In this document: piece by piece, positions 1-64,000 of the stretch
How positions within the stretch are numbered: the first letter of the stretch is position 1
Layout: the number at the start of each line of letters is the position of its first letter
Source of the DNA: an uncultured Rhizobiaceae group bacterium
GTDB lineage: Bacteria; Pseudomonadota; Alphaproteobacteria; Rhizobiales; Rhizobiaceae
Assembly: GCA_947501445.1 (NCBI GenBank)
Contig: CANMVS010000020.1
Location: 12,310-76,309, forward strand
Direction: 5' to 3'
DNA: 64,000 nucleotides
Translations under genes and position numbers: made by a program
The notes under the pieces: generated by a model
The model's database searches: none
Told to the model about the DNA's origin: nothing
The model's input: the letters and a program-made list of their open reading frames with translations, nothing else

Positions 1-1
1 G

Positions 2-187
2 CCCGGCCTCGGTCAGTGAAAACTGCCGGGTGGTCCGGTTGAGCAACAATGCACCCAAATCATCTTCAAGCTCACGCACATATTTTGACAATAGTGCTTT
101 GGAGCGACCGTTGCGTCTGGCCGCTGCGGAAAATCCCTCGGCTTCCACGACGTCGATATAAGCGCGAATGCGGGTGAGTGTATCCAT
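2..187 (-). CDS. LysR-family transcriptional regulator, 5' part (runs off the window start)
   Basis: Manual translation MDTLTRIRAYIDVVEAEGFSAAARRNGRSKALLSKYVRELEDDLGALLLNRTTRQFSLTEAG is a typical LysR HTH. Its ATG overlaps the amidase TGA (ATGA). Confidence 0.93.
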   Translation of the reverse strand, partial: MDTLTRIRAYIDVVEAEGFSAAARRNGRSKALLSKYVRELEDDLGALLLNRTTRQFSLTEAG

Positions 188-1386
188 CAGCGTGTTCCAC
201 CTTTGGTGGTTTGAAGAATTGTACGTCCCAATGCAATCAGCGCCCGATCCGAGCCTCTTGGTCCCATCAGGGAAATACCAAAGGGGGCACCATCGACACT
301 GGCCAGTGGCAAAGTCAGTTGCGGTAGCCTGGTCAGACCGGACAGACACAACAGCCGCAAAGCCCGTTCGCGAAAATCCTGCAGGGATTCAAACGGATCG
401 GCCGCCAGTGGTGCTGCACCCGGGACGGTTGGCATGATAATAAGGCCATCATCTGCCACAAGATCTTCCAGCTCACTGGTGAGGGTCGTTCTCTTTTGCG
501 TTTCAGCTGCAAAGGACTGGTCCGTTATGGATTGACCATATTCAAAACGCTCCTTGACACCCGGGCCAAGGTTGCGCTCACCCGACAGCACCCAGGCACC
601 GTGCTCCTGCCAGGCTTCATGGGACTGACACTTGCGAAAACACCAGTAGCGCTCCTCCATGTCAACCGAGGTCAATGCAGCCTGTGATGCCGGACCGACA
701 AGACGCTCGATGCGCTGCAAAGCGGCAACGAAAGCGCTTTTGCCGAGGGCACCGACAATAAGGTCTTCCAGTTCTGGCAGACGCAGGATTCGCTGGAAGC
801 TGGTGGATGAAACCGGCAGCAGCAGGTTGGCAACTTTTCCGTACAGGTCCATGTCACGGGCAAACCAGCCAAATGTATCGAAACTTGCCGCCAGCGGCAT
901 TGTCCCCTCCAGTGATATGGCTCCATGGGTGACGCGCAGGCCGATCAGCCCGCAATAGGACGCAGGCGCGCGGATGGACCCGCCGGTATCTGTGCCAGTG
1001 GCAATATCGGCAAGGCCGCCGGCGACAGCGGCTGCGGAACCCGAAGACGAACCACCGGTTACCCGGTCAGGAGCGGCAGGATTAATGGGTCGCGGAAAAT
1101 GGGCGTTTTCACCGGTGAGTGAAAAGGCCAGCTCATCCGTTTGGGTTTTGCCAATAAATTCAGCGCCTGCATCCAGAAGAACCTGAACCGACGGTGCGGT
1201 GTTTTGTGCCGGTGTTCCGTGAGCGTGCTTGTGTGGATTGCCGCATCCGGTCACAAAGCCTTTCACATCATACAGATCCTTGACGGCCAATGTGCAGCCG
1301 GACAGCGGTCCGGATTGAGTGGTCGCGATTGCCGGGCCGTCCCGGTCCAAAAACGCGTTGAACCTGTCAGATCGCACGTGATTCAT
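187..1386 (-). CDS. Amidase signature family enzyme
   Basis: AVKD Lys motif, GGSSSGSAAAVA and GTDTGGSIRAPAS (Ser-cisSer-Lys triad). Confidence 0.93.
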   Translation of the reverse strand: MNHVRSDRFNAFLDRDGPAIATTQSGPLSGCTLAVKDLYDVKGFVTGCGNPHKHAHGTPAQNTAPSVQVLLDAGAEFIGKTQTDELAFSLTGENAHFPRPINPAAPDRVTGGSSSGSAAAVAGGLADIATGTDTGGSIRAPASYCGLIGLRVTHGAISLEGTMPLAASFDTFGWFARDMDLYGKVANLLLPVSSTSFQRILRLPELEDLIVGALGKSAFVAALQRIERLVGPASQAALTSVDMEERYWCFRKCQSHEAWQEHGAWVLSGERNLGPGVKERFEYGQSITDQSFAAETQKRTTLTSELEDLVADDGLIIMPTVPGAAPLAADPFESLQDFRERALRLLCLSGLTRLPQLTLPLASVDGAPFGISLMGPRGSDRALIALGRTILQTTKGGTR

Positions 1387-1529
1387 CAGCTATTGTCTCA
1401 TTTTCATGAACTTTATTTCTGGTGTCGTTCATTTTTTCTCATTTGGTGATGCTTGTCCATAAGATCAACCGAAAAAAGCGCTTGATTATCGGGCGCGCAG
1501 GTCTTATGTGGCAATTGCCCAAAGTCGCA

Positions 1530-1913
1530 CGTGCCTGTGGGTGTCCGCCGACCCTCGATAAGGTGAGGATCTCGGTATGGTACCTGGAACTAACCCCTCC
1601 AGTCGGTTTGTCAGCCTACTGCCAGATCGAGGACATCTTGAAGCAACGACGGTGCGGGCCTTTATGGTGTCTGCCGGCTGTCCATAAGCCGGGGTTACTG
1701 CAGAGGCACACCCTCATTGCCGGAAGTGCGGTTGGGATTCCCATCCAATCCAAGGCAGACAAAGCTGGAACGCGTGGACCGTGAAAAGTCCTGTGGTCCT
1801 ACCATCGCATCGAGATTTCGTTGCGGAGCCGGTGCTTCCACCAATCGGTTCCCTGACTGATGATCGCATGCCTTTGTCGCACGGCTTTCGCCGGAACTGA
1901 TTGGGAGAACCCG
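1530..1913 (+). promoter_or_regulatory. Long structured 5' leader of ornithine decarboxylase, probably the alphaproteobacterial speF leader RNA motif
   Basis: ~380 nt non-coding leader with several hairpins (CCGGCT/AGCCGG 1674-1692, GGACC...GGTCC, GGAGC/GCTTCC) directly upstream of a fold-III ODC. This is the context of the speF motif known from Rhizobiales. Not run against Rfam; boundaries approximate. Confidence 0.65.
1577..1687 (+). CDS. Candidate 36-aa leader peptide (uORF) MVPGTNPSSRFVSLLPDRGHLEATTVRAFMVSAGCP
   Basis: Strong SD-like AAGGTGAGGA about 7 nt upstream of ATG 1577; open to TAA 1685-1687. Translation not demonstrated. Confidence 0.4.
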   Translation: MVPGTNPSSRFVSLLPDRGHLEATTVRAFMVSAGCP

Positions 1914-3047
1914 ATGACTACTGAACGTATTATAGATTTCCTCAACACCCGACGACCTGATGGTCCCTGTCTGGTGGTTGATCTTGATGTTGTGCGTGAC
2001 AACTTCACCGCCTTCAAAAGGGCGCTGCCACAAAGCGCCATTTATTACGCGGTTAAAGCCAATCCTGCCCCGGAAATCCTGCGGATGCTGGCGTCTATGG
2101 GATCAAATTTTGATGCTGCGTCGGTAACGGAAGTTGAGATGGCCCTTGAAGCCGGTGCAACGCCAGACCGTATCTCCTTTGGCAATACGATCAAAAAGGA
2201 ACGGGATGTGGCACGCGCCCATGCGCTTGGTGTTTCAATGTTTGCCGTTGATTGTGTGGAAGAAGTCGAGAAAATTGCCCGATCGGCCCCTGGTTCGCAG
2301 GTATTTTGCCGTGTTCTGACCGATGGCGAAGGTGCTGAATGGCCTTTGTCGCGCAAATTCGGTTGTGCGCCTTCAATGGCGGTTGATGTTCTGCGCCATA
2401 GCCATGCGCTCGGACTTGAAGCCCATGGTGTGTCCTTTCACGTCGGCTCACAGCAGACGCAGTTGAACGCGTGGGACAGAGCCCTCAAGGATGCGCGCGG
2501 TGTATTTGATGCATTGGCGGGTGAAGGCATTATCCTCAAGATGGTCAATATGGGTGGTGGATTTCCAACACGCTATCTGAAGGATATTCCGACAGCAGAA
2601 GCCTATGGGCAGGCCATTTTTCAGGCGCTGAGCAAGCATTTTGGCAATAATCTGCCGCACACCATCATTGAACCCGGTCGTGGCATGGTCGGCAACGCCG
2701 GCGTGATCAAGGCAGAAGTTGTGCTGGTGTCGCGCAAGGCCGACAATGACAATCTGCGCTGGGTCTATCTGGATATCGGTAAATTTGGCGGGTTGGCCGA
2801 AACGATGGACGAAGCCATTCGCTACCCGATCCGTACAAGCCGCGATAATGATGCGTTTGAGCCCTGTGTTCTTGCCGGGCCGACCTGCGACAGTGCTGAT
2901 GTGTTGTATGAAAAGAAACCCTATCCGTTGCCCATATCACTGACCATCGGCGACGAGGTGCTCATAGAGGGAACCGGTGCCTATACAACCACCTATTCCT
3001 CTGTGGCATTCAACGGGTTTGAGCCGCTGAAATCATACGTCATCTGA
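1914..3047 (+). CDS. Ornithine/lysine decarboxylase, PLP fold-type III
   Basis: YAVKANP (PLP lysine), SFHVGSQ, NMGGGFP, IEPGR, LAGPTCDSAD. Start refined to ATG 1914 with SD GGGAGA. Confidence 0.95.
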   Translation: MTTERIIDFLNTRRPDGPCLVVDLDVVRDNFTAFKRALPQSAIYYAVKANPAPEILRMLASMGSNFDAASVTEVEMALEAGATPDRISFGNTIKKERDVARAHALGVSMFAVDCVEEVEKIARSAPGSQVFCRVLTDGEGAEWPLSRKFGCAPSMAVDVLRHSHALGLEAHGVSFHVGSQQTQLNAWDRALKDARGVFDALAGEGIILKMVNMGGGFPTRYLKDIPTAEAYGQAIFQALSKHFGNNLPHTIIEPGRGMVGNAGVIKAEVVLVSRKADNDNLRWVYLDIGKFGGLAETMDEAIRYPIRTSRDNDAFEPCVLAGPTCDSADVLYEKKPYPLPISLTIGDEVLIEGTGAYTTTYSSVAFNGFEPLKSYVI

Positions 3048-3049
3048 GC

Positions 3050-3799
3050 CTAAAAGGTCTCCTTCCAGGGACGAATATCCAGTTCCTGGGTCCAGGCGCT
3101 GCGTTGTTGCTGATGCAGCCAGACATAGTTTCTGGCAATCTCATCCGGTGACAATATGGCGTCCTGGGCCCGGGCCTCATCCACATCCGGCCTGTTGTCA
3201 CGGATGAAGTTGGAATCAATGGCGCCGTCAACCACCACATGGGCAACATGGATGTTTTGTGGACCAAGCTCGCGTGCCATGGATTGGGCCAGCGCCCGCA
3301 AAGCGAATTTGGCACTGGCAAAGGCGCTAAAGTTTTTGCCACCGCGCACACTGGCCGTTGCACCGGTGAAAATGATGGTGCCGCGTTGGCGCGTCAACAT
3401 GTGTCTGGCAACTTCCCGTCCGGTCAAAAATCCGGCAAAACAGGCCATCTCCCATACTTTGCGAAAGACCCGTGATGTTGTCTTTTCAATTGGAAATGCG
3501 ACATTCGCCCCGATGTTGAAAATGGCCACCTCGATGGGACCAATGTCGCGTTCAATAGTGTCAACAAGCGACACCATGTCCTCTTCTTCACGTGCGTCCA
3601 CACCAAAGGGATGTGCCTTTCCACCGTCGCTGCGTATTTGTGCCGCAAGCGCTTCTAGTTTTTCCAGATGACGCGGTCGGCGCACCAGACAGATGTCGTA
3701 ACCCAGATGTGCAAAGGCTCTGGCGCAGGCTGCACCGGTGTCATCGCCTGCTCCAATAATCAGGCAGGCACCGTGCCGGTTCGTTCGGGCCGTGTTCAT
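3050..3799 (-). CDS. Short-chain dehydrogenase/reductase
   Basis: IIGAGDDTG Rossmann motif, FNIGAN, FTGATAS, FASAK (atypical YxxxK). Confidence 0.9.
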   Translation of the reverse strand: MNTARTNRHGACLIIGAGDDTGAACARAFAHLGYDICLVRRPRHLEKLEALAAQIRSDGGKAHPFGVDAREEEDMVSLVDTIERDIGPIEVAIFNIGANVAFPIEKTTSRVFRKVWEMACFAGFLTGREVARHMLTRQRGTIIFTGATASVRGGKNFSAFASAKFALRALAQSMARELGPQNIHVAHVVVDGAIDSNFIRDNRPDVDEARAQDAILSPDEIARNYVWLHQQQRSAWTQELDIRPWKETF

Positions 3800-3822
3800 G
3801 ACGCATAAACTCCGATGATCGT

Positions 3823-4434
3823 TCAGCTTTGATTGATTATCTCTTCGGTGACCTGGGACAGCCGCTCTTTGCCAAAAAACATTTCCTTGCCGACAAAAAA
3901 GGTTGGAATACCGAAGGCACCGCGCTCAACGGCTGCATTGGTATTTGCTGCGAGCTTTGCCTTGACCTCGGGGGCTTGCGTTTTGGTCAGGAGTGCCTTT
4001 GCATCAAAACCGGATTCATTTAAAGCGGCAGCCACAACGACCGGGTCATTCAAATCCCTGGGTTCCTCCCACATGTGGTGCATCACCGCCTCCACATAAC
4101 GGTGAAACGCATCCGGTCCTTCATCCTGTATGGCTATCGCACCACGCATCAAAAGCAGGGTGTTGACCGGGAAATGTGGGTTGAATTTGAAATCACTCAG
4201 GCCATGCCTGCTGATGAAGCGCCCAAACTCCTGCCGTTCATACTCCAGCCGGTTGGTGATTTTGGCAAAGGCAATCATCGGTGCCTGATTGCCGGTCGCT
4301 TTGAATATGCCACCAAGCAGACAGGGTATGTAATTGAACGTTGCCCCGGTACGCTCGCAAATCTGAGGCAGCACCTTGTGCGTGAGATAGGCATTGGGGC
4401 TGGCGAAATCGAAAATGAAATCAACAGGCGGCAT
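3823..4434 (-). CDS. 2-hydroxychromene-2-carboxylate isomerase / DsbA-like kappa-GST family protein
   Basis: VDFIFDFASPNAYL, FGIPTFFVG..MFFGKERL. Start refined to ATG 4434 with SD AGGA. Confidence 0.9.
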   Translation of the reverse strand: MPPVDFIFDFASPNAYLTHKVLPQICERTGATFNYIPCLLGGIFKATGNQAPMIAFAKITNRLEYERQEFGRFISRHGLSDFKFNPHFPVNTLLLMRGAIAIQDEGPDAFHRYVEAVMHHMWEEPRDLNDPVVVAAALNESGFDAKALLTKTQAPEVKAKLAANTNAAVERGAFGIPTFFVGKEMFFGKERLSQVTEEIINQS

Positions 4435-4569
4435 GGGTTTTCCTATCTGTGTGGTTGATTGATGAAGAAACGTTGCAGGTACCGGATTGTTGTTGTTAGC
4501 ATTTTCATTCTGACGCTTTTTGCCGATTTGGAAACTCAGCTGTGGCCCATCGTTCAATTTTTGTGGTCC

Positions 4570-6198
4570 TTATAACATTTGCGGTAGCCAGGTTGCCAGT
4601 TTTGGCCAGAGCGCCACAGTACCAAGCACGATGATCTGGATGGCGACGAATGGGATAACACCGCGATAAATGTCGCTTGTACGCACAGACGGCGGCGCAA
4701 CACCGCGCAGGTAAAACAGCGCAAATCCGAATGGTGGTGTCAGGAAGCTTGTTTGCAGATTGAGACCCATCAACACTGCAATCCAGACCGGGGAAAACAG
4801 TGCCAGTCCGAGTTCATCGTTAAAGGCAAACAGCGTCGGTGCCATGATGGGAATGACAACAAAGACAATTTCCAGAAAATCCAGAAAGAACCCCAGCAAA
4901 AACATCACCAGCATGACCGCTGCCAGTGCAACCCATGGCCCGCCGGGCAGATCGGTCAAAAATGTGTGGATCGTGGCCTCGCCGCCAAGACCGCGAAAGG
5001 TCAGGTTGAAAACCTGCGCGCCGATGTAAATGGTGAAAACCATCGCGCTCATCTGAACTGTTGTGCGCATGGCCCGGGCCAATACCCGTGTTTGTACTGC
5101 ATTGTCTTCGCGCATGTGCCAGGTGCGCCTGAGACTGTCGAACAGGCCCCAGGCAAAGACCGCCAATCCGGCGGAGGCGAAAAACATGCCAACCATATCA
5201 CCCATATTCAGCACCGAGCGCGTGACACGAAGATCAAACAATGTTGCCGCAATGACCACGACTGCGATACCAATGACGGCGGTCTTTTGCGGCAAGGTGT
5301 TGTCGGGCATCATCTTAATTCCGGCAAGCAGGATTGCGCCTGCAGCGCCAATTGCGGCGGCTTCGGTTGGTGTGGCGATGCCGAAGATGATGGAGCCCAG
5401 GACAGATATGATCAGCAGGAGCGGTGGCAGCAGGATGGATAGCAGCGCCGCGACCGGCGGGCGTGCGCTGTCCTGTGTGACGACACTGGGTGCAGAACCC
5501 GGGCGAATACGTGCCACCAGCGCCACATAGACAATATAGACAGCAACAAGCAGCAGACCGGGAACCAGTGCGCCGGCGAAAACGTCACCGATGGACATGG
5601 GTGTTGGTGCCCAGTCGCCGACGGATCTGCGTGCTTCGATATAGGCGTTGGAGAGGATATCTCCCAAAATTATCAATACGATGGATGGCGGAATGATCTG
5701 GCCCAATGTACCAGACGCCGCAATAATGCCGGTTGCAAGTTTTGGGTCATAGCGATGGGCAAGCATGCTGGGCAGGGAAATGAGACCCATGGTCACCACC
5801 GTCGCACCGACAATGCCGGTTGATGCTGCGAGCAACATGCCGACAATGGCGACCGATATGCCCAGACCGCCCGGCATGCGGCCAAAGAGCTTTGCCATGG
5901 TTTCAAGCAATTCGGCGGCAACACCACTGCGTTCCAGCATGACGCCCATGAAGATAAAGAGCGGCACCGCCACCAGAACCTCATTGGTCTCGTCCATCAG
6001 CCCAAACAGGCGTGCAAACAGGGCCTTGAGAAACGAAATATCACCGCTGGCAAAAAAGCCGACACCGGCCCAGGCGCCAAGAACAGCAAATAGGATGCCA
6101 ACGCCTGCCAGGGTGAATGCCACCGGAAACCCGCGCAACAGCAGGATGATGGCAGCGGGAAACATCAGCAGATCGAGATGGCTGATAATGAAATTCAT
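4570..6198 (-). CDS. dctM: TRAP transporter large permease
   Basis: Polytopic membrane protein with AVPLFIFMG, GTLGQIIPPS and FLTPPFGFALFYL motifs. Confidence 0.92.
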   Translation of the reverse strand: MNFIISHLDLLMFPAAIILLLRGFPVAFTLAGVGILFAVLGAWAGVGFFASGDISFLKALFARLFGLMDETNEVLVAVPLFIFMGVMLERSGVAAELLETMAKLFGRMPGGLGISVAIVGMLLAASTGIVGATVVTMGLISLPSMLAHRYDPKLATGIIAASGTLGQIIPPSIVLIILGDILSNAYIEARRSVGDWAPTPMSIGDVFAGALVPGLLLVAVYIVYVALVARIRPGSAPSVVTQDSARPPVAALLSILLPPLLLIISVLGSIIFGIATPTEAAAIGAAGAILLAGIKMMPDNTLPQKTAVIGIAVVVIAATLFDLRVTRSVLNMGDMVGMFFASAGLAVFAWGLFDSLRRTWHMREDNAVQTRVLARAMRTTVQMSAMVFTIYIGAQVFNLTFRGLGGEATIHTFLTDLPGGPWVALAAVMLVMFLLGFFLDFLEIVFVVIPIMAPTLFAFNDELGLALFSPVWIAVLMGLNLQTSFLTPPFGFALFYLRGVAPPSVRTSDIYRGVIPFVAIQIIVLGTVALWPKLATWLPQML

Positions 6199-6746
6199 AA
6201 TGTGTCGGCGGATTTAAAGAGTGCAATATCCTGACGACCGGTCAGACTGATGGCAGCCTTGAGCGCTGTTGAAACGGCCTGTAAGCCCACAAGAATGGCG
6301 AAAGCCAGAATTGTCGTTTTCAACAGATAACGAAAGGGCAGGCCATTGGGTTCAATCGAGCCCTCGTGTGTTGCCCAGGCTATTTCCACATTGGGCAGGG
6401 ATGACCAGGCAATAATGGCGCACAGCGGCAAAAGAAAAACCACACAGCCCAGCAGATCAGTCCAGTCACGCTGGCGCGGCGTTTGTTTCAGACGAAATAC
6501 ATCAATGCGGACGTGACCATCGTATAAAAACGTATAGGCCGCCGCCAGCATGATGGTTGCCCCATGCAGATAGACGACGCCTTCCTGCAACCAGATGGAT
6601 GGCAGGAAAAATATGGAATTGGATGCGAATACATAACGGCTAATGACGATGGCAAGCTGCAACAGCACCATCGCCAGTATGCCCCAGGCGACAATTTTGC
6701 CGATTGTTTCGTTCAACCGGTCAATGAGCCGAACCAGACGGATCAT
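6195..6746 (-). CDS. dctQ: TRAP transporter small permease
   Basis: Four TM helices, HVRIDVF motif. Start refined to ATG 6746; overlaps the dctM start. Confidence 0.9.
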   Translation of the reverse strand: MIRLVRLIDRLNETIGKIVAWGILAMVLLQLAIVISRYVFASNSIFFLPSIWLQEGVVYLHGATIMLAAAYTFLYDGHVRIDVFRLKQTPRQRDWTDLLGCVVFLLPLCAIIAWSSLPNVEIAWATHEGSIEPNGLPFRYLLKTTILAFAILVGLQAVSTALKAAISLTGRQDIALFKSADTL

Positions 6747-6808
6747 GCCATTTCCTTCAATCAGCAAAGGCAGGCCGTATCCGGCCTGCATGCCAGGGTG
6801 GACAAAAT

Positions 6809-7882
6809 CTATACGCCCCACACGGCGGCGCGATCCATATACATTTGCCCTTCCAGAACCTTGCCGATGGCAGCGCATTTGCGCACATATTCGAAATAGG
6901 GACCCTGGATTTTCTCGGACATCGGGTCGCCCTTGGGATATTCGGCTATGGCCGCCTTGGATGCGGTGCCCAAAGCAGCGACGACATCTGGAGGAAAGAC
7001 CGAAGGGGTAACGCCGCTGCTGACAAGCTGATCAAGAACAATGGCATTATTGTAGGCATAGGCGCTTGTTGTCTCATCCATCATTGCTGAGGACGCACCT
7101 TCGATGATTGCCTGATGCTGTTTGGAAAGCGAGTTCCAAACATCCATATTGACGATACATTCCAGCATTGGACCAGGCTCATGGAAAGCCGGCATGTAAT
7201 AGTAAGGCGCTATTTTTGAAAGGCCGAGTGCCACGTCATTCCAGGGCCCGACAAATTCTGCCGCATCTACCACACCGGATTGTAGCGATGAAAAAATTTC
7301 CGATGGCGGAAGATTGACCGTTGAAACGCCTATTTTCTGCATCACTGCGCCGCCAAGGCCGGCAATGCGCATTTTCAGCCCCTGCAAATCATCTAGCGAA
7401 TTGATCGGTTTCTTGAACCAGCCGCCCGCCTGGGTCATCGAGTTTCCGGCTGCAAATGGTTTTAGATTGAACGGCGCATAGGCCTCATCCCACAGGGCCT
7501 GCCCACCGCCAAAACGGATCCAGCCCGCCAGCTCGCTGGATGATAATCCGTAGGGAAATGTTGTGAAATACATTGTTGCGCGAATTTTGCCGGCAGCAAA
7601 ATAGGGTGCGGTGTGGCCAAGGTCTGCAGCTCCGGTCGACACCGCATCATTGACACCAAAGGGGGGCACAAGTTCGCCGCCGCCAAAATACTGAACCGTC
7701 AGCGCGCCATCCGACATGGCCGTAATGCGTTCACCAAGGCGTTCTGCGCCTTGCCCAACGCCGGGAAATCCGCGTGGAAATGTGCCCACAAGTTTGAGTG
7801 TACGCTTGCCCTGGGCAATCGCAGGTGTTGCCAGCGTCGCCGCACCCAAAGCAGCGCCGCCAAGAAGTGTTCTTCTGTCCAT
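6809..7882 (-). CDS. dctP: TRAP transporter substrate-binding protein (TakP-like, Tat signal)
   Basis: MDRRTLL twin-arginine signal, LKMRIAGLGG, VDAAEFVGP. True start at ATG 7882; the longer ORF-track start runs through a repeat. Confidence 0.92.
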   Translation of the reverse strand: MDRRTLLGGAALGAATLATPAIAQGKRTLKLVGTFPRGFPGVGQGAERLGERITAMSDGALTVQYFGGGELVPPFGVNDAVSTGAADLGHTAPYFAAGKIRATMYFTTFPYGLSSSELAGWIRFGGGQALWDEAYAPFNLKPFAAGNSMTQAGGWFKKPINSLDDLQGLKMRIAGLGGAVMQKIGVSTVNLPPSEIFSSLQSGVVDAAEFVGPWNDVALGLSKIAPYYYMPAFHEPGPMLECIVNMDVWNSLSKQHQAIIEGASSAMMDETTSAYAYNNAIVLDQLVSSGVTPSVFPPDVVAALGTASKAAIAEYPKGDPMSEKIQGPYFEYVRKCAAIGKVLEGQMYMDRAAVWGV

Positions 7883-7963
7883 AATGTCCACCCTGTCACA
7901 ATTGTTTGAAATTATCTGCCGAGTGTAACAAACAAATCGGCGGGGTAAACACCCAAGGGTGTT

Positions 7964-8063
7964 GGAGCACTTCAGGTTTTGACGGAATAGGTAAAACCTG
8001 AATGCATCAACAAAATCAAAGGCCGACACCATTGTCCCGTTTCTGACAAACGCGAAACGGTCC
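7964..8063 (+). repeat. ~100 bp dual-hairpin intergenic repeat, copy 1
   Basis: CAGGTTTTGACGGAATAGGTAAAACCTGAATGCATCAACAAAATCAAAGGCCGACACC...CCGTTTCTGACAAACGCGAAACGGTCC; recurs four more times in the window. Confidence 0.9.
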
Positions 8064-8078
8064 GGGCTGTTACAATGT

Positions 8079-9053
8079 TTAGCCGACGAGATCGATAATG
8101 CCGCAGTCGCCGCTTTCAGAGCCGAAGGCCAGTTGCGCACTGACTCTGCTCCAATTCAGGGAGCTGATCGGGCCCTTGCCACCGCGCCGCAGCAGGGCTT
8201 CTTTCTGATCACTGATGAGGCAGGCGAGAATCATGCCGTCCGCATAACCAATGGCCACAACGTCATCTGTCGGGTGGCAGGCAACGCAGGTGACCATCGT
8301 GTCACCGCGCGTGGAGAGTTCGAGCGGCGCCTTGCCCATCGGACCATCCTTGCCACTAAAGGGCCAGACAATGGCCGCTGGTGCGCCAGATGAAGCAAGC
8401 CACTTGCCTTTGGCACTCCAACTGACGGATTTCACCTTGGCCGGGTAACCGCTCATGCGCATATGTTTGCCGTCTTTGAGACGCCATCCGTGCAGGGCAT
8501 TTTCCTGCATGCTGCTCACGACATACATGCCATCCGGTGAAAAGGTTACCAGTCCGTGGGCACCGCCCCACTCAAGATCAACGGGTGGTGCACTGGCTGC
8601 TGCCCAGTGAAGCGAAACACCATTGTATCGTGCAGCCGCAATGCGCATGCCTTTGGGTGCAAATGCCAGGCCTTCAACGGTGCGCTGTTCCGTGAATTCG
8701 GCAATTTTGCCATTGGCGTCGCGCACATAGGCGCTGCGACCGGTTGCATAACCGACAGCCTGGTGCGGGCCGCTGGCGACGCAGGTTATCCATTTGCCAT
8801 TGTTGTCGGCAAGGGTTTGTGACGCGCCATCCGCACTCGTGCGGATAATCTTTCCGTCTTCCCCGCCCGATAACAGGGTTTTTCCGGATTGCTCCACGCT
8901 GGCACACAATAATCCATCATGGGGTTGTGCAGATTTGTGGCCGTGGTCCAGCCAGTGGATGTCACCATCGGCCAGTGCAAAAAAGGGAATAGAGCCTAAA
9001 AAGGCCGCGGTGACACAGTGACCATCAAGATCGAGCGGAGCCAGTGTTGGCAT
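8079..9053 (-). CDS. WD40-repeat beta-propeller protein
   Basis: Repeated strand units (LLSGGEDG, LAFAPKG, VTFSPDG, VSWSAKG, VACHPTD, LNWS); 8 nt from the COG0523 gene. Confidence 0.85.
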   Translation of the reverse strand: MPTLAPLDLDGHCVTAAFLGSIPFFALADGDIHWLDHGHKSAQPHDGLLCASVEQSGKTLLSGGEDGKIIRTSADGASQTLADNNGKWITCVASGPHQAVGYATGRSAYVRDANGKIAEFTEQRTVEGLAFAPKGMRIAAARYNGVSLHWAAASAPPVDLEWGGAHGLVTFSPDGMYVVSSMQENALHGWRLKDGKHMRMSGYPAKVKSVSWSAKGKWLASSGAPAAIVWPFSGKDGPMGKAPLELSTRGDTMVTCVACHPTDDVVAIGYADGMILACLISDQKEALLRRGGKGPISSLNWSRVSAQLAFGSESGDCGIIDLVG

Positions 9054-9061
9054 AGTTATTC

Positions 9062-10141
9062 CTACTGTTTGACCTGACAGGCTTCGAAGGTGCGTTTCAA
9101 TTTTTCATGGTCCAGATCACGACCAATGAAAACCATCCGGCTTTCACGTTTTTCATCCGGTTTCCACGGACGCTGGTAGTCCCCTTCCACCAACATGTGG
9201 ATGCCCTGAACGACATAGCGTTCATCGTCATTTTCAAATGCAATGATCCCTTTGAGGCGTAGTATGTTCGGACCATCGATCTGGGTTATTTTCTGCATCC
9301 ACTGCAAAAAATGCTCCTGTTTGACAGGGCCCGCTCTCAGGGAGATGGATTGCACGCTGGTGTCGTGAATATCAGCGACCCCGTGTTCATGTTTGTGGTC
9401 ATGATCATGGCTGTGCGCATGGTTGTGCTCGTGCGCATGATCATGATCGCATTCCGGCGTGCATAGGTGATCGGGATCATCGTGATCGAGAAAATGCGGG
9501 TCAGCATCCAATGCCCGTTGCAGATCAAAGGCACCACGATCCAGAATTTTATCCAATGCGACCTTTGCACGCTGGGTGCGGTGGATACGGGCGGATGGAT
9601 TAATGGACCGTATCGTTGCCTCCAGTTTGTCGAGTGTCTCTTCATCGACCAGGTCAGTCTTGTTCAAGACGATGACATCGGCAAATGCGATCTGGTCCTC
9701 AGCCTCGCGGCTGTCTTTCAAACGCAGTGGCAGATGTTTGGCATCGACCAGTGCAACCACAGCATCCAGCCGCGTTTTTGCCCGTACATCATCATCCATG
9801 AAAAAAGTCTGGGCGACGGGAGCCGGGTCGGCAAGGCCGGTTGTCTCAACAACAATGGCATCAAAGCGCCCTGGTCGCCGCATCAGGCCTGCAACGACGC
9901 GAATGAGATCACCACGCACTGTGCAGCACACGCAGCCATTGTTCATCTCGTAGATTTCTTCGTCTGATTCAACAATCAGATCATTGTCGATACCGATTTC
10001 GCCAAATTCATTGACGATGACCGCATAGCGCTTGCCGTGGTCTTCCGACAATATCCGGTTCAGCATTGTCGTTTTGCCGGCACCAAGATATCCGGTAAGG
10101 ACTGTGACCGGAATTGGGTTGACTGTATCGCTCATTAACAT
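9062..10141 (-). CDS. COG0523/CobW-family G3E metallochaperone GTPase
   Basis: GYLGAGKT Walker A, NEFGE, GCVCC (CxCC), ETTG, NKTD, His-rich linker, CobW_C domain. Confidence 0.95.
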
Positions 10142-10261
10142 GGCTCCTGAATCTTAGTGACGCATATAGGCGATGATCTGGTTGGGCGCCAGCGGGCGAG
10201 GCGGATTAACACCTTCATCTCTACCAGAATCTTTCAATACATGGATATGGCGGTTGGACGT

Positions 10262-11053
10262 TCAGTCGAATTGGCCCGGATCAAATGCGTGGACGTCCTG
10301 CAGCAGTTCAATAATACCGCTGGCGCTGTGATCAATGAGCCGTTGTCCTTTTTGCGCGGTGGCTTTGGTGGCGTCACCTGCGGCGCCTTGCCTATTGAGG
10401 TCAGACATTTTCCAGCCGAATGCATGGGGGCCATAGGCACGCAGGTGCCTGGCAGATTGAGCCAGATCGTGCTGGAAGGAAGTGAAATTCCTGGCCTTTG
10501 CCATATCAACAAGGTCTGGTCGAAGCGCAAGCATGACCGATGTCTCGATGTCACCGGCATGAATTCCAATCGACTTTTCTTCTGCGGTGATGGCGTTGTC
10601 GGGCAAACCAAAACGTGTCCAGCTGGTTGCAACTGCCAACATATTGAAGCGAACGCGGGCTTCTGTTGCAACGATCGTCATGAGTGGTGCATTGCCACCG
10701 TGGGCATTGAGCATGACGAATTTTCGCACACCGCTTTGATGCAGCATGTCTGCTTTGGCAATCCACCGGTTGATTGCCTCATCCCAGGCCAGGCTGCGGG
10801 TGCCTGAAACGTCCATATGTTCAATCGAATAGCCCGTTTCTTCGACGGGAAGAAATGTAACCGGCAAATTCGGCGGCTTACTTGTAATGACGGCGTCAAC
10901 GATGCCCCGTGCTATGATTGTATCGGTTTCCAGAGGCAGGTGTGGACCATGCTGTTCATGCGCCCCAAGTGGCAGGACGGCTATCCATGAGGCCCGCTCG
11001 GTGCTGGTCACCGGGGGATCATTATCGCGCCAGTAGGGAGCGGGCATTGTCAT
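10262..11053 (-). CDS. Creatininase (creatinine amidohydrolase) family protein
   Basis: GAHEQHGPHLPLETD, SIEH, NAHGGN, HAGDIETS metal motifs. Confidence 0.92.
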   Translation of the reverse strand: MTMPAPYWRDNDPPVTSTERASWIAVLPLGAHEQHGPHLPLETDTIIARGIVDAVITSKPPNLPVTFLPVEETGYSIEHMDVSGTRSLAWDEAINRWIAKADMLHQSGVRKFVMLNAHGGNAPLMTIVATEARVRFNMLAVATSWTRFGLPDNAITAEEKSIGIHAGDIETSVMLALRPDLVDMAKARNFTSFQHDLAQSARHLRAYGPHAFGWKMSDLNRQGAAGDATKATAQKGQRLIDHSASGIIELLQDVHAFDPGQFD

Positions 11054-11213
11054 TGTGATTGTGATCTCCGCAGGAGTTCCTATGTATATCGAGATTAGGC
11101 TTTACTTGCTTTTACAATCAACCCGCAATGGGCTTTTGATTTATTGTCCTCAAACGCCTATAGTCTAATTGCTCAACTATACCTGTGACTTGCGGGTGAA
11201 TGAGGAGGCCAAC

Positions 11214-11684
11214 ATGGCCAAAAAAAGTAAATCCAGCGGTTCAAGTAAAAACGCTGAGGAAAAACTGGAATTATTCTCTCAATTGGCGGCGACAGCGCGC
11301 TATTCGCGTACCCTGTTATCGCGGCAATTATTGTCCAGCGGCCTTTATGCCGGTCAGGACGCAGTCATATTGGCACTGGCGGCCAATGATGGCCTCTCTT
11401 TGACCGCCATTGCCGAGCAACTGGGTGTGCGTGCACCAACAATGACCAAGACCATTAACCGGCTTGCAGCTCAGGGTTTTGTCGACAAAAGGGGTTCCCA
11501 GGCCGATGCCCGTCTGGCCCATGTTCATTTGACCGAGGCCGGTCAGGAAGCGGTAAAATCAGTACGCAAGGCGATCAAACGGTCACAAAGGATTGCCCTG
11601 GGTGAGATGAGCAACAAGGACACCAAAAATCTGGTGAAGCTGCTCAAGACGCTGGAAAGCAATATCGCCACCACGCTTGACTAG
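11214..11684 (+). CDS. MarR-family transcriptional regulator
   Basis: wHTH (AIAEQLGVRAPTMTKTINRLAAQGFV, DAR..HVHLTEAG). SD GAGGAGG before ATG 11214. Confidence 0.92.
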   Translation: MAKKSKSSGSSKNAEEKLELFSQLAATARYSRTLLSRQLLSSGLYAGQDAVILALAANDGLSLTAIAEQLGVRAPTMTKTINRLAAQGFVDKRGSQADARLAHVHLTEAGQEAVKSVRKAIKRSQRIALGEMSNKDTKNLVKLLKTLESNIATTLD

Positions 11685-11955
11685 GTTGGGTCTGTTGAGG
11701 ATCAGGATTGCAGCGTCGCAAGGTATTTGTCGGCCTTTGTCCATGCGTCTTTGCATCGGTACGCCATGTCCTGCCCCCTCATGAAACGGAATTGAACAAT
11801 CGTGCCCAATCCGGCACCATCTGCACTATTCTCAGCAGGTCCTGAGGCAGGTTGAAACCAGCCCTTTAAAAATTTTAATTTTCGTTTTAAAACACATAAT
11901 ACCTGTGGATGAGGACCGGCGTGTCTGTTGGCTTCAACAGATAGGCTGAGGGGAT

Positions 11956-12978
11956 TTGTTTTTGGGGCAGAAGGTAAAATTATCGACCATCGCTGAATCG
12001 CTTGGTCTTTCAACGGCTACCGTTTCACTTGCATTGCGAGACAGTCCGCTGGTTGCTGATGCCACCCGCGTCAAGATCAAGGATCAGGCGCTGGCCCTTG
12101 GCTATATCTACAATCGCCGGGCAGCCAGCCTGCGCACATCCCGTTCCGGGATTGTGGGTGTCGTCGTGCATGACATCATGAACCCGTTCTATGCGGAAAT
12201 TCTGCGGGCCATTGAAAGCGAGCTGGACAGGAGCCGACAGACGTTCATTTTATCTAACCATTATGATTCAGTCGACAAGCAGCGCAATTTCATTGAGACC
12301 CTGCTGCAGCTTGGTGGCGACGGGGTCATCATGTCTCCGGCCATCGGTACGCCTGAAAGTGATGTGCGTCTTGCAGAAGACAACAACATGCCGGCAATCC
12401 TCATTGCCCGTTCAATCGACAATGTCAGTTTGCCCACCTACCGTGGTGATGATGCCTATGGCATTGCCTTGGCAACTAACCACCTGATCGGTCTTGGTCA
12501 TCGCTGCATTGCCATGGTTGGTGGTACAGACCAGACATCAACGGGCCTGCATCGCTATGCCGGTTATGTTGAGGCTCTGGAAAAGGCCAATATCGAGGTT
12601 GATCCAAATCTTCGAATTCCCGGACCACGCACCAAACAGGCGGGCTTTGAGGCGGCTGTCAATTTTCTGTCTCTGCCACAAAAACCCACCGCTGCCGTGT
12701 GCTGGAATGATCTGGTTGCAATCGGTCTGATGAATGGTATCGCCAGAGCCGGTCTCATTCCGGGAAAAGATATCTCGGTTACCGGCTATGATGATCTTGA
12801 AGAGGCATCCATTGCAACGCCATCTCTGACAACCGTGTGGAACGGGCAGGCGGAAGTCGGACGCATGGCTGCCCGCGCGCTGCTGGATAAACTCAATGGG
12901 TCAACAGAAGCTGACGGGCTGCATCTCATCAAGCCGGAGATGCGCATTCGCCAGTCAACAACGCCACTCAAAAAGTGA
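11956..12978 (+). CDS. LacI-family transcriptional regulator
   Basis: LSTIAESLGLSTATVSLAL HTH, YIYNRRAASL hinge, periplasmic-binding-type core; TTG start at 11956 or 11962. Confidence 0.93.
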   Translation: MFLGQKVKLSTIAESLGLSTATVSLALRDSPLVADATRVKIKDQALALGYIYNRRAASLRTSRSGIVGVVVHDIMNPFYAEILRAIESELDRSRQTFILSNHYDSVDKQRNFIETLLQLGGDGVIMSPAIGTPESDVRLAEDNNMPAILIARSIDNVSLPTYRGDDAYGIALATNHLIGLGHRCIAMVGGTDQTSTGLHRYAGYVEALEKANIEVDPNLRIPGPRTKQAGFEAAVNFLSLPQKPTAAVCWNDLVAIGLMNGIARAGLIPGKDISVTGYDDLEEASIATPSLTTVWNGQAEVGRMAARALLDKLNGSTEADGLHLIKPEMRIRQSTTPLKK

Positions 12979-13104
12979 ATTGCACTAGCGGCAGACTTCG
13001 GATTGTCCCGGTAACAGTTGCGTGAAACATTGGTCGGCGAATTGAAAAAGGTGCTGATTTCTTTGCTTTTTTGGGAGCAGAGTATAGTGTGATGAACATG
13101 ATTT

Positions 13105-13205
13105 GGACCGTTTCACGTTTCGTCAGAAACAGGACAACGGTGTCGACCATTGATTTTTGTTGAAGCATTCGGGTTTTGCCGATTCCGTCAAAACCTGAAT
13201 TACGC
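13105..13205 (-). repeat. ~100 bp dual-hairpin intergenic repeat, copy 2
   Basis: Reverse complement reads CAGGTTTTGACGGAATCGGCAAAACCCGAATGCTTCAAC...GAAACGTGAAACGGTCC. Confidence 0.88.
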
Positions 13206-13259
13206 CAGGTACTTTCGTCAGCCACATCCGGCAAGATCAACTACAGCAGGAGCAAGTGA

Positions 13260-14366
13260 ATGCATCGTCGCTCATTTATCAAAAAATTGGGAACGACGGG
13301 CACAGGTGTTGCCGCTTCGCTGTCACTTGCAGCACCGGCCCTGGCGCAGGCAGAACCGAAATTCAAATGGCGTCTGTCTTCGGGGTTTCCCAGGCAATTG
13401 GATACGATTTATGGGGCCGCTGAGGTTTTTGCCGATTCGGTGCGTGAGAGCACCCAGGGCGGATTGGACATAGAGGTTTTTGGTGCCGGTGAAATTGTTG
13501 AAGCTCTGGATGGACTGGATGCGGTGCAAAAGGGCACGATCGATATTGCCCACACAGCATCCTACTACTTTTGGGAAAAAGACCCGACCTTTGCGTTTGG
13601 TACCGGTGTGCCCTTTGGTCTGAATCAGCGCATGACCAACGCATGGCTGTACGAGGGCGGCGGTCTGGATCTGATGAATGCGTTCTACCGCAACTACGAC
13701 ATCATCAGTTTTCCCGCTGGTAATACCGGCGCGCAGATGGGCGGTTGGTTTCGCAAGGAGATCAATGCGCTGGAAGATATGAAAGGGTTGAAATTTCGCA
13801 TCGGCGGGTTTGGTGCCCGTATTATCGAGAAACTGGGTGTCGTTCCGCAAAACCTGCCCGGAGACCAGATATTCAAAGCCTTGCAGGATGGGAAGATTGA
13901 TGCGGCTGAATTTGTCGGTCCCTATGACGATGCAAAATTGGGTCTTAATCGGGTTGCACGCTACTATTATTATCCAGGCTGGTGGGAAGGCGGCGTCGCG
14001 CTGCTGAACATGATCAATATCAATAAATGGAACATGCTGCCGAAACACTATCAGGCTATTGTGCGCAATGCATCGGCTCTGGCCAATTCTGTCATGATGG
14101 CCCGCTATGACACATTCAATCCGCCCGCTTTGCAGGAGCTGGCAACCAGCGGAACTGTCCTGCGTCCCTATTCGCACGAGATCATGACGGCCTGTTTCAA
14201 AGCTGCCGAGGAAACATATGCCGAGATTTCCGAAGAGAATGTGCAATTCAGAACGGTGCTGGAATCCTATATGAAATTTCGCCGCGAAACCTATCTGTGG
14301 TTCCAGCGCGCTGAATATTCGCAGGATAGTTTTCTGATTTTACAGCAGCGTGCAGGCCGATTGTAA
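13260..14366 (+). CDS. Stand-alone TRAP substrate-binding protein (TakP-like, Tat signal)
   Basis: MHRRSFIKK signal, HTASYYFW, LKFRIGGFG, IDAAEFVGPYDD, YYYYPGWWE. Confidence 0.92.
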   Translation: MHRRSFIKKLGTTGTGVAASLSLAAPALAQAEPKFKWRLSSGFPRQLDTIYGAAEVFADSVRESTQGGLDIEVFGAGEIVEALDGLDAVQKGTIDIAHTASYYFWEKDPTFAFGTGVPFGLNQRMTNAWLYEGGGLDLMNAFYRNYDIISFPAGNTGAQMGGWFRKEINALEDMKGLKFRIGGFGARIIEKLGVVPQNLPGDQIFKALQDGKIDAAEFVGPYDDAKLGLNRVARYYYYPGWWEGGVALLNMININKWNMLPKHYQAIVRNASALANSVMMARYDTFNPPALQELATSGTVLRPYSHEIMTACFKAAEETYAEISEENVQFRTVLESYMKFRRETYLWFQRAEYSQDSFLILQQRAGRL

Positions 14367-14502
14367 GGCCCAAACAGGGCGATATTGCTGCGGCGCACAA
14401 TGGAATTCATTTGACCCGCGGTGTTCTGCACCCAAGATATGCACACAAAGCCAATAATTTGGAACGGTGCTGCCTGAAACCGGCTGCCCCGCAGAGGACT
14501 GT

Positions 14503-17500
14503 ATGACGCTGCACGACGTTTCGCTGGATGACAAATATGATCTGACCAAAGATCGCGTCTTCATTACCGGTACCCAGGCCATCGTTCGCCTGATGCTCAT
14601 GCAGAAGGAACGAGACAGAAGAGCGGGCCTCAATACAGCCGGCTTTGTTTCCGGCTATCGCGGCTCGCCGCTGGGTGCTCTTGATCAACAGCTTTTTGGT
14701 GCACAAAAGCACCTCCAGGCCAGTGACATTGTGTTTCAACCTGGATTGAATGAGGAAATGGCGGCTACCGCCTGTTGGGGAACACAGCAGACAGAACTGG
14801 ATGGCAAGGGAAAATACGACGGTGTGTTTTCCATCTGGTATGGCAAGGGGCCCGGTGTTGACCGATCCGGGGATGTGTTTCGCCACGCCAATCTTGCCGG
14901 CAGTTCAAAACACGGTGGTGTGCTCGCCCTGATGGGAGACGACCATACGGCCGAATCCTCGACCAATGCGCATCAAACCGAGTTTCAGTTTGTTGATACG
15001 ATGATCCCTATTCTCAATCCGGCGGGTGTGCAGGAAATCATTGATTATGGATTGTATGGTTTTGCCCTGTCCCGATTTGCCGGAACCTGGGGTGCGATCA
15101 AATGTGTCAAGGATAATATTGAATCAACACAGTCGGTCGAGGCCGGGCTTGATCGCATAAAAATAGTCCTGCCGGAGTTTGAAATGCCACCGGGCGGTCT
15201 GAACATTCGTGCCGGTGAACTTGACTTCATTGGTCAGGAGGTGCGTCTGCATGAATACAAGAAAGCCGCAGCAAGTGCCTTCATCCGGGCCAACGGGCTA
15301 AATCAGATTGTCTATTCCGGCGGTTCCAAAGCCAAATTGGGCATTGTCAGTGTTGGCAAAAGTTTCCTCGATGTCAGACAAAGTCTTTCCGATCTCGGGG
15401 TGGACGAGGCCGAGGCAAACAGGCTCGGCATTCGGCTGATGAAGATAGCCACTCCCTGGCCGCTCGAACTTGAAGATTTCCGACCATTTGTCGATGGTCT
15501 GGATATGGTGATTGTTGTTGAGGAAAAACGCTCCCTCATCGAAACGCAGTTGCGCGAGCATCTTTATGGCAGTGCCCATCAGCCGATTATCGTCGGCAAA
15601 CGCGATGAGCACAATGAATGGCTGTTCCCGGTGCGTGGTGCGCTGGACCCCAATGACATATCAGTTGCCATCGGCGAGCGTATTTTGCGGGTCATCGGCC
15701 CGTCGGAATCCATCGATCAGCGGGTCAAGCGTATCCGGCAATTTCAGGCCATGTTGTCTGATATGAGCGACGTTGCTGTCCGCACGCCGTATTTTTGTTC
15801 CGGCTGTCCCCATAACAGCTCGACCAAAGTGCCGGAGGGGTCCACAGCGGCAGCCGGCATAGGTTGCCATTTCATGGCAGTCTGGATGGATCGGGATACG
15901 CAAGGGTTCACTCAAATGGGGGGTGAGGGTGCCCAGTGGGTCGGCCAGCAACCCTTTACCCGGACCGAACATATTTTCCAGAACCTCGGTGATGGGACCT
16001 ATAATCATTCCGGTATTCTAGCTGTACGGTTTGCCCTGTCTGCCAAGGCGGATGTCACTTACAAAATTTTGTATAATGATGCCGTTGCCATGACGGGTGG
16101 GCAGCACCACGAGGGTGGTCTGACGGTTGATGCCATCGCCCGCCAGGTGCGCGCCGAGGGTGTGACGCGCATCGCAGTCGTTTCAGATGAGCCGGAAAAA
16201 TATCCAAAGGACATGGACTGGCCGAGCGGAACCACGTTCAATCACCGCCGGGATATGGATGCGGTCCAGCGCGAGCTGCGGACCATCAAGGGTGTAACAG
16301 TTCTTCTGTATGATCAGACCTGTGCCGCGGAAAAGCGCCGCCGGCGCAAACGCGGTACATTTCCTGACCCGGACAAACGTGTCATCATCAATGAACTCGT
16401 ATGCGAAGGGTGTGGAGACTGCGGTATTCAATCCAATTGTGTCTCCGTACAGCCGGTAGAAACCGAATTTGGCCGCAAGCGGCGCATTGATCAATCGAGC
16501 TGCAACAAGGATTTTTCATGCGTTGAGGGGTTTTGCCCGTCATTTGTCACTGTCCATGGTGCGAAGATCAAAAAAACCAGTGCTGCAGATCTGGACGGCG
16601 ATCCGTTGCAGGGCGTTCCTGATCCAAAATCCGAGCTTAAGAGTGATGGTTGGGCCTGTGTCATAACCGGCGTCGGTGGTACCGGCGTTGTCACCATCGG
16701 TGCTATCCTGGGCATGGCCGCTCACCTTGAGGGCAAAGGCTGCGGCATGATCGACATGGCCGGCCTGGCGCAAAAGGGCGGAGCGGTATTTTCGCATGTA
16801 CGGGTATCGCAGCGCCCTGAGGATATAACGGCCATTCGTGTACCTGCAGGCAAGGCTGATCTGGTTTTAGGTTGTGATCTGGTTGTGTCCGGTTCAGCTA
16901 AGGTTCTGGCCGCAGTGCGGGAGGGTGAAACGCTCTTTGTCGCCAATACGGCTGAGGTCATGCCGGGGGATTTTGCCCGAAATGCTGATTTTTCGCTGCC
17001 TGTGGAACGGTTAAAGCGCACGATTGTCAAAACAGCCGGAGAAGACCGCACCATTTATTTTGACAGCTCTGCCGCAGCCGTTCAGTTGTTTGGCAATGCC
17101 ATTGCCGCGAATATGTTCCTGCTTGGAATTGCTGCCCAAAAGGACGGGCTTCCGCTTTCACCAGCATCGATTGAAGCAGCGATCCGGTTGAACGGTCAGG
17201 CTGTTGACATGAATGTTGAGGCCTTTCGCTGGGGCCGCCGGGCAGCCCATGAACCGCAGTTCATCCGCTCATTGATGGACGCGGCCGGCGCTTCGGAGCA
17301 AACACAGGAAATGGCGCAGAACAGCAGTGAACGTATTACGCGACGCGAGACATTTCTCAGGGCCTATCAGGGCAGGTCTTACGCACGTAAATTCACCAGG
17401 CAAATGGACCGGGTTCGCCAGGTCGATGAAAAACTGTCCGATCAATCGGGTGAACTTACTGATGTTGTCGCCCGCAATCTTTTCAAGCTGATGGCGATCA

Positions 17501-17979
17501 AGGACGAGTATGAGGTTGCCCGGCTTTATAGCGATGGATCTTTTGCTGCACAGCTTGGTCAGCAGTTTGAAAGTTGGGATCGGCTGGAGTTTCACATGGC
17601 ACCGCCGGTGCTCTCTTCAACGTCCAAGGACGGACAATCCCAAAAACGTCAATTCGGCCCCTGGATGATGCGGTTGTTTCCCGTGCTGGCATCATTGCGC
17701 CGATTGCGCGGCACACCACTTGATGTGTTTTCCTACCAGCAGGACAGGCGGGATGAAAAGCGCCTGCTAAAGGAATATCTGGCGCTGGTGGATGACGTTT
17801 GCAAAGCCGTAACGGACGGTAATTATGCGGCGGCGATAGCTTTGCTCGATTATCCGCAGCGCATACGCGGATACGGCCACGTGAAAGCTGCGAGTATTGC
17901 AAGGGTAGAAAATGAGATAGTGGCGCTCAAAGCAGCGTTTTATGAAGCGCCTTTGTCTGTTTCACAGGCCGCTGAATGA
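14503..17979 (+). CDS. Indolepyruvate:ferredoxin oxidoreductase family protein (fused alpha-beta)
   Basis: GYRGSPLG, PYFCSGCPHN, GDGTYNHSG TPP motif, CEGCGDC/SCNKDFSC ferredoxin, GVGGTGVVT. Start refined to ATG 14503 with SD GAGGA. Confidence 0.94.
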   Translation: MTLHDVSLDDKYDLTKDRVFITGTQAIVRLMLMQKERDRRAGLNTAGFVSGYRGSPLGALDQQLFGAQKHLQASDIVFQPGLNEEMAATACWGTQQTELDGKGKYDGVFSIWYGKGPGVDRSGDVFRHANLAGSSKHGGVLALMGDDHTAESSTNAHQTEFQFVDTMIPILNPAGVQEIIDYGLYGFALSRFAGTWGAIKCVKDNIESTQSVEAGLDRIKIVLPEFEMPPGGLNIRAGELDFIGQEVRLHEYKKAAASAFIRANGLNQIVYSGGSKAKLGIVSVGKSFLDVRQSLSDLGVDEAEANRLGIRLMKIATPWPLELEDFRPFVDGLDMVIVVEEKRSLIETQLREHLYGSAHQPIIVGKRDEHNEWLFPVRGALDPNDISVAIGERILRVIGPSESIDQRVKRIRQFQAMLSDMSDVAVRTPYFCSGCPHNSSTKVPEGSTAAAGIGCHFMAVWMDRDTQGFTQMGGEGAQWVGQQPFTRTEHIFQNLGDGTYNHSGILAVRFALSAKADVTYKILYNDAVAMTGGQHHEGGLTVDAIARQVRAEGVTRIAVVSDEPEKYPKDMDWPSGTTFNHRRDMDAVQRELRTIKGVTVLLYDQTCAAEKRRRRKRGTFPDPDKRVIINELVCEGCGDCGIQSNCVSVQPVETEFGRKRRIDQSSCNKDFSCVEGFCPSFVTVHGAKIKKTSAADLDGDPLQGVPDPKSELKSDGWACVITGVGGTGVVTIGAILGMAAHLEGKGCGMIDMAGLAQKGGAVFSHVRVSQRPEDITAIRVPAGKADLVLGCDLVVSGSAKVLAAVREGETLFVANTAEVMPGDFARNADFSLPVERLKRTIVKTAGEDRTIYFDSSAAAVQLFGNAIAANMFLLGIAAQKDGLPLSPASIEAAIRLNGQAVDMNVEAFRWGRRAAHEPQFIRSLMDAAGASEQTQEMAQNSSERITRRETFLRAYQGRSYARKFTRQMDRVRQVDEKLSDQSGELTDVVARNLFKLMAIKDEYEVARLYSDGSFAAQLGQQFESWDRLEFHMAPPVLSSTSKDGQSQKRQFGPWMMRLFPVLASLRRLRGTPLDVFSYQQDRRDEKRLLKEYLALVDDVCKAVTDGNYAAAIALLDYPQRIRGYGHVKAASIARVENEIVALKAAFYEAPLSVSQAAE

Positions 17980-18125
17980 TAGTGCGGGCAGGTGACTACC
18001 GGCGCGGTATGGCATTGATATCTCTTGCATAAATGCAACTTTGATTACGGCGATACAATCTAGGGTTTTATATTTCTAAAACCTTCCTTAAGGTCTTTGC
18101 TGTAAGTCATTGCCTCATCACGGGG

Positions 18126-20450
18126 GTGATGTTTATGAGCGGTAAAAATAAAGAGCAAATTCCGACAGATGTTTATCTGTCCTTTGTTCGTTCGCTCTAT
18201 GAAAACCGAATGACCCTGCGCGCCGGAATGATTGCGCATGTTACCACCTGTGTGCTGATCTATTTCAAGGTTCAAGATCCGTTTTATCTGGTTTGCGGCG
18301 GGATAATTTTCTCATTGTGGGCGCTACGCGCGCTATCGATGCGGCGGTTTGATTCGGTTGAGTTCAGTGAGAGCGACAGCAAGCCGATCGCTCTTTGGGA
18401 AACCCGTTACATCATCGGTGCCGGACTAGTGACGCTGACGCTCGGCGTCATGACCGGTTACGCCTATCTGGTTTCAAACGATACATTTGCTGAAATTGCT
18501 GCGACATCGATAACCCTGGGAACAATGGTTTCTGTAGTTGGCCGTAATTTCGGCTCGAAAATCAATGTGGATGTCATTACGCTGGCCGCCTGCCTGCCAA
18601 TTCTGATCAGCCTGTTTCTGGTTGGTGATATTTTCAAGGCGATACTGGGCCTGTTGGTTGTGCCGCTCATCGTAACCACACGGGCAATGGCCAATGGGGT
18701 GCGCGATTTCCTTTATGACAATGTGATGAGCCATCGTGAAATTACCATTATTGCGGATCGCTTTGATACGGCGCTGAACAACATGCCGCACGGCCTTTTC
18801 ATGCTGGACCGCGACTGCCGCATTGTTGTGGCCAACAAGAAAGCCGCGCAATTGCTGTCGGTGCCAAAGCGGGAAGCATTGAGGAACCACACACTTGGAG
18901 CTGTTATGCGCTATGGTGTCGGGCGTGGCGTCATCAGTCAGGATAGGGCAACGATCATCAGGCAACAGCTTGACGCATTGGTGGATGGCCGCCAATCCCG
19001 GGCGCTGCTGTGTTTTAAACAAGACCTTTATCTGGAGTTCAGTGCAAAACGCCGCAAGGACAAGGGCGTTGTGCTGATATTTGAAGACGTGACGTCGCGT
19101 ATCCGGGCAGAGGAAAAGATCGTCCACATGGCGCGCTACGACAGCCTGACCGGTCTTTCCAATCGTGGCTATTTCTCCGAAATGATTGACGTTTGTGTCC
19201 GTGATATGAGCGAGGACGAAAAATTTGCTCTCATCGTACTGGACCTTGATGACTTCAAACATGTGAATGACACAAGCGGTCACCTGACCGGGGACCGGTT
19301 GCTATGTGCCATTTCAACCCGTTTGAGCGCCCTGGCAGATGACAACATCACATTGTCCAGGTTCGGTGGTGACGAATTCGTTCTCTTCGTGCGCAAGGTG
19401 AGAGATACTGCTCATATTGATCAATTGATGTCATCGCTGTTTGATTCCCTGCGCGGCACCTATCTGATCAATGGCAACAAGCTTTTTGTCAGCCTGAGTG
19501 CCGGCGTGGTGATCGGCTCCAAGCCAGAGTTCAAACTGGATGACCTGCAAATCAAGGCTGATCTGGCGCTTTATGAGACCAAACATCACGAGAAAAACAG
19601 CTGGACCATTTTCGCCGATGAGATGGACGAAAAATATACGCGGCGGCAAAAACTGAAATCTGCCCTGCGTGATGCTGTTCGCGAAAGATCATTTACGGTT
19701 GTTTATCAGCCGATGTTTACCGTCGACACCATTCAGGTGGCATGCTGTGAAGCGCTGTCACGCTGGTACCATCCAGATTTTGGCGCCGTATCACCGGCAA
19801 CCTATATTCCTCTGGCTGAGGAGATGGGCATTGTTGGCGAATTGACGCGACACATGCTTGAAGTTGCCTGCCGTGATTGTGCCAGCTGGTCCAATGGCGC
19901 GGCGGTTTCGGTCAATCTGTCTGCCAATGATTTGCGCAATCATAACATCATCACAATGGTGATGGATGCGCTGAAAAGCGCCGGGCTGGATGCCAGCCGC
20001 CTGCAGGTCGAAGTGACAGAGAGTGCATTTGTTCAGGATGCTGCGAAGGCCAAGGCGATCCTTGAAGACCTGCGTGCCAAAGGCGTGACAGTTGCCATCG
20101 ATGATTTTGGAACCGGCTACTCAAGCCTCAGCTACCTCAACCTCCTGCCATTGAACAAGGTCAAGATTGACCGTTCATTTGTGTCCAACATCACCAGTGA
20201 CCAGCGCACATTCAAACTGCTCAAGGGCGTTGTTCACCTGTCCAGAGAACTGGGGCTGGAAATTGTCGTCGAAGGTGTGGAAACGGAAGAGCAGCTTGAT
20301 CTGATCCGTTCAACAAATAGTGCAGACCTTATTCAGGGCTTCATCTTTGGAATGCCGATGCCAACCAGTGGTATTTCAGAACTGACGTCGAGCGGCATGT
20401 CGGGTAAACCCGTTACCTGTAAATCTCGCGGGTCTGCCCGCTCGCAGTAG
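18126..20450 (+). CDS. Membrane-bound PAS-GGDEF-EAL diguanylate cyclase/phosphodiesterase
   Basis: Hydrophobic N-terminal multi-TM domain, PAS (NNMPHGLFMLD), intact RFGGDEF with no RxxD I-site, intact EAL and DDFGTGYSSL. Confidence 0.94.
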   Translation: MMFMSGKNKEQIPTDVYLSFVRSLYENRMTLRAGMIAHVTTCVLIYFKVQDPFYLVCGGIIFSLWALRALSMRRFDSVEFSESDSKPIALWETRYIIGAGLVTLTLGVMTGYAYLVSNDTFAEIAATSITLGTMVSVVGRNFGSKINVDVITLAACLPILISLFLVGDIFKAILGLLVVPLIVTTRAMANGVRDFLYDNVMSHREITIIADRFDTALNNMPHGLFMLDRDCRIVVANKKAAQLLSVPKREALRNHTLGAVMRYGVGRGVISQDRATIIRQQLDALVDGRQSRALLCFKQDLYLEFSAKRRKDKGVVLIFEDVTSRIRAEEKIVHMARYDSLTGLSNRGYFSEMIDVCVRDMSEDEKFALIVLDLDDFKHVNDTSGHLTGDRLLCAISTRLSALADDNITLSRFGGDEFVLFVRKVRDTAHIDQLMSSLFDSLRGTYLINGNKLFVSLSAGVVIGSKPEFKLDDLQIKADLALYETKHHEKNSWTIFADEMDEKYTRRQKLKSALRDAVRERSFTVVYQPMFTVDTIQVACCEALSRWYHPDFGAVSPATYIPLAEEMGIVGELTRHMLEVACRDCASWSNGAAVSVNLSANDLRNHNIITMVMDALKSAGLDASRLQVEVTESAFVQDAAKAKAILEDLRAKGVTVAIDDFGTGYSSLSYLNLLPLNKVKIDRSFVSNITSDQRTFKLLKGVVHLSRELGLEIVVEGVETEEQLDLIRSTNSADLIQGFIFGMPMPTSGISELTSSGMSGKPVTCKSRGSARSQ

Positions 20451-20507
20451 AGCAGGTCAGAAATTCGTTGAGCCGACCCATTCGTGACCGGCACTTCATG
20501 GGCGTAA

Positions 20508-21407
20508 TTATTGCTTGAAACAATTATCTCTGTGCCAGGTGACAAATTCTGACCGCGGCTGATCTGCCTGGCGCGCAGGGATCAACAGGCTTCCGGACTT
20601 GTTGATCATTGATTGAACGGCTTCAGCATCGTTGGATTGGCGTGATACCAGTATTTTCAAGTCATCCGACAGTCCCACCATACCTCTGTCAAACATCCAA
20701 TGGGCCGTGCCCGACAAAGCCAGGCCATTGCTGATTATGTCTGGTCCATCGTATTCCACCGGGCGTATATGTGCCGCCTCCACTTCGGCTCTGCCTCTTC
20801 CATTGATCAGGCGAAGGCCGGTGATTGCGCAGCGTTCGCCGTATGCTCTGAGAACCGTCTTGCGGAAATTCCGATCACGTAGCGAACGATTTATCAATTG
20901 ATCTACACGCGTTCTGGACGAGGGGTGTGAATAGCTATCGTGTGTTTCAGCGAAACCGTCAGAATGTTCCGTTTGGCCCTCGCGCGGCAGGATATCGTCT
21001 CCACCACCAAGGCCGCGCTCAATGATCCTGGCGAAGTCAACAGGTGAGAGCGGTCGAACAGCGGCCTGTGCCCGGCCTGAAATGCGTCCCTGTTCGTTCA
21101 ACAACCCCTGTTCAACGACCGAGTTCTCGTCGCGAAATTGGACCGGATCACCAAAATCGAGATAACTGCCTCTTTCTATCACCGCCAGGTACATATCCTT
21201 GAGGCGTGGATCGGGTATGATCTCCTGCACCCGTGCGACGGCGAAGTAGCCCCTTGTGCCCTTCACCTTGCCTGGTTCGAGGTAAATGATCCAGTTGCCT
21301 TCGCACTGGCGAGCACGTTTGAGATATTGTTTTGGAAACTGATACTGCGTCGAGGGCGCGTCGTCGTATTTTGAATCCTTGCGATGTATGAATACGCCGA
21401 AAGCCAT
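20508..21407 (-). CDS. HNH endonuclease with uncharacterised N-terminal domain (putative restriction nuclease)
   Basis: C-terminal CAITG...VEAAHIRP...SNGLALSGTAHWMFDRG (HNH_2 type); ~100 aa N-terminal domain rich in aromatic residues. Confidence 0.85.
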   Translation of the reverse strand: MAFGVFIHRKDSKYDDAPSTQYQFPKQYLKRARQCEGNWIIYLEPGKVKGTRGYFAVARVQEIIPDPRLKDMYLAVIERGSYLDFGDPVQFRDENSVVEQGLLNEQGRISGRAQAAVRPLSPVDFARIIERGLGGGDDILPREGQTEHSDGFAETHDSYSHPSSRTRVDQLINRSLRDRNFRKTVLRAYGERCAITGLRLINGRGRAEVEAAHIRPVEYDGPDIISNGLALSGTAHWMFDRGMVGLSDDLKILVSRQSNDAEAVQSMINKSGSLLIPARQADQPRSEFVTWHRDNCFKQ

Positions 21408-21632
21408 TTGTAAAATCATCTTTGCTTTAGTCGATGATAATTGCAGGAGTGCAGGTACAGGATTAGTTGTTTTATTCCTGTTGCGCTACCGCTCCGTGTG
21501 CAAAATTCACCGGTGATTTGTCTGCAGGCAGCAAGCCGGGTTCCTTGTATTAAGAGAGTTTCTTACGCATCAGGCCTGGAATCCATCCATGGCATGGCTG
21601 ATTTCGAGGGGAAAACGGCGTTCACGTTAACC

Positions 21633-21647
21633 TTAACGTCAGGTTAA
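21633..21647. promoter_or_regulatory. CtrA-like box (TTAA-N7-TTAA)
   Basis: TTAA CGTCAGG TTAA upstream of the gene at 21734. Confidence 0.55.
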
Positions 21648-21696
21648 TGCCCAATCCTGTCTTATTTACCTTTACGTTTTCAATTGTTCCGATAGT

Positions 21697-21713
21697 GTTA
21701 ACGGGTGATTAAC
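21697..21713. promoter_or_regulatory. Perfect CtrA box GTTAA-N7-TTAAC
   Basis: GTTAA CGGGTGA TTAAC matches the TTAA-N7-TTAAC consensus on both strands, 20 nt upstream of the ATG. Confidence 0.75.
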
Positions 21714-21733
21714 CATGGTGTCAGGGGCGGCGC

Positions 21734-22465
21734 ATGACACAGACACAAGGCATGTCTGAATTTACACACAAACTTATTTCTATGCTGGACAGGATCGAAT
21801 ATCGCAGAATAGACAATCCGGAAGATATGGAAGACGTAGCGCGGTTGCGGCGCAAGGCGTATCAGGCGTCGGATATTTTGCCGGTGAAGGGTGATTTGCT
21901 GATCGATGATCTGGATTTTGATCCGCAGGCCTATGTATTTGGCGTTTATTATGATGAGCAATTGATCAGCACCGTGCGCATTCACCATGTGACACCGGCG
22001 CATCGGGTCAGTTCGTCGGGTACTATTTTTCCCGATGCCATCAACCCGATGCTGGATGCGGGTATGTCGCTGATTGATCCGGTTCGTCTTGCCGCAGATC
22101 CGCAGATTCTCAACGAATTGCCTGCAATTCCGTATTTGACATTGCGCATCGCAACCATGGCATCAGACTATTTTGACGTTGACAGGTGCCTGTCCCTGAT
22201 AAAGCCACAGCATGCGGCCTTCTATCGGCGTGTCTTTCGTTCAGATCAGATCGTGGCACCAACTCCCAACTGCGATGCCTACAAGATTGACTTGACCTTG
22301 CTGGCAACGCATGTGCGGTCCGTGCGGGATAAAATCTACAAGCGCTTTCCATTTTTTCAGTCGCAACCTTTTGAGCGCCGCATGATGTTTGCGCCGCCAG
22401 AAGAATTGAACCTGATGCCTTTGACCATTTTGCCAACTGCGCGGCAGTACCTCCAGGCAGCCTGA
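21734..22465 (+). CDS. FeeM-like N-acyl amino acid synthase / AHL-synthase-related acyltransferase
   Basis: ARLRRKAY, STVRIH, IDPVRLAAD and HAAFYRRVF pattern typical of the FeeM/LuxI-like GNAT fold. Activity not established. Confidence 0.7.
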   Translation: MTQTQGMSEFTHKLISMLDRIEYRRIDNPEDMEDVARLRRKAYQASDILPVKGDLLIDDLDFDPQAYVFGVYYDEQLISTVRIHHVTPAHRVSSSGTIFPDAINPMLDAGMSLIDPVRLAADPQILNELPAIPYLTLRIATMASDYFDVDRCLSLIKPQHAAFYRRVFRSDQIVAPTPNCDAYKIDLTLLATHVRSVRDKIYKRFPFFQSQPFERRMMFAPPEELNLMPLTILPTARQYLQAA

Positions 22466-22632
22466 TATTTCCTGATGACTTGCTCTGTCATGCCGCATTG
22501 TGTATTCGATGCAATTATGTCTTTTACTGAGTGCAGACCACGGTTTGCATTCAGGATTGCAACCGATTTTAACGCAGCAGCTGTTCGAAAAATCTGATAC
22601 GGACAGGACCGGCTTGGCAGGGGAGAAACTCA

Positions 22633-22857
22633 ATGGCTGAACTGAACAACGGACCCGTCGAACTGGGTGCCGAAATGGACTACGCGGAACATGAAAAAAC
22701 CTACAACATGTTTCTCGGACTGACGAAATATTGCACGCTTGGCTGTGCTGCCATTCTGGTTGGTATGACAGCAGGACTGTTGGGTGGTGCCGGATTTATC
22801 GGTGGCACACTCGCAATGATTATCGTGGCTGCAATCGGCTACTACCTGCTGAAGTAA
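22633..22857 (+). CDS. ctaH: aa3-type cytochrome c oxidase subunit IV
   Basis: MDYAEHEKTYNMFLGLTK signature followed by a hydrophobic segment. Confidence 0.88.
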   Translation: MAELNNGPVELGAEMDYAEHEKTYNMFLGLTKYCTLGCAAILVGMTAGLLGGAGFIGGTLAMIIVAAIGYYLLK

Positions 22858-22930
22858 ACAGCCGGGCCGCGCAGTTTTACGTCACGCTACGCGTACCTCA
22901 AGTGCATTTCCCGACGACAAGGAGTGAAGA

Positions 22931-24085
22931 GTGGCAAACACTGTTTTCATCGCTAAGGAATCCCATTCAGACGAAGCGCGCGTAGCGGCATCAACAGATA
23001 CCGTTAAAAAAATGATTGCACTGGGCTTTGACGTCGTTGTTCAAAAGGGTGCGGGCACAGCATCGCAGATACACGATAGTGCATTTGTAGAGGTAGGTGC
23101 CAAGCTTGGAGCCGCAACCGCTGCAAAGACCGCTGATGTGGTATTGCGGGTTCGCCGTCCAACCGATGCCGAAATCAAAAACTACAAAAAAGGTGCTGCG
23201 GTCATTGCGATCATGGACCCTTACGGCAATGAAAAGGCGCTTGCCAGCCTGGCAAAAGCGGGCTTGACCTGTTTCGCCATGGAACTGATGCCGCGCATTA
23301 CCCGTGCGCAGGTCATGGATGTTTTGTCATCACAGGCCAATCTTGCCGGCTATCAGGCGGTAATTGATGCGTCCTATGAATTTGACAGGGCCGTACCATT
23401 GATGATGACAGCAGCGGGCACTGTGCCTGCGGCGCGTGTCTTTGTCATGGGGGCAGGGGTTGCCGGACTTCAGGCGATTGCTACAGCCAAACGGCTTGGC
23501 GCAGCGGTTTCCGCAACGGATGTTCGTCCTGCGGCAAAGGAGCAGGTTGCTTCTCTCGGCGGTAAATTCATTGCGGTGGAAGATGAAGAATTCAAAGCGG
23601 CAGAAACCGCCGGTGGCTATGCCAAGGAAATGTCCAAGGAATATCAGGCCAAGCAGGCAGCACTGGTCGCCGACCATATAGCCAAGCAGGATATTGTCAT
23701 CACCACAGCATTGATACCCGGACGACCTGCACCCAGGCTGGTAACCCGCGCAATGCTCAAATCCATGAAGCCCGGATCGCTTTGCGTTGATCTTGCCGTG
23801 GAACGTGGCGGCAATGTTGAAGGTGCCAAGGCCGGCGGTATTGCCGAAGTCGATGGTGTTCGTATCATCGGCTATAACAATGTGGCGGGCCGCATCGCGG
23901 CAAGTGCTTCTCAGCTCTACGCAAAAAACCTGTTGTCCTTTCTGGATACGATGGTCAACAAAGATGACAAATCTTTTGCCATCAATCCGGAAGATGAACT
24001 TGTGAAAGCAACGATGTTGACCAATGGTGGCAAGATTGTTCACCCGAATTTCGGCGGTGCCGAAAATGACAAGGGGAATGCATAA
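22931..24085 (+). CDS. pntAA: NAD(P) transhydrogenase subunit alpha, part 1
   Basis: [57 protein letters not shown]. Confidence 0.96.
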
Positions 24086-24504
24086 TGGCAAATTCCGCTA
24101 TCGATAATGCACTGGAAAACCTGGATGCAGCCGCCACTGCCGTTCGTCAGGCTGTGAGCGAGTTACCGGCTGCTGCAGAAGCTGTTGGTGCGGCAGCACA
24201 CGGCGCGACCGCAGGCGCGGTTGATCCCTTTGTGTTTCAGTTTGCGATATTCATTCTGGCAATTTTTGTCGGCTACTACGTGGTCTGGTCGGTAACGCCG
24301 GCTTTGCACACGCCCCTGATGGCGGTCACGAATGCAATCTCATCCGTGATTGTCGTTGGTGCATTGCTGGCGGTTGGCATTTCAGCCAGTGGGCTTGCGA
24401 CGGGGTTTGGGTTTATTGCTCTGGTCCTTGCATCGGTGAATATATTTGGTGGGTTTTTGGTAACCCAACGCATGCTTGCCATGTACAAGAAAAAAGAGAA
24501 GTGA
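24085..24504 (+). CDS. pntAB: NAD(P) transhydrogenase subunit alpha, part 2
   Basis: [30 protein letters not shown]. Confidence 0.96.
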
Positions 24505-24512
24505 GGGGCTGA

Positions 24513-25907
24513 TTGATGTCTGAGAGTATTGCAGCCTTTCTATACCTGATTTCCGGTGTGCTGTTCATTCTGGCTTTGCGTGGCCTTTCCCATCCGACGA
24601 CCAGTCGGCAGGGTAATGTTTACGGAATGGCCGGTATGGGTATTGCCATATTGACAACACTGGCGCTGGCAACACCATCCTTTGGTGGTCTTGGCCTGAT
24701 CATTCTTGGTCTGGCCGTTGGTGGTGGCGTTGGTGCCTATGTGGCGCGTTCCATTCCCATGACCGCCATGCCTCAACTGGTCGCAGCCTTCCACTCGCTG
24801 GTTGGTCTTGCGGCAGTCATGGTGGCGGCGGCGGCGCTTTATACGCCCTCGTCCTTTGGTATTGGTGATGTCGGATCGATCCCCGGAGCGGCGTTGGTGG
24901 AAATGTCGATCGGCGTCGCAATTGGTGCCATAACCTTTACCGGTTCAATCATTGCGTTCCTCAAGCTGGATGGACGCATGTCCGGCAAACCCATCATGTT
25001 GCCCATGCGACACCCCATCAATGCCGGGCTCGCTATTGCCATTGTTGTGCTGGTTGCCATTCTGGTTATCAGTGAAAGCTATGCGGTTTTCTGGCTGATT
25101 GTCATACTGTCGCTGCTGCTTGGCGTTTTGATCATTGTTCCCATTGGCGGTGCGGACATGCCTGTTGTCGTGTCAATGCTCAATTCCTATTCAGGTTGGG
25201 CAGCTGCCGGTATCGGCTTTACGCTGGGCAATCTTGCGCTGATCGTCACGGGCGCTCTGGTGGGCTCATCGGGTGCCATTCTTTCCTACATCATGTGCAA
25301 GGGTATGAACCGATCCTTCATTTCGGTGATTCTTGGCGGCTTTGGCGGCGAGACGGCCGCTGCCGCTGATGATGATATCGACCGGTCGGTCAAATTGGGC
25401 TCGGCTGATGATGCGGCATTTCTTATGGCGAATGCCTCGAAGGTCATCATTGTACCAGGGTATGGCATGGCTGTTGCGCAGGCACAGCATGCACTGCGTG
25501 AACTTGCAGATACGCTCAAGGACAATGATGTGGAAGTCAAATATGCCATTCACCCGGTTGCCGGCCGCATGCCGGGCCATATGAATGTGCTGCTGGCAGA
25601 GGCCAATGTCCCCTATGATGAGGTATTTGAACTTGAGGATATCAATTCCGAATTTGCTCAGGCGGATGTTGTTTATGTGATTGGTGCAAATGATGTAACC
25701 AACCCGGCAGCAAGGGATGATCCTACGTCACCGATTTATGGCATGCCCATCCTTGAGGTTGACCGGGCGAAGACCTGCCTGTTTGTCAAACGTTCGCTGG
25801 GTTCGGGTTATGCGGGCATCGACAACACGCTGTTCTACAAGGAAGGCACGATGATGCTGCTTGGCGACGCCAAGAAAATGACTGAAGACATCGTCAAGGC
25901 GATGTGA
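24513..25907 (+). CDS. pntB: NAD(P) transhydrogenase subunit beta
   Basis: MPQLVAAFHSLVG, VVSMLNSYSGW, VPGYGMAVAQ, HPVAGRMPGHMNV, GANDVTN, MLLGDAK. Confidence 0.97.
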   Translation: MMSESIAAFLYLISGVLFILALRGLSHPTTSRQGNVYGMAGMGIAILTTLALATPSFGGLGLIILGLAVGGGVGAYVARSIPMTAMPQLVAAFHSLVGLAAVMVAAAALYTPSSFGIGDVGSIPGAALVEMSIGVAIGAITFTGSIIAFLKLDGRMSGKPIMLPMRHPINAGLAIAIVVLVAILVISESYAVFWLIVILSLLLGVLIIVPIGGADMPVVVSMLNSYSGWAAAGIGFTLGNLALIVTGALVGSSGAILSYIMCKGMNRSFISVILGGFGGETAAAADDDIDRSVKLGSADDAAFLMANASKVIIVPGYGMAVAQAQHALRELADTLKDNDVEVKYAIHPVAGRMPGHMNVLLAEANVPYDEVFELEDINSEFAQADVVYVIGANDVTNPAARDDPTSPIYGMPILEVDRAKTCLFVKRSLGSGYAGIDNTLFYKEGTMMLLGDAKKMTEDIVKAM

Positions 25908-25969
25908 TCTGGCGTATCGATCCAAATAGGCAATTTGCAGCATCAGCTGTCTTTGAATGCCAATGAAAC

Positions 25970-25996
25970 TGGGGGCCTCGGGCCCCCATTTTATTT
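25970..25996 (+). terminator. Intrinsic terminator after pntB
   Basis: TGGGGGCC-TCG-GGCCCCCA hairpin followed by TTTTATTT. Confidence 0.7.
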
Positions 25997-26000
25997 GGAC

Positions 26001-26101
26001 AGAGCAATGCAGGTTTTGACGGAAATGGTAAAACCTGAATGCATCAACAAAATCAAAAACCGACACCGTTATCCCGTTTTTGACAAAACGTGAAACGGTC
26101 C
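26001..26101 (+). repeat. ~100 bp dual-hairpin intergenic repeat, copy 3
   Basis: AGAGCAATGCAGGTTTTGACGGAAATGGTAAAACCTGAATGCATCAACAAAATC...CCGTTTTTGACAAAACGTGAAACGGTCC. Confidence 0.9.
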
Positions 26102-26160
26102 AGGTACGATAAATGCTCTCACGCGCCCGAACAGCATGGAGCCAGTTTGATAATTCTACC

Positions 26161-26190
26161 TTGACATGTAACCTATAGATTACATATTTT
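26161..26190 (+). promoter_or_regulatory. Sigma70-type promoter overlapped by a 20-bp palindromic operator
   Basis: -35 TTGACA (26161), -10-like TATTTT (26185); ATGTAACCTATAGATTACAT (26166-26185) is an inverted repeat with one mismatched pair. Confidence 0.7.
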
Positions 26191-26225
26191 ATCCCAACGA
26201 CATCAATTCAATCGGGAGATGAATC

Positions 26226-26804
26226 ATGCTCAAGGTCCTACTGCTCAGCGTCAGTCTGCTTTTCGCAAACGCCGCCGGTGCCGCAACACTTGCCCAGACC
26301 ATCCATTTCCCCGGTGCATCGGCAAAGGCGCTCCATGCGCTCTACACCACCAGCGCGGGACATCAGTCCGTCACGGGTCTTCCAGCGACCTATAAAACGC
26401 CAGATGGCTCTGCTGCGAAGGAGGCGCAAACGGGTGGATCCCTCGATGCATTCTGTTTCAAACCTGATATGTGCGCCCTCAACGCACGGGTGCTGGATAT
26501 GTCGTCAGCACCCGGTGTCTATTCGGTGACAATGGCCTGGTGGAATTTCGGCTGGGTATCAGCATTGGACCCTGCAGATATGGTTGTTGAAGGACGTGGA
26601 GCGCCTGATTCGACGCTGGTTCTAACCTTCCGTGACACATTGCGTGGTGCACAGATCGAATTGGTTCAGGTCAACGTTCCGGACTATAAAGTGCGCATTC
26701 CAAATCCGGACCAAACCGAAGAGATTGGTCCGCTGAGTACAATCGTCAACACCCATTGGAACCTTCTGTACTGGGATGGTTTTCGCAAAGCGCTTGCGCA
26801 GTAA
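26226..26804 (+). CDS. Secreted protein with SRPBCC/Aha1-like (START) fold
   Basis: Signal peptide (LLLSVSLLFANAAGA-A); QTIHFP.ASAKALHALY, WWNFGW, STLVLTF, IELVQVNVP and HWNLLYW resemble the Aha1 C-terminal domain. SD GGGAG. Confidence 0.6.
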   Translation: MLKVLLLSVSLLFANAAGAATLAQTIHFPGASAKALHALYTTSAGHQSVTGLPATYKTPDGSAAKEAQTGGSLDAFCFKPDMCALNARVLDMSSAPGVYSVTMAWWNFGWVSALDPADMVVEGRGAPDSTLVLTFRDTLRGAQIELVQVNVPDYKVRIPNPDQTEEIGPLSTIVNTHWNLLYWDGFRKALAQ

Positions 26805-26884
26805 TTCACCAATCAGGAACCTTGCCCGCACGCTTTCATGCGGCATGTGGTCAAGGACGTTAGAACCCTCTGAAAGGCCAATCG

Positions 26885-27271
26885 ATGCCCCTTGAATTTA
26901 CCGCCATATATGCCAGCCTGCTGGCACTATTGATGATCGTGCTCAGCACCCGTGTGAGTGTCATGCGTGCAAAGACGGATATTCCCATTCTGCACGGTGA
27001 CAATATTGCCCTGGCTGAACGCATTCGCCAGCATGCCAATTTCACTGAAAATGTGCCCATGGCGCTGATTCTCATGGGCATTGTGGAGCTTTCGGGGGCT
27101 GATGCACTTTGGCTCAATGCCATTGGCGCTACGCTTTTGTTCTCACGCATCATTCATCCCTTTGGTGTCAACGCCGATAACAACTACCGGGTCGCTCGTG
27201 GTATGGGCGCATTGTTGACAACGGTCTCTGTTTTGATCAGCGTTGTTTTCATCCTCCTCAATGCGTTCTAA
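26885..27271 (+). CDS. MAPEG-family membrane protein
   Basis: Hydrophobic, with RIRQHANFTENVP and SRIIHPFG motifs. Confidence 0.88.
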   Translation: MPLEFTAIYASLLALLMIVLSTRVSVMRAKTDIPILHGDNIALAERIRQHANFTENVPMALILMGIVELSGADALWLNAIGATLLFSRIIHPFGVNADNNYRVARGMGALLTTVSVLISVVFILLNAF

Positions 27272-27353
27272 ACTTGTCCCTGATTGAAAGCGCCGGGCTT
27301 TGCATTGGGCCTGCCGGGCAGAATAGATTCAGGGCGTGTTTGTTGAGGGACCG

Positions 27354-27692
27354 ATGACCTATCGTTTGCACAATATCTATTCGGTCATTGCGGATGATCG
27401 GCGCCGGGCCCTGTTGGACTGTCTTGCCCTGGGTGACAAAACGGCCGGGGAGTTGGCCAGTGAATTTGATATATCCCGCCCGGCGGTTGCCAAGCACCTT
27501 CGTATTCTGGAACAAAGCGGGCTTGTCACCATTACAAATGTCGGGCGCACGCGCGTTCACCGCTTGAATGCACAGCCTCTGCGTGAGGTTCATGACTGGG
27601 TCCAGCGCTACGGGCGTTTTTGGGATGTTCATCTTGAAAACCTCAAACAGGCTGTTGAGGCCAGTGTCAAAAGCAGAAAGCAGGACACCTGA
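27354..27692 (+). CDS. ArsR/SmtB-family regulator (non-metal, SRPBCC-linked type)
   Basis: IADDRRRALL, AGELASEFDISRPAVAKHLRILEQSGLV, GRTRVHRL; SD GAGGGA. Confidence 0.9.
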   Translation: MTYRLHNIYSVIADDRRRALLDCLALGDKTAGELASEFDISRPAVAKHLRILEQSGLVTITNVGRTRVHRLNAQPLREVHDWVQRYGRFWDVHLENLKQAVEASVKSRKQDT

Positions 27693-28111
27693 TGGCACAT
27701 ATTCACCGCAGCATAACAATCGGTGCGCTGATTGATGATGTATGGGCTTATTTGACCGAAAGCGACAAGATTGCCGAGTGGCTGATGCCCAATACATTTG
27801 AAGCCCGGATGGGTCATGAATTTACCATGGATTGTCCCCCTGGTCTTGGTTCCGGATCACCGGTTCAGTGTCAGGTCAGGGAACTTGAGCCACCGGCAGA
27901 TGGGCGGGCAAGACTGGTTTATTCATGGGTGATTGATCAACCATTTACACAAACGCTGCTGGAAATCGATCTCATTGAAATTGCCCAATCAACACGCTGC
28001 GATCTGGTCCATTCCGGTTGGGATGAGGGCGAGAGCGATTTACGCACACGCCATGCCAGTGGTTGGGATTTCCTTCTCGATACCAGATTGCGCGCATTGC
28101 TGGAAAACTAG
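27692..28111 (+). CDS. SRPBCC/Aha1 domain protein
   Basis: VWAYLTESDKIAEWLM, LVYSW, LVHSGW, HASGWDFLL; overlaps the ArsR stop codon. Confidence 0.9.
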   Translation: MAHIHRSITIGALIDDVWAYLTESDKIAEWLMPNTFEARMGHEFTMDCPPGLGSGSPVQCQVRELEPPADGRARLVYSWVIDQPFTQTLLEIDLIEIAQSTRCDLVHSGWDEGESDLRTRHASGWDFLLDTRLRALLEN

Positions 28112-28220
28112 GCTTGGAGTTTTCACAATAGCCAGGTTTTGCTGGCAATGGCGCTCGCTACGCAAATGCCATAAATGTTGACGGCAAGAATATCCTGTAG
28201 AGTTAATTGAAAACAGAACA

Positions 28221-29252
28221 CTACCGGGACGGAATGTTCTCGTGAAACAGAACCTGGAGCCGCGGCAGGTATTCCGGTTCCTTTGTTCCTCTGACGGCAG
28301 CGGCCAGAAGCTTGATGATTTCACGGGCTTCAACGCGCGAGTTTTGATCAATCACGGCATCCAGTGTTCTGTCCAGCAGCATGCTTCTCGTGGCGTCGGT
28401 CAGATCATGCGCGATGAAAATGATATCATGTTGTGCATTAGCTTCTTTCAGTGCCTGGGCGATGCCTTGTGTGCCCGATCCTATATTGTAAATTGCAGAA
28501 GGTCGCTCCGACTTGAGAATCGTGCGGGTTTCCTCATAGGCGCGATCCCTGTCTTCCTCGACTTCGATCAGGGAGGAAACGCGCAGATTGTTGAAGTCGC
28601 GCCCTGTCACAGCACGGAAACCCATTTCGCGTTCTTCATGGCCGCGGTAGGAGGGTGAGCCAATGAAAACGACAATATCATGCTGCTTGTCCGGGTGAAG
28701 AAACCGCCCGGTCAAAAGGCCCGCCAGCCGTCCGGCGGCGCGGTTATCGATTCCAATGTAACCGACTTTCGTTACTGAGCGGATGTCTGAAACCAGGGTT
28801 GCGACACGCACACCCGACGACGCGAGCCTGTTGATGGCTTCGCGTACCGCCGGATGGTCAGGTGCGACGATGCCAACAGCATCGGTCTTTCCAACCAGAT
28901 CATGCAGCCGCGCGGCGACACGATATGGATCAAAGCCGTCGATGACATGCAGATTTGGCAGAACACCGCCATAGCTGGCAGCTTCCTCCAGGAGGTCTTT
29001 TCGCAGATTGGCGATGAAAGTATTGCTGCCACCGGGAAGGATAAAATCGAGCCGAACATCTGCCTCGGGCTGCGCTTCGGTTGGTCCGAAATAACCCATG
29101 CGTTGCGCCGCTATCAACACGATGTCGCGGGTACGTTGTTTGACACCACCGCGGTCATTCAGGGCCCGGTCAACGGTGGCAACTGAAAACCCTACCTCCT
29201 GTGCAATCTGACTGACAGTTGTCTTCACTTTTTGCTCCACGCCTTTTGACAA
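28221..29252 (-). CDS. LacI-family regulator of the sugar island
   Basis: VSQIAQEVGFSVATVDRALNDRGGV HTH, IGIDNRAAGRLAG; divergent from the ABC operon. Confidence 0.92.
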   Translation of the reverse strand: MSKGVEQKVKTTVSQIAQEVGFSVATVDRALNDRGGVKQRTRDIVLIAAQRMGYFGPTEAQPEADVRLDFILPGGSNTFIANLRKDLLEEAASYGGVLPNLHVIDGFDPYRVAARLHDLVGKTDAVGIVAPDHPAVREAINRLASSGVRVATLVSDIRSVTKVGYIGIDNRAAGRLAGLLTGRFLHPDKQHDIVVFIGSPSYRGHEEREMGFRAVTGRDFNNLRVSSLIEVEEDRDRAYEETRTILKSERPSAIYNIGSGTQGIAQALKEANAQHDIIFIAHDLTDATRSMLLDRTLDAVIDQNSRVEAREIIKLLAAAVRGTKEPEYLPRLQVLFHENIPSR

Positions 29253-29447
29253 TTGGCTGATTTGTTATTTCCATCGTAATCCATCATTTCTAAAAACTTC
29301 TGCCAAGACAAGCCAGATTCGACATATTGCAGGCGGAAATGAGTGATAATGATGTAATATGATGAGATATGACGCTTGCGCTGCACTCATTATACATCAA
29401 TATTTCTTCGCAAAGGTGGTGCGAAATCACCGTGTTGGGAGGAAAAG

Positions 29448-31049
29448 ATGGTCATGAAATTTGCGTCTACACGCAGGAAATTCCTGTCTACAACAACCGC
29501 TGCCGGCGTCGTTGCAATAGGTGCGCCGTTCTATCTGCGCCCTGGCCGGGTCAAAGCGGCAGAGGGTCTTGCCGACGGCATGGTTGGCGGACCAACCGGC
29601 TTTGCTGGTGCTGAGCGTTATCAGTACGGGCCGGATAGTCCGGAAGGCCGCGCAATTGAGGCCGCGCGTTCACTGAAGGCTGCCGGAAAGGCACCTGAGC
29701 GAATTGTGCTTGGCCTTTCGGACGGTTCGATTGGTCAAATTACCCAGCCTTTTCCCGCCGGAGCACCGTCAATCAAGGATTTGTGGGAGCAGGAAACCGG
29801 CATCAAACTCGACATTGTTGGTGTGCCCAACGGGCAGGAATTTACCAAGGTGATGCAGGATATCAGCACCAACGGTGGGGCATTTGACATCTATGCGGTC
29901 GAGTGGAACCGTCTTGGAGATCTGGCCGAGACCGGAGGCATTGTCAATCTTGATGAGTATGTTGCGGCGCATCGGCCAGAGTGGGACGATGTGGACCGCG
30001 GCTATGTGGGGGGAGAAAAGGGTGTTTCGCTGCTGAACAATTACCGCGGCTCAACCTACGGCGTGTCGTTGGATGGTGATTTCCAGACATGGAACCACCG
30101 CACCGACCTGTTCTCTGATCCGAAAGAACAAAAGGCTTTTGCCGACAAACACGGGTATGCCCTGGCACCCCCAAAGACCTGGAAAGAACATGATGAAATA
30201 GCGGCCTTTTTCCATCGGCCCGATGAGGGGCTGTTCGGCAGCACCGATCTTCGCAACCAGGGTTGGGGCTATACCAATTGGTACCAGCGTTACGTGTCCA
30301 TGGCATCGCCAAACCAGTATCTGTTTGCTGATGATGGTACTGCGCTGATCAATTCCGAACAGGGCGTTGCGGCGACACAGGAATATGTCAATTCCCTGGC
30401 GCATCATTCGCCGGATGCCATTTCATGGAGCTGGCCGGAACAATATGGTAATTTTGCCAGTGGCGGTGCAGCCATGACCTGTGCCTTCTCCAACCTGCCG
30501 AAATTCCTCGACAATGCTGCCAATGAGGGGTCCAAAGTAACCGGGAAAGTCGGATCGCATCTTCCGCCTGGACGCGTCCATGGTGATGAAATGGTGCGAC
30601 GTTCTGTACTTTGGTTGAACCTGAGTGCCAGTGTTTCTGCGCAATCTGCTCACCCTGAAGCAGCTTATCTGTTGCTGCAATGGCTGGGTTCGTCGCGCAT
30701 CTATTCCTGGATGACCGCAAATCCGGGTGGGTATTTTGATCCATTCCAATTGGCCAATTTTGCTGATCCTCTGGTGCGTGAAACCTACCATGATTATCAC
30801 ATGGATGTGGTGCGAGAGACTGTTCGTCGCACTGTGCCAACCATCAATTACCCCGGCGCAACTGCATTTCACAACGCGCTGGATGAAAATCTGGTGGCGG
30901 CGTTGACCGGTTCCATGACGCCGGAGCAGGCGATGCAGAACACTGAACGCAGTTGGAAGCGCATTGCACGCCGTGTTGGCGAAGAAAAGCTGATTGAGGC
31001 CATCACGGCAAACAAAGCAGCCTGGTCCGATCATATGGATCCGGTCTGA
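29448..31049 (+). CDS. Carbohydrate ABC transporter substrate-binding protein (family 1, Tat signal)
   Basis: STRRKFL twin-arginine signal, WEQETGIK, APPKTWKE, RRTVP..NYPG; SD GGGAGG before ATG 29448. Confidence 0.88.
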   Translation: MVMKFASTRRKFLSTTTAAGVVAIGAPFYLRPGRVKAAEGLADGMVGGPTGFAGAERYQYGPDSPEGRAIEAARSLKAAGKAPERIVLGLSDGSIGQITQPFPAGAPSIKDLWEQETGIKLDIVGVPNGQEFTKVMQDISTNGGAFDIYAVEWNRLGDLAETGGIVNLDEYVAAHRPEWDDVDRGYVGGEKGVSLLNNYRGSTYGVSLDGDFQTWNHRTDLFSDPKEQKAFADKHGYALAPPKTWKEHDEIAAFFHRPDEGLFGSTDLRNQGWGYTNWYQRYVSMASPNQYLFADDGTALINSEQGVAATQEYVNSLAHHSPDAISWSWPEQYGNFASGGAAMTCAFSNLPKFLDNAANEGSKVTGKVGSHLPPGRVHGDEMVRRSVLWLNLSASVSAQSAHPEAAYLLLQWLGSSRIYSWMTANPGGYFDPFQLANFADPLVRETYHDYHMDVVRETVRRTVPTINYPGATAFHNALDENLVAALTGSMTPEQAMQNTERSWKRIARRVGEEKLIEAITANKAAWSDHMDPV

Positions 31050-31062
31050 TACGATTTCTGAA

Positions 31063-31104
31063 CTCCCGGGAAGCCCGGGGGGCCAGCGTGTCTGGCCCCC
31101 GGAG
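31063..31104 (+). other. GC-rich intercistronic hairpin(s) after the binding-protein gene
   Basis: CCGGGGG(G)CCAG-CGTGT-CTGGCCCCCGG; probable mRNA-stabilising element. Confidence 0.5.
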
Positions 31105-31121
31105 ATTGTTAACCTGCTGGT

Positions 31122-31988
31122 GTGCTTATGCGTCGAACCCTATCCTTCGAATTATTACGCTATGGAATGATCCTGCTGCTTTTGGCCATATCGCTGGTTC
31201 CGACGCTGTGGATGCTGTCGATGGCCTTCAAGCCAATCGCCGAATGGTCGGCTTCGGGTGCCGAATTGACCTGGTGGCCCAAAAGTCCAACGCTGGATAA
31301 TTTTCGTTTCATATTCGGGCAATCTTCATCCGAGCTTATCGTTTCTCTGGAGCGTACTGCTGCGCGTCCGATTATGGCTTCGCTGCTGGCTGCGTCCTTC
31401 GGAACCCTGATCGCCATGACAGCAGGCACGGCGGCGGCCTATGGTCTCTCGCGGTTTGGCAAGGGCTCAAACCTGCCGCTGGCTCTCATTCAACTTCGGC
31501 TTTTTCCACCCATGGCTGTCATGATACCGCTGATGATCATGTGGGCGTTTTTGGGGTTGATTGACAATTGGTTTGGACTGGCAGTCGTGTATGGAATTGT
31601 CACGCTGCCCTTTGCCTTCTGGCTGATGAAGACCTTCTTTGATGACATGCCACGGGAAATTGAGGATGCCGCTTTGGTGGAAGGCTGTAGTCGATTGCGG
31701 GTATTCACCAGGATCACTTTGCCGATGATGCGCCCCGCGCTGGCTTCTTCCGCGCTCTTTGTATTCATCCTGAATTGGTCCGATTACCTGATCGCTCTTT
31801 TGCTGACGACGCGGGATTGGGTGACAATTCCGGTTTATATGACGTCTTTATCGTCTTCCATGACAGGGCAGCTATACGGGGCAAAGGCAGCTCTGGGGCT
31901 GATTGCAGCTATACCGCCAGTGATATTGGGAATTGCCATTCAAAAGCATCTGGTGCGCGGCCTTACATTTGGAGCTCTGAAGGAATGA
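31122..31988 (+). CDS. Carbohydrate ABC transporter permease
   Basis: EAA loop [19 protein letters not shown]. Confidence 0.92.
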
Positions 31989-32932
31989 GTGAGATGTCGA
32001 TGGAAAAGGCAGAACTTGCACTGCCAGCGACGAATGATGTCATTGACGAGGAAGTCCGCCTTGGATTCTGGCTGACGTTGCCAGCGCAATGCCTCGTGCT
32101 TTTCATTGCCGTGTTCCCCATCCTGATGCAGCTCTACATCTCGATGACGGACTGGTCGCCGCTGGATGGCATTCCCTGGTACAGGGCTTATGAATTGTGG
32201 ATTGGCCTGATCAACTACACCGATCTGGCATCCGACAGTCGTTTCTGGGCCGCGTTGTGGCGGACATTTGTCGTGATGATCGTATGTGTGCCCATTCAGT
32301 TCCTTCTGGGGTTGGGACTGGCGGTCCTTTTTGTTGACGAATTCCCTGGCAAGCGCTGGTTTTACTCCACGTTGCTGGTGCCCATGATGGTGGTTCCGGC
32401 GGTCGCGGGATACATGTTTTTTCTGCTCTTTCAGTCTGGTGGACCGGTCAATGACCTATTGTCTGTCTTCTCGTCTTCTCCAGTGAGAATAGCCTGGTTG
32501 TCAGACGCCAGCCTGGCCCTGGTGGCTGTCATGGCAGCTGACATCTGGCAATGGACACCATTGATGTTTCTGATCCTGTTGGCAGGCATGATCTCGGTTC
32601 CGCAGGATCAACAGATGGCAGCTGTGCTGCTTGGTGCATCCTGGTGGCGTCGCTTTGTAACCATCGTGCTGCCGCGCATGAAGACCATCATTATCATCGC
32701 GCTGGCGATCCGTACGATCGAAATCTTCAAAATATTCGATACGCTCTACATCATGACGGGTGGTGGACCGGGCGTGGCCACAGAAACCATCAGCGTCTAT
32801 ATTTACAAAGTCACCCAGCAGGACCTGATCTGGGGTTATGTGGCGGCGATAGCGCTGGTCATACTGATCGTATTATCGGTCGTCTCTGCCTATGCGATCA
32901 GCACAATGTCAAAAGGGGCGAAAGTCAGATGA
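31985..32932 (+). CDS. Carbohydrate ABC transporter permease
   Basis: [35 protein letters not shown]; start refined to ATG 31985. Confidence 0.92.
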
Positions 32933-34023
32933 CGCAAATTGCCCTTTCCAATCTTGGTAAGAAATTCGGCGCGTTCACGGCGCTGGCACAGATGAACCTG
33001 ACCATCGGTGATGGTGAGTTCGTGGCCCTTTTGGGTCCATCGGGTTGCGGAAAATCCACCACAATGAACATGATCGCCGGTATGGTGGCCCCCACTGAGG
33101 GTGATATTCGTTTTGATGACCGCAGCATCCTGAATGTGCCGATGAGCCGCCGCGGTGTTGGCTTTGTTTTCCAGAACTATGCCATTTTCACCCATATGTC
33201 GGTTCGCGATAACCTCTCTTACGGGCTGCGGGCACAGGGGGTCAGTACACCCGAACGCAATCGGCGGGTCAGCGCAATGGCTGATCTGCTGCAATTGACA
33301 CCGATGCTGGATCGCCAGGCTGCTGGCCTGTCTGTTAATATCCTGCAGCGGCTTGCCATTGGTCGCTCTGCTGTTGTCGAGCCTGCCATTTTTCTGCTTG
33401 ATGAGCCCTTGTCCAATGTTGATGCCGCTTTCCGGTCCGTCATGCGCAGTGAGCTCAAAGAACTGCAAAGGCAGTTTTCACAAACCATGGTTTATGTCAC
33501 CCATGACCAGCTCGAGGCCATGACCATGGCAGACCGCATTGCGGTGATGGATCATGGCAAACTGCTGCAGGTTGGCACGCCACTGGAGATTTATAACAAC
33601 CCGCAAGATATTTTTGTTGCAAGGTTCATCGGTTCTCCGGGAATGAATATTCTGGAGGGAAGAATTGCACAATCGGATAAGGGTAAGCTGGTCGATCTTG
33701 CTGTGATCGGGCGTTCCGCGCCGCTGATCCTTTCGGGGCGAGCGGCCATTGAGGATTTGCCGGAAAAAATCCTTTTCGGTTTTCGTCCCGAACAGGTCAA
33801 TCCTGACCCGAATGGAACCTTGGCCCTGCCGGTTAATTTTGTTGAGCGTATTGGTGCGCGCTCGATCCTGCACCTTGGGGCGGATAGCATGGGGGTCAAA
33901 GCGGTGCTGGACAATCAGATCACGCTGCCGAATATTGGCGATATATTGCGTTTCTCAATCGACCCCAAGAAGGTCCGGTTGTTTGATCCGGTGTCCGGAA
34001 ACGCCGTCGGGGGAGCGGATTGA
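32929..34023 (+). CDS. Carbohydrate ABC transporter ATP-binding protein
   Basis: GPSGCGKS, variant signature LSVNILQR, LLDEPLS, YVTHDQ; start refined to ATG 32929. Confidence 0.92.
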   Translation: MTQIALSNLGKKFGAFTALAQMNLTIGDGEFVALLGPSGCGKSTTMNMIAGMVAPTEGDIRFDDRSILNVPMSRRGVGFVFQNYAIFTHMSVRDNLSYGLRAQGVSTPERNRRVSAMADLLQLTPMLDRQAAGLSVNILQRLAIGRSAVVEPAIFLLDEPLSNVDAAFRSVMRSELKELQRQFSQTMVYVTHDQLEAMTMADRIAVMDHGKLLQVGTPLEIYNNPQDIFVARFIGSPGMNILEGRIAQSDKGKLVDLAVIGRSAPLILSGRAAIEDLPEKILFGFRPEQVNPDPNGTLALPVNFVERIGARSILHLGADSMGVKAVLDNQITLPNIGDILRFSIDPKKVRLFDPVSGNAVGGAD

Positions 34024-35042
34024 TGGCATCGATACGCCTTGAAAACATCTGCAAACGCTATGGTGATGTGGTGGCTTTGGACAATGTAAGCCTCGACGTT
34101 GAGGATAACGGATTCTTCTGCCTGTTTGGACCGCCGCTAAGCGGCAAGACAACAATCCTGAAGATCATACTTGGTCTGGAAACACCCGACAGCGGCTCTG
34201 TCTTCATCAACGACCGTCCAATGAAGGGTGTAACTCCGGCGCAGCGTAACGTGGCCATGGTCTTTCAAAATCTGGCATTGTTCCCGCACATGTCTGCATT
34301 GAACAATGTGCGTTTCCCGTTGGTCGAGCGCGGTGTATCGGAAGACCTGATTGTCAAACGTGTCGATACGGTGACCAGAAAACTGCATATGCAGCATATC
34401 CTTCACAAACCGCCATCACAACTTTCCGGTGGTGAGCGCCAACGTGTTGCCATTGCCCGCGCACTGGTGCGCGATCCCGTGGCATATCTGATGGATGATC
34501 CCATTTCAGCGCTTGATGCCCGTTTGCGCGAAGAAACCCGGGTGGAACTGCGGCGCATTCAGCGCGAGATGAACCAGACCGTCATTTACGTGACCCATGA
34601 TCAGGAAGAGGCCATGTCAGTGTCTGATCAGATGGCCATTTTTGAAGCTGGCAGAGTTCGCCAGATCGGCGCGCCACATGACCTTTATGATGCACCGGCC
34701 AACACTTATGTGGCCGAAATGCTGGGAGCACCGGCTATCAATCTCGTCGCGACACACGGGACACAATTGCAGACAGGCGGGTTTGTCCCGCAGCAGGCGG
34801 TGCGACTGGGGGTGCGGCCGGAACATCTGAGGGTTTTGAAAGATGGTGGGCAGACACGGGTCAAGGCGATCGAACCCATGGGTGCAACTACGATCCTGAC
34901 ACTGCAGGCTGATGAAACGGTGCTGAAAGCCGCTCTGCACGGGCAACCGGAATTTCAGGTCGGTGAGGCAGTCAGCCTGTCAGTCGATCCGGCACAGATA
35001 CTTTATTTTGACGGGAACGGCGACACATTGGTTGCTGCCTAG
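34023..35042 (+). CDS. Carbohydrate ABC transporter ATP-binding protein (second)
   Basis: GPPLSGKT, LSGGERQR, LMDDPIS, YVTHDQ. Confidence 0.92.
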   Translation: MASIRLENICKRYGDVVALDNVSLDVEDNGFFCLFGPPLSGKTTILKIILGLETPDSGSVFINDRPMKGVTPAQRNVAMVFQNLALFPHMSALNNVRFPLVERGVSEDLIVKRVDTVTRKLHMQHILHKPPSQLSGGERQRVAIARALVRDPVAYLMDDPISALDARLREETRVELRRIQREMNQTVIYVTHDQEEAMSVSDQMAIFEAGRVRQIGAPHDLYDAPANTYVAEMLGAPAINLVATHGTQLQTGGFVPQQAVRLGVRPEHLRVLKDGGQTRVKAIEPMGATTILTLQADETVLKAALHGQPEFQVGEAVSLSVDPAQILYFDGNGDTLVAA

Positions 35043-35055
35043 TGGGGAGGGATAC

Positions 35056-36156
35056 ATGACAAAGTTCAAACCGGATCCGGATATTCGCAATCGGGAATCG
35101 CGTATTGGTTGCATAGGCGCCGGAATGATCATGGCGGAATGTCACCTTGCAGCCTACGCACAGGCAGGTTTTCCTGTCACGGCAATCGCCTCGCGTACCC
35201 CGCAGAACGCCGCCGCTGTTGCCGGCCGGTACAAAATTCCAACGGTGCACAACACACCGGAAGAACTGATTGCCGACCCTTCAGTCGACATTCTTGATAT
35301 TGCCTATCCACCAGATCAGCAACCCGCTCTCATCCGTGCCGCCCTGCAACAATCACATATCAAGGCAATTCTGGTGCAAAAGCCCTTGGCCCTTACGCTG
35401 GGCGAAGCGATTGCCCTGCGTGACGAAGCAAAAGCTGCAGGGAAGATCGTCAGCGTTAATCAGAATATGCGCTATGATCAGTCCATGCAGGTTTTGAAGC
35501 AAATTCTTGTCCGCGGTGATATCGGACAGGCCGTTTTTGCGCAAATTGACATGCATGCCATTCCCCATTGGCAGGCGTTTCTTGAAGATTATGACCGGCT
35601 GACTCTGGCAAATATGAGCGTGCATCATCTTGATGTGTTGCGGTTTTTGTTTGGCGATCCGGATGAGATCACGACGCAGGCGCGCAAGGATCCACGCACA
35701 GGCTTTGATCATCACGATGGCATTACTGTTTCGACCCTGCGATTTCCTTCTGGCGTGCTCGCCCTAACCGTGGAGGATGTGTGGTCCGGGCCACGAGAGG
35801 ATCACTACGAGGATGATCAGCATATCACCTTCCGGGTCGAAGGAACACAAGGCGTCGTCAAGGGCTCTATTGGCTGGCCCACCGGCTCCGCATCGACACT
35901 GAGCTACGCGTCCACCACAACAACCGGCGGAAAATGGGTGACACCATCGTGGAACAGCATGTGGTTTCCGCAAGCGTTCATCGGCGTCATGGAGCAACTG
36001 CAATATGCCGTGACCACAAAAAGCGAACCGGCACTGACTATCGCGGACAATGTGAAAACCGTAGCGCTGATCGAGGCTGGCTATCGTTCCATGGCCGAGG
36101 GTCGCACCGTGCGTCTATCAGAAATCAACACAAAACAGACACCAAACGGAGGATGA
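35056..36156 (+). CDS. Gfo/Idh/MocA-family NAD-dependent oxidoreductase
   Basis: IGCIGAGMI, ILVQKPLA, VNQNMRY, MSVHHLD; SD GGGAGG. Confidence 0.9.
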   Translation: MTKFKPDPDIRNRESRIGCIGAGMIMAECHLAAYAQAGFPVTAIASRTPQNAAAVAGRYKIPTVHNTPEELIADPSVDILDIAYPPDQQPALIRAALQQSHIKAILVQKPLALTLGEAIALRDEAKAAGKIVSVNQNMRYDQSMQVLKQILVRGDIGQAVFAQIDMHAIPHWQAFLEDYDRLTLANMSVHHLDVLRFLFGDPDEITTQARKDPRTGFDHHDGITVSTLRFPSGVLALTVEDVWSGPREDHYEDDQHITFRVEGTQGVVKGSIGWPTGSASTLSYASTTTTGGKWVTPSWNSMWFPQAFIGVMEQLQYAVTTKSEPALTIADNVKTVALIEAGYRSMAEGRTVRLSEINTKQTPNGG

Positions 36157-36160
36157 AGTC

Positions 36161-37075
36161 ATGATGCAAGCGGGAATTTTTACAGGCTATTTTCCCTACG
36201 GACTTGAGGAAACAGCCAAAAAGATCAGGAGCCATGGCTTCAACACAGTCCAGTTGGACCTGCATTTCAAGGATGTCGATTTGGGTCACGGCAAACTGAA
36301 CGCTGCAAATTGCAAGCAGGTGCGTGACACTTTCCGCTCCCATGACCTGCCGATATGTGCCGTATCGGCCTATACCAACATCATTCATCCCGACCTTGCC
36401 CAGCGCAAGGCCAATGTCGATAGGCTGAAGGAAATAATACGAAATGCCCGGGCATTGGGTTCGCGTTACGTGATTTCTGAAACCGGCACCTACAATGAGG
36501 AAAGCGAATGGATGTCGCATCCCAAGAACAAGTCGGAAGAGGGATTTGAGGCTTGTCGCGAAATTATCGCTGAGCTGGCGCAGGAAGCCTATGATCATGG
36601 TTCGATGTTTCTGCTGGAAACCTACGTCAACAATGTTGTGGGGTCGGTTGAGGAAACGGTGAAAATGTTTGCCCAGGTTGATCACCCCGGACTGGGTTTG
36701 CTGATGGATCCAACCAACTATTTTGAAGACCATAACATCGACCAGATGGATCAGGTGCTCAATCAGGTTTTTGACACGTTGTCCGACAAGATCAAGATTG
36801 CTCACGCCAAGGATGTTGCACGGGCCGATGATGACAAATCGGAAAAACACGCTGATATCGGTGATGATGACGCCCTGGCCTCCCACACGTTTCGCGGGGT
36901 GGGTGAAATTGTATTGAATGCGCCGGGCACCGGGGTGCTGAATTATGATCTGTATCTGCAGCGCCTGGCTGAAAAACATCCGAATATAGAGATGGTCATT
37001 GAACATCTTGATGAGGCCGACGTGCCACGATCAAAGGCGTTTATCGACGGTAAATTTGTCGCCAACGGTGTTTGA
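36161..37075 (+). CDS. Sugar phosphate isomerase/epimerase (xylose-isomerase-like TIM barrel)
   Basis: LLETY, LMDPTN, IAHAKD, GTGVLNY, VIEH metal-binding pattern. Confidence 0.88.
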   Translation: MMQAGIFTGYFPYGLEETAKKIRSHGFNTVQLDLHFKDVDLGHGKLNAANCKQVRDTFRSHDLPICAVSAYTNIIHPDLAQRKANVDRLKEIIRNARALGSRYVISETGTYNEESEWMSHPKNKSEEGFEACREIIAELAQEAYDHGSMFLLETYVNNVVGSVEETVKMFAQVDHPGLGLLMDPTNYFEDHNIDQMDQVLNQVFDTLSDKIKIAHAKDVARADDDKSEKHADIGDDDALASHTFRGVGEIVLNAPGTGVLNYDLYLQRLAEKHPNIEMVIEHLDEADVPRSKAFIDGKFVANGV

Positions 37076-37078
37076 TCA

Positions 37079-37109
37079 ACGTGGTGGCGGAATAATTCCG
37101 CCACCACGT
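37079..37109. other. Perfect 15-bp inverted repeat, intercistronic
   Basis: ACGTGGTGGCGGAAT-A-ATTCCGCCACCACGT. Confidence 0.85.
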
Positions 37110-37150
37110 CACGCCAATCCCGATCCCGCACAGCATAACGAGGCCCTAAG

Positions 37151-38362
37151 ATGGTAGACATTTATGGCACAACGCATTCCCGTCGCGACATTGCGGCCAG
37201 ATCGGGTGCCTTGAGTCAGTTTGCCGGCGTGCGTTTGATGACATTGGGTGATGGTGTCGAGCGCAATGTACGGATGTTGGAGTTTCGTACGGGTAGCGGA
37301 ATGCGCTTTACTGTACTGGTGGACCGGGCGATGGATATCGCCGAATTGGAATACAATGGCAAAGCCATTGGATGGCACTCTCCAGCGGGTTTTCGCAATC
37401 CGGCTTTGCATGAGGTCGAGGGTGAGGGCGGCATTGCCTGGGCACGCAGTTTTTCCGGATTTTTGGTGACCTGCGGACTGGATCATACGCTGGCTCCCGA
37501 AGAGGTGCCTGCTGACAATTACAATTACCCGGGCCGAGCAACTGTACGCCATGTTTTACACGGGCGTGTCGGTTCAATACCAGCCCGATTATCCGGGTAT
37601 GGAGAGCAATGGAAAGGTGATCAATGCGTTCTTTGGGCAGAAGGCATCGTGAAGCAATCCACTGTATTCGGCGAGGATTTGCACCTGCTGCGACGCATTG
37701 AGGCTGACGTGGGCGGGCGTGAAATCCGTCTTTACGACCGGGTCGTCAATCATGGTTTTCTACGCACGCCGCATATGTTCTTCTATCATATCAATCTGGG
37801 TTATCCATTGCTTGATGAAGGTGCGCGCTATCTGGCCCCCATCAGTGATGTCGTTTGGGCGTCCCATGCGGGTGATGCCTATCGCTCGCAGGGTGTTGGC
37901 TATGCCAGGGCCGGGGCACCTGCAGATGGTTTTTGCGAACAGGTCTGGCAGCATGAGATGCGTGCAAATGCACAAGGCGAGGTTCCGGTCGCGCTTATCA
38001 ATGACCGATTAAATCTCGGCCTGGAAGTTGTGACAAACAAGAACCAATTGCCCTGTGCCTTTCAATGGCAGAATTTTCAGGCAGGCAATTATGCGATGGG
38101 CATCGAGCCATCCAGCCATCACGTCCTTGGCAATCTCGCAGCGCGTGAGCGTGGTGAGATGATCTGGCTTGGGCATGATGAGGCGCGTACCTATGACGCA
38201 CGTTTCACTGTGCTCGATGGTGCCGCAGAAACGGCCGACTGTGAAAGGCGCATAAAGGCGATCGCTTCGCAGCCGAAGGATGATTTTCCCATACCGTCGG
38301 GACAATTCCCGTCCCTGGCATCCGAACGCAACGCCTCCGGGCTGCGTGCAGACACACGATAG
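37151..38362 (+). CDS. Aldose 1-epimerase superfamily protein (DUF4432 type)
   Basis: FTVLVDRAMDI, FLVTCGLDH, LHGRVG, FYHINLGYPLLD, WQ..YAMGIEPS. Confidence 0.85.
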   Translation: MVDIYGTTHSRRDIAARSGALSQFAGVRLMTLGDGVERNVRMLEFRTGSGMRFTVLVDRAMDIAELEYNGKAIGWHSPAGFRNPALHEVEGEGGIAWARSFSGFLVTCGLDHTLAPEEVPADNYNYPGRATVRHVLHGRVGSIPARLSGYGEQWKGDQCVLWAEGIVKQSTVFGEDLHLLRRIEADVGGREIRLYDRVVNHGFLRTPHMFFYHINLGYPLLDEGARYLAPISDVVWASHAGDAYRSQGVGYARAGAPADGFCEQVWQHEMRANAQGEVPVALINDRLNLGLEVVTNKNQLPCAFQWQNFQAGNYAMGIEPSSHHVLGNLAARERGEMIWLGHDEARTYDARFTVLDGAAETADCERRIKAIASQPKDDFPIPSGQFPSLASERNASGLRADTR

Positions 38363-38380
38363 CAACGAGGAGACTTTGAG

Positions 38381-39484
38381 TTGACGATATCTGATATCCA
38401 AACACGCGACTACAGTCTGACCGGCGACAACACCCGGCGTGCTGTTGAAACCGGGTTGGCCAGTGCGCAATGGTATCATACAGACGTGCCGCGCAAGGTG
38501 ATGAAAGAACTGATGCAACGGCGCGACGGACCGGCAGTCCGCGACACGATAATCTGGCTGGGTTTGCTTGCAGCCAGCGGCGCCGGCGGTGCCTATTTCT
38601 GGGGCACCTGGATTTGTGTGCCGTTCTTCTTTGTCTATGGCGTTCTTTACGGTTCAGTTTGTGACAGCCGGTGGCATGAATGCGGGCATGGCACGGCATT
38701 CAGAACACGCTGGATGAATGATGTGGTCTATCAACTCGCCAGTTTCATGGTGTTTCGCAACCCGGTTTCTTGGCGCTGGAGCCATGCGCGCCATCATACT
38801 GATACGGTCATTGTGGGCCGCGATCCGGAAATAGCCTTTATGCGTCCACCAAATCTGGTTGAAGGCCTATTGCACTATGTCGGACTTCTGGACGTTATGG
38901 CCTCCTTCGGAGCCATGGTGCGCAATGCGTGTGGAACGCTGACATCATCTGAAAAAAGCTACATTCCTGAATCCGAATGGTCCAAGGCAATTACGGCTGC
39001 GCGGATCCACATGGCCATCTATCTGGCAGCGGCCATAGCTTCGTTGTTGATGTGGTCCATCCTGCCGATGATGCTGGTTGGGCTGCCACGGTTTTATGGT
39101 TGCTGGCACATGTTCATGACCGGGCTTTTGCAGCACGGTGGTCTTGCAGAGGATGTTGTCGATCATCGTTTGAATTCGCGTACCGTTTACATGAATCCGA
39201 TCAGTCGGTGGATCTATTGGAACATGAATTACCATGTAGAGCACCATATGTTTCCGATGGTTCCATATCACGCTTTGCCCCGGTTGCATGCATTGATCAA
39301 GGACGATTTACCGGAGCCCAATCCATCCATCTGGCATGCCTATGTCGAGATGGTGCGCGTGCTTTTGCGCCAACGAAGCGACCCCGAGTATTATCTGCGC
39401 AGAACACTGCCTGAGACCGCCCGACCGTACCGCGAAGAATTTCATGTCGACGACGCCGTGCCCGCTGCAAGCAGTATCGCGTGA
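38381..39484 (+). CDS. mocD: MocD-like membrane di-iron hydrocarbon oxygenase (fatty acid desaturase family)
   Basis: Three His boxes HECGH, HARHH, HVEHH; clustered with MocE/MocF-like genes. Confidence 0.8.
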   Translation: MTISDIQTRDYSLTGDNTRRAVETGLASAQWYHTDVPRKVMKELMQRRDGPAVRDTIIWLGLLAASGAGGAYFWGTWICVPFFFVYGVLYGSVCDSRWHECGHGTAFRTRWMNDVVYQLASFMVFRNPVSWRWSHARHHTDTVIVGRDPEIAFMRPPNLVEGLLHYVGLLDVMASFGAMVRNACGTLTSSEKSYIPESEWSKAITAARIHMAIYLAAAIASLLMWSILPMMLVGLPRFYGCWHMFMTGLLQHGGLAEDVVDHRLNSRTVYMNPISRWIYWNMNYHVEHHMFPMVPYHALPRLHALIKDDLPEPNPSIWHAYVEMVRVLLRQRSDPEYYLRRTLPETARPYREEFHVDDAVPAASSIA

Positions 39485-39508
39485 TGGTTGTCTTGAGGGA
39501 GTATATCG

Positions 39509-40309
39509 ATGATTAGTAAAAGACCGACAATTGCAGATTTGCGCGCGCTAAAAGGCAAGCGACAGCTGACAATGCTGCGAATTTTCACCATTGACGAAGC
39601 CGAGGCGGCTGAAACCGCCGGCATCGACATTGTTTCCATTCCACCAGAACTGCTTTTGAATCCGCGCTATCGCGACGTCGCTCCATCGTTGTTTTCCATG
39701 ACCGGAATGACGCATCAGGAGGCTGGTACCCGTGACGACTACCTGCGTTTTGCCGGTAAAATGCTGCAGGCCGATGGTGATGCCCTTTATTGCAGCGGCG
39801 GTATTGGCACAGTGAAATTTCTGGCAGACGAGTACATTCCGGTTGTCGCTCATGTGGGCCTCGTGCCCTCGCGTGCCACCTGGACCGGAGGCTACCGGGC
39901 CGTTGGGAAAACGGCGGAAACTGCGCTGGCGCTGTTTGAGGAATGCAGGGCGTTTGAAGAGGCCGGCGCCTTTGCCGTGGAGATTGAAGTCGTACCGACG
40001 GAAGTGGCGAGTGAAATCAGCAAAAGGCTGGATATGCTTTTGTGGTCCATGGGCTCGGGTGCGGGGTGCGATGTGCAATATCTTTTTGCCGAAGATATTC
40101 TGGGCGAAAATCGCGGCCACATGCCGCGTCACTCAAAAGTCTACCGCAATTTTTCAGCCGAGTATGACAGACTGCAGATTGAGCGCATTGCCGCATTCCG
40201 CGAATATATCGCTGATGTCAACAGCGGCTCCTATCCGAAAGACAATCACATTGTGCATATGGCCAATGACGAATTCTCGCGCTTTCGCAATCAGCTTGAT
40301 AACACCTGA
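39509..40309 (+). CDS. Divergent PanB (ketopantoate hydroxymethyltransferase)-like protein
   Basis: VAHVGLVP, GGYRAVGK, IEVVP, GSGAGCD and SGSYP match PanB, but the VGDS, ADLPF and KIEG motifs are absent. Confidence 0.85.
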   Translation: MISKRPTIADLRALKGKRQLTMLRIFTIDEAEAAETAGIDIVSIPPELLLNPRYRDVAPSLFSMTGMTHQEAGTRDDYLRFAGKMLQADGDALYCSGGIGTVKFLADEYIPVVAHVGLVPSRATWTGGYRAVGKTAETALALFEECRAFEEAGAFAVEIEVVPTEVASEISKRLDMLLWSMGSGAGCDVQYLFAEDILGENRGHMPRHSKVYRNFSAEYDRLQIERIAAFREYIADVNSGSYPKDNHIVHMANDEFSRFRNQLDNT

Positions 40310-40321
40310 CGGGATGAACCT

Positions 40322-40633
40322 ATGCCATGGATACGTGCCTGTGAGGCAGACGACATTGACGCTGAGGATGTGATCCGGTTTGACTACAATGACCATACCT
40401 ATGCGCTGTACCGCAGCCCGGATGACCAGTATTTTGCAACCGATGGACTGTGTACCCATGAAAATGTTCATCTGTGTGATGGTCTGGTGATGGACAACAT
40501 CATTGAGTGCCCGAAACACAACGGCCGATTTGACTATACAACGGGTGCGGCCAGGGGGGCTCCAGCGTGTATTGCTCTCAAAACCTACAATGTGAAAGTT
40601 GAAGGCAATTTTGTGATGATCGAGATTGATTGA
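40322..40633 (+). CDS. mocE: MocE-family Rieske 2Fe-2S ferredoxin
   Basis: CTHE and CPKH Rieske ligands; EDVIRFD and ATDGLCTHE family pattern. Confidence 0.88.
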   Translation: MPWIRACEADDIDAEDVIRFDYNDHTYALYRSPDDQYFATDGLCTHENVHLCDGLVMDNIIECPKHNGRFDYTTGAARGAPACIALKTYNVKVEGNFVMIEID

Positions 40634-41913
40634 TGGCCGGATCAAAGGGGATGGTCATTGCTGGCGGCGGAATATCTGCTGTCAGCGCTGCCAATGCGCT
40701 GCGCGATGAGGGCTGGTCCGGGGCGATCACCCTGATCAGCGATGAACCGCATACACCCTACGACCGTCCGCCACTTTCCAAATCTTTCGTAACTGACGCA
40801 GGGGCGAGCGTACCCTATCTGACAGATCAATTAGCATTGGCTGACAGGAAAATCGGGTTCATTCAATCCACAGCGATTATTGAGATTGATCGGCAGCGAT
40901 CCTGTGTCAAATTGAGTGATGGCCAGCACATCTTCTATGAAAAACTACTCATTGCCACCGGTGCCCGGCCACGCCGTTTGACATTGCCGGGTTCTGACTG
41001 TTCCCGCGTGCGATATCTGCGAACAGTTGATGATTCCAGGGCCATAGGCCAGCAGCTGTTGCCTGGCGCTCACATGATTGTCATCGGCGGTGGATTTATT
41101 GGTCTCGAGTTAGCCAGCAGTGCACGCAAACGCGGTGCCTCAGTAACGCTTATTGAGAGCCTGCCGCGCATTTTGTCGCGTGGTGTTCCACTGGAGATTG
41201 CGCAGGTTGTGGCGAGCCGGCATGAACTGGAGGGCGTCAATATTTTATGCAGCGCGCTGGTTTCGGAAATAGTAAATGACACAGACACGATCAGCGTCAG
41301 GTTGGCAGACGGTCAGACCATTGCCGGTGATTTAGTGGTTGCCGGCATCGGTTCGGTGCCAGAGACGGGGTTGGCTGTCGCTGCTGGATTGGCTGTTGAA
41401 AATGGAATTTGTGTTGACGCTCATATGCAGACAAGCGATCCCGACATTTATGCGGCCGGCGATTGTGTGTCTTTTCCCCTGGCCTCCCACGGGGACATGA
41501 GGGTGCGGCTTGAATCCTGGCGCAATGCGCAGGACCAGGGTGCATTAGCGGCTGTCAACATGTTGGGCCAATGCCGGACTTATGACGCCATACCATGGTT
41601 CTGGTCGGATCAATATGACCTGTCTCTCCAGATAACAGGGCTGCATAGTGGACAGGACCGGCCCATACGCCGCGACCTTGGTAACGGCGCTTTCATCGTT
41701 TTTCATCTGGATCAAAAAGGGTGTTTGACCAGTGCCAGCGGCATTGGTGTTGGCAATGCCGTCGCCCGCGATATTCGCCTGGCGGAGATGCTGATCGCCA
41801 GGGGTGTCCATCCGCCGGAAGAGCAATTGGTTGATGGCAAGATGTCACTCAAGGCGCTGCTGAAAGCGGCGGCAGTATGCCCGGATTTGTCTATAGCTGC
41901 CTCCAAGGATTAA
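40633..41913 (+). CDS. Ferredoxin-NAD(P)H reductase (MocF-like)
   Basis: GGGISA, YDRPPLSK, LLIATG, GGGFIGLE, YAAGDC, RLESW, PWFWSDQY. Confidence 0.92.
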   Translation: MAGSKGMVIAGGGISAVSAANALRDEGWSGAITLISDEPHTPYDRPPLSKSFVTDAGASVPYLTDQLALADRKIGFIQSTAIIEIDRQRSCVKLSDGQHIFYEKLLIATGARPRRLTLPGSDCSRVRYLRTVDDSRAIGQQLLPGAHMIVIGGGFIGLELASSARKRGASVTLIESLPRILSRGVPLEIAQVVASRHELEGVNILCSALVSEIVNDTDTISVRLADGQTIAGDLVVAGIGSVPETGLAVAAGLAVENGICVDAHMQTSDPDIYAAGDCVSFPLASHGDMRVRLESWRNAQDQGALAAVNMLGQCRTYDAIPWFWSDQYDLSLQITGLHSGQDRPIRRDLGNGAFIVFHLDQKGCLTSASGIGVGNAVARDIRLAEMLIARGVHPPEEQLVDGKMSLKALLKAAAVCPDLSIAASKD

Positions 41914-41936
41914 TGCGCCTTGTTCACAATTGCCTA

Positions 41937-43778
41937 TTATTCTTTGTCAGTCATCAGCCTGAAAACATCAATGGGTTGTCTGCGGCCACGCAGTTCATGG
42001 GACCCGGCGTGTGTCATATGGGCAGGGTTGCCGGCTGCGGTCCTGCAGTCAGCGGAGGCCAATATGATGATGTCGTCATCCTCTATCAGCTCTTTGCCCA
42101 ACTGCTCCAGTCTGGAGGCAACGTTTACGATATCGCCAATAACCGTGTAATTGTGGCGATCGTGGCTGCCAATATTGCCGATGACGGCACTGCCGGTGTG
42201 AATACCGATCCGCAGCCGTAGTGGCGGCTGACCGTTTTTGACCCTTCTCAGGTTATCTTCCTGAAAAGACGCTGCTATCTGCCGTGCAGCTTCAATGGCA
42301 TTGCTGGCATGATCACTGTCTGCCTCAGGCGCGCCCCAAAAGGCCATCAGCCCATCACCCAGAAATTTGTCCACCGTGCCCTGACGTGATTCAATTTGGC
42401 TGCAGAGCAACTCAAAATGCTCGTTGAGCATTTTTACCACATCACCGGCTGACAATTGTTCCGACATGGACGTGAACCCGACCACATCGGTGAACATGAC
42501 GGTAATGTCCCACTCAACCGAGCGGGTCGCTTCCGTCCCCGTTTGCATCAGGCGGCGAACCAGCTCCTTGGGCACATATTGGCCAAATTGGGTGAGCGCC
42601 GTGTGCATGGAATTCATCGCACCTGCCTGTTCATCAATCTCCCGCACGCGCGATTTGGGCAGCGGTGCATAGGAGTTGAGATCAAGATCGGCAAACCGTT
42701 TGGCCGATGCTGCTATACGCATAAGAGGATTGGACAACCGGTTGCCAAACACGATGGCAAGAATCACCGCCAGAAAAAAGGCAAGAACACCGAAGACGGC
42801 TGCCATCAGGGCACGCCGCAATTCGCTGCCCACGTCTGCAGCGTCGAAATAGGCAATCAGCGTATAGGCCCGTGTGGACATGGTGGTAATTTCCCTGCTC
42901 AGGAAAATGTAATCATTCCCGTCTTCGGTCGTGACGCTGGATATCTGCAAATTATCCGCAATAGTCCGGCTGTGTTCCTCCTCGGTTCCGTTCAGCTCGG
43001 CCGCATAGGCCTTGATTGCATCATCAGGGAAGGTCGCTATCGCAATGGTCGGGTTATCGCGGAACAGTTCGGGATCCCTGGAATAGGCGATAATCTCCTG
43101 ATCGGCATTGACGATGAGTGCTGTAGTATCGTTGTCACGCCCGATTTCACTGACGATGCGGTTCAGACTGTAGGCGCCAACAGCAGCCACTGCGATGCCC
43201 TGTGTCTTTTGATGGCGAATCAGCGCCTCGGATACGGTATGAAACAGATGTCCCCGGTGCATTGTAGGTGTGTTCCACACCGGGTCGTGGGTCGCGGCCA
43301 ATGGCAGTGCGTCGGCGTTGCCATTGGGCGTGTCGGATGGCTGGGGTGCCGTGTCAATTGTGACAATTTCATTGTTCGGTCTTCTTGCAAGACCGGTTCT
43401 CTTGCCGTCCTTGTCAACAATTTCAATATGTTCGACGACCCGTTCGGTCAGCAGGAGGGTCATCAAAATAGAATTTTGCGAAGCCGGTACGCCAATCTCG
43501 AATTCACCGGCGGTATATAGTTGCGCCAAACCGCGCACGACCCGCTCTGCCTCTTGTGCATCCCGTTCGATGGACCGTTCCATCCGGTTGATCAACTGGA
43601 TCGCCTGCCGGTTGAGAAATGAAAATGTATTGGTGAAATTTGCATAGATCGACATGGCCAGCACGCCGCCAACAGCCAAAGCCATCAATCCGCCAAATCC
43701 GGCAACCATGAGTAGTTTCAGTGATACTGTGCGTCGCTTTTTTCCGCTTGCCGCAATTTTGTCCGCCCTGGCAACCAT
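41937..43778 (-). CDS. Class III adenylate cyclase with periplasmic sensor and HAMP domain
   Basis: Two TM helices, HAMP, MFTDVVGFT, VDKFLGDG, RIGIHTG, NYTVIGDIVNVASRLE. Confidence 0.92.
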   Translation of the reverse strand: MVARADKIAASGKKRRTVSLKLLMVAGFGGLMALAVGGVLAMSIYANFTNTFSFLNRQAIQLINRMERSIERDAQEAERVVRGLAQLYTAGEFEIGVPASQNSILMTLLLTERVVEHIEIVDKDGKRTGLARRPNNEIVTIDTAPQPSDTPNGNADALPLAATHDPVWNTPTMHRGHLFHTVSEALIRHQKTQGIAVAAVGAYSLNRIVSEIGRDNDTTALIVNADQEIIAYSRDPELFRDNPTIAIATFPDDAIKAYAAELNGTEEEHSRTIADNLQISSVTTEDGNDYIFLSREITTMSTRAYTLIAYFDAADVGSELRRALMAAVFGVLAFFLAVILAIVFGNRLSNPLMRIAASAKRFADLDLNSYAPLPKSRVREIDEQAGAMNSMHTALTQFGQYVPKELVRRLMQTGTEATRSVEWDITVMFTDVVGFTSMSEQLSAGDVVKMLNEHFELLCSQIESRQGTVDKFLGDGLMAFWGAPEADSDHASNAIEAARQIAASFQEDNLRRVKNGQPPLRLRIGIHTGSAVIGNIGSHDRHNYTVIGDIVNVASRLEQLGKELIEDDDIIILASADCRTAAGNPAHMTHAGSHELRGRRQPIDVFRLMTDKE

Positions 43779-43956
43779 AACTACGCGACCCCGGTCTGGT
43801 ATTTTGTTACATCAGACCAGTATCATGTTTTATGGCATGGCTCCAATGTCTTGCATCTTTGTCCCCATGCGTGTGTGCTCATGTGTATGTATAAGGCTGA
43901 TTGTGTCAATCAGGTGCATATTGAGGCGTCTTGCTGGATTGCATCGCAATCAGTTC

Positions 43957-44058
43957 TATAGCAACTCAGGATATAACAGACTTGGCAAAACCTGAATGCA
44001 TCAACAAAATCAAAGGCCAACACCATTGTCCCGTTTTTGACAAAACTGAAACGGTCTA
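43957..44058 (+). repeat. ~100 bp dual-hairpin intergenic repeat, copy 4
   Basis: TATAGCAACTCAGG...AAAACCTGAATGCATCAACAAAATCAAAGGCCAACACC...GAAACGGTCTAG; its end supplies the TAG stop of the TPR gene. Confidence 0.88.
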
Positions 44059-44880
44059 GCTGACGCGCGCGAGCCCGTCCTTGGCCGGCTTGTATTGCGG
44101 ATCAAGTTGAACAGCCCGGGCGTAGGAGCGTTTTGCCTTGGCGTTTTCACCGCGACGCTCGTAAACCAGCGCCTGATTTACCCAGGCCTCGGCAATATTC
44201 CCGTCAAGATCCAGTGCTTTGTTGATATCTGAAAACGCGTTTTCGTCATCACCCAGTGCCAGATAGGACAAGCCCCGGTTATTATAAGGCAGTGGCGAGC
44301 TCGGAGACAGGGAAATGGATTTGGAGAAATCCTCAATGGCCTGTTTCTGGTCACCACGCTTTTGATAGATCAAACCGCGATTGTTATAGGCACGCGGATC
44401 ATTCGTATCCAGTTGGATCGCCTTGTTGAAGTCATTGAAGGCATTATTTGTCTGGCCGGCCTCGCGGTACATATTACCGCGGCCGATATAGGCAACATCG
44501 TAGCGCGGATTGATCTGCAGCGCCTTGTTATAGTCGTTGGATGCAGCGGCAAGGTCACCCATGCCGCGGTAAATCAGTGCCCGATTGGCGTAGGCCTGAT
44601 AAAATTGCGGGTTGAGTGCGATGGCCCGATTGAAATCTTTCAGCGCTTTGTTGAAATCGCCGGCTTTGCCATAGGCACTGCCGCGTACATTATAGGCCTG
44701 CGGATCGCTCGGATTGTTGCGAATAACCTGGGTGAGGGAGGCAATATTGCCTTCAGATCCCTGCGCCCGATCAATGCTGATGACATCTGATGGATTGCTT
44801 GTCTGACACCCGGCCAGCGCGAGCAGGCAAATGGAAACAAACAAACAAGCAGCAAGATGTGTCCTGTTGACGTGTTTCAT
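44056..44880 (-). CDS. TPR-repeat lipoprotein
   Basis: Lipobox LAGC; repeated AYNxRG...A..DF..AI.L.P TPR units. Start refined to ATG 44880. Confidence 0.9.
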   Translation of the reverse strand: MKHVNRTHLAACLFVSICLLALAGCQTSNPSDVISIDRAQGSEGNIASLTQVIRNNPSDPQAYNVRGSAYGKAGDFNKALKDFNRAIALNPQFYQAYANRALIYRGMGDLAAASNDYNKALQINPRYDVAYIGRGNMYREAGQTNNAFNDFNKAIQLDTNDPRAYNNRGLIYQKRGDQKQAIEDFSKSISLSPSSPLPYNNRGLSYLALGDDENAFSDINKALDLDGNIAEAWVNQALVYERRGENAKAKRSYARAVQLDPQYKPAKDGLARVS

Positions 44881-44935
44881 TCGATCTGCTGTCACCCGTA
44901 TGTTCCTCACGCTTCATGCATGTTGCCAAAAAGTC

Positions 44936-44971
44936 AAAAAATAAGGCGGAGACGATTCTAATCGCCCCGCC
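44936..44971 (-). terminator. Intrinsic terminator of rpsU
   Basis: Minus strand GGCGGGGCGATT-AG-AATCGTCTCCGCC followed by TTATTTTTT. Confidence 0.7.
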
Positions 44972-45010
44972 CCACAAAACGCAATGATTGCGTTTGAATA
45001 ATGGCAGATT

Positions 45011-45241
45011 TTAGCGGCTGGGCGCGCTACGACCAACCAGCAGACCTTCGCGCTGCGCACGCTTGCGAGCCAGTTTGCGCACACGGCGAACTGCTTCGGC
45101 TTTCTCGCGGGCACGCTTCTGCGAAGGCTTTTCATAGAAGTCACGCATTTTCATTTCGCGGAAGATGCCTTCGCGCTGCATTTTCTTCTTTAGCGCGCGG
45201 AGCGCCTGATCGACATTGTTATCGCGGACAAGTACCTGCAC
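45011..45241 (-). CDS. rpsU: 30S ribosomal protein S21
   Basis: [37 protein letters not shown]. Confidence 0.98.
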
Positions 45242-45653
45242 CTTGATCCCGTTCCTTCCGGTTTAGAGTTGAGCCAGCGCATCAATTCAAGGATACTCTA
45301 TGGCAAATAAATTCTGGTTCGCGAAAGTCAAAGACCTCGCGGTTGCAAGGCGAGTAACAGAAAATGCAATCCAAGTCCACACTTTTGGGCGCAAAATGAT
45401 GAATTTGATGCATATTTGTTAAATCCCGGTGACATGGATTGGCCGCGCGGCGTCATGCGTCGCAAAAGAGCAATTGCTTTGGTCGCAAATCTGCCATCAG
45501 ATACGCAGACTTTGGATGATCCAATGCGCCTTGCTTTTCGTCTGCCGAACAGATGAGAGGTTATGCGTCGACAAAACAGATAGTATTTTGGTTTTTGCCT
45601 CTTTTGATAGCACAAAATTGGCAAATGGCCTTAACCGGGAGCCTGTATCACCC

Positions 45654-46907
45654 ATGCGGAAGTATTCAATTTTCGCCGTTGCACGCGAAGCAATGCGTGG
45701 CCACAAGGGATGGCCACAGCAGTGGACGTCGCCGGAACCAAAAAAGCAATACGATGTGATCATCGTGGGCGCTGGCGGGCATGGGCTGGGTACGGCTTAT
45801 TATCTGGCCAAGGAACACGGCATTACCAATATTGCTGTCATTGAAAAGGGCTGGCTGGGCGGCGGTAATACCGGCAGGAACACAACGATCATCCGCTCGA
45901 ACTATCTCTATGATGAGAGTGCGGGACTTTATAATCATGCCATGAAGCTATGGGATGGTTTGAGCCAGGAGCTCAATTATAACGTCATGTATTCGGCGCG
46001 CGGCGTCATGATGCTTACCCACAATGTGCATGATGTGCAGGGTGCCCAGCGTCATATTCATGCCAATCGGTTGAACGGTGTACAGAACGAATGGCTCACC
46101 CCGGAGCAGGCAAAGGAATTCTGTCCGCCACTCAATATCTCCCAAACGGCGCGTTATCCTGTCATGGGCGCTGCACTGCAACGGTGCGGCGGCGTTGCCC
46201 GTCATGACGCTGTCGCCTGGGGGTATGCGCGTGCCGCTGCCGCCCGCGGCGTTGACATCATTCAAAATTGTGCCGTTACCGGGATCCGTCGTTCGCCATC
46301 AGGGGCTGTTGAGGGTGTTGATACAACCCGCGGCTTTATTGGTGCCAAAAAGGTTGGTGTCGCGGCAGCCGGGCACAGTTCCGTGCTGATGGAAATGGCT
46401 GGCATCAATATGCCGCTTGAGAGCTACCCGCTGCAGGCACTGGTGTCAGAGCCGGTCAAGCCGATTTTCCCCTGTGTTGTCATGTCCAATACGGTGCATG
46501 CCTATATTTCCCAGTCCGACAAGGGTGAACTGGTGATTGGCGCGGGAACCGACCAGTACACGTCCTACTCGCAAACCGGTGGCCTGCATATACTTACCCA
46601 TACGCTTGATGCGATATGCGAGATGTTTCCGATTTTTACCCGCATGAAAATGCTGCGCTCGTGGGGCGGCATCGTTGATGTAACGCCGGATCGCTCACCC
46701 ATTTTGGCAAAGACACCGGTTTCCGGGCTCTATGTGAATTGCGGTTGGGGAACCGGCGGTTTCAAGGCAACGCCGGGGTCAGCAAATGTCTTTGCCCATA
46801 CGATTGCCAATGATGCGCCGCACCCCATCAACGCACCCTTTACACTAGAGCGATTCCGCACGGGCCGTCTGATTGACGAAGCCGCCGCTGCGGCTGTTGC
46901 ACATTAA
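45654..46907 (+). CDS. soxB: Sarcosine oxidase subunit beta
   Basis: [38 protein letters not shown]; start refined to ATG 45654. Confidence 0.96.
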
Positions 46908-46927
46908 TCAACCGGACGGTCATAGAC

Positions 46928-47242
46928 ATGCTTTTGATCCATTGCCCCTATTGCAACGAAGAGCGGCCGGAGCTTGAGTTTCGCCACGCCGGTGAAGCCC
47001 ATATCGCCCGACCAACCAATATAACCGCGATCAGTGATGAAGAATTTACCCAGTTCTTTTTCCTTCGCGACAACCCAAAAGGCATCGCCTTCGAGCGTTG
47101 GCGGCACATGCATGGTTGTGGCCGGTTTTTCAACGCGGTGCGTGACACGGTTACCGACAAATTTGTTACCACCTATGAGGCTGGACAACCACGCCCGGAT
47201 CTGCCAGCGGGCGGCGAAAATGAGAAGGGTGCGGGCAAATGA
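46928..47242 (+). CDS. soxD: Sarcosine oxidase subunit delta
   Basis: CPYC, HIARP, RDNPKG, WRHMHGCGRFFN. Confidence 0.96.
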   Translation: MLLIHCPYCNEERPELEFRHAGEAHIARPTNITAISDEEFTQFFFLRDNPKGIAFERWRHMHGCGRFFNAVRDTVTDKFVTTYEAGQPRPDLPAGGENEKGAGK

Positions 47243-50229
47243 GTGGCGCGAACCGCATAGCCGGGGCCGGACGGCTGACACCGGCGAAAAAAGTACGGTT
47301 TTCCTTTGACGGGGAAATTTATACCGCCCTTGAGGGCGATACGCTTGCCTCAGCGCTGCTGGCCAACGGCGTTCATCTGATGGGTCGCTCATTCAAGTAC
47401 CATCGCCCGCGTGGCGTGCTGGGCGCAGGTGCCGAAGAGCCCAATGCACTGATGGGCATTGAGCGCGATGCCTCACGCCAGCAACCCAATGTACGGGCCA
47501 CGGTACAGGAAGTGTTTGAAGGGATGACGGCGGTCTCACAAAACCGCTGGCCATCGCTGGCCTTTGACGTTGGTTCTGTCAATAATCTGCTCTCGCCGAT
47601 ATTTGCCGCCGGGTTCTACTATAAGACATTCATGTGGCCCAAAATTGCCTGGGAAAAACTCTATGAGCCCATCATTCGTGGTGCCGCCGGTTTGGGTGTT
47701 GCACCGGCCAGTGCGGATACCGACCATTACTCAAGCCGCTATTTACACGCTGATGTATTGATTGTTGGTGGCGGTGTGTCGGGCCTGTCCGCCGCATTGG
47801 CTGCGGCCAAAACCGGTGCCAGCGTGATCCTGTGCGATGAGCAGGCGCAGATGGGCGGTGCACTGTCCTATGAAAGCGGTGTCAGCGTTGACGGCGTGTC
47901 CGGCTTTGATTGGGCCAGCAATGCCGCCGCACAACTGGCAGCGCTGGACAATGTGCGGGTTTTGACCCGGACAACAGCCTTTGGTTACTACGCTCAGAAT
48001 TTTGTTGGTCTGGTGGAACGGGTGACAGATCATCTGGCTGACCCGCGTGCTGACATGCCGCGTGAGCGGCTTTGGCAGGTGCGCGCCAGGCAGGTGATAC
48101 TTGCGACCGGCTCCATCGAGCGTCACATGGTCTTTGCCAATAATGATCGCCCGGGCATCATGCTGTCTTCGGCTGCCCGTATTTATCTCAATCAATATGG
48201 CGTGGCAGTCGGCACCAAGGTCGGTGTCTATACCGCCAATGATTCTGCCTATGAAACGGCCTTTGATCTCAAGCGGGCCGGTGTCTCCGTCGAGGCAATT
48301 GTCGATTGCCGGGACAATCCCGGTGAGGGCCTTTTGTCAACGGCTGCTGATCTGGGTATCCAGGTGCTGACCGGGCACAGCGTCGTTGATACCAAAGGGG
48401 CACGCCGGGTATCGTCGATGATTGTTGAGCGCAATGGCGGCGGTGCGCGCCAGACTTTTGCAGTTGATGCACTTATTATGTCCGCCGGCTGGACGCCCTC
48501 CGTGCACCTTTATTCCCAATCGCGTGGAAAAGTGGTCTGGGACGATGGAACGCAGCGGTTTTTGCCAGGTGAATGCCCGCAGGACTGCGCCAGCGTGGGC
48601 GCCTGCAATGGCACTGACGCATTGCAGGCAAGCATTGATGAGGCCATTGCGGCGGGCGTGCAGGCTGCAGTTGATTGCGGGAAAAAACCGGCGTCCACTG
48701 TAATTACCGGTGAAGGTGCTGGCGACTGGACTGGCGGCATGGCAGGCAGTGCAGCAGGCGCTGGAGCCGACACCACCGTCAAGGCCTTTGTTGATTTCCA
48801 GAATGATGTCACAGCCAAAGATATTCGACTGGCGGTGCGTGAAGGCATGCATTCGATCGAACATGTCAAACGGTTCACCACCAATGGCATGGCATCCGAT
48901 CAGGGCAAGACCTCCAATATTCATGGCCTTGCCATCGCGGCTGAGGCGTTGAACCGTGAGATCCCCCAGGTTGGTCTGACAACCTTCCGCGCGCCCTATA
49001 CGCCGGTAACATTCGGCTCGATCGTCAATCATGGACGCGGGGGGCTGTTTGACCCGGCCCGCAAAACACCTTTCCACGATTGGGAAGAGCGCCATGGTGC
49101 CGTATTCGAGGATGTCGGTCAGTGGAAGCGGGCCTGGTATTATCCGCGTGTTGGTGAGGATATGCATGCAGCGGTCAACCGGGAATGCCGGACAGTGCGT
49201 GAAAGCGCAGGCCTGTTTGACGCCTCAACCCTTGGTAAAATTGAAGTGGTTGGGCCTGATGCGGCACAGTTTCTTGATCTCATGTACACCAATGGCTGGA
49301 GCAAACTGAAGCCTGGTCGTTGCAAATATGGCATCATGCTGCGTGAAGACGGCTTCATCTATGATGATGGCGTTGTTGCCCGAATTGCCGAGGACCGGTT
49401 CCATGTGACGACAACAACCGGCGGTGCGCCGCGCGTGCTGCATCACATGGAAGACTATCTGCAGACGGAATTTCCGCATCTGAACGTCTGGCTCACATCA
49501 TCAAGCGAGCAATGGGCTGTTATCGCGGTGCAGGGACCAAAGGCACGTGAAATCATCGCGCCGCTGGTTGAGGGTATCGATCTGTCAAGCGAAGCCATGC
49601 CGCACATGAGTGCACGAGAGGGGCGAATTTGCGGTGTGCCCACACGCCTGTTCCGGGTATCGTTCACCGGCGAGGCAGGCTATGAGATCAATGTTCCGGC
49701 AAATTACGGACCGGCTGTATGGGATGCAGTGTGGGCGCAGGCTGAACCGCTGGGCGCCTGTGTTTATGGCACCGAAACCATGCATGTCCTGCGCGCCGAA
49801 AAGGGTTTCATTATCGTTGGGCAGGATACGGATGGCACAGTAACGCCGCATGATGCCGGCCTGGGCTGGGCAATTGCCAAAAGCAAACCGGATTATGTCG
49901 GTATACGTGGTCTGATGCGCCCTGATCTGATGGCCGACGGCCGCAAACAGCTCATCGGTCTGAAGACCAAAGATCCCAATACGGTGCTTGAGGAAGGGGC
50001 TCAGATTGTTGCTGATCCCAATCAACCCGTGCCCATGACCATGTTGGGGCATGTGACATCATCCTATTGGTCGCAAAATTGCGGTCGTTCCATTGCCATG
50101 GCACTTCTGGTCGATGGTCGTGCCAAAATGGGACAGACATTCTATGTCCCAATGCCCGATCATACGATTGAGGTGGAAGTGTCCAGCACGGTGTTCTTTG
50201 ATGAAAAGGGAGAACGGGTAAATGGCTAA
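47239..50229 (+). CDS. soxA: Sarcosine oxidase subunit alpha
   Basis: GRSFKYHRPRG, KRFTTNGMASDQGKTSN, DASTLGKIEV, GcvT-like C-terminus. Confidence 0.96.
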   Translation: MSGANRIAGAGRLTPAKKVRFSFDGEIYTALEGDTLASALLANGVHLMGRSFKYHRPRGVLGAGAEEPNALMGIERDASRQQPNVRATVQEVFEGMTAVSQNRWPSLAFDVGSVNNLLSPIFAAGFYYKTFMWPKIAWEKLYEPIIRGAAGLGVAPASADTDHYSSRYLHADVLIVGGGVSGLSAALAAAKTGASVILCDEQAQMGGALSYESGVSVDGVSGFDWASNAAAQLAALDNVRVLTRTTAFGYYAQNFVGLVERVTDHLADPRADMPRERLWQVRARQVILATGSIERHMVFANNDRPGIMLSSAARIYLNQYGVAVGTKVGVYTANDSAYETAFDLKRAGVSVEAIVDCRDNPGEGLLSTAADLGIQVLTGHSVVDTKGARRVSSMIVERNGGGARQTFAVDALIMSAGWTPSVHLYSQSRGKVVWDDGTQRFLPGECPQDCASVGACNGTDALQASIDEAIAAGVQAAVDCGKKPASTVITGEGAGDWTGGMAGSAAGAGADTTVKAFVDFQNDVTAKDIRLAVREGMHSIEHVKRFTTNGMASDQGKTSNIHGLAIAAEALNREIPQVGLTTFRAPYTPVTFGSIVNHGRGGLFDPARKTPFHDWEERHGAVFEDVGQWKRAWYYPRVGEDMHAAVNRECRTVRESAGLFDASTLGKIEVVGPDAAQFLDLMYTNGWSKLKPGRCKYGIMLREDGFIYDDGVVARIAEDRFHVTTTTGGAPRVLHHMEDYLQTEFPHLNVWLTSSSEQWAVIAVQGPKAREIIAPLVEGIDLSSEAMPHMSAREGRICGVPTRLFRVSFTGEAGYEINVPANYGPAVWDAVWAQAEPLGACVYGTETMHVLRAEKGFIIVGQDTDGTVTPHDAGLGWAIAKSKPDYVGIRGLMRPDLMADGRKQLIGLKTKDPNTVLEEGAQIVADPNQPVPMTMLGHVTSSYWSQNCGRSIAMALLVDGRAKMGQTFYVPMPDHTIEVEVSSTVFFDEKGERVNG

Positions 50230-50791
50230 AGCAACAATGGCCGCAGCAACAGGGCCGCTTGACGGGCAGGTTGCCGGATCCGCACTGGTCTCCATCAAGC
50301 CGATGGAACCTGCCAGCCGGTTAGCCATCAGGGCCCGGCCCGACGCGATCGCATCCCTGTCAAAAGTGCTGGGTGTAAAACTGCCGCAGGCACCCAAAAC
50401 GTCCGCGCAATCAACCGCAGCCAAAAGCCGCCAACGCGTGGCGCTGTGGCTTGGGCCGGATGAGTGGCTGGTGATTGACGATGGCAATGCGGATTTGATG
50501 GGCATCTGTGCAAAGGCCAAGGGCCTTTATTCAGCGGTGGATGTATCACATCGCAATACGTCGGTTCTGGTATCCGGAAAGGGCGCGGAAGCAACCATCA
50601 GTGCCGGATGTCCGCAGAACCTGTCGCTGGATGTGTTTCCGGTCGGCGCCTGCGCGCGCACGTTGCTCGGCAAGACCGAAGTTGTTCTGTATCGGGTGGA
50701 GGAAGATGTGTTTCGGGTTGAGTGCTGGCGTTCTTTTTCAACCTACGTCTTTGCATTCCTGGCAGAAGCCGGGCAGTCACCGATGATCTGA
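50222..50791 (+). CDS. soxG: Sarcosine oxidase subunit gamma
   Basis: LWLGPDEWL, VDVSH, CARTLL, WRSFSTY. Confidence 0.94.
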   Translation: MAKATMAAATGPLDGQVAGSALVSIKPMEPASRLAIRARPDAIASLSKVLGVKLPQAPKTSAQSTAAKSRQRVALWLGPDEWLVIDDGNADLMGICAKAKGLYSAVDVSHRNTSVLVSGKGAEATISAGCPQNLSLDVFPVGACARTLLGKTEVVLYRVEEDVFRVECWRSFSTYVFAFLAEAGQSPMI

Positions 50792-50800
50792 TCCCGGTTT

Positions 50801-50903
50801 CAGACCGTTTCACGTTTTGTCAGAAACGGAACAGCGGTGTCGGCCTATGATATTGTTGATGCAGTCAGGCTTTGCCGATTGCGTCAAAACCAGGACCGTT
50901 TTA
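50801..50903 (-). repeat. ~100 bp dual-hairpin intergenic repeat, copy 5
   Basis: Reverse complement TAAAACGGTCCTGGTTTTGACGCAATCGGCAAAGCCTGACTGCATCAAC...AAAACGTGAAACGGTCTG; begins at the TAA of the MaoC gene. Confidence 0.85.
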
Positions 50904-51398
50904 GTCCATGTAATCGGGCTGGGGATGATCTTTAGGATCAAATTGCGCGATTGTCAGCCACTCGGCTGTCAGCGCCGGTTTGGATTCGCCTTCTATTTCA
51001 ACGGACACGCTATAGGTCAGCATGACCATATCCCTGCCGCGGTAGCGTGTCGCCGTGAGTGCAAAACGGCCGCGCACCCGTGAGCCGCTTTTGACCGGCG
51101 CCATGAAGCGAATTTTGTTGAAGCCGTAATTAATACCCATGCGACGTTCACGCACGACCGGAACACAATCATAACTCATTGCAGAGAGCAGCGAGAGTGA
51201 CAAAAACCCATGGGCAATTGTACCGCCAAATGGTGTCTCAGCCCTGGCCCGCTCCGGATCAACATGGATGAACTGATGATCATGTGTGGCATTGGCAAAT
51301 TGATCAATCATTGATTGATCAACAGTGATCCACTTGGATACGCCCTGCTCAGACCCGACCAGACCGGGAAGATCAACGAGTGAGATTGGTTCTGCCAT
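50901..51398 (-). CDS. MaoC-family (hotdog) dehydratase
   Basis: IDQFANATHDHQFIHVD, TPFGGTIAHGFLSLSL, NYGFNKIRF. Confidence 0.93.
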   Translation of the reverse strand: MAEPISLVDLPGLVGSEQGVSKWITVDQSMIDQFANATHDHQFIHVDPERARAETPFGGTIAHGFLSLSLLSAMSYDCVPVVRERRMGINYGFNKIRFMAPVKSGSRVRGRFALTATRYRGRDMVMLTYSVSVEIEGESKPALTAEWLTIAQFDPKDHPQPDYMD

Positions 51399-51623
51399 GG
51401 CTTCATTTCCTCAACGGATTCGTGTTGACAAGTGCATAGCCCTAGAACGCAGTCGGTGAAAGACCACCGAGCAAGAATTATCCCCGTGATGAAATCAGAT
51501 TTCCCGCATTCGGCACAATCAGAACAATTCTTTGCGGTGCAGCATGTGCATTAGAACGCTGTTGTTTCAAATGGGGCCAAAAATGGTTCAGTTTTGGTGC
51601 CAAGATCAACCGGAGTTAGAGTT

Positions 51624-52394
51624 ATGCGGCCCGGACAACAGGATGCCCAAAGGCAAATCCTTGAAATAGAAGCGGAAAACCTTTCTTTGGCCGAAAGGCT
51701 GATGCTTCTGGCGGATAAAAGCAACAGGCCGGTTTTTACGACAAGCCTGGGCATTGAAGACCAGGTGCTGACAGCAGCTTTGACAATTGTGGCACCATCC
51801 GTGCGCATTGTTACGCTGGAAACCGGTCGGCTGTTTGAAGAAACAAAAGCACTGATTGCCGAGACCGAGGCACGATTTGGCATAGTAATCGAGCGATTTC
51901 GTCCGGATGAAATACAGCTGAAGAATTATGCCGACAAATTTGGTCTGAACGGATTTTACGACAGTGTGGAGGCCCGCCATGCCTGTTGCGGTGTGCGCAA
52001 ACTGGAGCCATTGGCGCGCACGCTGGAAGGCGCTGATTTATGGATCACCGGCCTTCGTCGCGACCAGTCCAATACCCGCTCAAAGGCCGGATTTACCGAA
52101 CTTGATGCACAGCGTGGTCTGCTCAAGGCCAATCCACTCTACGACTGGAGCATAGAGGACGTGCACCGCTACATTGCAGACAATGATGTGCCGATCAATG
52201 CGCTTCACGCGCGCGGCTATCCTTCAATCGGCTGCGAGCCCTGCACCCGCGCAATCAAAAAGGGTGAAGACGAGCGGGCCGGTCGCTGGTGGTGGGAAAA
52301 TGATCAGCAGCGCGAGTGCGGACTGCATGTGACCCATACTGCAGGCGATGTTCGCGAAAACGCGCCGGATAACACCATCGACGCCCGTGCCTGA
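51624..52394 (+). CDS. cysH: (Phospho)adenylyl-sulfate reductase, probably the 4Fe-4S APS reductase type
   Basis: CCGVRK and SIGCEPCT cluster cysteines, [13 protein letters not shown]; start refined to ATG 51624. Confidence 0.93.
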
Positions 52395-52417
52395 GCACGT
52401 TCATACAGGAAATCAAT

Positions 52418-53335
52418 ATGTCCGAGACAAAGCCGCCCCTTGATCCAAACCTCAAGGCGCTTGAAAGCGAAGCCATCCATATATTCAGAGAGGTCGCTGC
52501 AGAGTTTGAGCGGCCGGTGATGCTCTATTCGGTTGGCAAGGATTCATCAGTCCTGCTGCATCTGGCACGCAAGGCCTTTTATCCCGGCAAAATTCCCTTT
52601 CCACTGCTGCATATCGATACCGGGTGGAAGTTTGCCGAAATGATTGCTTTTCGTGATCACATGGTTGAGCAATTTGATCTTGATCTTGTTGCACATACCA
52701 ATGCACGCGGTGTACTGGAAAATGTTTCCCCATTCACGCATGGTTCGTCCGTCTACACCAACATCATGAAAACGGAAGCCTTGCGGCAGGGCCTGGATGC
52801 GGGTCAGTACGACGCCGCATTTGGTGGTGCGCGGCGCGATGAGGAAGCTTCCAGGGCAAAGGAACGCATTTATTCCTTCAGAACGCCCGACCACCGCTGG
52901 GACCCGCGCAATCAGCGCCCTGAATTGTGGTCTGTCTATAATGGCATGATCAAAAAAGGTGAGAGTGTGCGTGCCTTTCCGCTATCCAATTGGACTGAAG
53001 TGGATATCTGGCGCTACATCAAGGCGGAGAATATTCCGATTGTACCGCTCTATTTCGCTGCCAGGCGCCCGGTTGTTGAACGCGATGGCATGCTCATTCT
53101 GGCAGAAGACAAGCGGCTGAAACCACTGCCGGGTGAAGTTGTGCAGCAGCAGATGATCCGCTTCAGAACACTGGGGTGTTTTCCTCTTACCGGCGCCATC
53201 CGCTCAGAGGCAACAACGCTGGATGAAATCATTGATGAACTGGAAACCGCGACCGTATCTGAGCGTCAGGGGCGGGCAATTGATCGTGATGAAGCCGGTT
53301 CAATGGAAAAGAAGAAGCGCGAGGGCTATTTCTGA
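52418..53335 (+). CDS. cysD: Sulfate adenylyltransferase subunit 2
   Basis: [37 protein letters not shown]. Confidence 0.97.
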
Positions 53336-54810
53336 TGAATATCAATGCTGAAGTTGTTGAGCAGGCAAAGCCGGCTATTGACGCCGATACGCGCAACGCC
53401 CGTCCACTGCGATTGATAACCTGTGGCAGTGTCGATGATGGAAAGTCCACGCTGATTGGCCGTCTGTTATGGGATACGAAAGCGGTCAAGGAAGATCAGG
53501 CTGACGCACTTGCCAGAGATAACCGCAATCAGCAAAACGGCCTTGGTCTGCCGGATTTTGCGCTGCTGCTTGATGGCCTGCAGGCCGAGCGGGAGCAGGG
53601 CATTACCATTGATGTGGCCTATCGTTATTTTTCCAGTGAAAAACGTTCATTCATTGTCGCTGATACGCCAGGGCATGAGCAATATACCCGCAATATGGCA
53701 ACCGGTGCATCCACCGCAGATCTGGCCATTTTGCTGGTAGATGCGCGCACCGGCATTTTGGAGCAGACCCGGCGCCATGCAACCATCGCAACATTGATGG
53801 GTATTCGACAGTTTGTGCTGGCAGTGAACAAGATTGATCTGATCGACTATGATCGATTGCGCTTTGATGAGATTGCGACGCAATTTCGCCAGCTGGCACT
53901 TTCATTGGGCGTGACGGATGTTACGGCAATCCCGATGTCGGCACTACTGGGTGAAAACGTTGTTTACAGCGGCAAGACCAATATGCCCTGGTACGTTGGA
54001 AAATCATTGGTTGAAGTGCTTGAACTGGCCACACAGCGCTCAGCCCAGACGGTTGGCTTTCGCCTTCCTGTTCAGCGCGTGAGTCGCCCGAATGAAGGGT
54101 TTCGCGGCTATCAGGGAACTGTGGCCGGTGGTTCGGTCAAACCCGGCGACAGTGTCGTCATCCTCCCATCGGGCACCGTGGCCAATGTCAAACAGATCGT
54201 GACATTTGATCTGGTGCGCAATGCTGCTGTTGCCGGAGACGCCATCACGCTTGTGCTTGATCGTCCGGTGGATATTGCCCGCGGTGACATGATTGCATCA
54301 ATTGATGCCGCCCCGGCAAGCGGGCTTTCCTTTGAAGCAAAGCTGGTTGCATTGGCTCCCGATGGTGTGAGCGCACAAAAGCGCTACTGGCTGAAATCAT
54401 CCAGTCGCAGACAGCGGGTTCGGGTCAATCCCAAAACGTTGCTCGATCTGAAATCCGGCCAGTGGAATGATGCGGATGCATTGCCACTCAACGGCATCGG
54501 TACGGTGCAGCTCGCCTTTGATGAAGAAGCACTGTTCGATCCCTACGAGACCAACCGCAATACCGGTGCTTTCATCCTGATCGATCCGGACACAAATAAC
54601 ACGGTTGCAGGTGGCATGATTGTTGCGCGCTCTGCGGCGGTTGACGGCCTGTCGAGCGATGATGGCCTTGATCAGACACTTTTGTCGTTGCCGTCAGATT
54701 TGGCAAAAAAATTGATGCAAAGTGACGTGTTCAAGGCGATGCGCGAGCAGATTGAGATACGACATACAAGCGCCAATCGGGCGTCATCCATACTGCGCGA
54801 ACTCGATTAA
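53335..54810 (+). CDS. cysN: Sulfate adenylyltransferase subunit 1 (no fused APS kinase)
   Basis: GSVDDGKSTLIGRLL, EREQGITIDVAYRYF, DTPGHEQY, NKID, FILID..TNNTVAGG. Confidence 0.96.
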   Translation: MNINAEVVEQAKPAIDADTRNARPLRLITCGSVDDGKSTLIGRLLWDTKAVKEDQADALARDNRNQQNGLGLPDFALLLDGLQAEREQGITIDVAYRYFSSEKRSFIVADTPGHEQYTRNMATGASTADLAILLVDARTGILEQTRRHATIATLMGIRQFVLAVNKIDLIDYDRLRFDEIATQFRQLALSLGVTDVTAIPMSALLGENVVYSGKTNMPWYVGKSLVEVLELATQRSAQTVGFRLPVQRVSRPNEGFRGYQGTVAGGSVKPGDSVVILPSGTVANVKQIVTFDLVRNAAVAGDAITLVLDRPVDIARGDMIASIDAAPASGLSFEAKLVALAPDGVSAQKRYWLKSSSRRQRVRVNPKTLLDLKSGQWNDADALPLNGIGTVQLAFDEEALFDPYETNRNTGAFILIDPDTNNTVAGGMIVARSAAVDGLSSDDGLDQTLLSLPSDLAKKLMQSDVFKAMREQIEIRHTSANRASSILRELD

Positions 54811-54826
54811 ACAGAAGCAGGCAGCT

Positions 54827-54853
54827 GGCAGACCTTTAAGGTCTGCCGGTTTT
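54827..54853 (+). terminator. Probable terminator after cysN
   Basis: GGCAGACCTT-T-AAGGTCTGCC palindrome followed by GGTTTT. Confidence 0.6.
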
Positions 54854-54969
54854 GACAGGGCCGTTCATGCGTGGTTTGATTGCGGTGATGGTTTGTCGGC
54901 TTATCGATATCTTGTCCAGGACCCGATATCGCAGCGGTAAAAAGCCAAGGTGTTCTTGAGGGATCCGCG

Positions 54970-55776
54970 ATGAGTGATATTACGACACAGCTGGGTGCTT
55001 TTGCACCTGTTATCTACAGCGCTCTTAAAGCGCTCATCTTCCTGGTCATTGGCTATATTATTGCCAGTTGGGTATCCAGATCGATACGCCGTCGTGTCCT
55101 CAAAAATCCGCAGCTGGATGATACGCTGGGCAGTTTCTTTGCATCCATTGCCAAATGGCTGATTCTGGCTGTTGTCATCATTGCCATCCTGCAGTTGTTC
55201 GGATTTCAGGCGACCAGTCTGGTTGCGGTCCTGGGTGCTGCCACACTGGCCATCGGCCTGGCGCTTCAAGGCACGTTGGCCGATATTGCCGCCGGCGTCA
55301 TGCTCATTGTGTTCAGGCCGTTCAAACTTGGCCAGTATATCGATATTGGTGGCACCGCAGGTACGGTCAAGGACCTCAATCTGTTCATTACCGAACTGGT
55401 CACGCCGGATAATGTTCAAATTGTCATGCCCAATGGCAAGGTCTGGGGCTCAATCATAACCAATTATTCGGCGCACGATACGCGGCGTGTGGATGTCACC
55501 TTTGGTATTGATTATGGCGATGATGCGGATAAGGCCATGGCCATAATCGTCAAATGGGCAACCGCCGACAGCCGGGTAATGGGGGATCCGGAACCCTGGG
55601 TCCGCGTTGTCAATCTGAACGATTCATCGGTCGATCTTGGTGTTCGCATCTGGTGCAAAGCGTCGGACTATTGGGAGCTCAAGTTTGCGATGCTCCAAGG
55701 CGTCAAAGAGGCCTTCGACAAGAACGGCATATCCATTCCCTATCCGCATCAGGTTGAAATTCGCAGGGACGCCTAG
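54970..55776 (+). CDS. mscS: Small-conductance mechanosensitive channel
   Basis: LAIGLALQGTLADIAAG, FRPFKLG, RRVDVTFGIDY, GISIPYP. Confidence 0.93.
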   Translation: MSDITTQLGAFAPVIYSALKALIFLVIGYIIASWVSRSIRRRVLKNPQLDDTLGSFFASIAKWLILAVVIIAILQLFGFQATSLVAVLGAATLAIGLALQGTLADIAAGVMLIVFRPFKLGQYIDIGGTAGTVKDLNLFITELVTPDNVQIVMPNGKVWGSIITNYSAHDTRRVDVTFGIDYGDDADKAMAIIVKWATADSRVMGDPEPWVRVVNLNDSSVDLGVRIWCKASDYWELKFAMLQGVKEAFDKNGISIPYPHQVEIRRDA

Positions 55777-55795
55777 AAATGATGCATTACCAATC

Positions 55796-56878
55796 CTAAT
55801 AACCGATCTCACGGGTCGGGTTTTCAAAGGTGGCTTTGCAGCAGGCATATTGCGCCAGAATTTCAGCGCCACCCGGAATGTTTTCCGGGTGAAGCACGCC
55901 GTCCTTCCAAACATCAATGCCATCAATCGTGACGGTCGGATCGGTTATATTCCATGAGATTTCGCCGGGAGCGTAGGCGCCACAGGTGTGGAAGTGCAAT
56001 AATCTGGGGTTGCCAAAGGCAGATCCGCCCCAACGCTCATAGTCGCGTGCGATCGGTTGATCATAACCACAGCCCGGATGAATGCCCGCATGCCATGAGT
56101 GGACATAGTCGCGCTGGATTCCATATTTGTGGGCGACAAAATCATAGTGGCGCTCTGCCTGTTTTATGTCCTCATGAGAGCCTTCAAATCCAGTCAGACG
56201 TCCATCTTTGAAATGCGCCATCACCTGTCCATCAAACTTATGGACATAGGGTTGATAATATTTCGATCCGGTTCCAAGCAGAAAACCCGGCATGGCAACC
56301 TTGCCGGAAAACCCGCCAGCGGCAACTGGTGTGAAAATCAACATTGGGAAACGGCAGATGCTCGTATCGCCGCCATTGTTGTCCAAACGCGGCGCGCGGC
56401 CGCAAAACGATGTTCCGGACGGACATGAGACTTCAATGGTGTCTGAGCAAAAAATGAGCTGATCGATAGCATCTTTGAGTGCAACGAAACCATCATAGTT
56501 GGCCGTCCCGAATGCCGAGCCCAGCATCTGTTTGCTGAGGGCATAGGAAATGACGGCACGGCTGCCGGTGCCAATGTCGGCAAAACGGATCTGGTCACCG
56601 ATCCGCGCTAAAAACACGGTTTGATCGGATGCCTGCATATGGGGTTTGAGGCTTTCGGGAAGTTTGGAGGCAACCGGATCGAAGGGTGTTTCAACAATCG
56701 TGACTTCAGCCCCGATGGCACGACCCACATCCGCTACGATATTGGCCAGATCCGGGTCATAATAGGTGAGATCCAACGGTTCGTGAACGATCAGCAATCG
56801 GTCACCTGCTCTCGTGCGTGCACATCTTTCCAGCAGATTGCGTGCGCCCTGACGTACTTCGTCCAATCGGAATGCCAT
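55796..56878 (-). CDS. Uncharacterised protein with M29 aminopeptidase / NicX-like metalloenzyme fold
   Basis: N-terminal GARNLL..C...GDRLLIVHE pattern and C-terminal HSWHAGIHP ... LHFH ... DPTVTIDG motifs. Fold assignment by resemblance only. Confidence 0.55.
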   Translation of the reverse strand: MAFRLDEVRQGARNLLERCARTRAGDRLLIVHEPLDLTYYDPDLANIVADVGRAIGAEVTIVETPFDPVASKLPESLKPHMQASDQTVFLARIGDQIRFADIGTGSRAVISYALSKQMLGSAFGTANYDGFVALKDAIDQLIFCSDTIEVSCPSGTSFCGRAPRLDNNGGDTSICRFPMLIFTPVAAGGFSGKVAMPGFLLGTGSKYYQPYVHKFDGQVMAHFKDGRLTGFEGSHEDIKQAERHYDFVAHKYGIQRDYVHSWHAGIHPGCGYDQPIARDYERWGGSAFGNPRLLHFHTCGAYAPGEISWNITDPTVTIDGIDVWKDGVLHPENIPGGAEILAQYACCKATFENPTREIGY

Positions 56879-57013
56879 CGTGATATCCTGTTATACCAAA
56901 GGAATTTGGTATTATGACAGTCGCCAGTCTATGGTTTCGATCATGCGTATTCTATTCGGTTTAGTTAATCGAGAGAATTAGCAAAGCTTATGTTCATCCA
57001 GATTGATTTACCA

Positions 57014-58243
57014 TCAGGCCTTGAGCAATGATTTAAGATCGCTGTCGGGGTTCTGGATTGTGTCCATGTCAACCGATTTGCCCGATTCTATCAGCCGCTT
57101 TCCAACCATATATGCAGAAGGATCGTTCATGGCATCAACAGCAATCAGCGCTCCATTGCGATAATACCAATGCGACACGGCACCCTCGCGTTTGCCCGGT
57201 CGTGTGACAACGGCGTCATAACCCGTGCTCAGGCCGGCAATTTGCAATTTGACGGCAAATTGATCCGACCAGAACCAGGGTTTTGCCTCATATTGGGTTG
57301 GTGTGCCTGCAAGGTTCCTGGCAATACATTCTGCCTGATCAATGGCGTTTGAGACGCTTTCAATCCGGGTGTATGAATCACCAAGGGGAAAAGAGGCGCA
57401 ATCGCCCGCGGCCCAGATGTTCGGATCCGATGTTCTGCCACATGCGTCAACCCTGATGCCGTTATCAATGGTGACGCCCGCCGTCTGAGCCAATGTGGTG
57501 GCCGGAATTATGCCAACACCGACAACAACGAAATCAACATCCAGAGTGGAGCCATCCGAAAGCAGTGCAGAACTGACTTTTTGTTCACCGATCAATCGGG
57601 TCAGCCCAACCCCTTCGAGAACCCGGACACCATTTTCCACATGCAGCGCGCGAAAATAGTCAGCGGTTTGTTCCGCTGCCACCCGCTGCAAAATGCGCTC
57701 TGCCATCTCCACCAGTGTGACATCCAGCCCGCGCAAAGCAGCGACAGCCGCAGCCTCAAGGCCGATGTACCCACCACCAATGATAAGCAGTTTGCGCCCG
57801 GTGACAAATTCCGGAGCCATGGCGTCCACGTCAGCCAGATTTCTGACAACATAAACACCCTCGAGATCGCCGCCGATAGCGGCCGGCAGCTGGCGCGGGT
57901 CGCTGCCTGTGGTCAAAACCAGCTGGTCATAGCTGATCTGGCTGTTGGACAGACGAACGGTCCGGTTCTCGGCATCAATGGCGGTAACCTGCTCACCGGT
58001 CCTTAGTGTAATATTGTTGTTTTCGTAAAACTCCGGGGGCCGCAAATAAAGTTGCTCGCGGCTGATTTCGCCAAGCAGATATTTCTTTGACAGTGGCGGG
58101 CGCTGGTAGGGAGGCGCATCCTCATTGCCAATCAATGTGATACGGTCCTGGCTGCCAAGCGCTCTCAATTTGGCGACCAGAGCTGCACCAGCCTGTCCAG
58201 CGCCAATGACCACAATATGCTGCTGCGCATCGGTCTCAATCAT
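57014..58243 (-). CDS. Ferredoxin-NAD(P)H reductase (FAD-dependent)
   Basis: GAGQAG, YQRPPLSK, GGGYIGLE, WAAGDC, RIESV, PWFWSDQF. Confidence 0.93.
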   Translation of the reverse strand: MIETDAQQHIVVIGAGQAGAALVAKLRALGSQDRITLIGNEDAPPYQRPPLSKKYLLGEISREQLYLRPPEFYENNNITLRTGEQVTAIDAENRTVRLSNSQISYDQLVLTTGSDPRQLPAAIGGDLEGVYVVRNLADVDAMAPEFVTGRKLLIIGGGYIGLEAAAVAALRGLDVTLVEMAERILQRVAAEQTADYFRALHVENGVRVLEGVGLTRLIGEQKVSSALLSDGSTLDVDFVVVGVGIIPATTLAQTAGVTIDNGIRVDACGRTSDPNIWAAGDCASFPLGDSYTRIESVSNAIDQAECIARNLAGTPTQYEAKPWFWSDQFAVKLQIAGLSTGYDAVVTRPGKREGAVSHWYYRNGALIAVDAMNDPSAYMVGKRLIESGKSVDMDTIQNPDSDLKSLLKA

Positions 58244-58253
58244 TCTCTTTGCC

Positions 58254-58853
58254 CTAGTTCCGGCGTTCTGCCTGTACCGTCAGAAATTCAAGCTCCTCTG
58301 ACAGGAGCTCCTTGAAACCGTAGTTCAATTCCGCATCAAGGCAAAGACTGTCGCCGGTATCCACAACAACTTCGCGATCGCCGTACTGATAGATCGCTCT
58401 GCCGTTGAGAATATAGACGAATACCACGCCACTACCGATGTATTCCGGCGGCCGCACGTCCTGTCGGGTCAGTTTGGCATGCCTTGCTTCGAACTGAATA
58501 TCCCAACGGGCATGAAAGGCAAGATTAATATATTCATGGACATGGCCATCGAATATTCTGCTTGATTTGATGCCGTCTCCGCCTTTGACATGGGTAAAAT
58601 CACAGCGCCCGCCAGCTGTGCCCTTGAACAGGTTCACCAGCGGAACATTCAGCGCATTGCTTAGCTGCTGAAGGGTTGAGATTGAAGGCGATACCTGGCC
58701 ACTTTCAATGCGGCTTATCATGGCGGCTGAAACAGATGCGTTCTTCGCCAGCTCCCGGGCGGTGATGCCGCGTTTCTGGCGAAGTTCACGTACAGCCGTG
58801 CCGATGGCGGCATCCGCATCCACTTCTATTCGGTTATGTCCGGGCTTTTCCAA
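58254..58853 (-). CDS. XRE HTH-cupin transcriptional regulator
   Basis: VRELRQKRGITARELA...AMISRIESGQVSPSISTL plus C-terminal cupin (VYILNG..YQYG..VDTGDSL). Confidence 0.9.
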   Translation of the reverse strand: MEKPGHNRIEVDADAAIGTAVRELRQKRGITARELAKNASVSAAMISRIESGQVSPSISTLQQLSNALNVPLVNLFKGTAGGRCDFTHVKGGDGIKSSRIFDGHVHEYINLAFHARWDIQFEARHAKLTRQDVRPPEYIGSGVVFVYILNGRAIYQYGDREVVVDTGDSLCLDAELNYGFKELLSEELEFLTVQAERRN

Positions 58854-58889
58854 GCTGATTGCAACCTTTCCGGCCTTGCCGATATGTGT

Positions 58890-59471
58890 TCAGGTGGTCT
58901 TTGCGTAATAACCGACGACGTCACCATCCGTCGTAACGCCAAGACCGTTCAACAGGCGGTTTGCGTAATTGAAATAACAGACAATCTGATTGGCCTCCAG
59001 AATCTCACCATCATCCAGACCGGATTGTTTCAATGCATCAATGTCGGATTTTTCCATGGCACCCGGTGACAAGGTCAACCGTTCGGCATAGCGCAGCAGC
59101 GCCAGTTCGCGCCCGTCAAACGCATCCTGAGGTTGGCGCGCCCGCAGCGCCTTTTCAATTGTATCGGCGCGTTGATCATCGCCAATCAGATGACGGGCAT
59201 TGGCCCAATGATTGGCATAGGAATATTCGCAATCATTGAGCACCGAAACATAGGAACTGATCGTTTCCTGCAGCCAGGTGGGCAGAGTATTGTCATCATC
59301 ATGGAGGGCCGCGCGGTAAAGCACGACATGGCCCTTCATCGTATTGGGTCGCAAGGAATGAACCCGCATGACATTGTCGACCGTTCCATGCGGTGTGCGT
59401 GCCATATCCAGCACATCAAGCAGTTTTTCACTGGCGTCTTCGTCCGAGATCAATTTGATCCAAGCACTCAT
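58890..59471 (-). CDS. AhpD/carboxymuconolactone decarboxylase-like peroxidase-related protein
   Basis: VHSLRP, VSVLNDCEYSYANH, YFNYANRL. Confidence 0.88.
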   Translation of the reverse strand: MSAWIKLISDEDASEKLLDVLDMARTPHGTVDNVMRVHSLRPNTMKGHVVLYRAALHDDDNTLPTWLQETISSYVSVLNDCEYSYANHWANARHLIGDDQRADTIEKALRARQPQDAFDGRELALLRYAERLTLSPGAMEKSDIDALKQSGLDDGEILEANQIVCYFNYANRLLNGLGVTTDGDVVGYYAKTT

Positions 59472-59498
59472 GATAAATTCCCGTTAAATGCGTGTGCG

Positions 59499-60239
59499 TC
59501 AATTATGTTCATTGGCATTCAGTCTGCGCTCCAGCCAGCGAACACCGGCAGAAACAAGCAGAATGATGACAAGATATTCCAGTACCAGAATTGTGTAGAT
59601 TTCAAGCGGCCGGTATTCGGACACGACAAGCTCATTGGCCTTGCGTGTCAGCTCCGACATACCGATCACCGAAACAAGCGAAGACATTTTCAGCATGTAA
59701 ACAAGCTGATTGCCAAGGGCTGGCAGAATTCTGCGGATGGCCTGTGGCAATATGACGAACCGCATGGTGTCGACATAGTTCAGTGAAATTGAATGAGCCG
59801 CTTCATATTGCCCGCGGTTGATGGATTGTATGCCCGCCCGGAATATTTCCGCCTGGAATGCACTGTCAGACAGAGCCAGTGCAATGACACCCGCCCAGAA
59901 CACGCCAATGGTAAGACCGGTGACCTGCGGCAGCCCGTAGTAGACCCACAATATGAGGACCAGAATAGGGACGGCTCTTACAATTTCCACATAGACCTGA
60001 TTGAGGCGTCGCAGAAACGGTTTGTCCGAAAGGCCTGGCAGGGCAACCAGCAGACCGACGACGACAGAGATGAGGATCGCAGTCAGTGAGAGCAAAATGG
60101 TATAATACATGCCACTGAGAAGAAATTTCAGGTTCACCCATCCGGACGCTTTTGTCGGGTCCACCACATACCAGCCCCAATTGCTGGAGCAGCCGGAGAG
60201 CACGATGCCAATCAGAATGACTGTAGTGATGCGGATCAT
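59499..60239 (-). CDS. Polar amino acid ABC transporter permease
   Basis: VRAVPILV, AEIFRAGIQSI..GQYEAA, ILPQAIR; start refined to ATG 60239. Confidence 0.93.
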   Translation of the reverse strand: MIRITTVILIGIVLSGCSSNWGWYVVDPTKASGWVNLKFLLSGMYYTILLSLTAILISVVVGLLVALPGLSDKPFLRRLNQVYVEIVRAVPILVLILWVYYGLPQVTGLTIGVFWAGVIALALSDSAFQAEIFRAGIQSINRGQYEAAHSISLNYVDTMRFVILPQAIRRILPALGNQLVYMLKMSSLVSVIGMSELTRKANELVVSEYRPLEIYTILVLEYLVIILLVSAGVRWLERRLNANEHN

Positions 60240-60247
60240 GATGACAC

Positions 60248-61003
60248 CTAATGCTGAAGAATCTGGTTCAGGAAATCGCGGCAACGCTGGCTGTCGGGCT
60301 CTTTGAAGAACTTTTCCGGTGGTGAGATCTCAACGATTTCCCCATGGTCCATAAAGACCATCGTATCAGCGACTTTGCGTGCAAACCCCATCTCATGGGT
60401 CACGCACAGCATTGTCATGCCGGTTCCAGCCAGCTCGACCATGACGTCGAGTACTTCGTTGATCATCTCGGGATCCAAAGCTGATGTTGGCTCGTCAAAC
60501 AATATGATTTTCGGTTCCATACACAGCGTTCTTGCGATGGCAACGCGCTGCTGCTGGCCACCTGAAAGCTGTGCTGGGTATTTATGCGCCTGATCGGGAA
60601 TACGAACCCGTTCGAGGAATTTCATGGCCAGTTTGCGGGCATCTTCCATCGGGATTTTTCTTGAGCGCACCGGCCCGAGCGTCAGATTGTCCAATACGCT
60701 GAGATGAGGAAACAGATTGAACTGTTGAAACACCATGCCGACATTTGTTCGGATGGCCTCCATGCTTTCCTTGTTGTCTCCAAGATCCACGCCATTGAGG
60801 ATAATCTTGCCGGCGTTGTGTTTCTCCAGCCGGTTGATACAGCGTATCAACGTCGATTTACCCGAGCCAGATGGTCCGCAGATAACAACGCGCTCACCAG
60901 ATTTGACGTTTAGGGACGTATCCTTGAGTGCCTGAAAAGCACCGAAGAATTTTGAGACCTTCTGTATTGAAATGACCGGATTTCCGTTTTGAGCCTGCGT
61001 CAT
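60248..61003 (-). CDS. Polar amino acid ABC transporter ATP-binding protein
   Basis: GPSGSGKS, LSGGQQQRV, FDEPTSALDPE, VTHEMGFA; start refined to ATG 61003. Confidence 0.94.
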   Translation of the reverse strand: MTQAQNGNPVISIQKVSKFFGAFQALKDTSLNVKSGERVVICGPSGSGKSTLIRCINRLEKHNAGKIILNGVDLGDNKESMEAIRTNVGMVFQQFNLFPHLSVLDNLTLGPVRSRKIPMEDARKLAMKFLERVRIPDQAHKYPAQLSGGQQQRVAIARTLCMEPKIILFDEPTSALDPEMINEVLDVMVELAGTGMTMLCVTHEMGFARKVADTMVFMDHGEIVEISPPEKFFKEPDSQRCRDFLNQILQH

Positions 61004-61064
61004 ATCGGTCCTTTGCGTCTCTGCCTCTATTGACACCAAAAGGTAATCATAATGTTGTCTGACA

Positions 61065-61087
61065 TGCAACTTAATTAATTTGTTGCA
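61065..61087. promoter_or_regulatory. Palindromic operator candidate in the divergent ABC promoter
   Basis: TGCAAC-TTAATTAATTT-GTTGCA. Confidence 0.45.
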
Positions 61088-61147
61088 ATTTTTGACACTG
61101 CTTACTAACATGGGGCATGACAACAATAACAAAGGTGGACGGGAGCA

Positions 61148-61921
61148 ATGAGAGCATTAAAGATACTGGCAGCGGTCGCACTGTTAGGCATGATGTCTGT
61201 ACAGGCAAATGCACAGTCGGCCCTTAAGGAAATTCTGGACTCTGGTACTTTGAAGGTCGGTACGACCGGTGACTGGAATCCGATGACGATGAAAAACCCG
61301 GCAACAAATGGTTATACGGGTTACGATATCGACGTGATGACCGCGCTGGCTGGTGATCTTGGCGTTGAAGTCGAGTTCGTGGCGACGGATTGGAAGACAC
61401 TGGTCAATGGTGTTACGTCCGGCAAATACCACATCACCGGTTCTGCTTCCATCTCTCCTGGTCGTGCGAAGGTCGCAGGCTATTCGGACAGTTATTTCTC
61501 ACTGGCAACCGTGCCACTGATCCTCAAGGAAAATGCCGACAAATACAAGGACTGGGCTGACCTGGACAAGCCGGAAGTCAACGTTGCGGCAACGCTTGGC
61601 ACAACACAGGAAAAGCAGGTCAAACAGCATTTTCCCAACGCCACACATCGCATCGTAGAAGCACCGGCGCGTGATTTTCAGGAAGTGCTTGCGGGCCGTG
61701 CGGATGCGCATATTACCTCTAATGTGGAAGCCAACAAATTGGTCGACAAATATCCACAGCTGATGATTGTCCCCGTTATGGAACCAAAATCACCAACGCC
61801 CATCGCCATGCTGATGCCACAGGATGATTTTGTGTGGATCAACTATGTGAATACCTGGATCAAGTTGAAAGAAGAACGTGGCCTTTTCGACGAGCTGGCA
61901 GCCAAATGGCGCCTGGACTGA
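61148..61921 (+). CDS. Family 3 solute-binding protein of the PheC/cyclohexadienyl-dehydratase-related clade
   Basis: Signal peptide; LKVGTTGDWNP, GYDIDV, FQEVLAGRAD..ITSNVEA motifs. Confidence 0.85.
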   Translation: MRALKILAAVALLGMMSVQANAQSALKEILDSGTLKVGTTGDWNPMTMKNPATNGYTGYDIDVMTALAGDLGVEVEFVATDWKTLVNGVTSGKYHITGSASISPGRAKVAGYSDSYFSLATVPLILKENADKYKDWADLDKPEVNVAATLGTTQEKQVKQHFPNATHRIVEAPARDFQEVLAGRADAHITSNVEANKLVDKYPQLMIVPVMEPKSPTPIAMLMPQDDFVWINYVNTWIKLKEERGLFDELAAKWRLD

Positions 61922-61967
61922 GATCGATTTCAGGTTGAAATAATTTACCGTCATACGGTCAATGCTA

Positions 61968-62003
61968 AAACGCGCATCCATTCGAATGAATGGGTGCGCG
62001 TTT
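61968..62003 (+). terminator. Hairpin terminator after the binding-protein gene
   Basis: AAACGCGCATCCATT-CGAATG-AATGGGTGCGCGTTT, then GTTTG. Confidence 0.7.
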
Positions 62004-62043
62004 GTTTGTGCAGATGAGTGGTCCGGTGAACGCCTGTGGTGCC

Positions 62044-62375
62044 CCCGAGCGGCACGCTGAGACTTATCGAGAGGACACGGTTACCCGCGAAGCGGGCAAG
62101 CGCGAATTGTGCGTCGGGCCTGATGGCCCGCCCCGTCTGGAGCCAGCGCCGATAGGCGCGATACGGCGCGAAGACATTTATACAAAGCTATCGATGATCG
62201 GGTCGCAACTCAGATGCGCGCTCCTGTGAATACGTGGGCTTTGCGGGCGGGGTTGATTGTTTTCTATTCACGGCGCACCGGCGCTTTCGCGCCTGCCTCC
62301 ATAGGGGGCGGCCAAATTATTGGCCGGGCCACGGTCGTGGCCTGTTTGAGTGCCATGCAGGATTGCACCGGGTGC
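62044..62375 (+). repeat. Structured non-coding element, tandem copy A (~332 nt)
   Basis: About 14 differences from copy B; long closing stems and about 10 hairpins; G-T pairs consistent with + strand folding. Confidence 0.9.
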
Positions 62376-62401
62376 TGCGCACTCTGACTCTCGAGAGATT
62401 T

Positions 62402-62734
62402 CCCGAGCGGCACGCTGAGACTTATCGAGAGGACACGGTTACCCGCGAAGCGGGCAAGCGCGAATTGCGCGTCGGGGCTTATGCCCCGCCCCGTCTGGAG
62501 CCAGCGCCGATAGGCGCGATACGGCGCGAAGACATTTATACAAAGCTATCGATGATCGGGTCGCAGCGCCGAAGAGCGTTCCTGTGAACACGTGGGCTTT
62601 GCGGGCGGGGTTGATTTGTTTTCTATTCACGGCGCACCGGCGCTTTCGCGCCTGCCTCCATAGGGGGCGGCCAAATTGTTGGCCGGGCCACGGTCGTGGC
62701 CTGTTTGAGTGCCATGCAGGATGGCACCGGGTGC
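62402..62734 (+). repeat. Structured non-coding element, tandem copy B (~333 nt)
   Basis: Direct repeat of 62044-62375 after a 26-nt spacer. Confidence 0.9.
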
Positions 62735-62796
62735 GGTCCAGCATTTATACAACACCATAAAGTAACCGCACAGGCTTGCCTGCTATTAGCAGAACC

Positions 62797-62811
62797 ATTA
62801 GACATTCTAAT
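62797..62811. promoter_or_regulatory. LysR (GcvA-type) recognition box at the regulator's own start
   Basis: ATTAGA-CAT-TCTAAT, 3 nt before the ATG; contains T-N11-A and the CTAAT core. Confidence 0.7.
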
Positions 62812-62814
62812 ATT

Positions 62815-63741
62815 ATGCAAAATCTTCCATTCACGTCGCTGAGAGCATTTGAGGCTGTTGCCCGATTGCGCGGTTTCAATCGTGCGGCGGAGGAGCTTGG
62901 GGTTACCCAAAGCTCGGTCAGCCAGCATGTGAAAGCACTGGAGGAGTGGACTGGGCGCAAACTGTTGATCCGTTCATCGCACAACACAAGTGTCACCGAT
63001 GATGGCCAACAGTTGGCTGACGCCGTAAAGCGCGGCCTCGGTGACATTATTGATGTCTGCAATCACCTCAAACAGCGGCAATCGAATGAACAGGTTATCG
63101 TTCTTTCATGCCCGCCCGGATTTGCGCTGAACTGGTTGTTTCCAAGGTTGATCAATTTTGATCAGCGTTACCCTGATTTGCCGGTTTCCATAACGACACA
63201 TTCATTTTCCACCTCGATTTCACCCTCAGATACGAATCTGTCGATCCGCTACGGCACCGGTAAATACCCAAATCTGTTTACGCAGCAGCTTATGACAGAA
63301 CGTATGACACCAGTGTGCGCGCCGACCCTGCCTGATGGGGAGCCACCCTTGACACAAATATCTCACCTGGCCCGGCACACGGTTCTGCTCGACGAGATTG
63401 GCCAATATGAAGCCAATCCCCCGACCTGGTCCTATTGGGCACAAAAGGCCGGACATGATTTGCCGCGCCTTAACCGCACGCGAAGGTTTGGGCAAGCCAA
63501 TATGGCAGTGCAGATGGCCATACGCGGCGGTGGTATCGCCCTTGGTCGTGAACCATTGGTTATTGATGCGCTACGGGAGGGAAATCTGGTGATGCCGTTT
63601 GCGCAATTTGTACTGTCGGAGTATGGCTACTGGCTGGTTTGCAATCGGCAAACTGCACAACAGGAGCATATTCAAATATTCATGAACTGGCTGTTGGAAG
63701 AGGTGGCTGCGCAACCTGATATGGCAGATTTTGTTGGCTGA
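62815..63741 (+). CDS. GcvA-like LysR transcriptional regulator
   Basis: LPFTSLRAFEAVAR..GFNRAAEELGVTQSSVSQHVKALE, WLFPRL, IRYGTGKY; start refined to ATG 62815. Confidence 0.93.
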   Translation: MQNLPFTSLRAFEAVARLRGFNRAAEELGVTQSSVSQHVKALEEWTGRKLLIRSSHNTSVTDDGQQLADAVKRGLGDIIDVCNHLKQRQSNEQVIVLSCPPGFALNWLFPRLINFDQRYPDLPVSITTHSFSTSISPSDTNLSIRYGTGKYPNLFTQQLMTERMTPVCAPTLPDGEPPLTQISHLARHTVLLDEIGQYEANPPTWSYWAQKAGHDLPRLNRTRRFGQANMAVQMAIRGGGIALGREPLVIDALREGNLVMPFAQFVLSEYGYWLVCNRQTAQQEHIQIFMNWLLEEVAAQPDMADFVG

Positions 63742-63766
63742 AATCGGATTGCTAATGGCTCCTGGT

Positions 63767-63781
63767 ATTAGATGTTCTAAT
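63767..63781. promoter_or_regulatory. Second LysR box upstream of the Rieske oxygenase
   Basis: ATTAGA-TGT-TCTAAT, same arms as the box at 62797. Confidence 0.7.
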
Positions 63782-63870
63782 CTCTGCCATAATCTATTCA
63801 ACCTTGCCACAACGCGCGGCTGATCGCTAGACTCAAGGCTGGTGATCAGTCGGTATTTGGAGATGGACGT

Positions 63871-64000
63871 ATGTTTTTAAGGAACACCTGGTATGTGGCT
63901 GGCTGGAGCAAGGATTATGGACGTGAACTCAAGGCGGAAAAGCTTCTGGGTGAGAATATCGTCTTTTATCGCGCCCAAAATGGTGATCCTGTCGCACTGG
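63871..64000 (+). CDS. Rieske aromatic-ring/demethylase oxygenase alpha subunit (VanA-like), 5' part
   Basis: Manual translation MFLRNTWYVAGWSKDYGRELKAEKLLGENIVFYRAQNGDPVAL; SD GGAG; truncated by the window end. Confidence 0.85.
   Translation, partial: MFLRNTWYVAGWSKDYGRELKAEKLLGENIVFYRAQNGDPVAL

Follow-up and report, generated by a model that had tools for sequence, protein, structure and literature searches.

The locus comprises two co-oriented genes, one encoding a membrane-bound PAS-GGDEF-EAL protein (P0001, subsequently designated the receptor) and the other a FeeM-family acyltransferase (P0002, the presumed synthase). Both lie within a 64-kb window (the whole stretch of DNA that was analyzed) from a Hoeflea genome. 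An HNH endonuclease gene on the opposite strand separates them, and a conserved region containing two CtrA-box-like sites precedes the synthase gene (Table 1).

Table 1. Features of the receptor-synthase locus; positions refer to the 64-kb window.
Feature	Position	Strand	Remarks
Receptor gene P0001	18126..20450	+	774 aa: 6-TM domain, PAS_7, GGDEF, EAL (ORF list, Pfam)
Six-helix membrane domain (TMN), aa 1-205	18126..18740	+	N-terminal; alignments and AF2 model
PAS domain (PAS_7), aa 206-330	18741..19115	+	Pfam 7.6e-17; PAS fold in model
GGDEF domain, aa 331-500	19116..19625	+	Pfam 2.2e-35
EAL phosphodiesterase domain, aa 505-750	19638..20375	+	Pfam 6.3e-64; catalytic motifs complete
Intercalated HNH endonuclease gene P0003	20508..21419	-	303 aa; HNH_2 7e-09; outside module
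Conserved region upstream of synthase gene	21622..21733	+	Spared by HNH insertion
Distal CtrA-box-like site, TTAA-N7-TTAAT	21633..21648	.	Within invariant GTTAACCTTAA block
Proximal CtrA-box-like site, GTTAACGGGTGATTAACCAT	21697..21716	.	TTAA-N7-TTAAC plus TTAACCAT; ends 18 nt before ATG
FeeM-family (LuxI-fold) acyltransferase gene P0002	21734..22465	+	243 aa; presumed acyl-amide signal synthase

The original prediction described P0001 as a co-oriented multi-TM PAS-GGDEF-EAL protein with both catalytic motifs intact and no periplasmic domain, and this description is borne out by Pfam, motif inspection and an AF2 model. The model, covering residues 1–335 (pLDDT 93.4), contains six TM helices connected by loops of at most 8 residues and no periplasmic domain. 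TM6 continues as a single unbroken helix (residues 169–218) that leads into the PAS fold. The GGDEF domain carries an intact RFGGDEF motif, and motif inspection detected no RxxD I-site in it. In the EAL domain, the EAL motif is intact and accompanied by DDFGTGYSS, KIDRSF, EGVET and QG. Among 98 Rhizobiaceae orthologues of the receptor, GGDEF is intact in 32 and degenerate in 66, whereas the EAL motif is intact in every one; in an order-wide sample, 45 of 59 receptors have an intact GGDEF. EAL, EVTE, DDFGTG, KIDRSF, EGVE and QG are kept in essentially all orthologues of both sets. Judged from these motifs, the phosphodiesterase is the conserved output of the receptor, because EAL is always intact and GGDEF is degenerate in many orthologues. 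The earlier designation as a cyclase/phosphodiesterase overstated this output.

The membrane domain, TMN, corresponds to no Pfam family, and no match was obtained even at E 10. Alignments identified SLF, R68, W91-E92, GRNFG (R140) and P158 as conserved. The domain is single-copy, P0001 carrying the only one in this genome. TMN is also found in GGDEF and GGDEF-EAL proteins that lack a synthase gene nearby, and therefore TMN alone is no marker of the proposed signal. With Z 12.3 over 193 aa, the 6TM domain of ImcA (8WCN) is the top structural match, followed by the TM domains of adenylyl cyclases 5 and 9 (8SL3, 6R3Q; Z 12.2 and 11.5). These values (Z 11.5–12.3 over about 190 residues) come with 5–8% sequence identity, and a Z of about 12 between helical bundles may result from the common arrangement alone. 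TMN shares with these domains a six-helix bundle with minimal loops that is placed directly upstream of a cyclase-type output. Hexahelical membrane domains of adenylyl cyclases have been reported to serve as receptors for lipids (PMC11606603, PMC12505454), and the 6TM domain of ImcA has been described as a partner-binding platform for interaction and activity, not as a ligand sensor (PMC10904736). The PAS region of P0001 yields PAS/LOV structural matches at Z 9–11; sequence similarity to the PAS domain of RpfR was not detected.

The proposed FeeM/LuxI-fold acyltransferase was likewise recovered. P0002 matches the Pfam family FeeM (PF21926) at 3.3e-41, with 141 bits against a cut-off of 27. Its AF2 model (pLDDT 95.2) finds FeeM (2G0B) first in the PDB (E 2.7e-12, TM 0.79–0.83), followed by GNATs and the AHL synthases EsaI and BjaI. 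Acyl-ACP-dependent N-acylation is presumed. In contrast to this fold similarity, identity to FeeM is 19–21%, an Asp replaces the catalytic Glu, and the clade of P0002 possesses a LuxI-like D-x-x-D...R...D-x-x-R constellation plus a conserved C-terminal extension of ~50 aa, which is confidently folded in the model and absent from FeeM. Near-invariant residues of the clade are R39, D58, D61, R82, D115 and R118. The profile of P0002 was aligned to EsaI, FeeM and TofI; by this comparison, the active-site constellation is nearer to LuxI than to FeeM. Like LuxI enzymes (EsaI, 1KZF; TofI, 3P2F), P0002 thus combines their fold class with most of the family's invariant residues, and the logic of a diffusible acyl signal may be shared.

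This raises the question whether P0002 is a LuxI-type synthase, the AHL-like product of which is read by a LuxR solo, the GGDEF-EAL neighbour being incidental. The clade retains R39, Y43 (for F), D58, D61, R82, D115 (for E) and R118, whereas in FeeM both Asp and the final Arg are missing. Moreover, EsaI is the best PDB sequence match of the profile, and relatives in Loktanella carry AHL synthase annotation. Six proteins encoded by the genome exceed the Autoind_bind family cut-off and one more matches weakly below it; there is a single LuxI, and five of the LuxR-type genes have no LuxI partner. However, the Autoind_synth model does not match P0002 while FeeM does so strongly, FeeM is the closest fold, and the LuxI-family Trp (W34) is missing. 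All Autoind_bind genes and the LuxI gene reside on other contigs, in agreement with the earlier statement that no LuxR is nearby. In none of the surveyed loci is a LuxR gene linked, whereas a GGDEF-EAL gene is present in nearly all; unlike in LuxI/LuxR systems, the linked gene encodes a one-component c-di-GMP enzyme. We regard a LuxI-type circuit as quite improbable.

A neighbourhood survey had been set beforehand as a test that could refute the original prediction; it found the two families clustered with hardly an exception. Receptor and synthase genes lie side by side in 20/20 relatives, also at loci devoid of the Ior and Pnt flanks, and in 80/80 named Rhizobiaceae loci (drawn from Hoeflea, Shinella, Pararhizobium, Rhizobium, Ciceribacter, Mycoplana and Sinorhizobium). 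The same holds for 55 of the 56 clade members, from 12 families, that an even sampling of 400 genomes across the order yielded. Across these 400 genomes receptor and synthase are co-present or co-absent; the lone orphan synthase of the sample contains an in-frame stop, and the same genome lacks the receptor. A synthase clade member without a receptor within 6 kb is encoded on a plasmid of Rhizobium leguminosarum. More distant FeeM-family genes have no receptor-type neighbour. Linkage of the two genes is near-obligate.

As many of the surveyed genomes are related to one another, some of the adjacency reflects inherited synteny. Could gene order have been inherited without any functional meaning? 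Within Rhizobiaceae the series Ior or DctP, receptor, synthase and PntAB is frequently conserved, i.e. pntAB is also often kept beside the pair. Against this stand the persistence of the pair with both flanks changed, in 12 families and in three orientations (one convergent and one divergent arrangement among the 55 adjacent order-wide loci), its presence on plasmid pRt1078, where the genes are convergent and surrounded by recombinase genes, its tolerance of insertions without separation, and the co-occurrence across 400 genomes. Meaningless synteny is accordingly a very improbable explanation.

A further, independent argument comes from related receptors that lack a FeeM neighbour. Eleven of 14 such receptors adjoin a crotonase gene. 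Among solved structures, these crotonases are closest to RpfF proteins, with E 1e-49 to 4e-42 as compared to 1e-16 or weaker for ordinary crotonases. A phylogenetic tree of the receptors groups all 59 FeeM-partnered members into a single clade (SH-aLRT 99) and places the RpfF-partnered receptors outside. No differentially conserved residues were found between FeeM- and RpfF-partnered receptors. Since sister receptors adjoin RpfF-type DSF synthases, the interpretation of the pair as a signal/receptor cassette gains independent support.

The synthase gene has its own conserved upstream region, which is 70–80% identical across Hoeflea species regardless of the genes located further upstream and belongs to no Rfam family. 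The proximal CtrA-box-like site is the sole strict site and contains the sole TTAACCAT of the entire window (shuffle mean 0.14). In 33/57 diverse loci a strict site is found in the 200 nt that precede the synthase gene, as opposed to 0.05% of shuffles and to none of 55 regions upstream of the receptor gene. Production is thus probably tied to CtrA.

These data also bear on the idea that the product is no signal at all, but an aminolipid, biosurfactant or antibiotic, and that the receptor monitors the state of the membrane or is merely co-regulated. N-acyl amino acids made by characterized FeeM-type enzymes are known as antibiotics and biosurfactants (PMC4897644), and roseobacter N-acyl alanine methyl esters have weak bioactivity and no known signaling role (PMC11580390). 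In addition, OlsB-type aminolipid N-acyltransferases are kin to the FeeM family, and the genome encodes two weak paralogues that match both the FeeM and the Acetyltransf_5 models. However, sister-clade receptors are paired with RpfF-type enzymes, characterized relatives of which make signals, no second, OlsA-like acyltransferase gene is found beside the pair, and the synthase promoter, with its regulator boxes, is not housekeeping-like. A non-signal product is therefore improbable in our view.

The closest known system is RpfF/RpfR (BDSF) of Burkholderia cenocepacia and Cronobacter (PMC6361424, PMC4698668), in which the gene for the PAS-GGDEF-EAL receptor RpfR adjoins that for the synthase RpfF and the PAS domain is the fatty acid-binding part of the receptor (PMC6361424). 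In both systems the gene of a lipid-signal synthase, in our case a presumed one, adjoins that of a PAS-GGDEF-EAL protein, and turnover of c-di-GMP by the EAL domain is the output, here likewise presumed. Unlike RpfF, a crotonase, the synthase is a FeeM/LuxI-fold N-acyltransferase, and a six-helix membrane domain replaces the soluble FI domain of RpfR; the systems are not orthologous. Unlike FeeM, P0002 has a c-di-GMP enzyme as genomic partner, neither a fee-type biosynthetic cluster nor a PEP-CTERM/exosortase system. In our literature search we found no paper on a FeeM/6TM-PAS-GGDEF-EAL cassette; new here are the RpfF-type partners of sister receptors, the conserved EAL output, the structural likeness of TMN and the CtrA-box-like sites.

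In rhizobia-like bacteria, the linkage suggests a candidate self-made lipid signal that would control c-di-GMP. We slightly favour, over all other readings together, that the pair is a synthase/receptor cassette resembling RpfF/RpfR, with another type of synthase and a membrane-embedded receptor. P0002 would take a fatty acyl group from acyl-ACP and attach it to an amine, such as an amino acid or a comparable compound, to yield an amphipathic acyl amide; production is probably tied to CtrA, the alphaproteobacterial cell-cycle and motility regulator. This lipid would partition into the producer's inner membrane, and perhaps into that of neighbouring cells, where P0001 could sense it via the six-helix domain, as originally proposed, or via the PAS domain joined to TM6. 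Sensing would shift EAL phosphodiesterase activity and, in Hoeflea, where GGDEF is intact, may shift c-di-GMP synthesis as well. In this scheme we infer which product is made, that the receptor binds it, where it is sensed, in which direction control runs, what sign the response has and that CtrA binds the boxes.

Control might also be reversed or two-way, the receptor governing the synthase through contact or local c-di-GMP, with the lipid as a c-di-GMP output. RpfF is bound and inhibited by the FI domain of RpfR (PMC6361424), and further precedents are the metagenomic N-acyl amino acid synthases Nas343 and Nas354, which are fusions with a PilZ-like c-di-GMP-binding domain, as well as the cAMP-activated NasP (PMC4897644). 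In Nas343/Nas354 the synthase carries the nucleotide-binding domain itself and therefore the messenger controls the synthase, whereas here a c-di-GMP-metabolizing sensor is encoded next door. The C-terminal extension of the synthase clade could serve as docking surface. However, Pfam identified no PilZ or other recognized c-di-GMP-binding domain in P0002, the receptor has an N-terminal 6-TM domain and, according to Pfam and the AF2 model, no FI-like domain, and the strict retention of the 6TM-PAS sensor architecture would be left unexplained. Thus, reversed control is unlikely, albeit the most serious competitor of the cassette model.

The HNH gene is an insertion and no part of the module, as previously suggested from its intercalated appearance: HNH is missing from the slot in 100/100 related loci and occupies it in this genome only, and homologues of P0003 sit elsewhere in the genome in 5 of 16 congeneric genomes. 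The C-terminal half of P0003 resembles restriction endonucleases of phosphorothioated DNA (NF045808, 2.4e-32, below cut-off), and PADLOC reports an HNH match (9.6e-19). In some Hoeflea species the same slot harbors an MFS transporter gene, or genes for an ICMT/PEMT-type methyltransferase and a hydrolase, activities that would be compatible with an acyl amino acid being exported or tailored.

Open reading frames and Pfam matches agree in every point with the three-gene arrangement and the domains described in the original prediction, i.e. a gene for a putative receptor (P0001) and a co-oriented gene for a FeeM-family acyltransferase (P0002, the presumed acyl-amide signal synthase), separated by an HNH gene (encoding P0003) on the opposite strand. 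The pair is flanked by genes of ordinary metabolism: Pfam assigns a binding protein of the DctP type and a fused oxidoreductase of the indolepyruvate type to the 5' side and pntAA-pntAB-pntB to the region downstream.

Genes and sites discussed in the text. Positions refer to the window unless a contig (C) of its genome (G000) or a compared locus (L) is named.
Feature	Position	Strand	Description
Receptor gene (P0001)	18126-20450	+	774 aa; PAS_7, GGDEF and EAL after ~205 N-terminal residues without Pfam family
HNH_2 endonuclease gene (P0003)	20508-21419	-	303 aa
Proximal CtrA-box-like site	21697-21716		GTTAACGGGTGATTAACCAT; TTAA-N7-TTAAC combined with TTAACCAT
Synthase gene (P0002)	21734-22465	+	243 aa; Pfam FeeM (PF21926), E 3.3e-41
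Canonical LuxR/LuxI pair	G000:C2:482851-484401		
Weak FeeM-family match	G000:C8:160-639 (L129 58-738)		
Weak FeeM-family match	G000:C36:29663-30145 (L130 6857-7552)		
RpfF-type crotonase genes beside 6TM-PAS-GGDEF-EAL genes	L218-L220, L222-L227, L229, L231		other families of the order
Hoeflea methyltransferase-gene regions	L035:6092-7713, L036-L038		four species
Loktanella salsilacus methyltransferase-gene region	L239:4426-5513		plasmid

A failure of the two families to cluster had been named as an observation that would speak against a connection between them, and the opposite was found. In each of 20 relatives (16 congeners, other genera and one other family), a receptor orthologue is located directly upstream of the synthase gene in the same orientation. 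Five of these loci differ from the window on both flanks with the pair still adjacent, and we regard it as less likely that the adjacency is meaningless synteny. Among genomes with names, covering Hoeflea, Shinella, Pararhizobium, Rhizobium, Ciceribacter, Mycoplana, Sinorhizobium and Pseudorhizobium, the genes also adjoin each other at 80/80 loci. When 400 genomes were sampled evenly across the order Rhizobiales, 59 of them, from 12 families, matched the synthase profile, and 55 of the 56 matches scoring within the clade adjoin a gene for a protein with six transmembrane helices followed by PAS, GGDEF and EAL domains (6TM-PAS-GGDEF-EAL), which lies co-oriented upstream in 53 cases and is convergent or divergent in one case each. 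The one synthase gene without such a neighbor is interrupted by an in-frame stop, and no receptor was found in its genome. A further exception is a synthase-clade copy on R. leguminosarum plasmid pRlX5, which has no receptor gene within 6 kb; this plasmid carries three synthase-clade matches, and the result refers to the one copy examined. On Rhizobium tumorigenes plasmid pRt1078, the pair occurs together in convergent orientation between recombinase genes, the receptor being annotated as "GGDEF domain-containing phosphodiesterase" and the synthase as "hypothetical protein".

Weaker FeeM-family matches, both in the genome harboring the window and across the class, have no receptor-type neighbor. 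An even sample of the class gave merely two matches to the synthase profile, both weak and unpartnered, and therefore the profile detects clade members in this order alone. Bradyrhizobium including B. diazoefficiens is among the sampled groups, and its synthase is matched by more than 2,000 proteins in the databases (E <= 1e-30); the synthase clade also includes Rhizobium and Sinorhizobium and runs to thousands of metagenomic proteins.

The HNH gene had been suspected to be intercalated, and indeed only this genome has an HNH gene in the slot between the receptor and synthase genes. In about half of the congeners fetched the gap measures merely 320-470 bp, while others carry ~2 kb of varied cargo at the same place, i.e. 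an MFS transporter gene or genes for a PEMT/ICMT-type methyltransferase and an alpha/beta hydrolase. Homologues of the HNH gene are present in 5/16 Hoeflea congeners, always at other loci. The C-terminal half of the protein resembles restriction endonucleases binding phosphorothioated DNA (NF045808, 2.4e-32, below cut-off; PADLOC HNH, 9.6e-19), and no family was matched by its N-terminal 170 residues. The patchy distribution fits a mobile defence-type gene, and the slot is an insertion hot spot. The MFS transporter genes, found on the opposite strand in Hoeflea spp. (L024, L025, L032, L111), might encode exporters of the synthase product.

Synthases of this clade are named "hypothetical" or "FeeM domain-containing" in databases. 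P0002 scores 141.1 bits against the FeeM HMM (cut-off 27) over profile positions 1-156 of 158, and its AlphaFold2 model is confident (pLDDT 95.2). Chains of FeeM (2G0B) occupy the top six places among PDB fold matches of this model (E 2.7e-12, TM 0.79-0.83, rmsd ~3 Å), followed by GNATs and the AHL synthases EsaI and BjaI. At the sequence level, phmmer detected no match of P0002 among PDB sequences, and profile searches reach EsaI (5e-4), FeeM (1e-3) and TofI (4e-3) weakly, a similarity that is marginal. Family and profile alignments revealed R39, D58, D61, R82, D115 and R118 to be near-invariant in the clade. FeeM-type enzymes produce long-chain N-acyl amino acids, with acyl-ACP as the acyl donor. 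The catalytic glutamate is Glu95 in FeeM and Glu103 in Nas354 (PMC4897644). In a weak profile alignment, Asp115 within "IDPxR" is aligned with the Glu of the FeeM motif "LAEVVQF" and with the Glu of EsaI and TofI; thus, the carboxylate is retained, as Asp rather than Glu. The invariant residues of the LuxI family we take to be, in EsaI numbering, R24, F28, W34, D45, D48, R68, E97 and R100. Of these, P0002 retains the counterparts R39, D58, D61, R82 and R118; the Phe is replaced by Y43 and the Glu by D115, and there is no Trp at the position of W34. D58, D61 and R118 are hallmarks of the LuxI family that are absent from FeeM itself, whereas the LuxI-family Trp is lacking in P0002. Based on the Pfam and fold matches and on this set of residues, P0002 is a member of the FeeM family with what appears to be a more LuxI-like active site. 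A C-terminal extension of ~50 residues is specific for the clade and well folded according to alignments and the model, and it retrieved nothing from Pfam, even at E 10. Fusions in longer members of the clade were not informative; HSP20 and pentapeptide matches look like gene-call artefacts.

In view of such an active site, the product could be AHL-like and be read by LuxR solos. The Autoind_synth HMM (PF00765) does not match P0002 at E 0.01 or better, and some other members of the clade match it weakly (2.5e-05, 1e-03). The earlier statement that no LuxR is encoded nearby holds: no LuxR-type gene is linked to the synthase gene, and the LuxR-type (Autoind_bind) genes as well as the single luxI gene are all located on other contigs. 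There is one canonical LuxR/LuxI pair in the genome (contig C2), and five more LuxR-type genes without LuxI partner reside on five other contigs. We consider the AHL-like reading less likely than a LuxR-independent one. Two more genes of this genome, on contigs C8 and C36, match the FeeM family weakly (31-35 bits); both also match Acetyltransf_5, an OlsB-like N-acyltransferase family, and neither has a GGDEF-EAL neighbor.

The catalytic motifs of the receptor are intact, as originally read from the sequence. The A-site of the GGDEF domain and its metal- and GTP-binding residues are complete in P0001 (RFGGDEF, DLDDFK, N381, D390), which has no RxxD I-site, and the EAL signature and the remaining catalytic motifs of the EAL domain (N, E-x-T-E, DDFGTG, K-x-D, E-G-V-E, Q-G) are shared by P0001 and practically all of its orthologues. 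Hoeflea and most of the deep lineages likewise have an intact A-site; the site is degenerate in 66/98 Rhizobiaceae orthologues and in 14/59 receptors of the order sample. Decay took at least three routes, leading to LMGDEF/LVGDQF in the Rhizobium-Shinella-Pararhizobium group and to GADEF or SADEF elsewhere. Since the EAL domain is conserved across orthologues and the GGDEF domain is degenerate in many, hydrolysis of c-di-GMP is the predicted function common to the family; cyclase activity would be optional, and is possibly retained in P0001.

The AlphaFold2 model of residues 1-335 of P0001 (pLDDT 93.4) features six TM helices connected by loops of at most 8 residues. TM6 is one long helix running continuously into the PAS domain, and therefore no periplasmic domain exists, as had been claimed. 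The membrane domain found nothing in Pfam, even at E 10. When model residues 3-210 were searched against ~48,000 PDB representatives, the best structural match was the 6TM domain of ImcA, a diguanylate cyclase of Pseudomonas aeruginosa (8WCN; Z 12.3 over 193 residues, rmsd 3.4 Å), followed by the TM domains of adenylyl cyclases 5 (Z 12.2) and 9 (Z 11.5); the three matches span 189-210 residues at rmsd 2.8-5.2 Å, and Z values of this size are possibly generic for helical bundles. That all three are membrane anchors of nucleotide cyclases may be relevant. Membrane domains of adenylyl cyclases have been reported to be lipid receptors (PMC11606603; Rv1625c, PMC12505454), and the 6TM domain of ImcA is described as necessary for activity and for binding of a partner protein (PMC10904736). 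A profile of the membrane domain retrieves three architectures in the order, namely 6TM-PAS-GGDEF-EAL, 6TM-GGDEF-EAL and 6TM-GGDEF, and P0001 is the only such 6TM protein in its genome. Six-helix domains of this type form a family of membrane modules that belong to c-di-GMP enzymes and lie outside Pfam coverage. The 6TM-GGDEF proteins (~400 aa) and the PAS-less 6TM-GGDEF-EAL proteins (L232-L237, L228, L230) have no synthase gene nearby.

Receptors lacking a FeeM-type neighbor point to another type of partner. Of 14 full-length receptors of this kind, 11 have a crotonase gene as direct neighbor. Among solved structures, this crotonase is most closely related to RpfF proteins (3M6M, 1e-49; 6DGN and 5FUS, 4e-42), ordinary crotonases following at 1e-16 or weaker; in NCBIfam it falls into PRK08788, and its score against the RpfF model is ~200 bits, which is below cut-off. 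No RpfF-type crotonase is encoded in the genome harboring the window, in which the best matches (1e-16) score like generic crotonases. In a maximum-likelihood tree comprising 73 receptors, with the two PAS-less forms as outgroup, 59/59 FeeM-partnered receptors and one recent receptor-only duplicate fall into a single clade (SH-aLRT 99), and the RpfF-partnered receptors are arranged as a basal grade. Rooting is uncertain because of long outgroup branches; in the unrooted tree, the FeeM label is confined to one side of one branch. The simplest reading of these sequence relationships would be that the synthase was replaced once, next to a receptor that was conserved. A search of the TM and PAS domains for ligand sites found no positions that are conserved differently in FeeM- and RpfF-partnered receptors.

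RpfF synthesizes fatty-acid signals of the DSF family, and its Burkholderia/Cronobacter receptor RpfR is a PAS-GGDEF-EAL protein encoded beside rpfF (PMC6361424, PMC4698668). Common to both systems is a synthase gene adjoining a PAS-GGDEF-EAL gene, an arrangement kept across taxa. In the RpfF/RpfR cassette, however, the synthase is a crotonase, while here it belongs to the FeeM family and crotonase partners are seen only in sister clades. RpfR starts with an FI domain that binds the synthase, whereas the N-terminus of P0001 is the 6TM domain, and the fatty acid-binding PAS domain of RpfR, as represented in PDB sequences, has no sequence likeness to the PAS region of P0001. By analogy, we lean towards the view that the pair represents a synthase/receptor cassette comparable to RpfF/RpfR: the FeeM-type enzyme would make an acyl amide, the 6TM-PAS module would sense it, and sensing would modulate the phosphodiesterase activity of the EAL domain. 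The main rival is reverse or reciprocal control, in which the receptor or c-di-GMP governs the synthase. Precedents exist in the inhibition of RpfF by the FI domain of RpfR (PMC6361424) and in NAS-PilZ fusions (PMC4897644), and such control is compatible with the cassette reading.

Across Hoeflea, the 110 nt preceding the synthase gene are conserved, and the insertion of the HNH gene spares them. They contain two elements that we designate CtrA-box-like on the assumption that the CtrA consensus of Caulobacter and rhizobia is TTAA-N7-TTAAC or TTAACCAT. The proximal element is the sole strict site in the 64-kb window (shuffle mean 0.14). At 33/57 diverse loci, the 200 nt upstream of the synthase gene contain a strict site, compared with 0.05% of shuffled sequences, and such sites are absent from the upstream regions of receptor genes (0/55), which served as control. 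We therewith weigh the alternative that the synthase makes a bulk aminolipid or surfactant and that the receptor is merely co-regulated, and consider it less likely than the cassette. In the nearest RpfF-partnered group, the same palindromic CtrA-like site lies between the receptor and synthase genes in 2/3 loci (L218 and L219, not L220). An Rfam search of the intergenic region returned no family, and therefore no c-di-GMP riboswitch is located there.

Literature searches, including FeeM with GGDEF and RpfR with alphaproteobacteria, found no paper on a pairing of FeeM-type and GGDEF-EAL proteins and none on a DSF-type cassette of alphaproteobacteria whose receptor is membrane-bound; N-acyl amino acid synthases and di-GMP were combined in the NAS-PilZ paper alone (PMC4897644). 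The proposed arrangement is of a known kind, i.e. a lipid-signal synthase with a PAS-GGDEF-EAL receptor; new are the synthase fold, the membrane-embedded receptor and the putative cell-cycle-type promoter. More tentatively, and as a possibility we rate below the cassette itself, the Rhizobiales might possess an undescribed LuxR-independent lipid quorum or autocrine sensing system, in which the 6TM-PAS-GGDEF-EAL protein reads a self-made lipid into c-di-GMP turnover, the synthase was swapped once from RpfF-type to FeeM/LuxI-fold, CtrA-gated synthase expression closes a loop of cell cycle, lipid and c-di-GMP, and the six-helix domain is the counterpart of the lipid-receptor domains of adenylyl cyclases. 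To our knowledge, c-di-GMP enzymes are numerous and their input signals mostly unknown. The cassette provides a concrete candidate for a ligand/receptor pair in bacteria that are amenable to genetics and matter for agriculture. If true, it would add a path by which an acyl signal acts on a second messenger independently of LuxR, assign a role to a six-helix membrane domain that has no name and connect lipid signalling with the cell-cycle circuit of CtrA.

A membrane methyltransferase of the PEMT/ICMT/DUF1295 type adjoins FeeM-family genes in two orders; the window's own genome has none of this type. In four Hoeflea species its gene is accompanied by that of an alpha/beta hydrolase. On Loktanella plasmids, exemplified by L. 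salsilacus, it overlaps the synthase gene by 4 bp; the partner is an AHL synthase according to RefSeq, but belongs to the FeeM family (1e-37). The Hoeflea and Loktanella methyltransferases are homologous over their full length (28% identity, E 9e-23). For roseobacter methyl esters of N-acyl alanine no synthase genes are known (PMC11580390), and the pair of FeeM-family and methyltransferase genes is an obvious candidate for these compounds.

What the first reader, a model, noticed from the sequence alone, without database searches (positions are those of the whole stretch)
39509..40309. PanB paralogue stripped of its Mg2+ ligands, embedded between mocD and mocE
Seen, against the E. coli PanB sequence as recalled: the LVGDSLG..GHDSTLPV segment (Asp45) is deleted (about 20 aa, leaving IVSIPPELL), ADLPF (Asp84) is replaced by SMTGMTH, and VKIEGG (Lys112/Glu114) by LYCSGG. 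His136 (AHVGLVP) and the catalytic Glu181 (IEVVP) are kept. Known: PanB needs Mg2+ bound by those acidic residues to enolise ketoisovalerate and accept a CH2-THF or formaldehyde unit, and oxidative O-demethylation releases formaldehyde. Inference: this cannot be a normal PanB. It may be a repurposed C1/formaldehyde-handling enzyme, a (retro-)hydroxymethylase for a branched sugar intermediate, or a non-catalytic partner of the oxygenase.
Basis: partly seen in the sequence, partly recalled or inferred. Interest (0 to 1): 0.65.

Follow-up and report, generated by a model that had tools for sequence, protein, structure and literature searches.

The report
PanB-like partner of membrane sugar oxygenase
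This gene encodes a conserved, selected offshoot of the vitamin B5 enzyme PanB that has lost PanB's metal and substrate site; it travels with membrane iron oxygenases in sugar or cyclitol breakdown clusters, probably handles the one-carbon unit they remove, and is wrongly labelled PanB in databases.

Summary
ORF 39509-40309 (266 aa) has the PanB fold. Asp45, Asp84, Lys112 and Glu114 of E. coli PanB are replaced by Pro46, Gly66, Tyr94 and Ser96. About 19 residues after strand 2 are missing. His136 and Glu181 are kept as His115 and Glu160.

- **Not decay.** The same losses occur in all 52 diverse clade representatives and in none of 32 canonical PanBs. dN/dS is 0.05-0.14.
- **Not PanB in function.** The genome has a true panB next to panC elsewhere. 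Four genomes with only this type have no panC.
- **Linked to an oxygenase.** The gene lies just downstream of a MocD-like His-box membrane oxygenase in 70 of 80 genomes, in varying gene order. Distant relatives sit beside a different membrane di-iron family.
- **Uncharacterised.** I found no solved structure and no paper on the clade. Databases call it PanB.

Best reading (confidence about 0.4): a soluble catalytic accessory that passes the hydroxymethyl or formaldehyde unit made by oxygenase demethylation to tetrahydrofolate. This mechanism is inferred, not shown. Rivals are a retro-aldol step on a branched sugar, a non-catalytic partner, or other sugar chemistry.

The scan had already noted this protein on at least eight other genomes.

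The parts
39509..40309 (+). PanB-like protein (P0001, 266 aa), soluble TIM barrel, the subject of the finding
   Evidence: PF02548 at 137.8 bits over profile positions 91-258 only. Below both NCBIfam PanB cut-offs. AF2 model pLDDT 85.8 with eight strands. Best PDB matches are PanB structures, TM 0.70-0.73. No hydrophobic segments.
39644..39646 (+). Pro46 codon, at the position of the PanB Mg2+ ligand Asp45
   Evidence: Alignments. Asp is invariant in 32 canonical PanBs and never Asp in the clade.
39656..39661 (+). Leu50/Asn51 junction: site of the roughly 19-residue deletion (helix alpha-2 region of PanB)
   Evidence: 19-column gap in all clade members in alignment A1. The model shows two short helical turns (46-49, 54-57) in place of alpha-2.
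39704..39706 (+). Gly66 codon, at the position of the PanB Mg2+ ligand Asp84
   Evidence: Invariant Gly in the MocD-linked subclade.
39788..39796 (+). Tyr94-Cys95-Ser96, at the positions of PanB Lys112-Ile-Glu114
   Evidence: Tyr94 and Cys95 are invariant in alignment A3.
39851..39853 (+). His115, retained equivalent of PanB His136
   Evidence: Conserved in 96% of the clade and 100% of canonical PanBs.
39980..39988 (+). Glu158-Ile-Glu160. Glu160 is the retained catalytic Glu181. Glu158 is a clade-specific acidic residue (Val179 in PanB)
   Evidence: Glu160 is conserved in 96% of the clade. Glu158 is conserved in 92% of the clade, against Val in 97% of canonical PanBs.
38381..39484 (+). MocD-like membrane di-iron oxygenase, the conserved partner
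   Evidence: PF00487 at 136 bits. His boxes HECGH, HARHH and HVEHH and two hydrophobic hairpins. Adjacent upstream of the PanB-like gene in 70 of 80 loci.
40322..40633 (+). MocE-family Rieske [2Fe-2S] ferredoxin
   Evidence: TIGR02377 at 159.5 bits, above the 136.15 cut-off. CTH...CPKH motif. Present in 54 of 80 loci.
40630..41913 (+). Ferredoxin-NAD(P)+ reductase (MocF-like); its start overlaps the Rieske gene's stop
   Evidence: Best NCBIfam matches are AndAa and HcaD type ferredoxin reductases, E about 1e-103.
37151..38362 (+). DUF4432 protein, frequent neighbour just upstream of the oxygenase
   Evidence: PF14486 at 304.9 bits. Present in 40 of 80 loci.
36161..37075 (+). Xylose-isomerase-like TIM barrel protein (the family that includes IolI, IolE and MocC)
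   Evidence: PF01261 at 100.8 bits. Present in 37 of 80 loci.
34963..36156 (+). Gfo/Idh/MocA oxidoreductase
   Evidence: PF01408, PF02894 and PF22725. Present in 33 of 80 loci.
29376..35042 (+). CUT1-type sugar ABC importer: binding protein, two permease ORFs and two ATPases. ORF limits only; several starts are probably over-extended
   Evidence: PF01547, PF00528 and PF00005 with MalK OB or TOBE domains. Same gene order in the Tabrizicola locus L003.
28221..29252 (-). Divergent LacI-family regulator
   Evidence: PF00356 and PF13407. A LacI gene also lies next to the module in loci L005/L006, L007, L008 and L131.

Best explanation
The gene encodes a soluble, catalytically active offshoot of PanB that no longer makes ketopantoate. 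It is an accessory enzyme of a MocD/MocE/MocF-type membrane oxygenase module inside a LacI-controlled sugar or cyclitol uptake and breakdown operon.

Proposed mechanism:
1. The importer brings in a methylated sugar or cyclitol.
2. The His-box di-iron oxygenase, fed by the Rieske ferredoxin and its reductase, hydroxylates the methyl group.
3. The resulting hydroxymethyl (hemiacetal) or formaldehyde unit is taken over by the PanB-like protein. It uses the conserved C-terminal half of the barrel (His115, Glu160, Asp188, the GG-F/Y-R/K lid and the P-R-H-x-K loop) to pass the unit to tetrahydrofolate as 5,10-methylene-tetrahydrofolate. This avoids release of free formaldehyde.
4. The demethylated product enters ordinary sugar or inositol catabolism through the Gfo/Idh/MocA dehydrogenase and the TIM-barrel isomerase.

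Shown: fold, ligand loss, clade status, purifying selection, separation from pantothenate synthesis, and genetic linkage to the oxygenase.

Inferred: O-demethylation as the oxygenase reaction, folate binding, and C1 capture.
For: - **Not PanB.** All Mg2+ and 2-oxo-acid ligands are replaced across the clade. It scores below the PanB equivalog cut-offs. The genome has a separate canonical panB next to panC. Four genomes that carry only this type have no panC.
- **Functional.** Thousands of homologues exist; the top 120 are 69-90% identical. dN/dS is 0.05-0.14. The eight-stranded barrel is predicted with confidence.
- **Probably catalytic, with part of PanB's chemistry kept.** His136 and Glu181 equivalents are kept in 96%. 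Identity to PanB is 33% in the C-terminal half against 17% in the N-terminal half. Clade-specific conserved Glu158, Ser180 and His208 lie on or beside strands 6-8 of the barrel.
- **Tied to the oxygenase step.**
  - A MocD-like gene lies directly upstream on the same strand in 70 of 80 genome loci, in orders D-P, D-E-P, D-E-F-P and D-P-E-F.
  - Linkage persists in relatives with only 36% (oxygenase) and 43% (PanB-like) identity.
  - In two loci the partner is instead a PF04116 FA_hydroxylase-family di-iron oxygenase with Rieske and reductase genes.
  - Across 121 alphaproteobacterial families, 8 of 9 genomes with the PanB-like type also have a MocD homologue (Fisher p = 1.8e-6).
- **Minimal modules.** LacI, a sugar ABC importer, the oxygenase and the PanB-like gene, with no dedicated dehydrogenase, fit a simple demethylation that yields a common sugar.
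- **Background knowledge.** Hydroxylation of an O-methyl group gives a hemiacetal that releases formaldehyde (own knowledge). PanB uses 5,10-methylene-tetrahydrofolate and needs a divalent metal to enolise its keto acid (PMC7770189, PMC13488298), so losing the metal site removes the keto-acid half-reaction.
Against: - No experiment or structure shows where PanB binds folate, so retention of the folate half is an inference from the conservation pattern.
- Hemiacetal breakdown and the formaldehyde-tetrahydrofolate condensation both occur spontaneously, so an enzyme is not strictly needed.
- The described rhizopine mocDEF operon has no such gene (PMC10107442). MocD-like modules without it exist on a Burkholderia plasmid and in genomes G063 and G075.
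- No folate or C1 genes are conserved in the neighbourhood.
- Some clade members lie in unrelated contexts with no oxygenase nearby.
- The N-terminal half is strongly conserved within the MocD-linked subclade. That suggests a second specific ligand, a sugar or a protein.
- O-demethylation by MocD itself rests on genetics and homology, not biochemistry.
- The substrate of this operon is unknown.
Confidence: 0.4

Rival explanations
1. It is a retro-aldol de-hydroxymethylase acting on a branched sugar or cyclitol. The oxygenase hydroxylates a C-methyl group to C-CH2OH. A dehydrogenase makes the neighbouring ketone. The PanB-like enzyme then runs the PanB reaction in reverse on this non-acid ketone and releases the C1 unit to tetrahydrofolate or as formaldehyde.
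For: - It uses PanB's own chemistry and the retained Glu181 and His136 equivalents.
- The remodelled N-terminal half is conserved within the subclade (Ser43, Phe62, Gly66, Tyr94, Cys95), and the smaller residues at the old metal site could make room for a bulky polyol.
- Gfo/Idh/MocA and TIM-barrel genes are frequent neighbours, in 33 and 37 of 80 loci.
- It would explain why the gene is tied to the oxygenase step.
Against: - Minimal modules lack a dedicated dehydrogenase.
- No metal site remains to stabilise an enolate.
- The homology-based precedent for MocD is O-demethylation.
- C-methyl cyclitols are rarer substrates than O-methyl ones (own knowledge).
Confidence: 0.2
2. It is a non-catalytic structural or docking partner of the membrane oxygenase, for example a scaffold for the Rieske ferredoxin or for substrate delivery. 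It would be a dead enzyme kept for its shape.
For: - It is tightly packed with, or overlaps, the oxygenase or Rieske genes.
- The PanB active-site ligands are lost.
- Two highly conserved loops (120-129 and 201-208) are modelled with low confidence, as expected for segments that become ordered on binding a partner.
Against: - Catalytic Glu and His are kept in 96%, and new conserved polar residues lie on or beside barrel strands 6-8.
- It partners with two different oxygenase families.
- Close relatives, 64-65% identical, stand alone in unrelated contexts.
- It co-occurs in the same genome with the oxygenase even when the two genes are not adjacent.
Confidence: 0.15
3. It is an enzyme with different chemistry on the sugar or cyclitol product, such as an isomerase, an epimerase or a lyase. 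It may use a relocated metal site built from His115, Glu158, Glu160, Asp188 and His208, with no folate involved.
For: - This set of conserved His, Glu and Asp residues is the kind that can bind a metal.
- The ICL/PEPM superfamily, to which the fold also matches, has diversified into many lyase and mutase reactions.
- Some distant members sit next to inositol-pathway genes or TIM-barrel genes without an oxygenase.
Against: - It does not explain the tight linkage to two oxygenase families.
Confidence: 0.2
4. It is an ordinary or spare PanB, or a decaying panB pseudogene.
For: - Databases name it 3-methyl-2-oxobutanoate hydroxymethyltransferase with a pantothenate GO term.
- It passes the Pfam family threshold.
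Against: - All metal and substrate ligands are lost across the clade.
- It scores below the equivalog cut-offs.
- dN/dS is 0.05-0.14.
- A canonical panB-panC pair lies elsewhere in the genome, and genomes with only this type lack panC.
- Pfam scores fall into two separate groups, 285-364 bits and 95-129 bits.
Confidence: 0.02

Closest known systems
Ketopantoate hydroxymethyltransferase PanB (EC 2.1.2.11; PDB 1M3U, 3VAV, 1O68, 1OY0)
   Same: - Same TIM-barrel fold, TM 0.70-0.73, and same Pfam family.
- His136, Glu181 and Asp209 equivalents are kept.
- The GG-F/Y-K/R lid loop, the P-K/R-x-x-K loop and the long C-terminal helix are kept.
   Different: - Asp45, Ser46, Asp84, Lys112 and Glu114 are all replaced, and helix alpha-2 is deleted.
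- It gained Glu158, Ser180 and His208.
- It is separated from canonical PanBs by a supported tree branch (89/94), beyond a long 1.35 stem shared with one PanB-scoring representative, P0223.
- It is not linked to panC or to pantothenate synthesis.
- It sits in catabolic operons.
MocD/MocE/MocF 'ferredoxin oxygenase' of rhizopine catabolism (S. meliloti L5-30, R. leguminosarum; Bahar 1998 as cited in PMC10107442)
   Same: A His-box membrane oxygenase, a MocE-family Rieske ferredoxin and a reductase lie in one operon next to Gfo/Idh/MocA and TIM-barrel genes.
   Different: - The described mocDEF unit has no PanB-like gene.
- Here the regulator is LacI-type and the importer is CUT1-type, not MocR and MocB.
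- The substrate is unknown.
- S. meliloti 1021, which carries the homologous SM_b20817-20 genes (PMC11387232), is not a rhizopine strain (own knowledge).
Formaldehyde-activating enzymes Fae (tetrahydromethanopterin) and Gfa (glutathione); folate-binding domains of sarcosine and dimethylglycine oxidases; tetrahydrofolate-dependent O-demethylase LigM (own knowledge)
   Same: The proposed role is the same: catch the C1 unit released by demethylation on a carrier rather than let free formaldehyde escape.
   Different: There is no sequence or fold relationship. This is an analogy only. No PanB-fold protein is known to do this, and nothing here tests it.
Isocitrate lyase / PEP mutase superfamily (methylisocitrate lyase 3EOO, 1MUM; dimethylmalate lyase 3FA4)
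   Same: More distant fold matches, TM about 0.5. This is a superfamily known for diversifying its reactions on one barrel.
   Different: Those enzymes keep a Mg2+ site and act on 2-oxo or carboxy acids. Sequence identity is only 12-15%.

Membership tests
PanB / ketopantoate hydroxymethyltransferase (functional family) | Homology to Pfam PF02548 and the PanB TIM-barrel fold | tested here: met
   137.8 bits against a cut-off of 28.7, but only profile positions 91-258 align. Foldseek TM 0.70-0.73 to 3VAV, 1M3U and 1O68.
PanB / ketopantoate hydroxymethyltransferase (functional family) | Score above the curated equivalog or subfamily cut-offs (TIGR00222, NF001452) | tested here: not met
   103.6 bits against 207.55, and 124 against 272. 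Scores in 121 genomes fall into two groups: 285-364 bits (canonical) and 95-129 bits (this type).
PanB / ketopantoate hydroxymethyltransferase (functional family) | Mg2+ and 2-oxo-acid ligands Asp45, Ser46, Asp84, Lys112, Glu114 | tested here: not met
   Replaced by Pro46, Glu47, Gly66, Tyr94 and Ser96. These ligands are invariant in 32 canonical PanBs. Asp45, Asp84 and Lys112 are absent in the PanB-like representatives, and position 114 is a gap, Ser or Gln. The metal requirement of PanB is from PMC13488298 and PMC7770189.
PanB / ketopantoate hydroxymethyltransferase (functional family) | Catalytic Glu181 and His136 | tested here: met
   Glu160 and His115, conserved in 96% of the clade.
PanB / ketopantoate hydroxymethyltransferase (functional family) | Association with pantothenate biosynthesis (panC and the pathway present) | tested here: not met
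   The canonical panB lies next to panC on contig C1 of the same genome. Four genomes with only the PanB-like type have no panC match.
PanB / ketopantoate hydroxymethyltransferase (functional family) | Ketopantoate-forming activity or complementation of a panB mutant | not testable with these tools
   Needs an enzyme assay or complementation of E. coli panB.
MocDEF-type membrane oxygenase module | His-box (eight-His) membrane di-iron oxygenase of the FA_desaturase family in the operon | tested here: met
   PF00487 at 136 bits. HECGH, HARHH and HVEHH motifs and hydrophobic hairpins.
MocDEF-type membrane oxygenase module | MocE-family Rieske ferredoxin and a ferredoxin reductase | tested here: met
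   TIGR02377 at 159.5 bits against 136.15. Reductase E about 1e-103 to the AndAa and HcaD types.
MocDEF-type membrane oxygenase module | Rhizopine-specific companions (MocR regulator, MocB binding protein) and rhizopine as substrate | tested here: not met
   The regulator is LacI-type and the importer is SBP_bac_1/CUT1-type. The substrate cannot be tested here.
MocDEF-type membrane oxygenase module | A PanB-like gene as a described component of the module | tested here: not met
   The literature describes mocDEF as the transcription unit (PMC10107442). I did not check the rhizopine loci by sequence. The PanB-like gene is an addition found in this wider group of modules.
Folate-dependent C1 transfer enzymes (working analogy only) | Binds tetrahydrofolate or 5,10-methylene-tetrahydrofolate | not testable with these tools
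   No PanB-folate complex is among the solved structures found. Retention of the C-terminal half is only suggestive.

The most novel reading that the evidence does not exclude
The PanB-like clade is a previously unrecognised folate-dependent hydroxymethyl or formaldehyde-capturing enzyme. It evolved from PanB by discarding the keto-acid and Mg2+ half-site. It works together with membrane di-iron O-demethylases, so that the methyl carbon of methylated sugars and cyclitols (for example pinitol-type plant and algal compounds) goes straight into the folate C1 pool and is not released as toxic formaldehyde.
Probability: 0.3. Interest if true: 0.75.

Novelty: new variant of a known kind. Interest (0 to 1): 0.6.

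Why it matters
- **Annotation.** More than 6000 predicted proteins match the query at E <= 0.001 (some are probably canonical PanBs). Those of the best 120, and the plasmid copies, that carry a name are labelled 3-methyl-2-oxobutanoate hydroxymethyltransferase, some with a pantothenate GO term. The evidence here says that label is wrong for this clade. It would mislead metabolic reconstructions, for example predicted pantothenate prototrophy in genomes that in fact lack both panB and panC.
- **Biology.** The protein marks a widespread, unstudied catabolic module in rhizobia (S. meliloti pSymB, R. johnstonii pRL11, Mesorhizobium), in freshwater and marine Rhodobacterales, and in other bacteria. 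The module probably lets them use methylated sugars or cyclitols from plants and algae.
- **Enzymology.** If the C1-capture idea holds, it would be the first enzyme of this fold coupling oxidative demethylation to the folate pool. It would also be a clear case of an enzyme keeping its cofactor half-site while discarding its substrate half-site.
- **Testability.** Every step can be tested in standard laboratory strains.

Tried and rejected
- **Pseudogene or spare PanB: rejected**.
- **Informative gene fusions: none found.** The long representatives are a tandem double PanB, or chimeras with unrelated fragments.
- **Conserved folate or C1 genes in 80 neighbourhoods: none.** The recurrent neighbours are ABC importer parts, DUF4432, a TIM-barrel protein, a Gfo/Idh/MocA protein, LacI, and some MFS, enolase-family and SDR genes.
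- **A gene that replaces the PanB-like one where MocD-like modules lack it** (G063, G075, G079 third copy, Burkholderia plasmid): nothing consistent.
- **A shared theme in 'orphan' contexts: none.** The Actinomycetota MAG loci and the loci L125-L128 are heterogeneous.
- **Literature: ten searches, nothing on the clade.** Topics covered PanB-like or PanB homologues, mocD/mocE, pinitol demethylase and catabolism, DUF4432, the SMb20817-21 and pRL1106x locus tags, and membrane O-demethylases. No functional study of the clade or of the S. meliloti or R. johnstonii loci turned up. The supplements of the pea-rhizosphere transcriptome paper hold none of the guessed tags.
- The alignment held sequences from annotated plasmid records.
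- **The look-up of sequencing runs: not available**, so I obtained no expression evidence.
- **3D pocket geometry: not analysed.** Model coordinates are not exposed to scripts, so the idea of a relocated metal site is untested.
Full report
**1. The observation**

ORF 39509-40309 on the + strand is open for 266 codons. It follows the upstream oxygenase gene by 24 bases, with a GAGGGAG ribosome-binding site. It precedes the Rieske gene by 12 bases.

It matches Pfam PF02548 (PanB) at 137.8 bits, but only profile positions 91-258 align. Both NCBIfam PanB models are missed by a wide margin: 124 bits against 272, and 103.6 against 207.55.

I aligned it with E. coli PanB and with the genome's own canonical PanB, and then in an 87-sequence alignment. 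The result:

| E. coli PanB | This protein |
|---|---|
| LVGDS (Asp45) | SIPPE (Pro46) |
| next ~19 residues (helix alpha-2 region) | absent |
| LLLADLPF (Asp84) | FSMTGMTH (Gly66) |
| VKIEGG (Lys112, Glu114) | LYCSGG (Tyr94, Ser96) |
| His136 | His115 |
| Glu181 | Glu160 |

The LVGDS stretch is substituted, and it is the segment after it that is deleted.

**2. It is a clade, not an accident**

- The 5.8-billion-protein search gave 6359 hits. The best 120 are all 69-90% identical and of the same length.
- The 50%-clustered library gave 135 representatives at E <= 1e-30.
- In 32 canonical PanBs, Asp45, Ser46, Asp84, Lys112, Glu114, His136 and Glu181 are invariant.
- In the PanB-like representatives (55 compared; 52 once three PanB-scoring sequences were set aside) the first five are gone. 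Position 45 is Pro, Gly, Ser, Ala or Tyr. Position 84 is Gly, Ala or Ser. Position 112 is mostly Tyr. His136 and Glu181 are kept in about 96%.
- A maximum-likelihood tree puts all canonical PanBs on one side of a branch with 89/94 support. That branch lies beyond a stem of 1.35 changes per site, which also carries representative P0223.
- Three representatives near the base of the tree score as real PanBs in Pfam.
- Across one genome from each of 121 alphaproteobacterial families, Pfam scores fall into two groups. Canonical PanBs score 285-364 bits over the full profile. This type scores 95-129 bits from profile position about 65-93 onward, and occurs in nine genomes.
- dN/dS among Mesorhizobium orthologues is 0.05-0.14 at unsaturated dS.

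**3. It is not doing PanB's job**

The window's genome has a canonical panB (340 bits) directly next to panC on another contig. Four sampled genomes, 94-100% complete, have only the PanB-like type. None of them has a panC match. The protein is therefore kept where the pantothenate pathway is not found.

**4. Structure**

The AlphaFold2 model was built on a 39-sequence alignment. It has pLDDT 85.8 and pTM 0.85.
- It keeps all eight strands of the barrel.
- Helix alpha-2 is replaced by two short turns (46-49 and 54-57).
- The remodelled N-terminal half is modelled with confidence.
- The only low-confidence parts are two highly conserved loops, 120-129 (PSRATWTGGY) and 201-208 (NRGHMPRH). Both have counterparts in PanB.
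- The best solved structures are all PanBs (TM 0.70-0.73), followed by ICL/PEP-mutase superfamily members at TM about 0.5.
- No member of this clade has been solved.

**5. What was kept and what was gained**

- Identity to canonical PanB is 17% over residues 1-107 and 33% over residues 108-250.
- Positions conserved in both groups: His115, Gly117, Pro120, Gly127-Gly128, Gly133, Ala152-Gly153, Glu160, Gly182, Asp188 and Pro206.
- Clade-specific conserved residues, each in at least 88% of the clade: Glu158 (Val179 in PanB), Ser180 (Gly201), Gly184 and His208 (Phe229).
- Within the MocD-linked subclade the N-terminal half is also strongly conserved: Ser43, Arg55, Phe62, Gly66, Asp91, Tyr94 and Cys95 are invariant in 39 sequences.

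The site is therefore rebuilt, not merely emptied. A relocated metal site cannot be excluded.

**6. Genomic company**

The window operon runs as follows:
1. LacI regulator (divergent strand)
2. CUT1 ABC importer
3. Gfo/Idh/MocA oxidoreductase
4. Xylose-isomerase-like TIM barrel
5. DUF4432 protein
6. MocD-like oxygenase
7. PanB-like protein
8. MocE-family Rieske ferredoxin
9. Ferredoxin reductase

The oxygenase has the three His boxes and hydrophobic hairpins of membrane di-iron enzymes. The PanB-like protein has no hydrophobic segment.

In 80 loci from different species, neighbour counts were:

| Neighbour | Loci of 80 |
|---|---|
| MocD homologue within 8 kb, nearly always directly upstream on the same strand | 70 |
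| Rieske gene | 54 |
| DUF4432 | 40 |
| TIM barrel | 37 |
| Gfo/Idh/MocA | 33 |

- Most of the ten loci without a MocD homologue are cut contigs or frameshifted assemblies.
- Gene order varies: D-P; D-E-P; D-E-F-P in S. meliloti pSymB and R. leguminosarum/johnstonii pRL11; and D-P-E-F here.
- The smallest module is LacI, a monosaccharide-type ABC importer, the oxygenase and the PanB-like gene.
- Distant relatives keep the linkage, at 43% PanB-like identity and 36% oxygenase identity.
- In a Bradyrhizobium plasmid and in another alphaproteobacterial family, the neighbour is instead a PF04116 FA_hydroxylase-family di-iron oxygenase with its own Rieske and reductase genes.
- At genome level, 8 of 9 genomes with the PanB-like type also have a MocD homologue, out of 21 of 121 that have one (Fisher p = 1.8e-6). 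With a stricter score limit that I chose after seeing the data, p = 4e-10.

Counter-examples exist:
- MocD-like modules without the gene occur on a Burkholderia plasmid next to iolG, and in genomes G063 and G075.
- The published rhizopine mocDEF unit has none.
- PanB-like genes without an oxygenase nearby also occur.

**7. Reading**

- Linkage to two different oxygenase families, the retained Glu and His, and the existence of stand-alone copies argue for an enzyme whose job follows from the oxygenase's chemistry. They argue against a shape-only subunit.
- PanB needs its metal to enolise the keto acid (PMC7770189, PMC13488298). Losing exactly that half while keeping the other half suggests that the kept part serves PanB's other substrate, the C1 unit on tetrahydrofolate.
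- Hydroxylation of an O-methyl group gives a hemiacetal, hence formaldehyde (own knowledge).
- I therefore favour capture of that unit as methylene-tetrahydrofolate, at about 0.4 confidence.
- The retro-aldol variant on a C-branched sugar uses the same chemistry and is not excluded (0.2).
- A different sugar-directed reaction (0.2) and a docking role (0.15) remain possible.
- Neighbourhoods show no conserved folate genes, and no folate-bound PanB structure is available, so the key step is inferred.

**8. Substrate**

The substrate is unknown.
- The Gfo/Idh/MocA and TIM-barrel pair resembles the IolG/IolI pair that brings chiro-inositol into the inositol pathway (own knowledge).
- The rhizobial loci would suit pinitol-type methyl cyclitols.
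- The CUT1 importer and the mutarotase-like DUF4432 protein here point at least as much to a methylated aldose or glycoside.
- I found no paper that identifies a bacterial pinitol demethylase.

**9. Prior knowledge and novelty**

- I found no functional paper on this clade.
- The S. meliloti 1021 homologues are merely listed as mocD, mocE and mocF (SM_b20818-20) (PMC11387232).
- Databases call the protein PanB.
- The scan itself had noted the same protein on at least eight other genomes. Three follow-up reports reached similar tentative readings. Those are unchecked notes and do not count as support.
- I class it as a new variant of a known kind.

Noticed in passing
window 45429-50791: A sarcosine oxidase cluster starts about 3.5 kb downstream of the operon: soxB family, TIGR01373 at 737.7 bits, followed by a 996-aa ORF and others. 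It is another formaldehyde or methylene-tetrahydrofolate-producing demethylation system. Two opposite-strand genes separate it from the operon, so the proximity may be coincidence.
   Followed up: no
window 41937-43778 (-) and 44056-44910 (-): A 613-aa protein with only weak cyclase-type matches (E about 1e-7) and a TPR-repeat protein lie between the operon and the sox genes.
   Followed up: no
window 29376-31049, 32551-34023, 34963-36156: Several ORF starts are probably over-extended. The Pfam domains begin at residue 133 of the binding protein, 146 of the first ATPase and 47 of the dehydrogenase, and these ORFs overlap their upstream neighbours.
   Followed up: no
L010:9876-10883 (Bradyrhizobium guangzhouense plasmid) and L124:10313-11359: A PF04116 FA_hydroxylase ('sterol desaturase') family membrane oxygenase, with its own Rieske and reductase genes, sits beside a 43-55% identical PanB-like gene. 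This is a second, unstudied type of module. In Bradyrhizobium a ribokinase and a GH88 gene lie nearby.
   Followed up: partly
L083, L089, L090 (Actinomycetota and 'Bifidobacterium' MAG contigs): PanB-like genes 64-65% identical to the window's lie in unrelated contexts: RPE65-type dioxygenase, SDR and esterase; acyl-CoA synthetase; and protease. No MocD-like gene is within 8 kb. This suggests recent horizontal transfer or mis-binned contigs.
   Followed up: partly
G079, G110, G082, G102 (genome search handles): These near-complete alphaproteobacterial genomes have neither a canonical panB nor a panC match, yet keep one or two PanB-like genes. Automatic annotation would wrongly suggest a partial pantothenate pathway.
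   Followed up: partly
L091 (Burkholderia cenocepacia plasmid NZ_CP091015.1): A MocD-like/Rieske/reductase operon without a PanB-like gene lies next to iolG, a TIM-barrel gene, a 'xylose isomerase' and LacI. It looks like a methyl-inositol demethylation locus feeding inositol catabolism.
   Followed up: no
L132:7939-9978 (genome G063): Two MocD-like oxygenase genes in tandem (60% and 41% identical to the window's), followed by a Rieske gene, lie downstream of an ABC permease. No PanB-like match was found in that genome.
   Followed up: no
P0123 (542 aa, metagenomic representative): A protein with two PanB-family domains in tandem, 311 bits in total. The first domain covers the full PanB profile.
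   Followed up: no
L125:5565-7478 (genome G079, second PanB-like copy): A distant PanB-like gene (38-39% identity) lies near an IolC-like PfkB kinase fused to DUF2090. This is another hint of a tie to inositol catabolism.
   Followed up: no

Follow-up and report, generated by a model that had tools for sequence, protein, structure and literature searches.

Two similar, palindrome-rich sequences stand in tandem within a 64,000-nucleotide stretch of DNA (here 'the window', i.e., the whole of the stretch that was analysed) from an uncultured bacterium of the Rhizobiaceae group. The pair is no unique, large RNA gene but one cluster among the many of a dispersed repeat family. More fully described, it is probably, though by no means surely, a cluster of two units from a palindromic mosaic repeat that is extragenic, non-coding, and spread over the genome, and that is selected for its folding as a single strand. 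The window is C20:12310-76309 of an assembly (G000) of 6.82 Mb, 110 contigs, and 52.7% G+C. Within that assembly blastn with the repeat unit returns 137 matches at 68 loci, covering 28.6 kb, and an nhmmer profile of 34 full-length copies returns 147 matches, covering 30.7 kb, with arrays consisting of one to five units per locus. An earlier note on this DNA, which had been made from the sequence alone, allowed that the pair could be a unique recent duplication; the pair, which belongs to a family of about 68 loci, is not unique. As 43 of the 68 loci reach a contig end, the true copy number must be higher, and the repeat is a main cause of breaks in the assembly.

The earlier note's observation itself is confirmed and its interpretation partly supported. 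The two direct copies that it described, of ~332 nt and with about 14 differences, are 95.8% identical over 333 aligned columns (62044-62375 and 62402-62734), one indel being among the differences. They indeed lie between a terminator-like hairpin and a LysR gene. The particular changes between copies are likewise present in the sequence as it had listed them, that is, the compensatory swap of GGGCC/GGCCC to GGGGC/GCCCC along with GTGCG to GCGCG, ATTGCAC to ATGGCAC, and AATA to AACA. The features of the locus are as follows, in window coordinates, with R1 a covariance model of the ~97-nt module described below:

61148 to 61921, plus strand: upstream gene for a family-3 solute-binding protein (open reading frame; Pfam SBP_bac_3, E 3e-23)
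61968 to 62008, plus strand: terminator-like hairpin of the upstream gene (AAACGCGCATCCATTCG-AA-TGAATGGGTGCGCGTTT, then TGTTTG; read from the sequence)
62044 to 62401, plus strand: repeat unit 1, a complete 358-bp period with conserved linker (blastn; nhmmer profile positions 2-356)
62078 to 62178, plus strand: module A of unit 1, i.e., P1-P4 with the P5/P6 junction, forward (R1, full length, 90.5 bits, E 5e-18)
62261 to 62359, minus strand: module B of unit 1, homologous to A but diverged and inverted (R1, match spanning the whole model, 47.0 bits, E 1.8e-8)
62390 to 62399, no strand: CTCTCGAGAG palindrome, the second symmetry centre (sequence; kept at most junctions elsewhere in the genome)
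62402 to 62743, plus strand: repeat unit 2 (nhmmer C20:74712-75052, profile positions 2-340)
62436 to 62536, plus strand: module A of unit 2 (R1, 94.8 bits, E 5.5e-19)
62620 to 62718, minus strand: module B of unit 2, inverted (R1, also full length, 46.6 bits, E 2.3e-8)
62815 to 63741, plus strand: downstream gene for a LysR-family regulator (Pfam HTH_1 and LysR_substrate)

Unit 2 stops at about profile position 340, with unique sequence from there on, and a Rieske oxygenase gene begins at 63871. In three relatives (G011, G013, and G002) about 130-165 nt separate the solute-binding-protein gene from the Rieske oxygenase gene that comes next. Both the array and the LysR gene, which here stand between those two genes (61921-63870), are missing at that place in these relatives, and for that reason no precise junction is definable at this locus. 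Nor was an empty site recovered in relatives, these being too diverged, with identity of flanking DNA at 72-77% and synteny broken.

The 26 nt between the two copies had been read as a separator that contains a palindrome. The palindrome, CTCTCGAGAG, is there, in the linker that leads from module B of one unit to module A of the next, but these 26 nt are not a spacer: their consensus, TGCGAACTCTGACTCTCGAGAGATTT, is met with again at most of the genome's other unit junctions. Since the junction too is conserved, the period of the repeat is about 358 bp. A CRISPR-like reading, that is, of a long repeat plus a 26-nt spacer, is ruled out on the same grounds, the 'spacer' being conserved between loci.

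Each unit consists, in order, of a module A (plus), a central linker, a module A' (minus; the module B listed above), and a second linker centred on CTCTCGAGAG. Module orientation consequently alternates along an array, as every unit holds one forward A and one inverted copy, with linkers between. In each of the two window units R1 matches module A on the plus and module B on the minus strand, and an nhmmer profile of module A gives a minus-strand match as well, at 62267-62337 (E 1.3e-4). In variant units (e.g., on contig C63) a 45-nt segment is 89% identical to the reverse complement of module A. Locus L032 of G009, which is another species of the genus, alternates in the same way, with a period of about 390 bp. 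The only parts of the unit which are common to relatives within the genus are positions 45-133 and 217-335. What had been proposed as a single, ~332-nt, three-domain RNA is instead built as a mosaic, from a ~97-nt module plus a diverged copy of it in inverted orientation.

Module A, of ~97 nt, comprises four short, GC-rich hairpins, P1 to P4, plus a small junction of P5 and P6. P1 is CCCGC-GAA-GCGGG, P5 is GCC/GGC, and P6 is GUCY/RGAC. Its linkers, GCAAG, GCCCCGUCYGGAGCCA, and GUGARGACA, are highly conserved. Minus/plus pairs of modules, spaced by 13-40 nt, occur in the genus and also in rRNA operons, and are predicted to fold into long, branched hairpins, with the linkers of the arms pairing and P1-P4 sticking out. 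The B-to-A and A-to-B stretches of the window are predicted to form this arm-to-arm fold partially. A different architecture, unlike that of the alternating 358-bp unit, is found in other families of the order, where ~97-nt modules follow one another head to tail, nearly without spacing, at a period of about 99 nt (G247:C20:278-674 and G039:C5:78645-78846).

That this structure is under selection as a folded single strand, as the earlier note also held, is supported by covariation and by a conservation that is five times greater in stems than in linkers. Within this genome, three stem positions of the 34 full units have clean double changes, without broken intermediates (CG18/GC16, GC19/AT15, and CG31/TA3). 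Local stem columns diverge from the consensus in 3.1% of cells versus 15.4% for unpaired columns, and 22 broken cells are observed versus 49 that would be expected were the paired columns independent. Across taxa, 58 module copies aligned to R1 have standard pairs in 97.7% of cells (versus 69.2% for shuffles, of which 0 in 500 attain the observed figure, and at most 50.4% for slid controls), and 22 of 24 pairs change on both sides, though these figures lean towards structure because the alignment was fitted to the model. A MAFFT alignment, which is independent of the model, already has changes on both sides in 10 of 24 pairs, including P6 with UA18/CG10 and P5 going from GCC/GGC to GGUU/AACC and GGCC/GGCC. 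Single-sequence folding z-scores are an unremarkable -1.4 for the plus strand and a better -3.1 for the minus strand.

The support is for local pairing. A scan of all column pairs over the 34 full copies found clean covariation in the local hairpins only, and none for the long-range closing stems that had been drawn (GAGCG/CGCTC with its partners, and GCACC/GGTGC). The local hairpins and the short P5/P6 junction of the module are supported, the long-range stems are not, and a three-domain fold built on such stems is rejected.

A further argument had been that the G-T pairs all work on the plus strand. An excess of G-U over A-C is indeed seen there (224 versus 13 cells over the 34 units), though that figure is due mostly to a few fixed pairs and to long-range pairs that were picked by a folding program which allows G-U. 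A count of events, restricted to the local hairpins, gives a ratio of about 8 to 5. Among the modules aligned across taxa, GU versus AC is 27 to 6 for dispersed copies in the orientation of the model and 5 to 4 for the 17 copies from rRNA operons which run antisense to it. As few independent events stand behind it, the argument is a weak one, and the excess, as read from these alignments, is weak evidence for strand-specific folding. It may nevertheless hint, if faintly, at strand-specific selection of a kind that a purely symmetric palindrome model does not predict.

Units of the same array have a mean identity of 88.9% (maximum 99.2%) versus a mean of 85.0% (maximum 91.6%) for units of different arrays. 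Since identity between loci never exceeds 91.6%, the family is old and without a recent burst. Recent duplication is local, as with the window pair and with a duplicated dimer on contig C4, at 99.2%; in some arrays neighbouring units are only 80-85% identical. Comparison of units thus indicates clusters that change locally while their stems are kept throughout. Within the genus the species that are nearest by one protein lack the unit, and the more distant G009 and G006 have arrays, which suggests patchy gain or loss, relatedness here being judged from that single protein.

Arrays do not end at any one place in the unit but at recurrent internal positions (about 1, 41, 150-160, 221, and 335-350), and some units have internal deletions, e.g., with positions 1-41 joined to position 159. 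The earlier note had proposed that definite ends be looked for. The array ends instead are ragged, with no target-site duplications, no terminal inverted or otherwise common terminal repeats, and no common terminal motif. The marks of a MITE are lacking, terminal inverted repeats (TIRs) and target-site duplications (TSDs) being absent and ends falling at many different unit positions. With such ends, mobility is at most a putative property of the family.

The repeat is non-coding. Units are 354-359 nt in length and most have stops in all six frames, with no conserved open reading frame and no Pfam match found in the repeat. A protein-coding reading is ruled out by the lack of a conserved frame and of Pfam matches, and by lengths that are not multiples of three. 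A search of window positions 60000-64000 against Rfam 15, at E values up to 1, returned only a chance miRNA match on the terminator hairpin, in keeping with the earlier note's failure to recognise a known RNA class.

Beyond this genome the module is widespread. Within the family R1 matches 65 of 121 genomes (64 of 120 other genera), and across the order 34 of 141 sampled genomes (29 of 100 genera). Several genomes of other families have 12-24 matches, in some of them as the head-to-tail arrays just described. By pattern scan, Hoeflea sp. TYP-13 and a Hoeflea metagenome-assembled genome (MAG) carry modules whose sequence and flanks are identical to loci of this genus, which places the genus with those two. 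In a collection of plasmids the window's own module went unmatched, and a generic module copy matched on three Phyllobacterium plasmids only. L069 and L077, contigs assigned by binning to Rhodobacterales (Paracoccaceae and Roseovarius MAGs), likewise carry near-identical modules. One of these bins is from the same oil-reservoir metagenome as a module-carrying Rhizobiaceae MAG, and the copies could represent mis-binning or transfer between orders.

Outside of the genus the best-scoring R1 matches, among those checked, lie within rRNA operons. There the module is found between 16S and tRNA-Ile, 7-10 nt past the 3' end of tRNA-Ile or tRNA-Ala, and between 23S and 5S, while in one genus a minus/plus pair is found within a ~245-nt insertion in the 5' part of 23S. 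This last case (L114 2451-2703; G053, of a different genus within the family) is similar to the intervening sequences (IVSs) of helix 9 that have been described from Alphaproteobacteria. The rRNA operon of the organism itself, on contig C47 (L122), also carries modules, at 2268-2364 (minus), 2377-2479 (plus), and 2575-2673 (minus), amid tRNA-Ile (2188-2261) and tRNA-Ala (2496-2568). An inverted pair of modules, that is, fills the spacer between the two tRNAs, and a third copy lies 7 nt past tRNA-Ala. On the contigs which carry on from the 5S side (C69, and the end of C33), repeat units are reached within a few hundred bases. Of tRNA genes outside of the rRNA operon none is associated with the repeat, only a tRNA-Met downstream of 5S being near one. 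This sharing with rRNA operon spacers across the order is not something that could have been known from the window sequence with which the first description was made.

In literature cited by PMC2743711 (Evguenieva-Hackenberg and Klug 2000), alphaproteobacterial helix-9 IVSs are described as palindromic, repeat-containing, cleaved by RNase III, and mobile-element-like. The module is like these in that one genus has it as an inverted pair within 23S, towards the 5' part, and is like rRNA spacer hairpins in occupying the 16S-23S and 23S-5S spacers of many genera. It differs in that the window array stands outside of any rRNA operon, and in that cleavage of the module by RNase III is putative.

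Among dispersed repeats the closest likeness is to the bacterial interspersed mosaic elements (BIMEs) of E. coli, which are clusters of REP or PU sequences. The repeat, like these, is extragenic and non-coding, consists of palindromic units in alternating orientation with alternating conserved linkers, and forms tandem clusters of variable length at many loci, with divergent copies retaining the potential to form stems. Differences are the module, here ~97 nt with four hairpins and a junction rather than the single ~35-nt stem of the E. coli unit; the period of 358 bp; the lack of any apparent sequence relation to E. coli PUs; and the lack of an associated RAYT. Inspection of the linkers by eye revealed no convincing IHF consensus.

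Within the same bacterial family the comparison is with RIMEs (Rhizobium-specific intergenic mosaic elements; Osteras et al. 1995) and with the Sm-repeats of Sinorhizobium meliloti, both cited in PMC2573895. These are intergenic elements of ~100 bp, mosaic and with large palindromes, and are known to confound the prediction of sRNAs (PMC2573895). Intergenic location, palindromes, and mosaic organization are shared with the present repeat. R1 gives few matches in large genomes of the family from outside of the genus (1-4 in G074, G080, and G258), and the best-scoring of these, as checked, are in rRNA operons. RIMEs number about 20 per S. meliloti chromosome. They probably are a different family from the module, though copy number argues for this only weakly.

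How such a family would come to have its present form may be pictured as follows. New loci would be seeded only rarely, by some copy mechanism, because copies at different loci do not exceed 92% identity. Clusters then would expand and contract locally, via unequal recombination or slippage between tandem units, with hairpins being kept presumably since folding as a single strand is required of the element. Where transcribed, the element would form a branched, long hairpin like that which the same module would form in pre-rRNA spacers. By analogy with those spacer copies, such a hairpin would probably act in RNA processing as a substrate or a barrier, i.e., in RNase III cleavage, in protection of 3' ends, or in insulating neighbouring transcripts. 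The element would thus not be an RNA gene in its own right.

The rRNA operons invite a stronger statement, which is that the ~97-nt module is an undescribed, structured, order-wide pre-rRNA element, with a role in rRNA or tRNA maturation, that in some lineages has escaped from the rRNA operon and then multiplied along the chromosome without a RAYT-type transposase. This we offer tentatively, as something that might be so. Were it true, then it would represent a new route of spread for processed RNA or hairpin DNA, e.g., by RNA- or recombination-mediated copying.

It is rather unlikely that the arrays are instead multi-copy genes for an undescribed structured non-coding RNA, whether of the ~97-nt module or of the ~358-nt unit, that are expressed from their own or from read-through promoters, with the product serving, e.g., as a protein sponge or a processing cofactor, and with the rRNA-spacer copies ancestral. 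The structure itself would suit such an RNA, as covariation is very strong, unpaired segments are conserved over the whole order, P4 is mostly capped by GNRA tetraloops or GNA triloops, and a purine-rich, asymmetric internal loop (GGA opposite GUGA) is conserved. The forward-orientation excess of G-U over A-C and the lack of an Rfam match would suit it too, and within rRNA operons the module is certainly transcribed. Yet 17 of the 23 copies in rRNA operons are antisense to the model, and the transcript there therefore carries the complement. Signals for dedicated expression are also wanting, as a consensus scan found nothing promoter-like or terminator-like within the unit or at the ends of the window array, this being a scan which did miss the hairpin at 61968-62008, probably because of a loop of only 2 nt. 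Arrays show no consistent bias in orientation relative to neighbouring genes either, with 4 co-oriented, 9 anti-oriented, 6 convergent, and 3 divergent with respect to the nearest long open reading frames (a heuristic call). Ragged and truncated array ends, units with internal deletions, and an inverted module that makes up half of each unit fit poorly as well with a gene for a defined RNA.

Also unlikely is a strictly non-autonomous transposable element which is mobilised in trans, i.e., one that is REP/REPIN-RAYT, IS200/IS605-dependent, IS110-dependent, or a MITE. REPINs are REP doublets which form hairpins, with the RAYT being a REP-associated tyrosine transposase, and the likeness to them is real: the repeat has inverted doublets that are able to form a long hairpin, is present in tens of copies per genome, all intergenic, and is patchy among species of the genus. 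Candidate enzymes are even present in the genome, as a broken Y1_Tnp-like gene and three IS110-family copies. The dispersed, REPIN- or BIME-type behaviour that had been proposed is thus seen, but no HUH/RAYT, TnpB, or IS110 partner is linked to the repeat, all three having been tried. A REP, moreover, is an imperfect palindrome of about 20-40 nt with a conserved, GTAG-like 5' tetranucleotide, which the ~97-nt module greatly exceeds in both size and complexity. A population of identical 'master' copies is lacking here, and the low identity between loci likewise counts against recent mobilisation, as do the ragged ends without TIR or TSD.

A cognate RAYT, that is, a usually single-copy, repeat-flanked Y1_Tnp gene, was not found. 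The only Y1_Tnp match in the genome is marginal (24 bits), is interrupted, and has no flanking repeat. This truncated or interrupted Y1 (HUH) transposase-like gene (C12:107095-107355, or L080 1318-1671, minus strand) has an HVH motif and a 117-aa open reading frame, with a TGA within the match, and intact relatives of about 230 aa are found in several species of the genus, none of them adjoining the repeat. Twelve Y1_Tnp loci searched within the genus contain no module. A Y1_Tnp gene furthermore is absent from four of the five genomes with 12-24 module matches, and this high copy number in genomes that lack the transposase means that a REP/RAYT explanation does not apply. For an IS200/IS605 or IS110 derivative one would look to an adjoining TnpA(Y1)/TnpB or DEDD recombinase, and none adjoins the repeat. 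No TnpB-type match was found in the genome, and the three IS110-family genes lie on separate small contigs (C58, C60, and C61; about 1.1-1.5 kb) without matches to the repeat. Presumably these contigs are collapsed, multi-copy insertion sequences, unrelated to the repeat.

Last, and quite improbable, is a DNA-level host element, i.e., sites for nucleoid proteins, gyrase, or polymerase, or else cruciform-forming domain boundaries, as with some E. coli BIMEs, for which hairpin potential would be retained for the DNA form: strong conservation of stems in old copies, under purifying selection at many loci, could be compatible with such a function, as could BIME-like alternation with conserved, AT-richer linkers and an orientation that is independent of neighbouring genes, but tolerance of forward G-U along with rarity of A-C is not explained by a DNA duplex function, and conserved presence in transcribed rRNA spacers points to RNA.

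What mainly makes this extragenic palindromic mosaic repeat of interest is an order-wide module that is common to rRNA operons together with the absence of a RAYT. In the literature searched no link between a dispersed repeat and an rRNA spacer element was met with, and a full-text search with the conserved motif returned nothing relevant. For these bacteria the family, at ~0.45% of the genome and at 43 of 220 contig ends, or roughly one in five, is relevant to both assembly and annotation. The module itself is a strongly covarying structure of ~97 nt, without an Rfam entry, that is found across much of the Rhizobiales, and a covariance model of it would keep such arrays from being called novel sRNAs in that order. 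As there are module-rich genomes without a Y1 transposase, another mechanism of spread must exist. A mobile-element origin of 23S intervening sequences has long been suspected, and the module supplies a testable link among dispersed palindromic repeats, rRNA spacers, and those intervening sequences.
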